Below, one piece after another: positions 1-32,000 of a stretch of 32,000 bases of DNA. Under the pieces are notes generated by a model, which had not been told where the DNA came from, ran no database searches, and was given only the letters and a program-made list of their open reading frames with translations. Each line of letters starts with the position of its first letter. Position 1 is the first letter of the stretch. Both the position numbers and the translations under genes were made by a program. The DNA comes from Ktedonobacterales bacterium (GTDB taxonomy: Bacteria > Chloroflexota > Ktedonobacteria > Ktedonobacterales > JADMIN01), in contig CP126532.1 in NCBI GenBank assembly GCA_030167145.1, forward strand, positions 180,001 through 212,000, read 5' to 3'.

Positions 1-132
1 TGCGGCCAGATTTCGTTCAGGTGATTGTTAGGATATTTGGGGCGTCTGCAAGGCGCATGTTCAGGCGTCTGCGTTACAATCGAGCATGCACGCCCATCCA
101 TCCACCACACCACGGAAGGGACCTCTAGAGTA

Positions 133-1029
133 ATGCAACCCGCTACGGTTGCGAGCGCGCCCAGCATACGCACTGCGTTCGCAGCCTATATTAATCTCAT
201 GAAGCCACACGTCACCGTGTTGCTTTTGGGCACAACTCTCGCAGCAATGGTCGTCGCCGCTGGCGGTTTTCCTGCTGCTGGCATCATCCTCGCCACTCTC
301 CTCGGCGGCGCCATGGCGGCTGGTAGCGCGAACGCCATTAACTGCTACTGGGATCGCGACATAGACCAGATCATGAGTCGCACCAAAACACGTGCTTTGC
401 CAGCCGGACGTGTCCCACCCACCCGCGCGCTCATCTTCGGCATCATCCTCGCCGTCGGTTCTTTTACTGTTCTCGCTGGTTTCGTCAATCTCCTGAGCGC
501 ACTGCTCGCAGTCTCCGCCATCCTCTTCTATGTGCTCATCTATACCATGTGGCTCAAGCGCACCACCCCGCAAAACATCGTCATCGGCGGGGCTGCGGGC
601 GCGGTGCCGGTCCTGGTTGGGTGGGCCGCCGTCACTGGCTCCATCAACCTGACGGCAATCTGGATGTTCCTTGTTATTTTCCTGTGGACCCCACCACACT
701 TCTGGGCGCTCTCGCTGCTCCTTAAACAAGACTACGCACGCGCCGAAGTGCCGATGATGCCAGTCGTCATGGGCGAGCGTGAAACCCACAAACAAATCAT
801 CCTCTACACGCTCCTGCTCCTCGCCGCAACACTCGTGCTCTTCGCTACCCATGCGATGGGCTTCCTCTATCTTGCGTCCGCCGTTCTCCTTGGCTCTGGG
901 CTGCTGGTGCTGGCAATCAGGACGGCCTACCAGAAAACCCTCAAGAGCGCGCGGACACTCTTTTGGTTCTCGAACTACTACCTCGCCTTGATCTTCGCGG
1001 CGATGGTCGTAGATCGTGTTCTTCGGTAA
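133..1029 (+). CDS. ctaB: Protoheme IX farnesyltransferase (heme O synthase), UbiA family
   Basis: Multi-TM protein with the UbiA-type Asp-rich motif NCYWDRDID and the MKPHVT...LL N-terminal signature of CtaB/CyoE. ATG at 133 is preferred over the ORF-track start at 25 because the first 36 codons are non-conserved-looking leader. It sits next to cytochrome oxidase genes. Confidence 0.9.
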   Translation: MQPATVASAPSIRTAFAAYINLMKPHVTVLLLGTTLAAMVVAAGGFPAAGIILATLLGGAMAAGSANAINCYWDRDIDQIMSRTKTRALPAGRVPPTRALIFGIILAVGSFTVLAGFVNLLSALLAVSAILFYVLIYTMWLKRTTPQNIVIGGAAGAVPVLVGWAAVTGSINLTAIWMFLVIFLWTPPHFWALSLLLKQDYARAEVPMMPVVMGERETHKQIILYTLLLLAATLVLFATHAMGFLYLASAVLLGSGLLVLAIRTAYQKTLKSARTLFWFSNYYLALIFAAMVVDRVLR

Positions 1030-1054
1030 AGGCTCGCCCGTGGGAAACTCAGCG

Positions 1055-1681
1055 ATGCGGTTGCGCTTATTGTCACGCATCACGGTGATTAGCCTTGTGG
1101 TGATTGTCGCCGCCATCATGATCATCCATAGCGCAACCACCTCGGCCAGCAAACCTGCGCCAAAGCTCGATGGCATTGACCTCGGCTCGGCGCCCGCCCC
1201 TGCATTTTCACTAGTGGATCAATCTGGCGCAACCATCTCGCTTGACCAGCTCCAAGGGCATCCGGTTGTGGTGACATTCCTCTACACCCATTGCCCAGAC
1301 GCCTGCCCGCTCACCGCGGAGAAACTTCACGCGGCCGCTCAATCGCTTGGTCCGAAGGCTAGCAAGGTCTCTTGGGTGATAATTAGCATTGACCCTGTCG
1401 GTGACACCCCAACAGCCGCCAGTCAGTTTCTTGCGGCCCATCATCTGGATGGCGAGGCACACTATCTGCTGGGAACCCAGGCACAGCTTCAACCCATTTG
1501 GGACGCCTATCACATCGCCGTCTCACCAAACAGCGACGATGGCCAGGCTCAGGTCAGTGGGATCTCGCATAGCGTTGGTGTCTACATTCTCGATGCCCAG
1601 GGGCGCGAACGCATCTTTCTCGATGCCGAATTTGCCCCCTCGACGCTCGCTTCCGATCTCCGTGCGCTCACCACCTCGTGA
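1055..1681 (+). CDS. sco1: SCO1/SenC-family copper chaperone (thioredoxin fold) for CuA assembly
   Basis: N-terminal membrane anchor (RITVISLVVIVAAIMII), CxxxC copper motif in YTHCPDACP, and a downstream His in ISHSVGVYILD. Positioned between ctaB and oxidase subunit II. ATG 1055 chosen; GTG 1016 is an alternative. Confidence 0.85.
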   Translation: MRLRLLSRITVISLVVIVAAIMIIHSATTSASKPAPKLDGIDLGSAPAPAFSLVDQSGATISLDQLQGHPVVVTFLYTHCPDACPLTAEKLHAAAQSLGPKASKVSWVIISIDPVGDTPTAASQFLAAHHLDGEAHYLLGTQAQLQPIWDAYHIAVSPNSDDGQAQVSGISHSVGVYILDAQGRERIFLDAEFAPSTLASDLRALTTS

Positions 1682-1870
1682 CGCACGTTTAGGCAATTGT
1701 CAGGATTGGAGGGCAAACTGCAAGGGTCAGCGTAAGGCAAATGCGCTACACTGGCCCTTACGGCTAGGCAAGCTCGCCAATCAGCGGTATCATAGGTTTT
1801 GTTGTTTTTCAAAACACGCCGATGGCGGCGCTACTCATGCGTCGCCCTACTGGAGTCGAGGATTTGTAGC

Positions 1871-2938
1871 ATGCGGTTAGGTTCAAAGACCAGACGGTGG
1901 GCCGGCTTCGGCCTCCTCGCATTAATCGCGACAGTCGGATTGAGCGCCTGCGCCGACAACGGCGCCAACTTCCTACAACCGGCTGGTCCGATTGCCGACA
2001 CGGAATCCGGCATCTTCTGGTGGCTCGTTCTGGGCGTCTCCACAGTCGTATTCGTCATCGTGACGACTTGGCTCTTGATCTCGATTGTCCGCTTCCGCGA
2101 CCGCCCCGGCGCACCTGAAGCGCACCAGACACCCGGTAACAACAAGGTCGAGCTTGCCTGGACCATTGCGCCCGCCATCTTGCTGTTCATCGTGCTCGGT
2201 TTCACCATCAGCACCATGTTCAAGCTCGATACCCCGCACAACAGCCAGGGCCAGCAAGTGCCCATCACCCTGCACGTCACCGCCATTGGGCATCAGTGGT
2301 GGTGGGAATTTGTCTATCCCGACCAAAAGATCGTCACCGCCGACGAAATGTATATTCCCACCGGCCAGGCTGTTGAAGTGACGCTCCTCTCCGACAATGT
2401 CATCCACAGCTTCTGGGTACCTGCCATCGCCGGCAAAGTTGACGTCATCCCTGGGCACCAGAACCAAATGTGGATGCTGGCAGATAAGGCTGGCCAGTAT
2501 CGCGGCGAATGCACCGAGTATTGCGGCAACCAGCACGCCCATATGGACTTCGCCGTTGTCGCCGTGTCCAGCGACGCCTTCAACACCTGGGTGACGGGCC
2601 AGCAAGCTCAAAGCACCAAACTTGTGGAGGGCGACCCCAACTACCAGGGCCAGCAAGTCTTCCTGACCTCCGGCTGCGTCGGCTGCCACAACATTAATGG
2701 CACCACCGCCCCTGGCAACAAGATCGGCCCGAACCTCACCCACTTCGGCAGCCGCCAATGGATCGCTGGCGAAGTGCTGAGCAATACTCCCGCGAACCTG
2801 GCGGACTGGATTCTGCACGCGCAAGACGTCAAGCCCGACGTGGACATGCCGAGCTTCGACGGCACCATGCCTCCCAATCCAGCACTCTCACCAACACAGA
2901 TCACCGAACTGGTGGCCTATCTTGAGAGCCTGAAATAG
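1871..2938 (+). CDS. ctaC: Cytochrome c oxidase subunit II with fused C-terminal cytochrome c domain (caa3-type)
   Basis: Lipobox-like signal (VGLSAC), two TM helices, CuA ligands (HSFWVP ... CTEYCGNQHAHM), and a C-terminal CVGCH heme c motif with a distal DMPSF Met. RBS GAGGA lies 8 nt upstream of ATG 1871. Confidence 0.93.
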   Translation: MRLGSKTRRWAGFGLLALIATVGLSACADNGANFLQPAGPIADTESGIFWWLVLGVSTVVFVIVTTWLLISIVRFRDRPGAPEAHQTPGNNKVELAWTIAPAILLFIVLGFTISTMFKLDTPHNSQGQQVPITLHVTAIGHQWWWEFVYPDQKIVTADEMYIPTGQAVEVTLLSDNVIHSFWVPAIAGKVDVIPGHQNQMWMLADKAGQYRGECTEYCGNQHAHMDFAVVAVSSDAFNTWVTGQQAQSTKLVEGDPNYQGQQVFLTSGCVGCHNINGTTAPGNKIGPNLTHFGSRQWIAGEVLSNTPANLADWILHAQDVKPDVDMPSFDGTMPPNPALSPTQITELVAYLESLK

Positions 2939-2993
2939 CGAGTCGCATCGTTCCAGGTGGGCGCTTGGGGTCAGGCGCTTGCCCTAACGTATG

Positions 2994-3011
2994 GGATGGC
3001 CTCTGCCATCC
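2994..3011 (+). other. Intercistronic stem-loop between ctaC and ctaD (7-bp stem ggatggc/gccatcc, loop ctct)
   Basis: Perfect inverted repeat read directly from the sequence. No U-tract follows, so it is not a canonical terminator. Function unknown. Confidence 0.35.
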
Positions 3012-3042
3012 TGTATGACCCCAATCTACAGAGGAGGACCCA

Positions 3043-4794
3043 ATGGCGGTCGGTACCATTGCGACCCGAGGTCGGGCCGCGAGAAAACGCTGGAGTCAGA
3101 CACCACTCGGCTCCTGGATCACCACGACAGACCATAAGAAAATTGGCATTCTCTACATTTACACCGGGATCATCTTCTTCTTCCTTGGGGGCATCGAGGC
3201 GGCATTGATCCGCTGGCAACTCTCAACTCCCGATGGCAAGTTGCTCCGGCCCGATGTCTATGACCAGATCTTCACGATGCACGGAACGACCATGATCTTC
3301 CTCTTCGTGATGCCCACCATGGCCGGATTCGGCAACTATTTGGTACCGCTGATGATCGGTGCCCGCGACATGGCCTTCCCTCGCCTGAACGCCCTTGGAT
3401 ACTGGTTGCTGTTCTTCGGCGGAATCTTCCTCTATAGTAGCTTCATTTCGGGTTCCGCCCCGAATGCTGGCTGGTTTAGCTATGCCCCACTAACCGAATG
3501 CACCCCTGCGGCGCTTTCCCAGGGCCTTGGCTCGCTCACCTTCCAGCAACAGGCAGCAGCAGCGGCACAGGCAGCGGCACAAGGCGGCCAGGGCTGCTTC
3601 GCCCCCGGTCAAAACGCCGACTTCTGGATTATCGGCATTAACCTGCTCGGCATCGCCTCGCTCCTTGGCGCGCTCAACTTCATCGTCACCATCCTGCGCC
3701 TCCGCGCCCCCGGCATGACCATCAACCGCATGCCGCTGTTCGTCTGGATGACCATGGTGACATCCTTCCTCCTCGTCTTCGCGCTGCCCAGCCTCACCGT
3801 CGCCAGCGCTCTGCTCCTCTTTGACCGCCATCTCGGCACACACTTCTATCAAGCGGGCTTTGGCGGTGACCCACTGCTCTGGCAACACCTCTTCTGGTCG
3901 TTCGGCCACCCGGAGGTGTATATCCTTATCTTACCCGCATTCGGCATGATTTCGGAGATTCTGCCCGTCTTCTCCGGCAAGCCGATCTTCGGCTACACCT
4001 TTGTCGCGTGGTCTGGCGTCGCCATTGGCTTCCTCAGTTTCACCGTCTGGGCGCACCATATGTTCGCCGTGGGCCTGCCGACCGTCGCCCAGGCGTTCTT
4101 TGCTAGCTCGACGACCCTGATTGCCATCCCGACCGCCGTCAAGATCTTCAACTGGGTCGCCACCACCTGGCACGGTAGGCTGAGATTTCACACGCCAATG
4201 CTCTTCGCCACCGGCTTCATCGCCATGTTCCTCATCGGCGGATTGAATGGTGCGGCGCTCGGTGTGGTCCCCTTCGACTACCAAATCACCGATACTTACT
4301 TCGTCGTCGCCCACATCCACTACGTACTCTTTGGTGGTGCTGCGATGGCGATCTTCGGCGGAATCTTCTACTGGTTCCCGAAGATGTCTGGCCGCAGGCT
4401 CAACGAGTCGCTTGGCAAGATCCAGTTCTGGCTGATGCTCATCGGCATGAATATCGCGTTCTTCCCGATGCACATTCTCGGCCTGATCGGCATGCCACGC
4501 CGTCAGTACACCTATCCGCCAAACCTCGGTTGGGATGGCCTGAACCTGCTCTCCAGCATCGGCGTCCTCTTCCTGATCGCGGCCTTCCTAGTGTTCCTCT
4601 TCAACTTTGTGAACACCATTCGCAAGCCGGCCGATCAGCCTGCCGACCCCTGGGACGCATTCACCCTCGAATGGGCCACCAGTTCACCGCCGCCGACCGA
4701 AAACTTCGAGACGATCCCCGTCGTCCGCAGCCGCCGCCCACTCTGGGATCAAAAACACCCCGACAAAGCGGACTGGCGCACAGCGGCGCACTAG
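3043..4794 (+). CDS. ctaD: Cytochrome c oxidase subunit I (heme-copper oxidase catalytic subunit)
   Basis: Hallmark motifs WFFGHPEVY-like (LFWSFGHPEVYILILPAFG), WAHHMF and HIHYVLFGG, with 12+ TM helices. Strong RBS GAGGAGGA before ATG 3043. Carries an unusual Gln/Ala-rich insertion (see findings). Confidence 0.96.
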   Translation: MAVGTIATRGRAARKRWSQTPLGSWITTTDHKKIGILYIYTGIIFFFLGGIEAALIRWQLSTPDGKLLRPDVYDQIFTMHGTTMIFLFVMPTMAGFGNYLVPLMIGARDMAFPRLNALGYWLLFFGGIFLYSSFISGSAPNAGWFSYAPLTECTPAALSQGLGSLTFQQQAAAAAQAAAQGGQGCFAPGQNADFWIIGINLLGIASLLGALNFIVTILRLRAPGMTINRMPLFVWMTMVTSFLLVFALPSLTVASALLLFDRHLGTHFYQAGFGGDPLLWQHLFWSFGHPEVYILILPAFGMISEILPVFSGKPIFGYTFVAWSGVAIGFLSFTVWAHHMFAVGLPTVAQAFFASSTTLIAIPTAVKIFNWVATTWHGRLRFHTPMLFATGFIAMFLIGGLNGAALGVVPFDYQITDTYFVVAHIHYVLFGGAAMAIFGGIFYWFPKMSGRRLNESLGKIQFWLMLIGMNIAFFPMHILGLIGMPRRQYTYPPNLGWDGLNLLSSIGVLFLIAAFLVFLFNFVNTIRKPADQPADPWDAFTLEWATSSPPPTENFETIPVVRSRRPLWDQKHPDKADWRTAAH

Positions 4795-4859
4795 CATGAG
4801 TGATGTGGAGGGCTTGGCAAGTATTGCTGTCCGCCTTCCACATCGCAATCAAGCGCATA

Positions 4860-4882
4860 GGGGCAGGGTCGCTTCTTGCCCC
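4860..4882 (+). promoter_or_regulatory. GC-rich stem-loop immediately downstream of ctaD (ggggcaggg ... cttcttgcccc)
   Basis: Stem of 8-9 bp (two G-U pairs) with a 5-nt loop, read from the sequence. It abuts ATG 4883. No U-run follows. Could be an mRNA stability or processing element or an attenuator. Confidence 0.35.
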
Positions 4883-4912
4883 ATGCGCCAGCACCGGAGC
4901 AACGCAGCATCT

Positions 4913-5485
4913 ATGTGGACCAAGACAGCGCCACGGCCAACGACACGCAGCATCGTCATTTTCGCCGTCACCACCGTGATTACGGCGAGCCTGCTGGCGC
5001 TGATGTGGGTACGGCTCATCCAAGCTGGCAATGCCGCGAGCAACGTCAATACATCGCCGCTCATCAATCGGGCCGCTCCCGACTTTGTCATCACCCCCTG
5101 GAACATGCCGACCAGCCAAACCATCAGGTTAGATAGCTTTAAAGGCCATCCAGTTGTTGTCAACTTCTGGGGATCGTGGTGCGCCGAATGTCAGGAAGAG
5201 CAGGCGATATTCCAGACCGTCTGGCAGCAATATCAGAATCAGGGCGTCCAGTTCATCGGTATTGCCTACAACGACAAGCAGGATACCGGCTCAGCCTATC
5301 TCAAGCAGTATGCCGTCACCTATCCTGCTGGTCCGCCGCAGGCCAACACCACGCCGGTTGACTATTCCGTAACCGGCGCGCCGGAGACCGTTTTTATCGG
5401 GCGCGATGGCATCGTCAAAGACAAAGTCCTCGGCCCGATGGACCAAGCATCCCTGGAACGCGAGATTCAGCAACTGTTGAAGTAG
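4913..5485 (+). CDS. Membrane-anchored thiol:disulfide oxidoreductase, TlpA/ResA/CcmG family
   Basis: N-terminal basic segment plus TM (SIVIFAVTTVITASLLALMWV) and thioredoxin active site WGSWCAECQ. Neighbours ccdA and the ccm genes. ATG 4913 preferred (GGAG upstream); 4883 and 4796 are alternatives. Confidence 0.85.
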   Translation: MWTKTAPRPTTRSIVIFAVTTVITASLLALMWVRLIQAGNAASNVNTSPLINRAAPDFVITPWNMPTSQTIRLDSFKGHPVVVNFWGSWCAECQEEQAIFQTVWQQYQNQGVQFIGIAYNDKQDTGSAYLKQYAVTYPAGPPQANTTPVDYSVTGAPETVFIGRDGIVKDKVLGPMDQASLEREIQQLLK

Positions 5486-5520
5486 TCGAGTAGCGCATCA
5501 CGCAAGCGGGAGATACTACT

Positions 5521-6306
5521 GTGGAAACGTTGACACATTTGGGATGGGGAGCAGCGCTCGTCGCCTTCGGCGCCGGCCTCGTTTCCTTCTTTTCCCCGTG
5601 TGTCGCGCCGCTCGTGCCAGCTTACATCGGCTACCTCTCTGGCACGTCAGCCCCCACTTCGAGCGGTGGATCAGCCGTGGCGGTCACTGTGCATCGCAAG
5701 TGGCTCAACCCCGCCCTTGTACCCTGCACACTGTTCATCAGCGGATTCTCGCTCGCGTTCATTACTCTCGGCTTGATCTCCGCCAGCTTTGGCGGTCTCA
5801 TCGTCGCCTATCGTCCGGTGCTTGAAACCCTGGCAGGCATTGTCATGCTCGCTATGGGCGCGTTCCTGCTTAACCTGCTGCCTCAGGGCGTTACCCGCCT
5901 GCTGATGCGCGAGCGGCGCATCCATCTGGGCAATTCGCGTCTCAGTGGCGGCATCCTGCGCGGAGCAGCCCCTGTGCTGCTCGGCATCGTCTTCGCCGCC
6001 GGGTGGACGCCCTGCATCGGACCAGTGCTCGCCGCCATCTACGCCTTCGCGGGCGCTTCCGGCGACCGAGGCACAGGTACCCTGCTTCTGGCATTTTACT
6101 CGCTCGGTTTCGCCCTGCCATTTCTGGCGGTTGGCCTGAGTTGGTCTGTTGGCCTGCGCGCGCTCACTTGGTTCCGCAAGCACGGCCAGATCGTCACGAC
6201 CGTCACAGGTGTCACGCTCATCACGCTTGGCATCCTCTATCTCGCGGGCGAGGCATCGCTGTTCGCCACCTGGGCACAGCAGCTACCCTCGTTCAGCCTG
6301 CGCTAG
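5521..6306 (+). CDS. ccdA: Cytochrome c biogenesis reductant transporter CcdA (DsbD-core family)
   Basis: Six-TM protein with the two conserved Cys-containing motifs FFSPCVAPLVPAY and GWTPCIGPVLAAI. GTG start with GGGAG RBS 8 nt upstream. Confidence 0.9.
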   Translation: METLTHLGWGAALVAFGAGLVSFFSPCVAPLVPAYIGYLSGTSAPTSSGGSAVAVTVHRKWLNPALVPCTLFISGFSLAFITLGLISASFGGLIVAYRPVLETLAGIVMLAMGAFLLNLLPQGVTRLLMRERRIHLGNSRLSGGILRGAAPVLLGIVFAAGWTPCIGPVLAAIYAFAGASGDRGTGTLLLAFYSLGFALPFLAVGLSWSVGLRALTWFRKHGQIVTTVTGVTLITLGILYLAGEASLFATWAQQLPSFSLR

Positions 6307-6336
6307 CGAGTCTGTTTGCTGGCAAAGAAGGGACAC

Positions 6337-6792
6337 ATGTTGCTCGCGCTTTCGATCCTGATGCGCACGGCGCACCTCATAGCCGGAGCCGTTTGGGTCG
6401 GGGGTAGCGTGATATATTTAGCTGTTATCATTCCGGGCCTGCGGTTGGGCTCCGCCAGCTCGCAAACCAGTGCGGCGATAGCCGCGCTCTTCCGTCGAGT
6501 AGTCAACATCTGTATCGGCGTCGAGCTTCTAACCGGCGTCTATCTGATTTTTGACCGCTTGAGCACCGTCAGTGTCGGCACAGCCTATATCGCGGTTCTG
6601 GTCGTCAAAATCGCGGCGGCGCTGGCGATGATCGCATTGGCGCTCTACCAGGCGCAGGAAGCACGGCGTCCAGCCAAGTATCGCGGACGCTTCTGGCGTC
6701 AGGTGCCGCGCTGGATTCTGGGCCTCGGCCTGTTGACATTCTTCCTGGGTGCGACCCTGGTAGGACTGTTCGACACCGCACTCTTACGGTAG
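6337..6792 (+). CDS. Four-TM membrane protein, CopD-like (HLxxGAVWVGG motif); function unconfirmed
   Basis: TM1 motif TAHLIAGAVWVGGSV resembles the CopD / copper-resistance-D family signature. RBS AAGAAGGGA precedes ATG 6337. Lies between ccdA and ccmE. Confidence 0.5.
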   Translation: MLLALSILMRTAHLIAGAVWVGGSVIYLAVIIPGLRLGSASSQTSAAIAALFRRVVNICIGVELLTGVYLIFDRLSTVSVGTAYIAVLVVKIAAALAMIALALYQAQEARRPAKYRGRFWRQVPRWILGLGLLTFFLGATLVGLFDTALLR

Positions 6793-6800
6793 CAACGCTC

Positions 6801-7292
6801 ATGAAGAGGAGAGATGGAGTCGGCTCCATGCAAATAGAACAGATCGCGCAACCATCCAGCATCCCCACACCCACACGGGCGCGGCGTCGCAAATTGCCAT
6901 GGGGCTTTCTCATCGCTGGCATCGCCATCGCGGGAGCCGTGCTGTACCTCGTCTTCGCCAACACCAGCGCCTCCGCCGAGTACTACATGACGATCAAAGA
7001 GTTGCGCGCCTGCACCACCTGCTCCGCGCGGGACGTTCGCGTCGCTGGCACCGTCGTTCCCAACTCCGTTGTCAAGAGCGACCAAACGCAAATCATTCAC
7101 TTCAGCATCTCCGATGCTGGTGGCGCGCTTCCCGTCGTCTACTCTGGCACCGTACCCGACATCTTCCGCGCGGGCGTCCAAGTCGTCGTCGAGGGCAAAC
7201 TTGATAGCCATGGCGTCTTTCAGGCGCAGACCCTGCTCGCCAAATGTCCATCCAAGTTCCAGTCCGCCACACCACCCGCATACAGCAATTAG
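6801..7292 (+). CDS. ccmE: Cytochrome c maturation heme chaperone CcmE, Cys-type variant
   Basis: N-terminal membrane anchor and an OB-fold-like body (VRVAGTVVPNSV ... IFRAGVQVVVEGKL) that aligns with E. coli CcmE. The C-terminal LLAKCPSKF occupies the place of LAKHDENY. ATG 6828 (better RBS GGAG) is an alternative start. Confidence 0.85.
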   Translation: MKRRDGVGSMQIEQIAQPSSIPTPTRARRRKLPWGFLIAGIAIAGAVLYLVFANTSASAEYYMTIKELRACTTCSARDVRVAGTVVPNSVVKSDQTQIIHFSISDAGGALPVVYSGTVPDIFRAGVQVVVEGKLDSHGVFQAQTLLAKCPSKFQSATPPAYSN

Positions 7293-7301
7293 GAGCCATC
7301 C

Positions 7302-9305
7302 GTGCATTTCTCCGACCTTGGCGCGATCGCGCAGCTTCTGGCGTTCATTTTCGCCGTATATGCGCTTCTTGCCTCTCTCCTTGGCGGCATCCGGCAACAA
7401 TCGGCCCTGCTTGCCAGTGGGCGGCGCGCCGTGCTCATGGTCGCGGGCTTCCTCCTGATTGCCGCTATCGCCCTCATCGTCTCCTTCCTTCAGCGCGACT
7501 TCGGCCTGCGCTATGTTGCCGAGCATTCCAGCACTGCGATGCCCTGGTACTATACCCTCGCCGCGTTCTACGGCGGCCAAGAAGGTTCACTCCTCTACTG
7601 GACCACTATGCTTGCCATCTTCTCCTCAGTCGCGGTCCTGCTGCACCGCCGCGCCCCCGCTGGCCTCATGCCCTATGTCGTCGCGGTGCTCATGACGATT
7701 GATGGCTTCTTCCTCTTCGTCCTCAATTTCGTCACCACGCCCTTCGGCCGTCTCCGCATCGCCCCCACCGACGGCCAGGGCCTCAATCCTATCCTGCAAG
7801 ACCCTGGCATGCTCGTCCATCCACCGATGCTGCTCATGGGCTACATGAGCTGGTCCATACCCTTCGCCTTCGCCATGGCCGCCATGATCAGCGGCAGACT
7901 CGATGGCGCCTGGCTCCGCGCCATCCGCCGCTGGACCCTCGTCGCCTGGAGCATCCAAACCACTGGCCTGCTGCTCGGCGCGTGGTGGGCTTATCATGTC
8001 CTTGGCTGGGGCGGCTACTGGGGCTGGGATCCCGTAGAGAACGCGGCACTGCTACCCTGGCTCACCGCGACCGCATTCCTCCACTCCATCATGGTCCAGG
8101 AGCGTCGTGGCTCCCTCAAAGTCTGGAATCTTGGCCTCATCCTGGCTACCTTTGGCCTCTCGCTCTTCGGCACCTTCGAGGTCCGCAGCGGTATCATTAC
8201 CTCTGTCCATTCCTTCGCCTATTCCGCGATTGGCCCGTACTTCCTGGGTTTCCTTGCCTTCGCGGTACTCGGCTCGCTCGCGATCTTCATCTACCGCCTC
8301 CCACGCCTGCATCCCGAACACGAATTCGACTCCTTCGTCTCTCGTGAAGGCAGCTTCCTGCTCAACAACTTCCTGCTCACTGGCATTGCCTTTGTCGTCT
8401 TCTGGGGCACCATCTTCCCCATCATCTCCGAGACCGTTCGTGGCCAGACCATGACCGTCGGCACCGCCTTCTATCAGCAAGCCACAGGACCACTGTTCCT
8501 CCTGCTGATCTTCACCATGGGCATCGGCCCGCTTCTTGCCTGGCGACGCGCCTCACTCACCAGCATTTGGCGTAACTGTCGTTGGCCAGCTCTTGCCGCC
8601 GCGCTCTGCGCCATCATCCTGCCAGTGCTCGGCGTCACCAACATCCTCGCCAACATTGGCTTCGCTGTCTGCGCCTTCGCCGCTGGCACGATCATCTACG
8701 AACTGTGGCGCGGCGTTCGTGTTCGCCACGCCCACGGCGAGGCATATCACCGCGCCCTCGTCACGCTTATCAGCCGTCACCGCCAGCGCTACGGCGGCTA
8801 CCTCGTCCATCTCGGTCTCATCACCCTGGCGATTGGCGTCATCGGCTCGCAGTTCTTCCAGGCGAAGAACGAATTCATCCTCCACAAAGGCGACACAGCG
8901 CACATCAACGGGTACGCCATCACCTATCAGGGCATCAGTGGCCACATGGACGGCGATGTCCAGGTCATCCAGACGCGCTTCGGCGTCTCCTACAACGGCC
9001 AGCACATGCAAGACATCGCTCCCGGCGAACGCATCTTCCCCGGCTTCGAGAGTCAGCCTACCAGCATTGTCTCGATTACCACCCATAACCTGTCGGACCT
9101 CTACGTCTTCCTGTCCGGGTATGAAGGCACAGACCTCGCCTCCATCAAAGTCTTCATCAACCCACTCGTTCCGCTTGTCTGGCTTGGTGGCCTGCTGATG
9201 CTCTTCGGTGGCATCGTCTGCTGGTGGCCGCCTCGTCCGCTAGCAAAACGCATCACCGAGCGCACGCCTCCCACATCCGCGAAGCCAGTGGAGGTGATGG
9301 CATGA
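7302..9305 (+). CDS. ccmF: Cytochrome c heme lyase subunit CcmF
   Basis: 667-aa polytopic protein with the WWD domain WGGYWGWDPVENAALLPWL and conserved His residues. GTG start with AGGAG RBS. Its stop overlaps the ccmH start (ATGA). Confidence 0.93.
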   Translation: MHFSDLGAIAQLLAFIFAVYALLASLLGGIRQQSALLASGRRAVLMVAGFLLIAAIALIVSFLQRDFGLRYVAEHSSTAMPWYYTLAAFYGGQEGSLLYWTTMLAIFSSVAVLLHRRAPAGLMPYVVAVLMTIDGFFLFVLNFVTTPFGRLRIAPTDGQGLNPILQDPGMLVHPPMLLMGYMSWSIPFAFAMAAMISGRLDGAWLRAIRRWTLVAWSIQTTGLLLGAWWAYHVLGWGGYWGWDPVENAALLPWLTATAFLHSIMVQERRGSLKVWNLGLILATFGLSLFGTFEVRSGIITSVHSFAYSAIGPYFLGFLAFAVLGSLAIFIYRLPRLHPEHEFDSFVSREGSFLLNNFLLTGIAFVVFWGTIFPIISETVRGQTMTVGTAFYQQATGPLFLLLIFTMGIGPLLAWRRASLTSIWRNCRWPALAAALCAIILPVLGVTNILANIGFAVCAFAAGTIIYELWRGVRVRHAHGEAYHRALVTLISRHRQRYGGYLVHLGLITLAIGVIGSQFFQAKNEFILHKGDTAHINGYAITYQGISGHMDGDVQVIQTRFGVSYNGQHMQDIAPGERIFPGFESQPTSIVSITTHNLSDLYVFLSGYEGTDLASIKVFINPLVPLVWLGGLLMLFGGIVCWWPPRPLAKRITERTPPTSAKPVEVMA

Positions 9306-9865
9306 ACTGGACATCCCTAATCCGCCGCCCAGCATTCCTCATCGCCCTTGCTGTGCTCATCATCATCGGGCTAGTCTGGGGCATCACCGCCGTTCGCGCC
9401 GCTCAGCCTCTGACACTCGATCAGCACGTCTATTCCATCGCCAACCAGCTACAATGCCCCGTCTGCAATGGAGAATCCGTCGCCGACTCGCCATCACCTG
9501 TCGCCCAGGAAATTCGCTCGGTCATCCGCGAACAGATCATCGAGGGCAAGTCGGACCAGCAAATCCTCAGCTACTTCCACCAGCACTACGGCGATAGCAT
9601 CCTCGAAAGCCCGCCAAAACAAGGCTTCACATCGCTCATCTGGCTCGCGCCGATCATCATGCTCCTCGCGGGCCTCGTCCTCCTATGGAGCGTCGCGCGT
9701 GAATGGAACGCACGTCCGAAACTTGCCGGTGACCCAGATACGGGTGCAGACACCGTCCTGGAGCTTACCGCCGACGAGCGCCAGCGTTACCTTAGGCAGC
9801 TACAACACGAGCTTGACCTTGAAACCATCCAGAATCTACCCGCGACGAAGGAGGTAAGCGCATGA
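9302..9865 (+). CDS. ccmH: Cytochrome c maturation thiol oxidoreductase CcmH (CycL-type)
   Basis: Signal/anchor, LRCxxC-type motif LQCPVCNGESVADS, a second TM (LIWLAPIIMLLAGLVLLW) and a short cytoplasmic tail. ATG 9302 overlaps the ccmF stop. The ORF-track extension to 9224 is rejected. Confidence 0.85.
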   Translation: MNWTSLIRRPAFLIALAVLIIIGLVWGITAVRAAQPLTLDQHVYSIANQLQCPVCNGESVADSPSPVAQEIRSVIREQIIEGKSDQQILSYFHQHYGDSILESPPKQGFTSLIWLAPIIMLLAGLVLLWSVAREWNARPKLAGDPDTGADTVLELTADERQRYLRQLQHELDLETIQNLPATKEVSA

Positions 9866-10332
9866 TGCCGATTCTTTTCGCCATCCTCCTTGGTCTCACT
9901 GCCGTCGTCATCGTCATCTATCCTTTGCTGGGTCTGAATACTTCTCACGTCGAAGAAGCCACTCCGGCCCCCATCGCCGACGCAGCCGAACATGAGCGCA
10001 CTGCCAAACAGGCCCTGCTTGACGTGGACTTCGACTACCGCCTCGGCAATCTCGAAGCCACCGACTACGCCGACCTGCGCGAGCGCTATGAGCGACGTGC
10101 GCTCTCCGCGATGAAAGCGCGCTACGACCACGAGCATGAACTCGATGCGCTCATAGATCAGCAGCTAGCGCACCTTCGCGCCCAACAAAATGCGCAGCGC
10201 GACCCCCACATCTCGACGAAATCCCATCGCCGCTCACTATCTCCTTCTACAACCACGCGGCGATCAGCCAAGACTGCTAGTGATTCATCTTCAGCGCAAG
10301 GCATCCGCGCGCGGCGGCGGAGGGGAGTATAG
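9862..10332 (+). CDS. Uncharacterised single-TM protein embedded in the ccm operon (possible CcmI-N-like module)
   Basis: N-terminal TM (ILFAILLGLTAVVIVIYPLLGL), then a helical motif ERTAKQALLDVDFDYRLGNLEATDYADLRERY and a basic disordered tail. Strong RBS AAGGAGG. Its start overlaps the ccmH stop. Confidence 0.7.
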   Translation: MMPILFAILLGLTAVVIVIYPLLGLNTSHVEEATPAPIADAAEHERTAKQALLDVDFDYRLGNLEATDYADLRERYERRALSAMKARYDHEHELDALIDQQLAHLRAQQNAQRDPHISTKSHRRSLSPSTTTRRSAKTASDSSSAQGIRARRRRGV

Positions 10333-10333
10333 C

Positions 10334-11971
10334 ATGCGGCGACTCACTCCCATCCTTGCCCTATCTCTGCTTGCCGTGGCGCTTTGCCTCGTCTTGCTGC
10401 CTGCATCTCATGTCCAGGCAGCCGCGCGCCTTGATACCACCGGTGCCCTCACCGTCGCCGTAGAGAACATCACCCATGACAATGCGCCCGTAGACAGCCA
10501 GACTATCACGCTTCAGGCGCTCCAGGGCGGCACAACGCAGGATGCCGCCACCGTAACCACCAATAACGCTGGCCGCGCGACTTTCACTGGCCTCGATGCC
10601 AGCGGCAACACCACCTACGCCATCTACACCCGCTTCCAGGGCGGCCTCTTCTTTGGCTCTGCCATCAGCTTCGATACCAGCGCAACGCAGCAAACCACTC
10701 TCACTGTGGCTGATGCTACCACCAGCGACGCGGCGCTGCGCATCACCAGCGCCAACATCCTTATCAACCAGGTAAATAAAACCAAGGGCCTGATCTCCGT
10801 CGGAGAGTTCCTAACCTTCGCCAACACCGGCAACACCGCTTATGTCGGCAACCTGACACCTGCCAATGGCAAGCCAATGAATCTGCTGCGCTTCTCGCTT
10901 CCACCCGACGCAACCAACCTCACCCTTGGCGCTGGTTTCGCCCAGACGCAGGCCGTTCAGGTTGATACCGGCTTTGGCGCCAATGCCACCGTCCCACCTG
11001 GCGCCTCGAACTTCGCCTTCGCCTTCGATGTCCCCTACACTGGAACCTCCTACACCTTCACCTACAAAGCCGAATATCCCACCGACAAGGTGCTCGTCCT
11101 CTCGTCGCCGGGCATGAACGCGACCTCCACCAACCTTGCCCCTCAACCGCCCATCAGTGCCAGTGGCCAGAGCTTTGCCGTGCTCTCCGGCGGCACACAG
11201 CCGTCCGGCAACACCGTCACCTTTGCACTGAATCATTTACCGCTTGCTGGCGAAGACCCAGATTTTGATTTCCGCCTGCTGCTCATCGTCGGCGCAATCC
11301 TCACCCTGCTGCTACTCATCCTACTTGGCCTCTACGTCCGTCGTGGCGCGCTGGTTGTAGCCTTGCGTCCGGCTCCGCGCACCTCGCGTACTCGCGCGTA
11401 TCTCCCTACCAGCGACCAAACCCGCACAGCCGAGCGCAAGCAACTCCTCCAAGCCCTGCTCGACCTCGACACCGCTCGCACATCTGGCGCAGTGAGCGAG
11501 AACAAATACCGCGCCCGCCAATCCGAACTCCGCGCTTCCCTCCGCGCCCCCCTCGCCGCTGATACCGATTCACCCAACCTTGGCGAGAATACCAAAGCGC
11601 ACGCTCCCAGCCGCGCTCCTGACCGCCCGACCACGCCATCGGCAACTGACTCTCTCGCCAAATCGGCAGAATCGGCAACTCACGCCCAGACACTCATGAA
11701 TGAAAAATCGGCAGAATCGGCAACTCCGGCAACTGCCACAATCCAAAATCGGGGCGAAAACGGCGAAAATTCTCCGGCCAATTCCCGTCATAACCCGCCA
11801 TTTCCCCCCAACCACACCGCAACATCGGCAGAATCGGCAACTGGCGTTGCTGTCTCCGTAAATGAAAAATCGGCAGAATCGGCAACTGTCAGCGCGACCA
11901 CATCGGCCATTCCGGCCACCGCCACCAGCAAGAACAGGCGATCCAAATCGCCGCGAGGAGGAGCAAGATGA
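10334..11971 (+). CDS. Uncharacterised secreted/membrane protein embedded in the ccm operon. Layout: signal peptide, beta-rich ectodomain (carboxypeptidase-regulatory-like first domain), TM, repeat-containing cytoplasmic tail
   Basis: Signal peptide with AxA site (SHVQA-AARL). A Thr/Asn/Gly-rich beta-type region of about 340 aa. TM LLLIVGAILTLLLLILLGLYV followed by RR. The tail carries ERKQLLQALLDLD and four KSAESAT repeats. RBS GGAGGGGA precedes ATG 10334. Its stop overlaps the ccmA start (ATGA). Confidence 0.75.
   Translation: MRRLTPILALSLLAVALCLVLLPASHVQAAARLDTTGALTVAVENITHDNAPVDSQTITLQALQGGTTQDAATVTTNNAGRATFTGLDASGNTTYAIYTRFQGGLFFGSAISFDTSATQQTTLTVADATTSDAALRITSANILINQVNKTKGLISVGEFLTFANTGNTAYVGNLTPANGKPMNLLRFSLPPDATNLTLGAGFAQTQAVQVDTGFGANATVPPGASNFAFAFDVPYTGTSYTFTYKAEYPTDKVLVLSSPGMNATSTNLAPQPPISASGQSFAVLSGGTQPSGNTVTFALNHLPLAGEDPDFDFRLLLIVGAILTLLLLILLGLYVRRGALVVALRPAPRTSRTRAYLPTSDQTRTAERKQLLQALLDLDTARTSGAVSENKYRARQSELRASLRAPLAADTDSPNLGENTKAHAPSRAPDRPTTPSATDSLAKSAESATHAQTLMNEKSAESATPATATIQNRGENGENSPANSRHNPPFPPNHTATSAESATGVAVSVNEKSAESATVSATTSAIPATATSKNRRSKSPRGGAR
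11638..11887 (+). repeat. Intragenic direct repeats: 4 perfect copies of atcggcagaatcggcaact (19 bp), two extended to 27 bp
   Basis: Copies at 11662-11680, 11707-11725, 11824-11842 and 11869-11887, with spacing 45/117/45 bp. The 27-bp identity is 11699-11725 versus 11861-11887. A partial copy atcggcaact lies at 11638-11647. In frame the repeat encodes (K/T)SAESAT. Confidence 0.9.
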
Positions 11972-12738
11972 GCCTCCGCATGGCAAATATCCCAGACCCC
12001 TCCCTCTCACTCCCGCCTGTAGGCCATCAGAGCGCCGTCGAAGTCGCCAACGTCGGCAAGGTCTACGGCGTCCGCCCTGTGCTGCGCGGCATCAGCTTCT
12101 CAGTTCCCACCGGCGTCTCACTTGCGCTGCTCGGTCCTAATGGCGCGGGCAAGACCACCCTGCTCCGTGCCCTCGCCACCCTGACCACCTTCACCACTGG
12201 AACCGCCAGCATCCTTGGCCTAGACCTCCGCGCAGACGCTGCGCAGATCCGCCACATCATCGGGTATGTCGGCCATCAGCCACACCTCTACGATGAACTA
12301 ACCGCCTCTGAAAATCTGCTCTTCTTCGCCCGCATGTACGGCCTACCCGACGGCCCCCGCCGCACCACTGAGCTACTCGAACGGGTCGGCCTGCGCCTCA
12401 AGACCAGCGACCGCGTCCGCACGCTCTCGCGCGGCCAAGTGCAACGCCTCGCCCTGGCCCGAGGTATCCTGCACGATCCTGCTGTGTTGCTACTCGACGA
12501 ACCCGATACTGGTCTCGACGAAGACGCTGCGGCCCTGCTGCAAACCATTATCAACGAGCGCCAGCAGCGCGGCCAGACCACACTCTTCACCACCCACCAG
12601 CTAGATCGCGCCTTATCGCTCAGCACACAAAGCGTCGTCCTTGTCAATGGCCGCCTCGTCTACGCTGGTCCGGCAGCAGATCTGACGCCCGCCGAGGTGC
12701 GCGCCCTCTACGCAACCAGCAAGAGGAGGACGCCATGA
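11968..12738 (+). CDS. ccmA: Heme exporter ABC transporter ATP-binding protein CcmA
   Basis: Walker A GPNGAGKTT, signature LSRGQVQRLALA, Walker B LLLDEP. RBS GAGGAGGA. Followed directly by ccmB/ccmC with overlapping stop and start codons. Confidence 0.88.
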   Translation: MSLRMANIPDPSLSLPPVGHQSAVEVANVGKVYGVRPVLRGISFSVPTGVSLALLGPNGAGKTTLLRALATLTTFTTGTASILGLDLRADAAQIRHIIGYVGHQPHLYDELTASENLLFFARMYGLPDGPRRTTELLERVGLRLKTSDRVRTLSRGQVQRLALARGILHDPAVLLLDEPDTGLDEDAAALLQTIINERQQRGQTTLFTTHQLDRALSLSTQSVVLVNGRLVYAGPAADLTPAEVRALYATSKRRTP

Positions 12739-13409
12739 CATTCCGCCTCTTCTGGAACCAGATGCTCGCCATCCTCTGGAAAGACCTGCGCTGCGAACTC
12801 CGCACCCGCCAGGTCTGGATCAGCATGGCCATGTTCGCCCTGCTCGTGCTGATAGTCTTCAATTTCGCCTTTGACCTGCGCGTAGACAATAAAGCCGCCG
12901 TCGCGCCTGGCGCGCTATGGATCGCCTTCGTCTTTGCCAGCACGCTCGGCCTTGGACGCACCATCACTGCCGAACAAGAGAAAGGCTTGATGGACCGTCT
13001 GCTGCTCTGCCCGGTAGACCGCAAGGCCATCTACTTCGCGAAGTTACTCGGCAACCTTGTCTTCATTGGCGTGGTGGAGGTCATTGCCGTCCCCATCTTC
13101 GCCGTGCTTTACGATCTGCCAGTCTTCACCGGCGGCATCATCCCCATCGTCGTCCTCGGCACGATTGGCATTGCCGCGCTCGGCACCATCTTCTCCGCTA
13201 TTGCGGCGAACACCCAGGCGCGGGAGGTATTGCTCCCCCTGCTCCTGTTTCCCTTGCTTGTTCCTGTCGTTATAGCCGCCGTCAAGGCAACCCAGGCTCT
13301 GGTCAACCCTGTCAGTGGTGATGCGCCCTGGATTGGACTTATCGCTGCCTTCGATGTCATCTTCCTCAGTATCTCAGCCGTCACGTTCCAATACGTGATT
13401 GAGGAGTGA
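12735..13409 (+). CDS. ccmB: Heme exporter membrane protein CcmB
   Basis: Six-TM protein with a CcmB-like N-terminus (ILWKDLRCELRTR) and the EQEKGLMDRLLLCPV motif typical of the family. ATGA overlap with ccmA. Confidence 0.85.
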   Translation: MTFRLFWNQMLAILWKDLRCELRTRQVWISMAMFALLVLIVFNFAFDLRVDNKAAVAPGALWIAFVFASTLGLGRTITAEQEKGLMDRLLLCPVDRKAIYFAKLLGNLVFIGVVEVIAVPIFAVLYDLPVFTGGIIPIVVLGTIGIAALGTIFSAIAANTQAREVLLPLLLFPLLVPVVIAAVKATQALVNPVSGDAPWIGLIAAFDVIFLSISAVTFQYVIEE

Positions 13410-13413
13410 AACC

Positions 13414-14172
13414 GTGCAAATTGCAAGTTCGCGCCCGGCCCAACCGGGCACGGCGACACCAACACCCCTGCCGCCATGGCTTATGCCAGTCCGCCGTTAT
13501 GGCGAATATGTTCTCGGCGCCGCCGCCGCCCTGAGCATCCTCGCCACCATCTGGGCCGCGTTCGTATACGCCCCCACCGACGCCCTGCAAGGGAATGTAC
13601 AGCGCATCGAATATTTCCATGTCCCGATGGCGTGGGTGGCCTATCTGGCCTTTTTCGTCGTCTTTGTTGCCAGTATTCTCTATCTCTGGCGCAAAAACGC
13701 CCGCTGGGATGTGCTAGCCCGCGCCAGCGCCGAAGTTGGCACTGTCTTCACGACCCTCGTTCTTATCACTGGGTCGCTCTGGGGGCGCACCGTCTGGGGC
13801 ACCTGGTGGCAGTGGGATGCCCGGATGACCACCACGCTCATTCTTTGGTTCATCTATGTAGGGTATCTGCTGCTTCGCTCCTACACCGGCCTATCCGAGG
13901 GGGGAGCACGCGCCGCCGCGGTTTTGGGCATCATCGGCTTCATTGACGTGCCAATCAACTACCTCTCAGTAACATGGTGGCGCACATTGCACCCCAGTTA
14001 TCAGGTGCCGCTTGGCAGCGAAGCACAGGCCCCCGCCTCTGTCGTCCTGGCGCTCATGCTGGGACTTCTGGCTTTCACCCTGCTCTACGCCTTCCTAACT
14101 GTGCAGGTCTATCGGCTTAACAAAATCCAGCGCGCGGCCCAGGTGCTGCGAGTACGCGCAGAGATGGAATAG
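13414..14172 (+). CDS. ccmC: Heme exporter / heme-handling protein CcmC
   Basis: WWD motif WGTWWQWDARMTTTLILW plus flanking conserved His residues (YFHVPMAW, RTLHPS). GTG 13414 with GAGGAG 8 nt upstream is preferred over TTG 13399. Confidence 0.9.
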   Translation: MQIASSRPAQPGTATPTPLPPWLMPVRRYGEYVLGAAAALSILATIWAAFVYAPTDALQGNVQRIEYFHVPMAWVAYLAFFVVFVASILYLWRKNARWDVLARASAEVGTVFTTLVLITGSLWGRTVWGTWWQWDARMTTTLILWFIYVGYLLLRSYTGLSEGGARAAAVLGIIGFIDVPINYLSVTWWRTLHPSYQVPLGSEAQAPASVVLALMLGLLAFTLLYAFLTVQVYRLNKIQRAAQVLRVRAEME

Positions 14173-14184
14173 GAGTTGCCACAC

Positions 14185-14358
14185 ATGAACGACAACGGAT
14201 TTCTCATCGCCGCCTATCTCATCGTATGGCTGGGATTACTCGGCTATCTAGGCTGGGTTACGCTTCGCATGCGTGGCGTACAGGCAGACCTCCAGGCTGT
14301 TCGCGAACTGGTCGAGCAGCGAGATCAGCCGAACGCCAGTACGCCGCACCACGAGTGA
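14185..14358 (+). CDS. ccmD: Small single-TM heme exporter protein CcmD
   Basis: 57 aa with a single TM (FLIAAYLIVWLGLLGYLGWVTL) followed by basic residues, immediately after ccmC. AGGAG lies 9 nt upstream of ATG 14185. Confidence 0.7.
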   Translation: MNDNGFLIAAYLIVWLGLLGYLGWVTLRMRGVQADLQAVRELVEQRDQPNASTPHHE

Positions 14359-14417
14359 ACGAGGTCCCGCACGGCTCACGTTAATCGCCGTTACCGGCAG
14401 CAGCAAGAGCAAAAAGT

Positions 14418-14449
14418 GGCCAGGAATGAAGAAGCATCTAGTCCTGGCC
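14418..14449 (+). terminator. Stem-loop after ccmD (8-bp stem ggccagga/tcctggcc, 16-nt loop), possible end of the ccm operon
   Basis: Perfect inverted repeat 60 nt downstream of the ccmD stop, followed by gccagtcttt. The large loop and weak U-tract keep confidence low. Confidence 0.3.
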
Positions 14450-14458
14450 GCCAGTCTT

Positions 14459-14467
14459 TGATACAAT
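14459..14467 (+). promoter_or_regulatory. Candidate extended -10 promoter (TGaTACAAT) for the ctaF-like/ctaE pair
   Basis: tgatacaat matches the TGnTAnnnT extended -10 and lies 73 nt upstream of ATG 14540, in the only sizeable gap of the cox/ccm block. No convincing -35. Confidence 0.35.
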
Positions 14468-14539
14468 GGTAGATGCTTCAAAGCAGAGTACGCGCTCACC
14501 CTACCGTGAGCGGAAAACCCTAGATCGAGGAGAGACCAC

Positions 14540-14998
14540 ATGCCCGAGAACTATGAGGTGGTGTACACCCATCCGACTGGGGCCACCGCTACATTCATCC
14601 GCCACGATGGCGAGCTTGACGCCCTCGCCAAAGCGCTCGACTCAGAGCAATTCTGGGTCTTCAAGAATGTGAAGTCCTTGTTGGTACGCAATGACGTAGG
14701 CGACCTCGCCGAAGCGAATCGCTTGATGCGCGCCATCGGCTTCAGCGAAACCGTCCGCGAAATTACCAAACCTCAGCCGGTCGCTGTCCCCGAGCCAGTT
14801 GCAGTCGCCGCGCCCGTCGAAGAACATCACGGTTTGCACCTACCCGGCCCAAGCTACTGGCCAATACTCCTGGGAGCCTCCGTCACCATTGCGCTTGGTG
14901 GATGGTTGACATTCCAGACACTTTCCATCACCGTCATCGCCATCGGCATGGTGCTGACCTTCATCTGCATGATCGGCTGGGGTCTCGAACAATACTGA
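14540..14998 (+). CDS. Cytochrome oxidase small subunit, CtaF(subunit IV)-like 2-TM C-terminus fused to an unknown ~100-aa N-terminal soluble domain
   Basis: The C-terminal HLPGPSYWPILLGASV ... two-TM segment resembles the SPHSWWP-containing second half of actinobacterial CtaF. Sits directly upstream of ctaE. RBS GAGGAGA. Confidence 0.6.
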   Translation: MPENYEVVYTHPTGATATFIRHDGELDALAKALDSEQFWVFKNVKSLLVRNDVGDLAEANRLMRAIGFSETVREITKPQPVAVPEPVAVAAPVEEHHGLHLPGPSYWPILLGASVTIALGGWLTFQTLSITVIAIGMVLTFICMIGWGLEQY

Positions 14999-15053
14999 TT
15001 GGCTCCGCCCAATCCGTTGTAATAGCACTACCACGGAAGAGGAATTATCCATC

Positions 15054-15671
15054 ATGAGCACCGTCGTCGCTCCCGCCCAGACGCACGAAGAAAACAAACC
15101 GCAGAGCCGTAGCATCGGCTGGTATGGCATGGTCTTCTTCATCTCATCTGAGGCCGTATTCTTCGCCAACCTCATCGCAGTCTATCTCTATCTGCTTGTC
15201 CGCGCAGGACAGTGGCCACCCAAAGGTACACCAGCGAGCGCTGAGCTTGACATCCCGCTCGCCGTCGTCAACACGATTATCCTGCTCTCCAGCAGCATCC
15301 CCATGCACTACGCTGGGCGCTCCATCGCTCGCGGCAATAAGCGTGGCCTCACCATCGGCCTGATCCTCACGATCATTCTGGGCGCCACCTTCATCAGCAT
15401 CCAGCTCTATGAATATGTGAACAACGCCTTTGGCCCAAGCACCGGCGTTTTCGGCTCCGTCTTCTACACGCTCACCGGCTTCCACGGCGCACACGTCACC
15501 GTCGGTCTGCTCTTCCTCACCGTCTGTTTCGTGCGCTCGCTGCGCGGCGACTTCTCCAAAGATCACCACTTCGCGGTTCAAGCCGCCGAGATGTACTGGC
15601 ACTTCGTAGACTTCGTCTGGGTCTTCATCGTATCCCTGGTATACTTCCTTCCGCTGGCCCTCGCGCACTAG
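15054..15671 (+). CDS. ctaE: Cytochrome c oxidase subunit III
   Basis: Five-TM short-form subunit III with FYTLTGFHGAHVTVG and YWHFVDFVWVF motifs. RBS GGAAGAGGA. Confidence 0.92.
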   Translation: MSTVVAPAQTHEENKPQSRSIGWYGMVFFISSEAVFFANLIAVYLYLLVRAGQWPPKGTPASAELDIPLAVVNTIILLSSSIPMHYAGRSIARGNKRGLTIGLILTIILGATFISIQLYEYVNNAFGPSTGVFGSVFYTLTGFHGAHVTVGLLFLTVCFVRSLRGDFSKDHHFAVQAAEMYWHFVDFVWVFIVSLVYFLPLALAH

Positions 15672-15761
15672 GATAAGGTATACTAATCCCACGTCCGCAT
15701 CCGCAAGCGGGATATTTCGTCTCGCTTGCTGCGGCTACGGATCGAGGAAAGTTGGCCGCGC

Positions 15762-16172
15762 ATGGAAGACGAGTTCAGACAAGACGACTCTTCTGCCGGT
15801 CCACTCACTCTGGAGCGTCCGGATTCCATAGACAGCAGGTTGCGTTGCGCCATCTGCGAACGTCGGCTTGGCAATGCGCTATTCTTCGTCGAGGAGACCG
15901 GTGATGTTCCGGAGCCACGTGGCTCCTGGGTGCTCTGTGCCGCCTGCAACGATGCCGTCCACGAACAGATGGAGCGCGCTCAGGTTCGGTCGCCACTGCG
16001 CCTACGAATCGCTATCGGCGTCGTCGCCTCCGACCGCACACCCAAAGCGCGCCGCGAACATTTTGGTCAGCTTACCGACGATGGCTGGGCAAAGCTGCTC
16101 ATCTGGCTCTTCCCGCTCACCATGCTCGTCCATTTGGCCATCATCGTCGCCATCGCCGGCTTGATCAAATAA
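15762..16172 (+). CDS. Hypothetical zinc-ribbon protein with C-terminal TM anchor
   Basis: CAIC ... CAAC (CxxC-N27-CxxC) followed by a hydrophobic C-terminus LLIWLFPLTMLVHLAIIVAIAGLI. Start uncertain (ATG 15762 or TTG 15726). Confidence 0.5.
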   Translation: MEDEFRQDDSSAGPLTLERPDSIDSRLRCAICERRLGNALFFVEETGDVPEPRGSWVLCAACNDAVHEQMERAQVRSPLRLRIAIGVVASDRTPKARREHFGQLTDDGWAKLLIWLFPLTMLVHLAIIVAIAGLIK

Positions 16173-16190
16173 TCATACACCGAGGCATCT

Positions 16191-16655
16191 ATGCGCGAAA
16201 CCGCGCCAAACAGCGCAACAGTCATCCAGGATTCAACCCCCGCCAACCAGCAACGCCGTTCCACCATCACGCGCATAGCGCTTCTCGTGGTCGGTGATGC
16301 GCTTTCATTCTTGGTCTTTGCCACCGTCGGCAGAGATACCCATAGCGAAGCTGCCGGCATCACAGCACTGGGTCGGACCATCTGGACCGCCTTCCCATTC
16401 GCCCTCGGCTGGTTCATTGTCTCCCCGTGGCTGGGCGCATTCGCACGCAAACATACGGGCACCGTCGGCAAGATGCTCTTCCGTACTGAAATCGCCTGGG
16501 TCTGCGCCTGGCCGGTCGCCCTTGTTCTTCGCTTTTGGCTTTCCGCTGACCATAAGATGCCCCTGTCATTCGCCATCGTCATCTTGCTTGCCAACGCGCT
16601 CTTCCTCGGCCTCTGGCGCAGCACATTCGCCTACATCACTCGCACCAAATCCTAA
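16191..16655 (+). CDS. DUF3054-like integral membrane protein
   Basis: Four predicted TMs. The motif GDALSFLVFATVGRDTHSE matches my recollection of the DUF3054 signature (GR..H). Confidence 0.55.
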   Translation: MRETAPNSATVIQDSTPANQQRRSTITRIALLVVGDALSFLVFATVGRDTHSEAAGITALGRTIWTAFPFALGWFIVSPWLGAFARKHTGTVGKMLFRTEIAWVCAWPVALVLRFWLSADHKMPLSFAIVILLANALFLGLWRSTFAYITRTKS

Positions 16656-16678
16656 GTCACCGCCACTCTCCTTGAATA

Positions 16679-16687
16679 TGCTAAAAT
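16679..16687 (+). promoter_or_regulatory. Candidate extended -10 promoter (TGcTAAAAT) for the small-ORF/radical-SAM pair
   Basis: tgctaaaat fits TGnTAnnnT and lies 59 nt upstream of ATG 16746. The ORF-track ATG at 16686 sits inside this element and is rejected as a start. Confidence 0.35.
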
Positions 16688-16745
16688 GACAGCCGTTGTG
16701 CCGCCGACGCGGGGCCTGTGTTGTGTGTCGTTGAGGAGACGCCCT

Positions 16746-17045
16746 ATGCAGCACTTCAAGGCGTTCACGAGCGCGATCTGTCAAGACGATCTCGGTCAGC
16801 TAGAGCGCATGATAAATGAATGGCTTGAAAACGAGCACCCCCACATTCACTACATGGCGCAATCAACCTTTGATCAGCATCTCGTGATAACGTTCGTCTA
16901 CGCGAAACGGCCCGAGCATGCAACAGCAGTCGCCACCGCGGAAGCAGAGGTTCCCGAAGTCTTCGAGCGCACCCTTGAACACGCCGACCTCGATCCATCT
17001 GGCCGCGTCCATGTGCCACTGCCACAGGTGGAGCTTCCGTACTAA
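16746..17045 (+). CDS. Small hypothetical protein (99 aa), translationally coupled to the radical SAM gene
   Basis: RBS GAGGAGA before ATG 16746. Compact N-terminal alpha/beta-looking domain (LERMINEWLENEHPHIHYMAQS...LVITFVYAKR) plus an acidic tail. The stop TAA abuts ATG 17046. Confidence 0.6.
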   Translation: MQHFKAFTSAICQDDLGQLERMINEWLENEHPHIHYMAQSTFDQHLVITFVYAKRPEHATAVATAEAEVPEVFERTLEHADLDPSGRVHVPLPQVELPY

Positions 17046-18335
17046 ATGAGCAACGACCAATCCGCCCCCTACGTCATCTATAGCACCCAAACCGGAGAGA
17101 TCGGCGAGCATCGGCATCTACGCGCCATAGACTTCACTGGGGTGCCACTCTCGCCTGCCGATCTCATCCCCCTGCCCGAAGGCACGACACTCTCCATGTT
17201 GCCTCAGCGGCTGGCCGTCGGACTCAACGTGGCGGACCAGCGCACTGCTGTCAGTTCAACACGTGGCTGGGCGTTGGCTGGATTGCTGCCCATCGGCTAC
17301 ACGCGAACCCACCTCCCCAGCTATGAAAAGACGCCCGAAACCGCCCCGCTGCCGTTCTTCGGCTACACTGCCATCGCAGGCTGGCACGGACGCCTCTACG
17401 CCGCCGCCATCCGCACCGACTCCCCAACCCACTGGCTTCCTTCCGCCTACGACCATCATCGCCTGGAGCGGCTGGTGCGCGAACGCCTCACCGCCGAGCC
17501 AGAGAACCGCATCCTCCAACAGCACGCCCACTGCGCGTTGGACTACCACTGCCCTACCGCCAGCAACATATTCCTTCGCCGCTGGGAAGGCGCTATCGCC
17601 GTCTCCCCTGGCTGCAACGCACGTTGCGTCGGCTGCATCTCCAAGCAAGATGAAGACAACCTTGTCTCACCACAAGATCGCCTTCGTTTTGTGCCCACCA
17701 TGCAGGAAGTTGTAGATGTCGCCGTCACCCATCTTGAACATGCCCCCGACGCAATTCTCAGCTTCGGCCAGGGTTGCGAAGGAGAACCACTCCTACAGGC
17801 AAGGCTTATCGAACAGGCAATCCTCCAAATACGCGAACGCACCGCATCAGGAACACTTAATATCAACACCAACGCCAGCAATCCCCGCTCACTCAAACGG
17901 ATCTACGATGCCGGCCTTGATAGCCTACGCGCCAGCACCATTTCCGCGCGGCGAGAAACCTACGACGCCTACTATCGCCCTATTGGCTACACCTTCGACG
18001 ACGTGAAGCAATCACTCATCGTGGCCCGCGAAGCTGGCGTCTATAGTTCCATCAATCTCCTCTGTTTCCCAGGGTTAATAGATTGCGAAGACGAGATTGA
18101 GGCATTGGTCGCCTTCCTTCGCGAAACGGGTGTGCGCCTCGTCCAGTTGCGCAATCTCAACATAGATCCAGAGGTATTGCTCCCTCGCATACCCAAACCC
18201 CACGGCAAGCCACTTGGCATACGCATGCTCATTGACACGCTTCGCCGCGAGGTTCCCGAAGTAGCCATCGGCAACTTCAGTCGCCCGGTCCAGCGCGCAT
18301 CGGCGCACGCCCAAGCAGACGCTGCGCCGCGATGA
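17046..18335 (+). CDS. Radical SAM enzyme with uncharacterised ~185-aa N-terminal domain
   Basis: CxxxCxxC cluster motif SPGCNARCVGCIS, a GGE-like SAM motif FGQGCEGEPLL, and TIM-barrel-type pattern (NINTNASN, INLLCFPG, VQLRNLN). No SPASM/twitch Cys cluster is seen at the C-terminus. Confidence 0.85.
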   Translation: MSNDQSAPYVIYSTQTGEIGEHRHLRAIDFTGVPLSPADLIPLPEGTTLSMLPQRLAVGLNVADQRTAVSSTRGWALAGLLPIGYTRTHLPSYEKTPETAPLPFFGYTAIAGWHGRLYAAAIRTDSPTHWLPSAYDHHRLERLVRERLTAEPENRILQQHAHCALDYHCPTASNIFLRRWEGAIAVSPGCNARCVGCISKQDEDNLVSPQDRLRFVPTMQEVVDVAVTHLEHAPDAILSFGQGCEGEPLLQARLIEQAILQIRERTASGTLNINTNASNPRSLKRIYDAGLDSLRASTISARRETYDAYYRPIGYTFDDVKQSLIVAREAGVYSSINLLCFPGLIDCEDEIEALVAFLRETGVRLVQLRNLNIDPEVLLPRIPKPHGKPLGIRMLIDTLRREVPEVAIGNFSRPVQRASAHAQADAAPR

Positions 18336-19449
18336 ATACCCGCTCTACCGTCAACTCAGTCAGGCATGAGCGCGGTGGACATCCTTGCGGTGTTCCAAGG
18401 CTGTGTCCGACATAAAAGCACGGACTGCATGCCAACTCGTCACGTCTGACCACCACCGCTGAGCCTGGCGTTGTCGGCGTATATGGTCCCCAGGCCCTTG
18501 CATTCGATGGCCCGAAGATAGCCACCATTGGCACGCGGGCTGCCACCGCGAGATGCATGGGAAAAGAATCGTTCCCCACAAACAGATCGCACGCCGCAAG
18601 CACGCCAGCCAGCTCTCGCGGAATAGACGGCGTCACCAGTCGCATCCAGTCGGGCCGTCCCGCACACGACAGCACATCTTCCGCTGAATCATGGTCATCG
18701 CCACCAGCAAGTACGAGTACCTGTGCCTCGTATTCCTCATGCACCATCTTCGCCAGCTCGGCATACCACCGCGCAGGCCAGCGTCTTGCCACGCTGTATG
18801 TCCCGCTGCCCGGATGCAAAGCGATAGTTATCGGCTGGTTTTCGACAATCGTCCGCTCTTCTGTCTGCGGCCAGCCGAGATCTGTTAGTCGCAGGTCGCC
18901 ACCATCGTCATGGAACGACGCATCAACCGCATGGGCGATGTCAAGCATATACTCAGCTTCATGGCGTGCGCCGAATCCAAAATCAGGGACACGGAGGCTT
19001 AGAAAGCCGCCTCGCCCGTTGTCCAGCCCAACACTGAAGCGCGGCGCAATTGCTCGCACTAATCCCGCATATTTCAGCGGCGCAGCGCTCAGGGTCAGAT
19101 GGTGCATCAGCAGCACGGCATCATAACGCGTTGTCCGCAACCTGCCCACCATTGCCAACACCTTAGAAGCGGCTTCGATTTGCTGCGGCCCCCATCCATC
19201 GGTTGCAAACGCATCGCGATCAAAGACATACGTGTGGTCAACCAGTGGCGACTCACCAACCAATACCGCTGAGGAGGGAACCGTCAGCAGATCAATCCGC
19301 CCCTCAGGATAACGCCTCCGCAGTGTGCGGAGCGCAGGCATAGCCAGCAACACATCACCCAACGAGGCGAGCTTGATTACGAGGATACGCGGCGCCGTAC
19401 CCAACGAGACCGGCGCTGGCGCATCAGGAATGCGGCGCTGAGATGGCAT
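18277..19449 (-). CDS. Glycosyltransferase family 9 (heptosyltransferase-like)
   Basis: N-terminal RILVIKLASLGDVLLAMPALRTLRRRYP motif, C-terminal GNDSFPMHLAVA and a Cys-rich CSPC...C...C tail typical of GT9. Start is ATG 19449 (GAGGGA 8 nt upstream) or 19455. Overlaps the end of the upstream GT9 gene. Confidence 0.85.
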   Translation of the reverse strand: MPSQRRIPDAPAPVSLGTAPRILVIKLASLGDVLLAMPALRTLRRRYPEGRIDLLTVPSSAVLVGESPLVDHTYVFDRDAFATDGWGPQQIEAASKVLAMVGRLRTTRYDAVLLMHHLTLSAAPLKYAGLVRAIAPRFSVGLDNGRGGFLSLRVPDFGFGARHEAEYMLDIAHAVDASFHDDGGDLRLTDLGWPQTEERTIVENQPITIALHPGSGTYSVARRWPARWYAELAKMVHEEYEAQVLVLAGGDDHDSAEDVLSCAGRPDWMRLVTPSIPRELAGVLAACDLFVGNDSFPMHLAVAARVPMVAIFGPSNARAWGPYTPTTPGSAVVVRRDELACSPCFYVGHSLGTPQGCPPRSCLTELTVERVFIAAQRLLGRAPMRAGPGD

Positions 19450-20785
19450 GAACATCGTCCCTCGCCTGTGCTGGCAACTCCCACCCATTTCGGCGGAGTT
19501 GTCGTCGCGCCGCCGCGAAGACCATGGCAGGCGCGATTCCTTTCATGCAAACGGGATTCCCAAAGCGGCATTCTGCCGTCGCACTCGCATCATAGCAGGG
19601 CGAACACCAGAGGTCGCGGCGCAGCACAATCGCATCAGGCGCAGTCGGGCCACTCAGAGCAGGATCAGTTGGCCCGTGCAGCGCAACCACGGGCGTTTTG
19701 ACAGCGCACGCAATATGCATTGGGCCGCTATCGCCGGTGATCAGCAAATCGCTCGCGGCCAACAATGCTGCCAGTTCCAGCAAATTCGTCTTCCCCACGA
19801 GATTGAGCACATGCTCCCGCGCGCCATACTCGACCGCATTCGCCAGCGGCAATTCTCCCGGTGCCCCAGTAAGCACGACCAGCGCATCCAGATCGCCCAC
19901 CAGCGAATCAATTAACTCCGAGAAATAGGTGTGTGGCCAGCGCTTTGCTTGTCCATTCCGCGCGCCAGCGTGGATCGCTATGATTGGCCCCTCCACGCTC
20001 AGCCGGGAGCGCCCCGCCCGCAACAATTCCGCCACATGCGCCGACGCCAAGGGCACCACATTCAGGTGCAGATGCTCATCCCCTGGGACCACGATACCAC
20101 CCGCCGCTCGCGCCAAGTCCAGCACATACTGGGTTTCATGCTGACGCTTCCGATAGCGCCCTCCGGGCAGTGCATCGGTGAGCATGAATCTGTACGCCTC
20201 GCCGCCATATCCGACACGCCGTCGTGCGCCGCTCAAACGCGTGAGAATACTGCCAATATCGCCAGATACACTAATCGCGAGATCATACCTGGCGGCGCGC
20301 AGCGTGCTCAAGAATGTACGGATGCTACGCCAAGTCTTTGGACTGGCAAGAGCCAGCGGGCTGCGCCAAAGATATGGATCGAAGGTGAGGACATGATCGA
20401 GATCCGTTTCTCCGGAGAGAATGCCAGCCGACGAACCGAGTACAAGCATGTCAATGCGCGCACTTGGATAAGCTCGCCGCAGCGCACGGACAGCGGGCAG
20501 CGACAATACGACATCACCAAGCAAATCCACCCGCACAACCAATATCCGCTGCATCTCAGTTGAACCAGCACGAAGTTCTGGCCCCAGGCGCGGAGTGCGC
20601 GTAACAAAGCCGACCACCCCAATCACGACACGCAAACATCGCTGAACAACACGCTTGATCCGCGTCTCCACATTCTTCCGCTGCCGCGCTTCAAACGAGG
20701 GCCTCACATCATACGCCAGCACGTCATCGCGTGGAACGTTCAAATGAGGCGAGCTTACAGCCCTCACCTTGTCAGAGAGATTCAC
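19424..20785 (-). CDS. Glycosyltransferase family 9 (heptosyltransferase-like), paralog with N-terminal extension
   Basis: RILVVRVDLLGDVVLSLPAVRALRRAYP, GDSGPMHIACA, and a CSPC...C...C tail. GTG 20785 is the longest start; ATG 20554 is a shorter alternative. Confidence 0.8.
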   Translation of the reverse strand: MNLSDKVRAVSSPHLNVPRDDVLAYDVRPSFEARQRKNVETRIKRVVQRCLRVVIGVVGFVTRTPRLGPELRAGSTEMQRILVVRVDLLGDVVLSLPAVRALRRAYPSARIDMLVLGSSAGILSGETDLDHVLTFDPYLWRSPLALASPKTWRSIRTFLSTLRAARYDLAISVSGDIGSILTRLSGARRRVGYGGEAYRFMLTDALPGGRYRKRQHETQYVLDLARAAGGIVVPGDEHLHLNVVPLASAHVAELLRAGRSRLSVEGPIIAIHAGARNGQAKRWPHTYFSELIDSLVGDLDALVVLTGAPGELPLANAVEYGAREHVLNLVGKTNLLELAALLAASDLLITGDSGPMHIACAVKTPVVALHGPTDPALSGPTAPDAIVLRRDLWCSPCYDASATAECRFGNPVCMKGIAPAMVFAAARRQLRRNGWELPAQARDDVHAISAPHS

Positions 20786-20848
20786 ATCGTCACCGCTTCA
20801 TAACCGTTGATTGCCCAGATACCCCTTCTAGCAAAGGACATCCAGTCG

Positions 20849-20857
20849 AGTATAACA
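20849..20857 (-). promoter_or_regulatory. Candidate extended -10 promoter (TGtTATACT on the minus strand) upstream of the GT9 pair
   Basis: The reverse complement reads tgttatact, 64 nt upstream of GTG 20785, in the AT-richer 147-bp gap between the GT4 and GT9 genes. It sits inside a 7-bp inverted repeat (agtataa/ttatact). Confidence 0.3.
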
Positions 20858-20932
20858 CGCACGAGACGGAAGGCTACTTTATACTGCAACGTACGCATGA
20901 GCGCGCCCGCCACACTACTTCCTGCGGCATGT

Positions 20933-21931
20933 TCATGGACAAAGTGATACACATATATCCTCGATCCGCTGCGCAAACCCATCCCACGTGTATGCTTGCG
21001 CGACCTCGCGCCCACGTTGTCCTAGTTGCGCGCAGAGCGCATCACTGTCAAGCAGTTCGTAGAAACGAGCAAGAAACTGCTCTTGGTTCCTTACAAGGAA
21101 GCCTGTCTCTCCGTCGTGTACCAGCTCCTGCAATCCACCTTCAGCAGATGCAAGCACCGGTTTCGCCGCAGCCATCGCCTCCAAAGCCGCCAGGCCGAAC
21201 TCCTCAGCATAAGGTAGAAAGACGAGACAACGGCACCCAACATACATCGTCGCCAGCGCCTCGCCCTCCAATGGTCCCGCAAACCGCACCCGTGGCCCAG
21301 CAACTTGTCGCAGGTGCTGCGTATACTGCGCTTCTCCATCGCCAACGAGCACCAAATCCATGGGAACATCAGCAGACCACGCCAACATCCGTTCGATCCC
21401 TTTTTCAGGCGCCAACCGGCCTACATACAACATGTACGTCCCAGACGAGACGGGATGCGAAAAATACCGAGTGGCCACACCCGGCGGAACAACCTCCGGC
21501 GCCCTGCCGTAGACCTGTGCTGCAGCCGCTGCGGTAAACTGACTGTTGGTAAGGAATGCCGCCGCCTTGGATACGGCAGCGCGGTCAAATATGCGCCGAA
21601 CGATGAGGTCTGGACGCCGCGAATCACTCAAGTAGGGCGCGCGCATGGAATGAAGATAACAGATCGTCCGAGGATGGTGGAGTGCAAGCAAGTTGGAACC
21701 GAATGTCTGCGAGATGACCACATCTGCGTCTGGGGAGCGTACAAGCCACTCAACACTTCCCAACTCTTTGCGGTTAAAGGCGCGTAAGCCAGCGAACGTT
21801 TTTTCGGCTGCGTAATGGCCAGCCCAAAGCGCAACCTCGTGCCTGCACTCCAGGCGGCGCAGCAATTCCAATGTCGCTCGCTCGCCGCCTCCAAATGTAC
21901 TCAGGCGAGAGTGCGCTACAACAATGCGCAT
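20933..21931 (-). CDS. Glycosyltransferase family 4 (GT-B, retaining type)
   Basis: MRIVVAHSRLSTFGGGERATLEL N-terminus and the C-terminal EEFGLAALEAMAAAKPVLAS...G.ELV motif characteristic of GT4. ATG 21931 is preferred over TTG 21985. Confidence 0.85.
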   Translation of the reverse strand: MRIVVAHSRLSTFGGGERATLELLRRLECRHEVALWAGHYAAEKTFAGLRAFNRKELGSVEWLVRSPDADVVISQTFGSNLLALHHPRTICYLHSMRAPYLSDSRRPDLIVRRIFDRAAVSKAAAFLTNSQFTAAAAAQVYGRAPEVVPPGVATRYFSHPVSSGTYMLYVGRLAPEKGIERMLAWSADVPMDLVLVGDGEAQYTQHLRQVAGPRVRFAGPLEGEALATMYVGCRCLVFLPYAEEFGLAALEAMAAAKPVLASAEGGLQELVHDGETGFLVRNQEQFLARFYELLDSDALCAQLGQRGREVAQAYTWDGFAQRIEDICVSLCP

Positions 21932-21969
21932 GATATGGCTCACAAGGATAGTAATATGCGCTCGTAGAC

Positions 21970-23094
21970 TCAACTGGGAGCACAAACGCGCCCTGGCATT
22001 CCTACACCAGTACCAGCGGTGCTTCCATTGTCCTCACTACACGAGCCAGTTTGTTCGCCACGCTGGTGCGAACCAGTCCCACTGCCAGACGATCCGGTAG
22101 CACCCGTGGCCGTTGTACCACTAGTGCCCGAACTGCTGGCGCCAGTTCCAGTCGAACCACTTGACGCGCCCGACCCAAGTTGGGTGGAACTGCCCACGCC
22201 GACCGATGGCGTACCGATGCCTGTAGGAGTAGCCGCAGCAGTGGGCATGACAGGTGCAGCAGGCAATACACTAGAGGTGGGGAGCGAAAGTGCATTCGCC
22301 TGGATTGCTTGCTGCTGACTATGCGCGACCGATATCAAAGACTGAGCAAGCACTACTTCACCACGACGCTGAGCAGCGCCAAGCGCGTCGTTTTCAGCTC
22401 GTAGTGTCTGCGACAGCACGCCACTGACACCAGATATGTCCTCGTGCTTCGTCTTCATAACCACTGTAAGGTGGATGAGATCGTGCATTGTCGCATCTAA
22501 CTCTGACGTCAGCACTTGTACCTCGGCAGAATCGCCAACTGCCGCCGCCGCCTCTGCCTCAGCAAGTCTCCGCCGGGCTAAAGACCCAAGAACCTCACCA
22601 CGTTGGCTGTCCGAAAATGCGGTGGTGAGCTGAATCCACTCTTCACCTCGTTTCAGACCATAGAGCGGTGAGCCTGGTAGCGCAGAAGCCGCAGCCAGCG
22701 AAGCGCCCCAACCAGCAGTGGCAAGTATAAATAGTGCCGCAATGGCCAGCGCCGGACGCGACAATCGGCGTGCGCGGCGGCCGAGCGGAGCGCGTGTCCA
22801 ATTGCGGGTGCCTTGCACCCACCATTTCAGCCACGAACGTGGTGCGTCACTTTGACGTCCAATCACAATATCGCCAAGCATCGCATGCGTAAGACGGTCG
22901 CGTACGCGCTCTCTGGCGCCTTCTATCTCATGTTCAGAGAGGTGTATCTGCCTGATCGCGCCAACAAGACACACATCACACGTCACATCCGAACGCTCAT
23001 CCTCTCTGCTGTCTAGTAGCTCTTCTATGTATGTCGCCTGGCCTTCATCTAAAGCATGAAGATATTGTTCGAGAAGGTGCTCTTTACCGGTCAC
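21970..23094 (-). CDS. Putative membrane-spanning anti-sigma factor with DUF5667-like ectodomain and Ser/Gly/Thr-rich C-terminal tail
   Basis: Directly downstream of, and overlapping, the ECF sigma gene. N-terminal cytoplasmic segment with CDVC, a TM (ALAIAALFILATAGWGASLAAA), and the LPGSPLYGLKRGEEWIQL motif. The tail is about 90 aa of G/S/T ending in two Cys. GTG 23094 has RBS GAGGAG 7 nt upstream. Confidence 0.7.
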   Translation of the reverse strand: MTGKEHLLEQYLHALDEGQATYIEELLDSREDERSDVTCDVCLVGAIRQIHLSEHEIEGARERVRDRLTHAMLGDIVIGRQSDAPRSWLKWWVQGTRNWTRAPLGRRARRLSRPALAIAALFILATAGWGASLAAASALPGSPLYGLKRGEEWIQLTTAFSDSQRGEVLGSLARRRLAEAEAAAAVGDSAEVQVLTSELDATMHDLIHLTVVMKTKHEDISGVSGVLSQTLRAENDALGAAQRRGEVVLAQSLISVAHSQQQAIQANALSLPTSSVLPAAPVMPTAAATPTGIGTPSVGVGSSTQLGSGASSGSTGTGASSSGTSGTTATGATGSSGSGTGSHQRGEQTGSCSEDNGSTAGTGVGMPGRVCAPS

Positions 23095-23662
23095 GTGCGC
23101 GCTCCTCTCTGCCAATCGAAAGGGTTCGACGCAGTGCCTCAATTGCGCGGAATTGCATCCCTCGCACAGTTCCCTCTTGTTTTCCCATGATGTCACCTAC
23201 CTCACGCGCCGACAGTCCCTCGACAAATCGGAGCAGCACGACTTCACGCTGCTCGGCCGTCAACGCCTGTAATGCCTGATGCAACTCGGCAACAGTCAAC
23301 CGCCATTCAACCATATGCTCGGTGCCGGGCGATTCGTCTTCGCACGCTACGCTAGCACCAATATCATCGAGCGATACAGATTCACGCTGCCGCCGATAGC
23401 GATCTACAATGGCATTATGAGCGAGTTTAAAGAGCCAGCCAGCAAACGACGCATCATGCTTAGGCGAAAAACGGTCAATACTGCGCCAGGCGCTCAAAAA
23501 GATGGAGCCTGTCAAATCTTCCGCATCGGTCGCATTCCCCACCCGGAAACGCACATAGCGATAGACCCGGTCGAAGTACAAGCTGTACAACTGACCAAAC
23601 GCCTCTGCATCACGTTGAATTGAACGTGTGACGAGTGCGGCTTCGGGGTCATGTATAGGCAA
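23084..23662 (-). CDS. ECF-type RNA polymerase sigma factor (sigma-70 family, group 4)
   Basis: Region 2 (FGQLYSLYFDRVYRYVRFRVGNATDAEDLTGSIFLSAW) and the region 4 HTH (LTAEQREVVLLRFVEGLSAREVGDIMGKQEGTVRGMQFRAIEALR). TTG start at 23662. Confidence 0.9.
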   Translation of the reverse strand: MPIHDPEAALVTRSIQRDAEAFGQLYSLYFDRVYRYVRFRVGNATDAEDLTGSIFLSAWRSIDRFSPKHDASFAGWLFKLAHNAIVDRYRRQRESVSLDDIGASVACEDESPGTEHMVEWRLTVAELHQALQALTAEQREVVLLRFVEGLSAREVGDIMGKQEGTVRGMQFRAIEALRRTLSIGREERARDR

Positions 23663-23697
23663 GGTTGGATCCGCTCTCTCTAGAAACGCCAGGTAAC

Positions 23698-23726
23698 ACT
23701 CTACGTTAGCCCGCCTGCTCTGTCAA
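23698..23726 (-). promoter_or_regulatory. Candidate sigma-70-type promoter TTGACA-N17-TAGAGT for the sigma/anti-sigma/GT array
   Basis: On the minus strand: ttgaca (23726-23721), a 17-nt spacer, then tagagt (23703-23698), 36 nt upstream of the TTG start. Consensus -35 and a TAnnnT -10. Confidence 0.45.
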
Positions 23727-23775
23727 CATCGTTGGCGCCTCTCAAATACGGTATCCACAACAATATCCAAGAAGG

Positions 23776-24645
23776 TCATGCGGAGGCAGCGACACTATAG
23801 GTCAGCCATGTTTCATGCCCTGAATCGCGCATCGCATGATACACAGTGGAAGCCTCGGCAAGATGACGAAACGGCGCGTAAAGCGTGGAGCCACTGCCAC
23901 TCACAAGCACATGTAGAGCGCCTGCGGCGTTCAACACATCCTTCACAGCTCTCACTTCCGCATACTGCCGCAATACTGCTGGCTCCAATGTATTTGTCAA
24001 CCGATCAAGCGACAGCTCGGCGCGCGCCTGAATCGCTGCGACTAGCGCCGTCGAATTCGTCCCATCGGTATAGTCCTCAGGCAGGAGCCGCCTGAACACC
24101 TCAACGGTTGGCACGGCGATGGCCGGTTTAACGAGCACAAACCATAGTGGCTCTGCATCAGGCAGCGGCGTAACTATTTCGCCACGGCCCTCAATCAATG
24201 CCGTCCCGCCAGTGAGAAAGAATGGCACATCCGAGCCGAGTTCAGCCGCGAGCGCCATCAGACGCACATGTGGCAGACGAAGGTTCCACAACGTATTCAG
24301 CGCGGTGAGTGCGGATGCGCCATCACTACTGCCACCACCAAGCCCTGCCTGGACTGGTATGTGCTTATTTAGTTCGATCTCGACACCCAGATCTTCCTGC
24401 TCTGCCGCCTTCCGCAAAAGATGCGCGGCCCTTACCACGAGATTATCCGCCGTGGAAAGTTCAGCCACATCGCAGGTAAATGTGATCTGGGCATCATCGC
24501 GTAAGCGGAGATTGAGAGCATCATGGAGCGCAATCGTCTGAAGCACAGAAGTAAGACGGTGATAGCCATCCCCGCGCTTGCCTAGCACATCAAGCGTCAA
24601 ATTGACTTTGGCATACGCCGCGACAAACACCGTATTTCCAACCAT
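23776..24645 (-). CDS. ispE: 4-diphosphocytidyl-2-C-methyl-D-erythritol kinase (MEP pathway)
   Basis: AYAKVNLTLDVLGKRGDGYH N-terminus and the GHMP kinase motif PVQAGLGGGSSDGASAL. ATG 24645 is preceded by AGGAGAAGG. The ORF-track extension to 24768 is rejected. Confidence 0.92.
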   Translation of the reverse strand: MVGNTVFVAAYAKVNLTLDVLGKRGDGYHRLTSVLQTIALHDALNLRLRDDAQITFTCDVAELSTADNLVVRAAHLLRKAAEQEDLGVEIELNKHIPVQAGLGGGSSDGASALTALNTLWNLRLPHVRLMALAAELGSDVPFFLTGGTALIEGRGEIVTPLPDAEPLWFVLVKPAIAVPTVEVFRRLLPEDYTDGTNSTALVAAIQARAELSLDRLTNTLEPAVLRQYAEVRAVKDVLNAAGALHVLVSGSGSTLYAPFRHLAEASTVYHAMRDSGHETWLTYSVAASA

Positions 24646-24883
24646 GCACAGCCTTCTCCTGGAGCCTCTAGAAATCTCGACGCACGGATTCTGGACAGTA
24701 ACTGAGGCGCCATTGCGCAGCCAACTCATTATACTGATGAAACGTCCGAAAAGCTTCATTGGCAGCACTTCTTCTCATAGTTCCCTGAATAACAAAGAAA
24801 TGAGGGTATCATCTGTCACAATAGAGGAGCATCGGCTCACGAGAGCATATCCAACACAGCAATATATCTGGAGCATTTGGAAC

Positions 24884-25606
24884 ATGTGGGTACTCGAATC
24901 TCTCTCCGGAACCTTACTCAATGCCCTCACCGTACTCATTGGCGGCTTGATGGGGGTGTTTCTCGGTGAAAGGCTGCCAAAGCGCATCCACGACAGCCTA
25001 TTTGGCGTGCTCGGCCTCTTCACCATCCTGATCGGATTGCTCGATGCATTCACAACGAAAAGTCCGCTCGTGCTGCTTGGCTCACTTCTGCTCGGCACGT
25101 TGATTGGTGAGTGGCTCAACCTGGAAGACCAACTCAACCGCTTTGGTGACACCATACAGCGCAAGCTCGCACGACCTGGCTCTACCGTGAGTGAGGCATT
25201 CGTAACGTCAACGCTCGTCTTTTGTATAGGGCCACTGTCAATCTTGGGCGCCTTAGATAACGGACTGAGCGGCGACATCACCAAACTCGCCATCAAGGCG
25301 GTGCTCGATGGCTTCGCGGCGCTTGCATTCAGCGCAGCCCTCGGCTGGGGAGTTTTGCTCTCAGTCTTCGTCATCCTAGCATATCAAGGTACCATCAGCC
25401 TATGCGCAGGAATACTCGCGCCCATACTTCACAGCAACCCAGCGACAATCACAGAACTCACGGCAACAGGCGGGCTAATCTTGGTAGCCATCGGCCTGAA
25501 GCTTCTAAAAATACGTGATCTGCGTGTCGCCAACCTCATTCCCGCTCTCGCACTCGCCCCAGCCATCGTGACTTTGCTTTCAGTTGCGTCAAATCTCCTC
25601 CGCTAG
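24884..25606 (+). CDS. DUF554-family integral membrane protein
   Basis: GTLLNALTVLIGGLMGVFLGERLP start and repeated glycine-rich TM pattern typical of DUF554 (YdfK/YqgA-like). ATG 24884 chosen; the upstream part of the ORF overlaps the ispE region on the other strand. Confidence 0.7.
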   Translation: MWVLESLSGTLLNALTVLIGGLMGVFLGERLPKRIHDSLFGVLGLFTILIGLLDAFTTKSPLVLLGSLLLGTLIGEWLNLEDQLNRFGDTIQRKLARPGSTVSEAFVTSTLVFCIGPLSILGALDNGLSGDITKLAIKAVLDGFAALAFSAALGWGVLLSVFVILAYQGTISLCAGILAPILHSNPATITELTATGGLILVAIGLKLLKIRDLRVANLIPALALAPAIVTLLSVASNLLR

Positions 25607-25687
25607 ATAGCTCCTGATCGCTTCGTCATCTTGTGAATCAATTGTCGCCTCACCTACAGCCCATCACCAGCCTCGATGTGTCCGAGC

Positions 25688-26044
25688 TTATGGGTCAATA
25701 AATGTGGGCACCGGTGTTGCGGTCTGTATTGGCGTAGGGGTAGGCGCGGGGTGGGTCGGTGTCGGCTTTGGCGTGTCGGTTGGCGCCACACCACCGCCAC
25801 CATGGCCACCATAGCCACCTGTAGCAGTAGGAGCGGGTTTAGATTTTGTCGCGGTTCCAGTGGGAGGCATTGGAACAGTGGCTGCGAATGTGCTGGTCGG
25901 CACAGGCGGCGGAGTGCTGCTTCGTCTCGTCTGGGAGGAACCTGTGGCCACAACGATGATCGTCGCCACTGCGACCACAACATTCAGCAGTAGCAACAGC
26001 AACCTATCGCGGGGAATCGGCGGACGTTGCGGCGGCGGTAACAT
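25688..26044 (-). CDS. Small Pro/Thr-rich membrane-anchored protein (hypothetical)
   Basis: N-terminal basic segment plus TM (LLLLLLNVVVAVATIIVVA), then a P/T/G-rich low-complexity ectodomain (GGYGGHGGGG, PTPTHPAPTPTP). Three ORFs overlap here; this is the only one with a protein-like architecture. Confidence 0.45.
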   Translation of the reverse strand: MLPPPQRPPIPRDRLLLLLLNVVVAVATIIVVATGSSQTRRSSTPPPVPTSTFAATVPMPPTGTATKSKPAPTATGGYGGHGGGGVAPTDTPKPTPTHPAPTPTPIQTATPVPTFIDP

Positions 26045-26449
26045 AGAGCACCATCACCCTCTAAACAGAATCTCCAAATTAACATGCAGTGTGAAGATGC
26101 TCACCTAGTTTGTCAATACAGACCACTCAATGTGCTATAGCCTGTCACTTCCACGATTCTTCCGTAACTGCGCCGCTGCGTTTCGCGACTGACACTCATT
26201 CACACATGGCATTCGGCCACCGGCTCGACCATTGTCGTTGCTCATCGCAGTTACCAGGTTATCATCCGGCACACAGACGATATTCATCTAGGCACATTCT
26301 TCTGAAACCTGCGAATATAGTGAAAGTCATGGCATCACGGATGATCGCGCACTCTGTAACGCTTTTCGTAACGTCTGCGAGACGCTCTACCTGTACATTA
26401 ACAAAGGAAAGACCATCATATCGTCATCGCGGTGAGAGGCAGAACGCAT

Positions 26450-28108
26450 ATGACCGCATTTCTAAGTAGCATCCAACGACTGCGCCGTATCGGGCCGCGC
26501 AGCCGAAAGCCTGAAGCATCTCGCAATACTGTGCGCAAAGAAGACTGGAATGCCACACCATCGCCGATCACCATCGCACCTGATGACCCGATTGTGGCGT
26601 ATTTTCTCAGCATGCCTGGAGCCATAGAAATCGCGAAGCTCCATCTGGATTCGCCAGCCCTGCGCGACCTGAAGTCCGCGGGCGTTACGATAACGATCCC
26701 CTTGGTGAGCCAGGGCGAGTTGGTCGGCCTGCTCAATCTCGGACCACGCCTCAGCCAGCAAGAGTATTCAACCGACGACCGGCGACTGCTCAATACACTG
26801 GCCACCCAGGCAGCTCCTGCCGTTCGCGTGGCCCAGATGGTGCGCCAGCAGCGCGTCGAGGCACGTGAGCGCGAGCGAATCGAGCAAGAACTGCGAATTG
26901 CCCGCCTCATCCAACAAACGCTGCTGCCAAAGGAGCTTCCATCTGTACAGGGTTGGCAGTTCGCCGCATATTATCAACCTGCCCGTGCGGTTGGCGGTGA
27001 CTTCTACGACTTCCTTTACTTCGATGACGGACGCCTCGGCATCGTGATCGGCGACGTCACCGACAAAGGTGTGCCAGCCGCGCTTGTGATGGCGACCACC
27101 AGAAGTATCTTGCGCACTGCGGCGCAGGCCGGAGATACCCCTGGTATCGTGCTAGAGCAAGCCAATAATCTGCTCTGCCCCGACATCCCGCCCAAAATGT
27201 TCGTCACCTGCCTCTACGCCATTCTCGATCCGCGTACCGGACGAATCCACTACGCCAACGCAGGTCATGACTTGCCGTACCAACGGCACAGCGAAGGAGC
27301 GAGCGTACTCCGGGCGACAGGCATGCCGCTCGGCCTCATGCCCGGCATGCGCTACGAAGAGAAAGAAACCTACCTGAAAGAGGGGGACAGCGTGCTTTTC
27401 TACAGCGATGGACTGATCGAAGCGCATAATCCCGCGCGCGACATGTTTGGCTTTCCGCGTTTGATGACACTGATGAGCGACTCTGCCGATAGCGTACCAT
27501 TGATCGAGCGTATGCTGAATGAGCTGGCAAGCTTCACCGGATCGGACTGGGAACAAGAGGACGACGTAACGCTCGTAGCCTTACAGCGTAAGGTTGCGCC
27601 AGAGAACAAGGCAACACCCAGCAAGCTGCCTGAAGCAAGTGATAATACTTCCAACGATGGCTGGCATACACTCGAATCCTTCGATCTGCCCAGTGAACCG
27701 GGCAACGAACGCCAGGCTATGCGGAAAGTCGGCGATGCGCTCCAGCATCTCGATCTCTCCCCAAAGCGCATCGAGCAACTCAAAACAGCCGTCGCCGAGG
27801 CCACGATGAACGCCATGGAGCATGGCAACCATTATCAAACCGACTTGCCAGTACAAATTCGCGTGCTGGCCTCAGAAACCTGCGTTGCCGTCCGCATCTC
27901 TGACCGAGGGCAAAACGCAGACATCCCCGATCCCCAGACACCCAATCTAGAGGCAAAGCTCTCCGAGCTTCAGACGCCACGCGGCTGGGGATTATTCCTC
28001 ATCAAGAATCTAGTTGACGACATGCGCGTCACCACCGACCAGAACCACCACATTGTTGAACTCATCATCTCGCGCGAAGGAGATTCACATGCCAGCCAGA
28101 ACGCTTGA
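26450..28108 (+). CDS. Fusion protein: GAF-like sensor, PP2C (SpoIIE/RsbU-type) Ser phosphatase, RsbW-like HATPase anti-sigma kinase domain
   Basis: GAF C-terminal pattern (PLVSQGELVGLLNLGPR...DDRRLL). A coiled linker and PP2C motifs (AVGGDFYDF, GIVIGDVTDKGVPAAL, YANAGH, FYSDGL, DDVTLV). C-terminal N-box EATMNAMEHGN and the G-box-like DRGQ...RGWGLFLI. Confidence 0.85.
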   Translation: MTAFLSSIQRLRRIGPRSRKPEASRNTVRKEDWNATPSPITIAPDDPIVAYFLSMPGAIEIAKLHLDSPALRDLKSAGVTITIPLVSQGELVGLLNLGPRLSQQEYSTDDRRLLNTLATQAAPAVRVAQMVRQQRVEARERERIEQELRIARLIQQTLLPKELPSVQGWQFAAYYQPARAVGGDFYDFLYFDDGRLGIVIGDVTDKGVPAALVMATTRSILRTAAQAGDTPGIVLEQANNLLCPDIPPKMFVTCLYAILDPRTGRIHYANAGHDLPYQRHSEGASVLRATGMPLGLMPGMRYEEKETYLKEGDSVLFYSDGLIEAHNPARDMFGFPRLMTLMSDSADSVPLIERMLNELASFTGSDWEQEDDVTLVALQRKVAPENKATPSKLPEASDNTSNDGWHTLESFDLPSEPGNERQAMRKVGDALQHLDLSPKRIEQLKTAVAEATMNAMEHGNHYQTDLPVQIRVLASETCVAVRISDRGQNADIPDPQTPNLEAKLSELQTPRGWGLFLIKNLVDDMRVTTDQNHHIVELIISREGDSHASQNA

Positions 28109-28457
28109 GGCGCACATTCGCCACCACCAGCCTCGCGTCACGGTCATCGAGCTACACGGCGAAGTCAATGCCTTCGCCGAAGAGACACTCAACACAGCGT
28201 ACGGCGAGGCCGAGGGTCAGAATCCCGAAGTCATTCTGCTCAATTTCAGCGATGTGGACTACATCAACAGCACTGGCATCGCGCTTATCGTGAGCCTGCT
28301 CGCCCGTGCGCGCAAGTCGCATCGTCAGCTCCTCTCCTGCGGGTTAAGCGAGCACTACGTGGAGATTTTCAACATCACGAGGCTCGCCGACTTCATGAGC
28401 GTCTATCCCGATGAAACCAGCGCATTAGCTGATGCTGCCAAAGACACCACACACTAG
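28089..28457 (+). CDS. STAS-domain anti-sigma-factor antagonist (RsbV/SpoIIAA-like) 1
   Basis: Conserved phosphorylatable Ser context DYINSTGIALIV (Ser codon 28269-28271) and NITRL motif. ATG 28089 overlaps the end of the upstream gene by 20 nt. Confidence 0.85.
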   Translation: MPARTLEAHIRHHQPRVTVIELHGEVNAFAEETLNTAYGEAEGQNPEVILLNFSDVDYINSTGIALIVSLLARARKSHRQLLSCGLSEHYVEIFNITRLADFMSVYPDETSALADAAKDTTH

Positions 28458-28472
28458 AATGGAGGACCGGAC

Positions 28473-28835
28473 ATGTCGCAACCCAACGTCGTGATGAGCG
28501 TTCGCCATGTTGATGCGAAGATCAGCATTATTGACATTCAGGGCGACATCACAGCATTAGCCGAAAATGCGCTCATGGAAGCAATAAGTCAGGCAAACAT
28601 GCCTTCCGTCCGCGCAATCATCCTCAATTTTGGCGGACTGGAATTCATGAATAGCGGCGGCATTGGTTTGCTCGTCACACTTCTCATCCGCATGAATCGC
28701 CAGAAACAGCATTTGCTCGCCTATGGGCTGAGCGAGCACTACAAACACATATTCGAGCTGACGCGCCTGAACGAAGTCATTGGCGTGTACGACACCGAGG
28801 TCGGCGCAGTGGCAGCCGCGGCACGATTGACATAG
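28473..28835 (+). CDS. STAS-domain anti-sigma-factor antagonist (RsbV/SpoIIAA-like) 2
   Basis: EFMNSGGIGLLV Ser motif and LTRL motif; a paralog of the preceding gene (shared LSEHY...IFE/NITRL). RBS GGAGGA. Confidence 0.85.
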   Translation: MSQPNVVMSVRHVDAKISIIDIQGDITALAENALMEAISQANMPSVRAIILNFGGLEFMNSGGIGLLVTLLIRMNRQKQHLLAYGLSEHYKHIFELTRLNEVIGVYDTEVGAVAAAARLT

Positions 28836-28875
28836 TCGCGACGCCATCGCACATAGCGAAGAGAGGATCGTCATC

Positions 28876-29613
28876 ATGACAACCCCGTCTACCCCCTCCG
28901 GCGACATGCAGCCACGCGACGCTACATATTGGGCACAGCAGGGGACAAATCTCAAGCTCTCCGACGTACCAGCAGGTGCAATCAACCTCAATGTGGAAGG
29001 TCGCAGCGTCGTTGGCCCACTACAAGGCTTCGGCAAAATGTGGCAGAAGACCTATCGGGTACGCCTGGTTGACGCATTGGTGCAGCCAACGGAAGTCATC
29101 GCAACCTGGAAAGAGAATTTCCAGTCATTCTGGCCAAAGGGCAATCGCTTCTACGCACCACTCACCGGCATCACGCCGGGAGAAGTCGCACTGCTCAACC
29201 TCAAAACTGGCGGTATGCCACTTTCAACCGGCGTGCTTGTGCTGTACGCTGACGACGAATCGTTTACTTTGATGACACCACAAGGCCACATGTTTGCTGG
29301 CTGGATCACCTTTAGCGCCTACGTGGACGACGGCGCCACCGTCGCCCAAGCACAGGTGCTCATGCGCGCCAACGACCCAATTTATGAGATGGGACTCACC
29401 ATGGGTGGTCACAAACAGGAAGACAAATTCTGGGAACATACGCTCAAGTCGCTCGCGGCTCGATTTGGCGTTCTGGCTCCCGTACAAATTCAGGCCGTCT
29501 GTGTAGATCCGAAGCGCAAGTGGGCGCATGCGAAAAACATTCGTCACAACGCCGCTATGCGTACCGTCCTCTCCGCCCCCTCACGCTGGTTCCATCGCGG
29601 GCGGAAGCAATAG
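28876..29613 (+). CDS. Conserved hypothetical protein (possibly DUF1990-like; assignment uncertain)
   Basis: No TM or signal. The pattern FTLMTPQGHMFAGWITFSAYVDDGATVAQAQVLMRANDP is reminiscent of DUF1990 (T..GH..G...F), but I cannot confirm it. RBS GAGAGGA. Confidence 0.55.
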   Translation: MTTPSTPSGDMQPRDATYWAQQGTNLKLSDVPAGAINLNVEGRSVVGPLQGFGKMWQKTYRVRLVDALVQPTEVIATWKENFQSFWPKGNRFYAPLTGITPGEVALLNLKTGGMPLSTGVLVLYADDESFTLMTPQGHMFAGWITFSAYVDDGATVAQAQVLMRANDPIYEMGLTMGGHKQEDKFWEHTLKSLAARFGVLAPVQIQAVCVDPKRKWAHAKNIRHNAAMRTVLSAPSRWFHRGRKQ

Positions 29614-29627
29614 AAACTCATCCACGT

Positions 29628-31082
29628 ATGACATTACCTACACATATTACCTACGATGCAGTCGTCGTAGGCGCCGGGCCTAACGGCCTTGCCGCCGCGA
29701 TTACCATGGCGCAGGCAGGCCACTCTGTCATCGTGTATGAGGCTGCCGACAAAATCGGCGGCGGCTCACGCACGAGTGAACTCACCTTGCCCGGATTCCT
29801 GCACGATGTCTGCTCCGCAATTCATCCCCTTGGCATCGGCTCACCATTCTTCCGTACACTCCCGTTGGAGCAATACGGTGTTGAGTGGATTCACCCGCCT
29901 GCACCACTTGCCCACCCATTGCCTAACGGCAGTGCCGTCGTCCTTGAGCGTTCCATCGCAGCGACGGGCGAGAACCTTGGAGACGACGCGGAGGCGTGGC
30001 AACGCCTATTTGGCCCAATCTGCAGCCATTGGGACGCCATAGCCGAAGGCATCCTTGCTCCTTTTCGACCCCTGTACCAGGCACGCCATCCTTTTACATC
30101 GCTAGATATGGCGCGCTTCGGCCTCTCGGCGATCCAGTCAGCAAAGGGACTTGCCGAACGCAGATTTCAAGGTGCGCGTGCGCGCGCCGTCTTCGCGGGT
30201 ATGGCCGCGCACTCCATGCTTCCCCTCGAACAGCCTCTCAGCGCTGCTGCGGGATTAGTGCTCGGCTCACTCGCGCATGCCGTCGGCTGGCCCATACCCA
30301 GAGGCGGCTCGCAGACCATTGTAGATGCGCTCGCCGCGTACCTACGCTCACTTGGTGGTGAGATTGTAACCGGAGCCGAGATCAAGTACCTGGACGAATT
30401 GCCATCCGCGCACGCGGTTTTCTGTGACGTAACGCCACGACAATTGCTAAACATCGCGAAGGGCAAGCTTCCAGAGAGCTATGCTGCCGCGCTTCAGCGC
30501 TACCGCTATGGGCCAGGCGTCTTCAAGCTCGACCTCGCACTGGATGGCCCGATCCCGTGGACGGCTCCGGAATGCGCCAAGGCGGGAACAATCCATGTCG
30601 GCGGCGTACTGGAAGACATCGCATCCAGCGAACGCAGTGTATGGCGCAACCTACCCAGTGAACAGCCGTTCGTGTTGATCGCCCAGCAAAGCCTCTTCGA
30701 TCCCACGCGAGCGCCCGCAGGGAAACACACCGTCTGGGCCTACTGCCACGTGCCCAATGGGCATGAAGTAGACATGACGGAACGCATTGAGGCGCAAATC
30801 GAACGCTTCGCTCCAGGATTTCGCGACCGTATCATTGCCCGACACAGCTACAACGCTTGCCAAATGGAGCGCTACAACGCGAATTACGTTGGCGGCGACA
30901 TCAATGGCGGCGTGCAAGATATGTGGCAGCACTTCACCCGGCCAACAGTCCGTCCTGATCCGTATTCGACCCCGGTGAAGGGCCTATACATCTGTTCATC
31001 CTCCACACCACCGGGCGGCGGCGTGCATGGCATGTGCGGCTACTTTGCCGCGCAGTCAGCGCTACGCCATGATTTTGCGTGA
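29628..31082 (+). CDS. FAD/NAD(P)-dependent oxidoreductase, phytoene desaturase (CrtI)-like family
   Basis: Rossmann dinucleotide motif YDAVVVGAGPNGLAAAITMAQAGHSVIVYEAADKIGGG, a C-terminal GGGVHG-type motif (STPPGGGVHGMCG), and length of about 485 aa. Confidence 0.8.
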   Translation: MTLPTHITYDAVVVGAGPNGLAAAITMAQAGHSVIVYEAADKIGGGSRTSELTLPGFLHDVCSAIHPLGIGSPFFRTLPLEQYGVEWIHPPAPLAHPLPNGSAVVLERSIAATGENLGDDAEAWQRLFGPICSHWDAIAEGILAPFRPLYQARHPFTSLDMARFGLSAIQSAKGLAERRFQGARARAVFAGMAAHSMLPLEQPLSAAAGLVLGSLAHAVGWPIPRGGSQTIVDALAAYLRSLGGEIVTGAEIKYLDELPSAHAVFCDVTPRQLLNIAKGKLPESYAAALQRYRYGPGVFKLDLALDGPIPWTAPECAKAGTIHVGGVLEDIASSERSVWRNLPSEQPFVLIAQQSLFDPTRAPAGKHTVWAYCHVPNGHEVDMTERIEAQIERFAPGFRDRIIARHSYNACQMERYNANYVGGDINGGVQDMWQHFTRPTVRPDPYSTPVKGLYICSSSTPPGGGVHGMCGYFAAQSALRHDFA

Positions 31083-31183
31083 TAAAGCACAGAGGCAGCG
31101 CATGTTTGTCCAGCCAGTGCGGGTACCGCATGCAAACTGAAGTCGTTGGCATAGCACGACAGCCAACCCTGATGTTCGTCTGC

Positions 31184-32000
31184 TCACCACTCCGCCAACT
31201 TCCAAATCTCTGGTTGGACACTGCCCGCCTCAACACCGATTTCAGCATAGATCGCCACGGACTGTTTTAGATGAGCGAAAGCGGCTTCCGGCTGCCCTGC
31301 GCCATGCAGCAGATCTGCCATGTTGTTGTGCAGTGCAGCCTCATGATGGCGATCTCCTTGCGCCACACACAGCGCCAGCGCCTCCGCCGCTGCGTCGAGC
31401 GCATTCCCTACCTCACCACGAGCGCCCAATACCAGCGCCAGATTATTGAGCGCGGAAGCACGCACTCCCATATCGTTCAATCGCCCCGCCAGAGTCAAAC
31501 TTTGCTCAAAATGATAAACGGCGTCGTCCAGATTTCCTCTCCCGCTGGCCAGGATTCCCAAAATATTGTGGGCTTGAGCGAGCGCCTGCACCTCATCGTC
31601 CTTCGTGGCGAGTTCCATTGCTTGCTGTGCGTATATCTGCGCCCGGTCAACTGCATTCTGACGATGGGCAATCAGGCTCCAATCCGCAAAGATACGTGCG
31701 CGCTCGCCTCCAGCCTCGGCTACATCAAGAGACTGAAGCGCCGCCTCTAAATGGCTTCCTGCAAGATCCAGTTCGCCACGGCGCGCATACACATTGCCCA
31801 CTTTGTGTTCCACGCGCGCACGCTCACACGAGTCTGCCAGTTCAATGGCCAGCTCATAACTCTTCAGCGCTGCCATATATGCGCCCAAGAGCGTCTGCAA
31901 ATCACCGATAGCCTCGTGAAGTTTGCCTACATCAGCATGACCCAATCCACGCGCCATCTCAAAATGCGCCAGAGCCTCCGCGTTTGCGTACAGTGCGCGC
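31184..32000 (-). CDS. TPR-repeat protein, C-terminal part (gene continues beyond the window edge)
   Basis: Repeated 34-aa A..Y...A......G....A pattern through the whole ORF. The reading frame stays open from 31958 to the window end, so the listed Met is not the true start. Confidence 0.75.
   Translation of the reverse strand, partial: RALYANAEALAHFEMARGLGHADVGKLHEAIGDLQTLLGAYMAALKSYELAIELADSCERARVEHKVGNVYARRGELDLAGSHLEAALQSLDVAEAGGERARIFADWSLIAHRQNAVDRAQIYAQQAMELATKDDEVQALAQAHNILGILASGRGNLDDAVYHFEQSLTLAGRLNDMGVRASALNNLALVLGARGEVGNALDAAAEALALCVAQGDRHHEAALHNNMADLLHGAGQPEAAFAHLKQSVAIYAEIGVEAGSVQPEIWKLAEW

Follow-up and report, generated by a model that had tools for sequence, protein, structure and literature searches.

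A Cys/Phe-type CcmE with a juxtamembrane cysteine pair in a Ktedonobacterales cytochrome c maturation operon

Gene content of the ccm operon

The analyzed window, a 32,000-nucleotide stretch of a Ktedonobacterales genome (GCA_030167145.1 CP126532.1:180001-212000), carries an ordinary System I (Ccm) operon set within an operon for a caa3-type cytochrome oxidase. The genes and motifs are listed below by their position in the window.

1799..2938, plus strand: CoxII bearing a cytochrome c domain at its C terminus, CVGCH at aa 293 (Pfam COX2 and Cytochrom_C)
4796-5485, plus strand: CcmG/ResA-like thioredoxin, WCAEC (Pfam AhpC-TSA, Redoxin, and Thioredoxin; NCBIfam ResA and DsbE)
5521-6306, plus strand: CcdA (Pfam DsbD_TM)
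6316..6792, plus strand: small four-helix CopD-family membrane protein (Pfam CopD, E 2.1e-5, below cut-off)
6801..7292, plus strand: ccmE, Cys-type heme chaperone, 163 aa (Pfam, phmmer against PDB chains, AF2 and Foldseek)
7011..7022, plus strand: CTTC of CcmE, C71 (tgc 7011-7013) and C74 (tgc 7020-7022)
7245..7259, plus strand: CPSKF motif of CcmE, C149 (tgt 7245-7247) and F153 (ttc 7257-7259)
7302..9305, plus strand: ccmF, single, full-length heme lyase subunit (Pfam PF01578 and PF16327)
9302..9865, plus strand: ccmH, intact LQCPVC redox motif (PF03918, E 2.3e-31)
9862..10332, plus strand: possible CcmI-like N-terminal segment (TIGR03142, E 2.9e-4, a weak match below cut-off)
10331..11971, plus strand: conserved protein, exported or anchored, encoded between ccmA and the ccmI-like gene (tblastn)
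11968-12738, plus strand: ccmA (Pfam ABC_tran)
12735-13409, plus strand: ccmB (Pfam CcmB)
13399-14172, plus strand: ccmC, WWD motif, His74 and His198 (Pfam Cytochrom_C_asm, TIGR01191)
14176..14358, plus strand: candidate ccmD, 60 aa, single transmembrane (TM) helix, directly 3' of ccmC (position and size only)

The ccmE product matched PF03100 (E 1.4e-27) and is predicted to bind heme and transfer it to apocytochrome c. Searches with phmmer against PDB chains returned the CcmE structures 8ce8_E, 1sr3, and 2kct, which were also the best Foldseek matches of the AF2 model (pLDDT 85). Pfam, AF2, and Foldseek agreed on an OB-fold beta-barrel behind a single N-terminal TM anchor; in the model, a linker that includes a short helix (65-70) joins the TM helix (aa 34-58) to the barrel (79-147), which ends in a flexible tail. 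The gene is encoded together with ccmABC, ccmF, and the candidate ccmD. The NCBI gene call starts at the second in-frame ATG (6828) and gives 154 aa, with residue numbers shifted by 9.

CcmF is single and full-length, as initially annotated, and aligned end to end with Thermus thermophilus CcmF 6zmq (E 2.5e-98). It contains the WWD motif WGGYWGWDPVENA and His173/261/303/493, numbers equal to or within two residues of 173, 261, 303, and 491, which we take to be the conserved histidines of E. coli CcmF. CcmC likewise retains its WWD motif and two histidines. The intact CcmH reported at 9302-9865 was borne out by the alignment of LQCPVC with LRCPKC of the PDB CcmH structures 2hl7 and 2kw0, and both motif cysteines were kept in 93/95 related loci. 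CcmH was encoded in 88/89 loci with a CxxC-bearing CcmE (CxxC loci) and enough flanking sequence, in 4/4 non-CxxC Cys/Phe loci, and in the one Cys/Tyr locus (1/1).

The conserved gene order was Trx-[CcdA]-CopD-like-CcmE-F-H-I-like-unknown-A-B-C-D. The CcmI-like position was conserved in 70/80 loci and the candidate ccmD in 55/80, the Pfam CcmD search giving no match. The protein encoded at 10331..11971 had tblastn matches in 64/80 loci, weak Pfam hints only, and a low-complexity C-terminal tail in which the unit KSAESAT is directly repeated; its start was placed at 10331 from a signal-peptide-like sequence. The thiol-reducing branch, CcmG/ResA-like thioredoxin and CcdA, spans 4796..6306. The CopD-like protein was modeled with a pLDDT of 90.5, and the PDB fold search with this model gave no significant match. 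CoxII, through its cytochrome c domain, is a local substrate of the Ccm system.

The CPSKF tail and its distribution

In the phmmer alignments to PDB chains, LLAKCPSKF lay against VLAKHDENY of E. coli CcmE, pairing C149 with His130 and F153 with Tyr134, and it also aligned with ..TKCP.. of Desulfovibrio vulgaris. The tail residue at the His130 position is present, but as Cys rather than His, and Phe153 occupies the place of the axial-ligand Tyr four residues on. Alignment to solved CcmEs upheld the initial annotation in this respect, and its coordinates and named codons (tgt 7245-7247, ttc 7257-7259, and CTTC at 7011-7022) were all exact.

That 7245-7259 contains a sequencing error, or that CcmE is degenerate and non-functional, has a negligible probability. 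A protein identical (100%) to the window CcmE occurs in an independent public record, an NCBI Ktedonobacterales MAG, with the motifs kept in >100 orthologues. An artefact or pseudogene was rejected because the motif persists in hundreds of orthologues, including those in complete genomes of cultured species; moreover, the operon is intact and a cytochrome c substrate adjoins it. No point in support of an artefact or degenerate gene was found. The locus is a normal Ktedonobacteria heme chaperone gene within a complete cytochrome c maturation operon.

CPS[KR]F was present in 119/120 closest homologues, and CPSKF in 145/145 Ktedonobacteria-type loci parsed. When GTDB species genomes were scanned for LAKCPSKF, 349 CcmE relatives were confirmed, the best 80 of which were all from Ktedonobacteria, the cultured Ktedonobacter racemifer, Thermogemmatispora, Dictyobacter, and Thermosporothrix among them. 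Breadth was surveyed with the 150 cluster representatives (50% identity) nearest the query. Among the 142 that were full-length, 99 had Cys/Tyr, 40 Cys/Phe, and 2 Cys/Met tails, the remaining one being the added E. coli His/Tyr reference. Tyr, Phe, and Met swap repeatedly at the Tyr134 position of Cys-type CcmEs; a rough NJ tree shows 15 or more state changes in this column. In Chloroflexota outside Ktedonobacteria, 106/110 CcmEs were Cys/Phe. The Cys/Phe form is not rare and extends beyond Ktedonobacteria to other Chloroflexota, as their majority form.

Much of this is in line with published surveys. Chloroflexi were described among the carriers of Cys-type CcmE, Phe was noted in place of Tyr in four cases, and CcmH was found in approximately one third of the bacteria with Cys-type CcmE (Stevens et al. 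2011, PMC3601427). The initial view that Cys-type systems characteristically lack CcmH had therefore already been revised in 2011: its absence is not characteristic of the class (PMC3601427). Shevket et al. 2018 (PMC6204919) give Phe at ~3% of Tyr134 positions and describe Tyr134 as not essential. Literature searches on CPSKF and Ktedonobacter CcmE returned nothing beyond Stevens et al. 2011. Cys for His, Phe for Tyr, and coexistence with CcmH are thus already in print as genome observations. The combination first read as an unusual hybrid is the standard arrangement in Ktedonobacteria and the other Chloroflexota surveyed.

The heme chemistry of Cys/Tyr CcmEs is disputed. In Methanosarcina acetivorans CXXXY CcmE, heme attachment depends on the Cys (Gupta et al. 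2022, PMC9084895); the CcmEs of D. desulfuricans and M. acetivorans are reported to bind heme covalently, and that of D. vulgaris is reported to bind ferric heme non-covalently through Cys (PMC3884852). Against a distinct chemistry without Tyr, as first suggested for the window protein, speak loci L081 (Cys/Phe) and L162 (Cys/Tyr), which have identical synteny and CcmH in both; a Tyr-Phe swap in matching operons argues for near-equivalence of the two residues.

Beyond the identity, anatomy, conservation, and distribution documented here, we infer the following for Phe153 and the heme chemistry. C149 would accept heme from CcmABCD, by thioether formation with a vinyl group or by thiolate contact, and the heme would then pass from CcmE to the canonical CcmF/CcmH lyase. 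The Tyr hydroxyl may be dispensable where Cys binds heme, making Tyr and Phe near-equivalent, and an aromatic side chain at 153 would suffice to position the tail on heme. CcmH, the CcmG-like thioredoxin, and CcdA presumably keep the apocytochrome CxxCH reduced, as usual.

The juxtamembrane cysteine pair

The extra CxxC outside the membrane anchor, also noticed initially, was confirmed: CTTC lies in the loop joining the juxtamembrane helix to the first barrel strand, outside the membrane, and this loop was confidently modeled by AF2 (pLDDT about 91-93). A cysteine pair, CxxC or CxxxC, was found in 120/120 closest homologues and 145/145 Ktedonobacteria-type loci; in both sets it was invariant as a pair, and a lone Cys was never seen. 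It was absent from 110/110 other Chloroflexota CcmEs, and among the 150 cluster representatives, only the 12 closest, Ktedonobacteria-like ones carried it (7/142 full-length and 5 fragments). The intervening dipeptide was variable (TT 36, TS 20, SS 14, and HD 10), without the Pro/Gly of thioredoxin-type sites, and the spacing was sometimes CxxxC. Sister clades have a Gly/Pro-rich loop of equal length, of AKGPxxG type, at this position. The literature searched contained no description of the juxtamembrane pair; confined to Ktedonobacteria, this lineage-specific part appears to be new.

Several assignments were discarded. The pair does not form a thioredoxin-like site, since AF2 places it in a linker loop without a thioredoxin fold. 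A lipobox was rejected, with H, S, N, R, or A before C71 and the Cys ~13 residues past the TM segment, as was a cytochrome-like CxxCH, His never following C74. Four other cysteines were kept only in the CxxC clade, namely, CopD-like C66, CcmF C436 and C640, and CcmB C92; as disulfide partners they were dismissed, all lying in predicted TM segments, with a contrast confounded with phylogeny. Contrasts for the pair rest on 10 to 14 non-CxxC loci from few lineages.

The C71/C74 pair, a Ktedonobacteria innovation, most likely forms a disulfide that stiffens the juxtamembrane loop. Against a structural disulfide count the 145/145 invariance, stronger than expected of a dispensable staple, and the general behavior of CxxC disulfides, which are redox-active more often than structural. 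Redox-active protection of Cys149 is the main alternative, and it lies near the disulfide relay suggested initially: a dithiol or disulfide at C71/C74 that communicates with Cys149, for example, as a mixed-disulfide cap in the oxidizing exterior, or that makes CcmH-like contact with apocytochrome thiols, with the neighboring CcmG-like thioredoxin and CcdA possibly reducing it again. Such a relay seems doubtful, although the invariance of the pair within the clade, its place in a confidently modeled juxtamembrane loop, and the membrane-anchored thioredoxin and CcdA genes immediately upstream speak for it. In sequence, the loop lies between residues equivalent to Phe37 and Arg61 of E. coli, which are listed with Leu127 and Lys129 as "previously proposed" functional residues (PMC6204919); by analogy with E. 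coli CcmE, in which tail residues face the membrane (PMC10457321), closeness of the tail to the loop is plausible. Leu127 and Lys129 are located at the base of the E. coli CcmE tail. Yet all other Cys-type CcmEs manage without the pair, including all 110 sister Chloroflexota proteins, which share the Cys/Phe tail, CcmG, and CcmH, and neither the highly variable dipeptide, which lacks the Pro/Gly of tuned redox sites, nor the varying spacing suits a relay. It is unlikely that the pair takes an active part in heme handling, whether as an intrinsic thiol switch for reversible capping or regeneration of Cys149 or as a thiolate ligand replacing Tyr.

Metal "knuckles" and Sco-type CxxxC sites resemble a CxxC/CxxxC with Thr, Ser, His, or Asp between the cysteines, and C71/C74 might on this likeness bind Zn, Cu, or Fe, in a dimer or with C149, perhaps in connection with the adjoining CopD-family protein and the Sco1/oxidase context. 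The CopD-like gene lies directly upstream of ccmE in 125/127 CxxC loci, and CopD-like Cys66 is kept only in the CxxC clade (135/137 versus 0/6). The gene is not tied to the pair, however, and was rejected as a strict CxxC partner, being present in 5/10 non-CxxC Cys/Phe loci; a P0127-like clade lacks both the CopD-like gene and the CxxC. By the positive-inside rule, Cys66 is read from the sequence as close to the cytoplasmic terminus of a TM helix, a clade-specific Cys is confounded with phylogeny, and no conserved His or fourth ligand was found in CcmE. A metal site is thus very improbable. The explanation that probably covers the whole locus is an ordinary System I with Cys149 as carrier, Phe roughly equivalent to Tyr, and a structural C71/C74 disulfide.

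Significance and comparison with known systems

In E. coli-based models of System I, holo-CcmE is released by a ligand switch from P-His2 to Tyr134 (PMC9616876), Tyr134 taking over the heme iron. Across the whole phylum, Chloroflexota combine an otherwise canonical Ccm machine, CcmH included, with a CcmE having neither this His nor this Tyr. The Tyr/Phe swaps in matching operons are a natural test of whether the Tyr hydroxyl is needed when Cys binds heme, and suggest that it is not. If a phylum-wide Tyr-less Cys/Phe class holds true, the Tyr ligand switch would be no general requirement of System I; cultured Ktedonobacteria, e.g., K. racemifer DSM 44963, make the question tractable. The cysteine pair is a clean clade-specific addition that bears on thiol protection of exposed Cys-type chaperones in aerobes; if redox-active, it would equip CcmE with a relay of its own, which the neighboring CcmG-like thioredoxin and CcdA would service. 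Existing knowledge is not overturned, two of the three features being previously in print, and the window protein is a known kind of CcmE with a modest new feature, the cysteine pair.

The variant System I (System I*) was reportedly defined by Allen et al. in 2006 by CxxxY and no CcmH, the definition also being said to include no CcmG in Desulfovibrio and no CcmD, H, and I in archaea. With System I*/CcmE* of Desulfovibrio and archaea (Allen et al. 2006; Goddard et al. 2010; PMC9084895), the window CcmE has in common Cys for His, the CPSK[Y/F] tail, and the OB-fold with N-terminal membrane anchor, D. vulgaris 2kct being a direct match in sequence and fold. In contrast to System I*, it has Phe instead of the Tyr of CxxxY and carries the added juxtamembrane CxxC, and its operon encodes CcmH with an intact CxxC, a CcmG-like thioredoxin, CcdA, and a candidate CcmD. 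CcmF is single and full-length, unlike the split CcmF of many archaea.

Fold, topology, and operon partners are the same as those of E. coli System I CcmE (HxxxY; 1sr3, 8ce8), and the histidines and WWD motifs of CcmC and CcmF are conserved. The CcmH motif, a CcmG-like WCxxC thioredoxin, and CcdA also follow the canonical system, from which CPSKF in place of HxxxY departs, with Cys for His130 and Phe for Tyr134. The proposed P-His2 to Tyr134 switch is impossible without a Tyr134 counterpart, so the mechanism must differ at least there. Unlike the CTTC loop, the loop of E. coli CcmE, KRETQQMPEVGQ, is free of cysteines. Like CcmH (LRCxxC) and CcmG/ResA (WCxxC) of the same pathway, the window CcmE has a CxxC on the outer membrane face, but without a thioredoxin or CcmH fold, with no Pro in the dipeptide, and with varying spacing. 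The categories of Stevens et al. 2011 (PMC3601427), i.e., Chloroflexi, a minority with Phe for Tyr, and roughly one third with CcmH, fit the window CcmE exactly; that survey provides counts, without sequences, experiments, or mention of the CxxC. Unlike in that survey, Phe is here the majority state in Chloroflexota and not a rarity.

CcmE of the window and its operon

The ORF at 6801-7292 (+) encodes a CcmE of 163 aa with the C-terminal sequence ...QTLLAKCPSKFQSATPPAYSN, and its product matched Pfam CcmE with an E value of 1.4e-27. In phmmer alignments to PDB chains, LLAKCPSKF was paired with VLAKHDENY of E. coli, which placed C149 (codon 7245-7247) at His130 and F153 (7257-7259) at Tyr134, and the Cys-type D. 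vulgaris CcmE 2kct was aligned likewise. The AlphaFold2 model (pLDDT 85) comprises a transmembrane (TM) helix 34-58, a short helix 65-70, and an OB barrel 79-147, with solved CcmEs as its top structural matches. The CTTC pair, C71 and C74 within 7011-7022, is located in the turn after the short helix at a local pLDDT of about 91-93. Coordinates and alignments agreed with the initial annotation in its description of Cys149, Phe153, the CTTC pair, and a CcmH with LQCPVC. Judged by these comparisons, the protein belongs to the CcmE family and would be expected to work like a CcmE. The start codon is ambiguous: the longest ORF, used for numbering, runs from 6801, and the public NCBI annotation from the second ATG at 6828, giving 154 aa; AGGAG is found at 6807-6811, 16 nt 5' of this ATG.

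The gene encodes a genuine CcmE. Its Ccm operon is canonical, complete if the candidate CcmD and CcmI-like ORFs are counted, and adjoined by a gene for a cytochrome c substrate; the ccm cluster sits within a caa3-type oxidase operon (window 25-16000).

Genes of the oxidase and ccm region (window positions; strand where assigned)
25-1029, ctaB-like (UbiA family)
1016-1681, Sco1
1799-2938, CoxII with fused cytochrome c domain (CVGCH)
3043-4794, CoxI
4796-5485, CcmG/ResA-like thioredoxin (WCAEC)
5521-6306, CcdA
6316-6792 (+), small CopD-family membrane protein
6801-7292 (+), CcmE
7302-9305, CcmF
9302-9865, CcmH
9862-10332, weak CcmI-like ORF
about 10331-11971 (+), conserved exported protein, uncharacterised
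11968-14172, CcmA, CcmB, and CcmC
14176-14358 (+), candidate CcmD, 60-aa single-TM ORF
14540-14998, weak CoxIV-like ORF
15054-15671, CoxIII

All firmly assigned ccm components are canonical except CcmE. The alignment of CcmF with its T. thermophilus counterpart spans the full length, and the protein contains the WWD motif; in residue number, its histidines 173, 261, 303, and 493 equal or differ by no more than 2 from the four conserved histidines in E. coli. The CcmC histidines, His74 and His198, presumably flank the WWD motif, as expected for the family, and LQCPVC of CcmH was aligned to LRCPKC in solved CcmH structures. The 60-aa ORF immediately 3' of ccmC, conserved in 55 of 80 loci, had no Pfam CcmD match and is a CcmD candidate by position alone.

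The full ccm-in-oxidase arrangement, with ctaB-like, CcdA, and CoxIV-like genes adjacent, was present in at least 12 of 80 Ktedonobacteria genome loci; most others had cox-gene matches several kb upstream of ccm and no adjacent CcdA. The CopD-like protein encoded directly 5' of ccmE has 158 aa and four helices, matched Pfam CopD below the cut-off (E 2.1e-5), and carries an invariant Arg17, His20, and Trp27-x-Gly-Gly in helix 1. Its gene was found in 125/127 loci whose CcmE has a juxtamembrane CxxC or CxxxC (CxxC-type loci) and in 5/10 non-CxxC Cys/Phe loci; 213 homologues were retrieved, and those among the matches listed were all Ktedonobacteria-like, with annotations of either CopD or a hypothetical protein. 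A PDB fold search with its AlphaFold2 model (pLDDT 90.5) gave no significant match. The ccmI-like ORF overlaps the longest form of the downstream ORF (10190-11971) by about 140 nt; for the downstream gene, a start close to 10331 is more likely. The product of the latter, encoded between the ccmI-like ORF and ccmA, begins like a signal peptide, gave a weak indication of CarboxypepD_reg, and has a TM segment and a low-complexity tail, where four repeat copies with a unit of 21-27 nt (11654-11887) encode KSAESAT; one sister clade has a Zn-ribbon protein and a 399-aa uncharacterised protein at this position.

Distribution of Cys/Phe CcmE, CcmH and the cysteine pair

A protein from a Ktedonobacterales MAG (P0001) was 100% identical to the query. 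CPS[KR]F was present in 119 of the 120 closest homologues and CPSKY in the other one, and all 120 had the cysteine pair, spaced CxxxC in seven and CxxC in the rest. Scanning GTDB species genomes for LAKCPSKF yielded 349 CcmE relatives that were confirmed as such; the best 80 all came from Ktedonobacteria, among them the cultured K. racemifer, Thermogemmatispora, Dictyobacter, Thermosporothrix, Tengunoibacter, and Ktedonosporobacter. Gene order was conserved from the thioredoxin through the CcmD candidate. Genomes and metagenomes supplied 161 loci, 145 of them of the CxxC type, and CcmH was encoded in 88 of the 89 CxxC-type loci with sufficient downstream DNA.

Two loci deviated in layout: in one (L139), ccmF seems to be cut short and ccmH to be missing from the interval between ccmE and ccmA, owing to a deletion or a misassembly, and in the other (L077), ccmE-ccmF-ccmH contains additional DNA and ccmH lies downstream of ccmE at a distance of about 5 kb. 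Further cysteines, all in predicted TM segments, were kept only in the CxxC-bearing clade, namely, CcmF C436 (98/111 versus 0/5 in others) and C640 (103/111 versus 0/5), CcmB C92 (64/76 versus 0/4), and CopD-like C66 (135/137 versus 0/6), a pattern inseparable from shared ancestry in the present sample.

Outside this clade, a phmmer search of 1.84 billion cluster representatives produced 3655 matches; the best 150 were aligned together with the query and the E. coli reference. By the residues at the His130/Tyr134 positions, the 142 full-length aligned sequences comprised 99 Cys/Tyr, 40 Cys/Phe (7 with CxxC, query included), and 2 Cys/Met, the last one being the His/Tyr reference from E. coli; the alignment showed one additional representative with His/Phe. 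The Met variants read CPSKM and the His-type sequence with Phe reads HPDRF (P0137, P0163, and P0192); in the former, Met could serve as a heme-iron ligand. With a profile of the non-CxxC Cys/Phe sequences, 110 more proteins were retrieved, 106 Cys/Phe and 4 Cys/Tyr, none with CxxC (0/110), and the named members were Chloroflexota or Dehalococcoidia MAGs. On a rough NJ tree, Fitch parsimony required at least 15 changes in the Tyr column and one or two gains of CxxC. Two metagenomic or MAG loci, L081 (CPSKF) and L162 (CPSKY), share one gene order across about 18 kb, with the same neighbours on either side and CcmH in both, and thus offer a naturally occurring exchange of Tyr and Phe within one machinery.

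From the homologue, locus, and tree surveys it therefore follows that Cys/Phe CcmE together with CcmH is the norm in Chloroflexota, not the unusual combination initially proposed, that Tyr and Phe interchange within the same machinery, and that the cysteine pair alone is specific to Ktedonobacteria. The three features on which a hybrid chemistry had been postulated are present, and that interpretation is partly supported, but two of them are ordinary in the phylum and already in print. Cys-type CcmEs were reported to be far more numerous than the first archaeal and Desulfovibrio set, with 'chloroflexi and firmicutes also' among the carriers, Phe in place of Tyr in four cases, and CcmH in roughly one third of the bacteria with such a CcmE (Stevens et al. 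2011, PMC3601427).

The C71/C74 pair

The extra CxxC that had been pointed out is a real, invariant, clade-specific feature and apparently undescribed; the literature search found no paper that mentions CPSKF in CcmE, the CcmE of Ktedonobacteria, or a CcmE with a CxxC. In sister lineages, a Gly/Pro-rich AKGPxxG loop of the same length stands where the C71/C74 loop is. The two cysteines always occurred together and never unpaired, the dipeptide between them varied and was Thr/Ser-rich, and the spacing was occasionally CxxxC. With this loop replacement, constant pairing, variable dipeptide, and occasional CxxxC, a disulfide that staples the loop is a better fit than either a metal site or a finely tuned redox site. 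A redox-protective role of the pair for the exposed Cys149 is kept under consideration as a less likely reading, as the pair is absolutely invariant and the thioredoxin and CcdA genes lie a short way upstream.

Heme handling and relation to known Ccm systems

CcmABCD would deliver heme to Cys149, from where it would pass to CcmF/H, and Phe153 would provide an aromatic contact without an iron-ligand role. The hydroxyl ligand appears dispensable where Cys is present, because Tyr and Phe swap freely, as sampled in the Cys-type background only; thiolate or thioether chemistry, or the CcmC and CcmF ligands, might conceivably be enough. According to Shevket et al. (2018, PMC6204919), Phe occupies the Tyr134 position in about 3% of CcmEs, and Tyr134 is non-essential, yet matters for efficient holo-CcmE formation. 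In M. acetivorans, heme attachment needs the Cys of CXXXY (Gupta et al. 2022, PMC9084895), and the Desulfovibrio data conflict, with covalent heme in D. desulfuricans versus non-covalent ferric heme bound via Cys127 in D. vulgaris (2013 review, PMC3884852). As the current E. coli release model involves a ligand switch from CcmC P-His2 to CcmE Tyr134 (PMC9616876), the window protein offers a tractable natural test of this Tyr step, together with a small, well-defined question on the cysteine pair.

The window CcmE shares with the Cys-type class its one robust criterion, Cys at the His130 position. It differs from System I*, the variant defined in 2006 by a CxxxY CcmE and no CcmH (archaea, Desulfovibrio), in that Tyr is absent (CPSKF) and the locus has CcmH; both criteria had already been relaxed by the field as of 2011 (Stevens et al. 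2011, PMC3601427). The label that fits best is a canonical System I whose CcmE is Cys/Phe, in a Ktedonobacteria subtype with an extra juxtamembrane cysteine pair.

Follow-up and report, generated by a model that had tools for sequence, protein, structure and literature searches.

A putative two-protein, non-TPR counterpart of CcmI encoded between ccmH and ccmA in a Chloroflexota ccm cluster

Which proteins take the place of CcmI in a ccm cluster that encodes no TPR protein, and could two uncharacterised membrane proteins encoded inside the cluster do so? Of the components of cytochrome c maturation System I, CcmI is understood least. A cytoplasmic loop, which in R. capsulatus is a leucine zipper, connects its two transmembrane (TM) helices, and its periplasmic TPR domain is thought to chaperone the apocytochrome within the CcmFHI complex (PMC3884852, PMC3601427). 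Rhodobacter requires it, E. coli can do without it, and archaea and mitochondria lack it (PMC3601427, PMC9084895). The question is raised by a stretch of Ktedonobacterales DNA of 32,000 nucleotides (the window), in which two ORFs lie between ccmH and ccmA.

Two genes between ccmH and ccmA

The flanking genes were identified with Pfam as those of CcmE, CcmF, CcmH, CcmA, CcmB and CcmC, and the ccmH product carries LQCPVC. The features discussed below are the following:

7302..9305 and 9302..9865, + strand: ccmF and ccmH, the presumed partners (Pfam CcmF_C, Cytochrom_C_asm and CcmH).
9862..10332, + strand: ORF1, 156 aa, CcmI N-terminal-like, with an N-out TM helix, a cytoplasmic helix motif and a basic Ser/Arg-rich tail (ORF call, TIGR03142).
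9862..9951, + strand: ORF1 TM helix, residues 1-30, with the family-invariant Pro21 in IYPLLG (hydropathy, conservation).
9976..10140, + strand: ORF1 cytoplasmic helix motif, residues 39-93, ADAAEHERTAKQALLDVDFDYRLGNLEATDYADLRERYERRA..., a conserved block that aligns with the ORF2 module.
10334..11971, + strand: ORF2, 545 aa, with a signal peptide, two beta-sandwich domains, a TM helix, a CcmI-N-like cytoplasmic helical hairpin and a disordered tail.
10334..10423, + strand: ORF2 signal peptide or N-terminal anchor, residues 1-30, ...SHVQA/AA (hydropathy; AF2 helix 5-20).
10439..10708, + strand: ORF2 beta-sandwich domain 1, residues 36-125, transthyretin/CarboxypepD_reg-like (PF13620 in relatives, AF2 strands).
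10736..11233, + strand: ORF2 beta-sandwich domain 2, residues 135-300, with signatures LLRFxLP, VPPG and PYxG (invariant columns, AF2 pLDDT >90).
11258..11368, + strand: ORF2 TM helix, residues 309-345, followed by RR (hydropathy; AF2 helix 313-343).
11411..11542, + strand: ORF2 helical hairpin in the cytoplasm, residues 360-403, TAERKQLLQALLDLDTARTSGAVSENKYRARQSELRASL, a homologue of the ORF1 motif by hhalign.
11546..11968, + strand: ORF2 cytoplasmic tail of low complexity, in which ATCGGCAGAATCGGCAACT (SAESAT) recurs in 4-5 dispersed copies (composition).
11968..14358, + strand: ccmA, ccmB, ccmC and ccmD, directly 3' of ORF2, overlapping or abutting (ORF calls and Pfam).

The gene junctions read in the sequence agree with the chain that had been predicted, with ATGA overlaps at 9302 (ccmF/ccmH), 9862 (ccmH/ORF1) and 11968 (ORF2/ccmA), and a TAGcATG junction between ORF1 and ORF2 at 10330-10336, while the 4-nt overlap of ccmA and ccmB at 12735 follows from the ORF coordinates. 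These overlapping or abutting stop and start codons indicate translational coupling. GGAGG-type ribosome-binding sites are found 5' of the ATG codons of both ORFs, and the ORF2 start at 10334 is further backed by the family consensus MRxxR...LL. Terminator-like sites show no excess in the ccm chain (8 found versus 6.9 expected from shuffled sequence). ORF1 and ORF2 are real, conserved genes placed between ccmH and ccmA.

The predicted lack of a TPR-type CcmI was borne out for the cluster, in the 32 kb of the genome that were covered. One TPR protein is encoded on the minus strand, from 31184 to the window end, and was rejected as a hidden CcmI: it is TPR_12/MalT-like, without a TM helix, and, being the C-terminus of a larger cytoplasmic protein on the opposite strand and 19 kb off, is unlike CcmI. 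No TPR family of Pfam was detected in ORF1, ORF2 or 33 ORF2 relatives, and the TPR half of E. coli CcmH, used as query, had no match in the window or in 93 loci.

The two proteins and their common helix module

Hydropathy confirms ORF1 as a single-TM protein, with one N-terminal hydrophobic segment (residues 1-30). It reveals no second TM helix leading to a periplasmic domain on this polypeptide, which ends in the cytoplasm; the ORF2 signal peptide, encoded by a different gene, takes the place of CcmI TM2. The original prediction considered ORF1 to be of unknown function; matches to TIGR03142 (NCBIfam, CcmI N-terminal domain) instead point to a CcmI N-terminal homologue, and IMG already names two of its 142 homologues CcmI. 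ORF1 of the window matches profile positions 4-86 of 118, covering TM1 and the loop, with 21.1 bits (E=2.9e-4), below the curated NCBI cutoff of 29.3 bits; its relative in locus L004 scores 33.4 bits, above the cutoff, and 6 of 19 ORF1-like proteins match at E<=0.01 (best 4.7e-8).

A related helix following the TM segment of both proteins had been noticed, and profile comparison upholds it: hhalign aligns the ORF1 family with the ORF2 C-terminal module at 97% (P=9.4e-11, 86 columns), whereas the control alignment with the ORF2 ectodomain gives P=0.06. In addition, 4 of 33 ORF2-family proteins match TIGR03142 through their C-terminal TM helix and the helix after it, and in the ORF2 relative P0300 residues 304-386 match TIGR03142 positions 2-78. 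Judged from these profiles, the two TM-helix modules are homologous to one another as well as to the N-terminal domain of CcmI. The similarity that was also claimed for the DNA does exist (17 of 21 nt identical), but it is explained by identical amino acids together with shared codon bias, and a DNA repeat or recent duplication was discarded as the origin of the common helix. The modules share ~13% amino-acid identity at the profile level, which points to an ancient duplication.

ORF2 starts with a hydrophobic stretch (residues 1-31 by hydropathy, ending VQA/A), the counterpart of TM2 in P0267, a natural fusion of ORF1 and ORF2. The AF2 model of ORF2 is all-beta over residues 36-300, followed by one long helix (313-343) and by a helical hairpin (360-403), and that of the ectodomain is all beta with a pLDDT of 93.3 and a pTM of 0.86. 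As predicted, the ectodomain is rich in Thr and Asn (15.7% and 7.1%), but it measures ~280 aa, in two beta-sandwich domains, and not about 340 aa. The RR after the TM helix places the C-terminus in the cytoplasm. The tail (residues 405-545) is rich in Ala, Ser, Thr and Pro and is not conserved in the family, its repeats being located at 11654-11887; most homologues are 400-480 aa long, against 545 aa here.

Window ORF2 matches PF13620, a domain of ~80 aa, with 16.6-17.3 bits, below the gathering threshold of 32.3 bits, and 25 of 33 relatives match it at E<=0.01 (best E=1.9e-11). Neither Pfam nor NCBIfam has a family over domain 2 of the window copy, for which NCBIfam gave no match at all, TIGR03142 included. 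In the PDB profile search with the ORF2 family, the matches were limited to transthyretin-like, NOMO and SOP4 entries, with E>=0.008, and PDB searches with the profiles of both families found no relatives with a solved structure. Foldseek matched the ORF2 structure weakly (best TM-score 0.40) and in a way common to beta-sandwiches in general. According to the AF2 model, the ectodomain is all-beta and TPR-free.

No Cys, His or Met is conserved in the alignment columns of the ORF2 family; the window ectodomain contains no Cys, and its two His and two Met are unconserved. A heme-binding or thiol-redox role of ORF2 was rejected on these grounds, which also makes the heme handling once proposed for the beta-sandwich unlikely. 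The lack of such residues agrees better with binding than with chemistry.

Distribution and candidate role of the pair

The ORF2 family comprises 1368 cluster representatives at E<=1e-30, nearly all unannotated; IMG labels one relative 'type 1 fimbria pilin'. A profile search of a 5.8-billion-protein set with one family alignment yielded almost no further relatives, and in a genome scan with another only Chloroflexota appeared among the best 80 of 174 relatives. Ten contexts, drawn from distinct ORF2 subfamilies, are all ccm-linked despite differing gene orders, which makes eleven with the window. In L001 the gene order is that of the window; in L004, L091 and L092 the pair follows Alternative Complex III genes (ActD, cytochrome c), and in L007, L010 and L093 it lies among ccm genes only. 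L009 is a neighbouring variant with a beta-propeller in the ectodomain position.

The order ccmH-ccmF-ORF1like-ORF2like occurs in 56 of 80 Dehalococcoidia/SAR202 loci. An ORF1-like gene lies directly upstream of the ORF2-like gene in all 56 ccm-linked copies, and is absent in 23 of the 24 unlinked ones. The pair travels with ccmH-ccmF across Chloroflexota. It is coupled strictly to these genes, and exists fused in P0267, which is encoded between ccmH and ccmA and has the order TM, CcmI-type helix, TM, ORF2 ectodomain, TM, helix.

In Chloroflexota, ORF1 and ORF2 together are probably the counterpart of CcmI, which joins CcmF and CcmH as third subunit of the heme ligation complex of System I. 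The original prediction of a split, non-TPR analogue of CcmI is supported by CcmI-N homology (TIGR03142, hhalign), by the P0267 fusion and by synteny. In the mechanism we propose, the conserved CcmI-1 element would be provided by ORF1, whose N-out TM helix leads into an amphipathic helix in the cytoplasm. ORF2 would be exported and would show its two-domain beta-sandwich on the outer membrane face, where canonical CcmI has TPR repeats, its membrane anchor representing a second copy of the TM-plus-helix element. The two TM helices and two mutually packed cytoplasmic helices would dock the pair onto CcmF/CcmH, and the ectodomain, presumably not a heme- or thiol-reactive component, could serve as a protein-binding platform that keeps apocytochrome c at the active site of CcmF, and possibly also apo- or holo-CcmE. 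The pair would then associate physically with CcmF/H, bind apocytochrome, and replace, rather than supplement, a TPR CcmI. The roles first suggested for the parts, a sandwich handling substrate or heme and a zipper docking to CcmF/H, are conjectural. An accessory or non-essential role of the pair is plausible, because the CcmI-like part of E. coli CcmH is dispensable (PMC3601427).

Synteny and CcmI-N homology would equally suit a genuine Ccm accessory that is not an apocytochrome chaperone, and that stabilises or regulates CcmF/H, docks CcmE, or couples CcmF/H to CcmABCD, with the ectodomain as a spacer or scaffold. ORF2 lies between ccmH and ccmA in several lineages, a single record (P0039) reads ORF2-CcmA-CcmB as one ORF, and the ectodomain has no features that point to peptide binding specifically. 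However, nothing favours this role over that of a chaperone, and in P0267 the ectodomain occupies exactly the place that the TPR domain has in CcmI; we regard this accessory role as unlikely.

It is more doubtful still that ORF2 is a general envelope beta-sandwich protein (for metal or ligand binding, adhesion or a surface structure) that merely sits in the operon, with ORF1 alone as a truncated, TPR-less CcmI. Domain 1 has the common transthyretin/CarboxypepD_reg fold, with weak matches to NikL-type, DUF4198, SdrD_B and pilin-like domains, one relative bears the pilin label, and paralogues are found outside ccm loci in 24 of 80 Dehalococcoidia loci (~30%). One clade of these paralogues adjoins squalene/phytoene-synthase-type genes and keeps the C-terminal helix, and their existence indicates that the fold and helix module are not exclusive to cytochrome maturation. 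A location mostly outside ccm loci, named beforehand as evidence against a role in maturation, was found in part for ORF2, in those 24 loci, mostly without an ORF1 partner. Against an envelope protein, the unlinked copies form separate clades, whereas the eleven subfamily contexts are all ccm-linked, the pairing with ORF1 beside ccmF is complete (56/56), ORF2 is fused to ORF1 in P0267, and its own anchor is CcmI-N-like.

In favour of the other role originally suggested, that of an assembly factor devoted to the cytochrome c domain in subunit II of caa3 oxidase, all ccm genes of the window and of L001 lie within a caa3 operon (CtaB, Sco1, Cox2 carrying a cytochrome c domain, Cox1 ... Cox3). This role is highly improbable, as no cox1 or cox3 lies within 10 kb of the 56 linked Dehalococcoidia loci and the pair has Alternative Complex III or only ccm genes as neighbours in the six other loci named above.

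If the pair is a split CcmI, Chloroflexota, and possibly other ccm lineages, may have a previously unrecognised two-protein CcmI, a generalisation we offer tentatively. Its sole conserved CcmI element would be the TM helix with cytoplasmic helix, present twice, and its periplasmic part a ribophorin-I-like double beta-sandwich and not TPR, with a beta-propeller there in L009. In a literature search of incomplete coverage, no non-TPR CcmI was described for Chloroflexi, Ktedonobacter or SAR202. A large natural family would then keep the CcmI membrane/cytoplasmic module and swap the periplasmic TPR domain for an unrelated beta-sandwich, once for a beta-propeller, so that a conserved part, presumably for docking, would be set apart from a replaceable one, presumably for handling the substrate. 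The periplasmic module of CcmI would be interchangeable, and the membrane/cytoplasmic helix the universal docking core of the heme ligation complex. The pair is a testable candidate for the missing CcmI of Chloroflexota, including the abundant marine SAR202 and soil Ktedonobacteria, and suggests a probable role for well over a thousand protein clusters now labelled hypothetical.

Comparison with known systems

The cytoplasmic helix of ORF2 relatives gives weak matches to GvpG (PF05120; 10/33) and SHOCT (PF09851; 4/33), both of them generic amphipathic helix modules unconnected with cytochrome maturation; window ORF2 lacks a SHOCT match, and its GvpG match is weak and falls far short of the gathering score. 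The best Foldseek match to the ORF2 model is Ribophorin I/Ost1 of the eukaryotic oligosaccharyltransferase (8b6l_O, 6s7t_E, 6c26_1), with E=1.5e-9 for the full model and 6.8e-8 for the ectodomain alone. Both have two extracytoplasmic beta-sandwich domains, one TM helix and cytosolic helices, and Ribophorin I likewise assists a membrane enzyme, which modifies unfolded polypeptides that have just been translocated. In contrast, the TM-score is 0.29-0.40, the identity ~10% and the rmsd ~20 A over the full alignment, and Pfam and PDB sequence searches gave no sequence relation. We take this likeness as an architectural analogy, not as evidence of homology.

The C-terminal half of E. coli CcmH, and its paralogue NrfG, resemble the pair in their presumed place in the pathway, as a periplasm-exposed accessory of the CcmF/CcmH heme lyase. 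The cytoplasmic loop of E. coli CcmH, however, is short and unrelated, without the helix motif, and hhalign detects no similarity between E. coli CcmH and the ORF1 family (0.6% probability).

CcmI/CycH of alpha- and gamma-proteobacteria (R. capsulatus, B. japonicum, P. aeruginosa) differs from the pair in having TPR repeats, not two beta-sandwiches, as periplasmic domain, and in being encoded by one gene and not split over two. The ORF2 C-terminus adds a third TM helix and a second cytoplasmic helix module, and window ORF1 scores under the curated TIGR03142 cutoff. Common to them, by the TIGR03142 matches of ORF1 relatives and of the ORF2 C-terminal module in relatives, is an N-out TM helix with a cytoplasmic helix of the L..L..LE.D...G.I...Y type after it. 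The gene lies beside ccmH/ccmF, in a cycHJKL-type linkage that is seen in the window, the ten further contexts and 56 of the 80 Dehalococcoidia loci, and the fused P0267 repeats the CcmI order of TM helix, loop, TM helix and periplasmic domain.

The ccm cluster within the caa3 oxidase operon

On the plus strand of the window, a complete System I ccm cluster (4796-14358) is inserted between cox1 and cox3 of a caa3 oxidase operon (25-15671). The insert encodes a thioredoxin-like protein, CcdA, a CopD-like protein, CcmEFH, ORF1, ORF2 and CcmABCD, and upstream of it are the genes for CtaB, Sco1 and a Cox2 fused to a cytochrome c domain. Both the caa3-operon layout and the gene order are identical in L001, a Ktedonobacterales locus and one of 93 loci from other genomes or contigs carrying ORF2-family genes (L001-L093).

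Annotated genes of the window (positions, strand, product)
25-1029, plus, UbiA/CtaB
1016-1681, plus, Sco1
1799-2938, plus, Cox2 with cytochrome c domain
3043-4794, plus, Cox1
4796-5485, plus, thioredoxin-like protein
5521-6306, plus, CcdA
6316-6792, plus, CopD-like membrane protein of 158 aa (sub-threshold Pfam and NCBIfam matches)
6801-7292, plus, CcmE
7302-9305, plus, CcmF
9302-9865, plus, CcmH
9862-10332, plus, ORF1 (156 aa)
10334-11971, plus, ORF2 (545 aa)
11968-12738, plus, CcmA
12735-13409, plus, CcmB
13399-14172, plus, CcmC
14176-14358, plus, CcmD
14540-14998, plus, 152-aa ORF without family match, between ccmD and cox3
15054-15671, plus, Cox3
31184-32000, minus, TPR_12/MalT-like TPR region, the C-terminal part of a larger protein running past the window end

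The gene junctions are those originally listed, with ATGA at 9302, 9862, 11968 and 12735 and TAGcATG at 10330. GGAGG is found upstream of both ORF1 and ORF2, and the gene chain contains no terminator-like signals beyond the shuffled expectation. CcmE has a CPSKF motif, in which the heme-binding residue is Cys, not His, and the rarer Phe replaces Tyr. Cys-type CcmE is characteristic of System I* (PMC3601427). Despite this type of CcmE, the neighbouring ccmH encodes a normal protein with CPVC. The CopD-like gene lies directly 5' of ccmE, a position kept in L001 and apparently also in locus L009. The 152-aa ORF, whose C-terminal half is hydrophobic, has a conserved counterpart at this position in L001 and may encode a small oxidase subunit. 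The TPR protein at the window end was considered as a CcmI candidate and rejected, as it has no TM and resembles a cytoplasmic regulator.

Domains of ORF1 and ORF2 and their common anchor

By hydropathy, ORF1 has a single N-terminal hydrophobic helix (residues 1-30), followed by a conserved helical block and a basic tail with little conservation except in a terminal RRRRG. The 142 homologues found, the named ones from Ktedonobacterales, include two labelled 'cytochrome c-type biogenesis protein CcmI' by IMG, so that the family was already partly auto-annotated as CcmI. Against TIGR03142, the NCBIfam model of the CcmI N-terminal domain, the window ORF1 scores 21.1 bits (E=2.9e-4), short of the curated 29.3-bit cutoff; the match spans positions 4-86 of 118, corresponding to TM1 and the cytoplasmic loop, without TM2. 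Since 6 of 19 ORF1-like proteins from related loci match the same model, that of L004 above the cutoff (33.4 bits), ORF1, originally described as of unknown function, would be recognisably related to the CcmI N-terminal domain, with a single TM and no TPR. In L010 (1747-2229), L091 (7577-8050) and L092 (7555-8004) the ORF1-like protein terminates with a CxxC...CxxC zinc ribbon on the cytoplasmic side, a feature absent from the window ORF1.

ORF2 starts with a signal-type segment (residues 1-31, ending VQA|A) and has a second membrane segment at residues 309-345, followed by RR, both identified by hydropathy. The AlphaFold2 model of residues 1-404, obtained with a 46-sequence alignment (pLDDT 86.8), contains beta domains at 36-125 and 135-300, a long helix at 313-343 and a helical hairpin at 360-403, and the ectodomain modelled alone (residues 33-310) is all beta, with pLDDT 93.3 and pTM 0.86. 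The first domain appears to be transthyretin/CarboxypepD_reg-like: PF13620 is detected in 25 of 33 relatives, with the window copy below threshold. The second domain of the window copy is not covered by any Pfam or NCBIfam family, and no TPR family was detected in the window ORF2 or its relatives. Cys is missing from the window ectodomain, in which two His and two Met occur; conservation across the family falls on Gly, Phe, Asn, Arg, Leu, Pro and Tyr columns, among them those of LLRFxLP, VPPG and PYxG. This absence of conserved Cys, His or Met argues for a probable binding or scaffold role, rather than heme ligation or thiol chemistry. The tail (residues 405-545) is of low complexity and outside the conserved family; at 11654-11887 it includes 4-5 dispersed copies of the 18-nt unit ATCGGCAGAATCGGCAACT (peptide SAESAT), two of them within identical 27-mers at 11699 and 11861.

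The top Foldseek PDB match of ORF2 is ribophorin I/Ost1 of the oligosaccharyltransferase (E=1.5e-9 for the whole model, 6.8e-8 for the ectodomain), with TM-scores of only 0.29-0.40, and this likeness of the predicted fold is probably an architectural analogy only. The next matches are pilins of Gram-positive bacteria and M1 aminopeptidases, the latter with their N-terminal domain.

Central to the finding is the helix shared by the two proteins. Alignments restricted to Ktedonobacterales give a weak profile-profile match (P=2e-4, 32 columns), while with broader alignments the ORF1 family and the C-terminal TM and helix of the ORF2 family align over 86 columns with 97% probability and P=9.4e-11, confirming the proposed relationship; the control of the ORF1 family against the ORF2 ectodomain gives P=0.06. 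TIGR03142 is matched by 4 of 33 ORF2 relatives (best E=2.4e-7), and in the ORF2-family protein P0300 residues 304-386, comprising the TM and C-terminal helix, match its positions 2-78. On the basis of this profile alignment and the matches in relatives, ORF2 is predicted to be an exported beta-sandwich protein whose anchor is a second CcmI-N-like module. The helix similarity also noted at the DNA level does exist (17 of 21 nt identical), but follows from the shared residues and codon bias.

Family distribution and linkage to ccm genes

Among 1.84 billion cluster representatives, a search with the ORF2 profile retrieved 8120 proteins at E<=1e-3; of these, 4296 reach E<=1e-10 and 1368 reach E<=1e-30, most top matches being full-length, of about 400 aa. 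In database searches the family carries only 'hypothetical protein' or misleading names. All distinct-subfamily contexts examined (L001, L004, L008-L010, L091-L093, P0234, P0267) are ccm-linked. In L004, L091 and L092 the order is ActD, cytochrome c, CcmH, CcmF, a small ORF1-like gene and the ORF2-like gene, followed by a thioredoxin gene in L004 and L091. The order is CcmH, CcmF, a 103-aa protein and ORF2-like in L008; CcmF, CcmH, ORF1-like with Zn ribbon, ORF2-like and CcmABCD in L010; and ORF2-like, CcmABCD and Trx in L093, while in L009 the ORF2-like gene is 3' of CcmD. P0234 (915 aa) has three tandem ORF2 ectodomains and one TM, without the C-terminal helix. Its gene is located between ccmF and ccmA, and the cluster includes neither ccmH nor an ORF1-like gene; with a gene of the OmpA family nearby, P0234 may come from outside Chloroflexota. 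In the metagenomic P0039 (927 aa) one ORF joins an ORF2-like protein, CcmA and CcmB; this may be a genuine fusion or may stem from errors in gene calling or assembly at the overlapping junctions.

A scan of species-representative genomes gave 174 ORF2 relatives, and the best 80 of these all belong to Chloroflexota (MAGs and closed chromosomes of Dehalococcoidia and SAR202). Complete Chloroflexota chromosomes found in the analysis include OZ245324.1, OZ244863.1 and OY762409.1. Among these best 80 of 174 relatives, 56 loci are ordered CcmH, CcmF, ORF1-like, ORF2-like, and in the other 24 a 10-kb neighbourhood contains no ccm gene. The ORF1-family HMM detects the small 5' gene in 56 of 56 ccm-linked copies versus 1 of 24 unlinked ones, the sole exception lying on a contig of 5 kb, which would stop short of ccmF. 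In a neighbour-joining tree the unlinked Dehalococcoidia copies form two separate clades (example loci L032, L074, L046 (about 9950-11200); L037, L065, L024). Members of one clade retain a C-terminal helix, and their genes lie downstream of squalene/phytoene-synthase-like and FAD-oxidase-like genes; in the other clade the protein stops just past the TM.

Comparison with CcmI

The original prediction, that the pair is a split non-TPR CcmI analogue, came with the alternative of a caa3 subunit II assembly factor. A caa3-specific factor does not fit the Alternative Complex III contexts or the Dehalococcoidia loci, and neither cox1 nor cox3 is found near the ORF2-family gene in the 80 loci (best 80 of 174). 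In a limited test, the TPR half of E. coli CcmH, used as query, gave no match in the 32-kb window or the 93 loci; the N-terminal half matched CcmH in 67 of 93 loci. Literature searches retrieved no description of a non-TPR CcmI in Chloroflexi, Ktedonobacter or SAR202. The main uncertainties are that the window copies score below curated thresholds, that paralogues occur outside ccm loci and that the genome may encode a TPR CcmI beyond the 32-kb window.

Beyond the observed homology, architecture and synteny of ORF1 and ORF2, the duplicated TM and helix module would dock to the heme ligation complex, and the beta-sandwich would form a periplasmic binding platform, presumably for substrate. A second kind of non-TPR CcmI-like protein is encoded between ccmH and ccmA in L009 (4098-5498), the locus whose ORF2-like gene follows ccmD. 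This 466-aa protein combines a CcmI-N-like TM and helix with a Zn ribbon on the cytoplasmic side, another TM and, in the periplasm, a Ycf48/BNR-like beta-propeller, which points to an interchangeable periplasmic module in CcmI-like proteins.

In CcmI itself, the CcmI-1 part is more critical than CcmI-2, and binding to apocytochrome c and apoCcmE has been assayed for Rc-CcmI and Pa-CcmI. CcmI is described as having two TM helices and a cytoplasmic loop (a leucine zipper in R. capsulatus), with a periplasmic TPR domain that chaperones apocytochrome c within the CcmF/H/I complex (PMC3884852, PMC3601427). In P0267, encoded between CcmH and CcmA, an ORF1-like N-terminus and an ORF2-like protein are naturally fused; the product reproduces the CcmI topology, with the beta-sandwich replacing the TPR domain and an extra TM and helix at the end. 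Because the window has the same arrangement, split where TM2 becomes the ORF2 signal peptide, ORF1 and ORF2 read, from their predicted topology, as a CcmI-like pair of subunits in the heme ligation complex, split between two genes and without a TPR domain.
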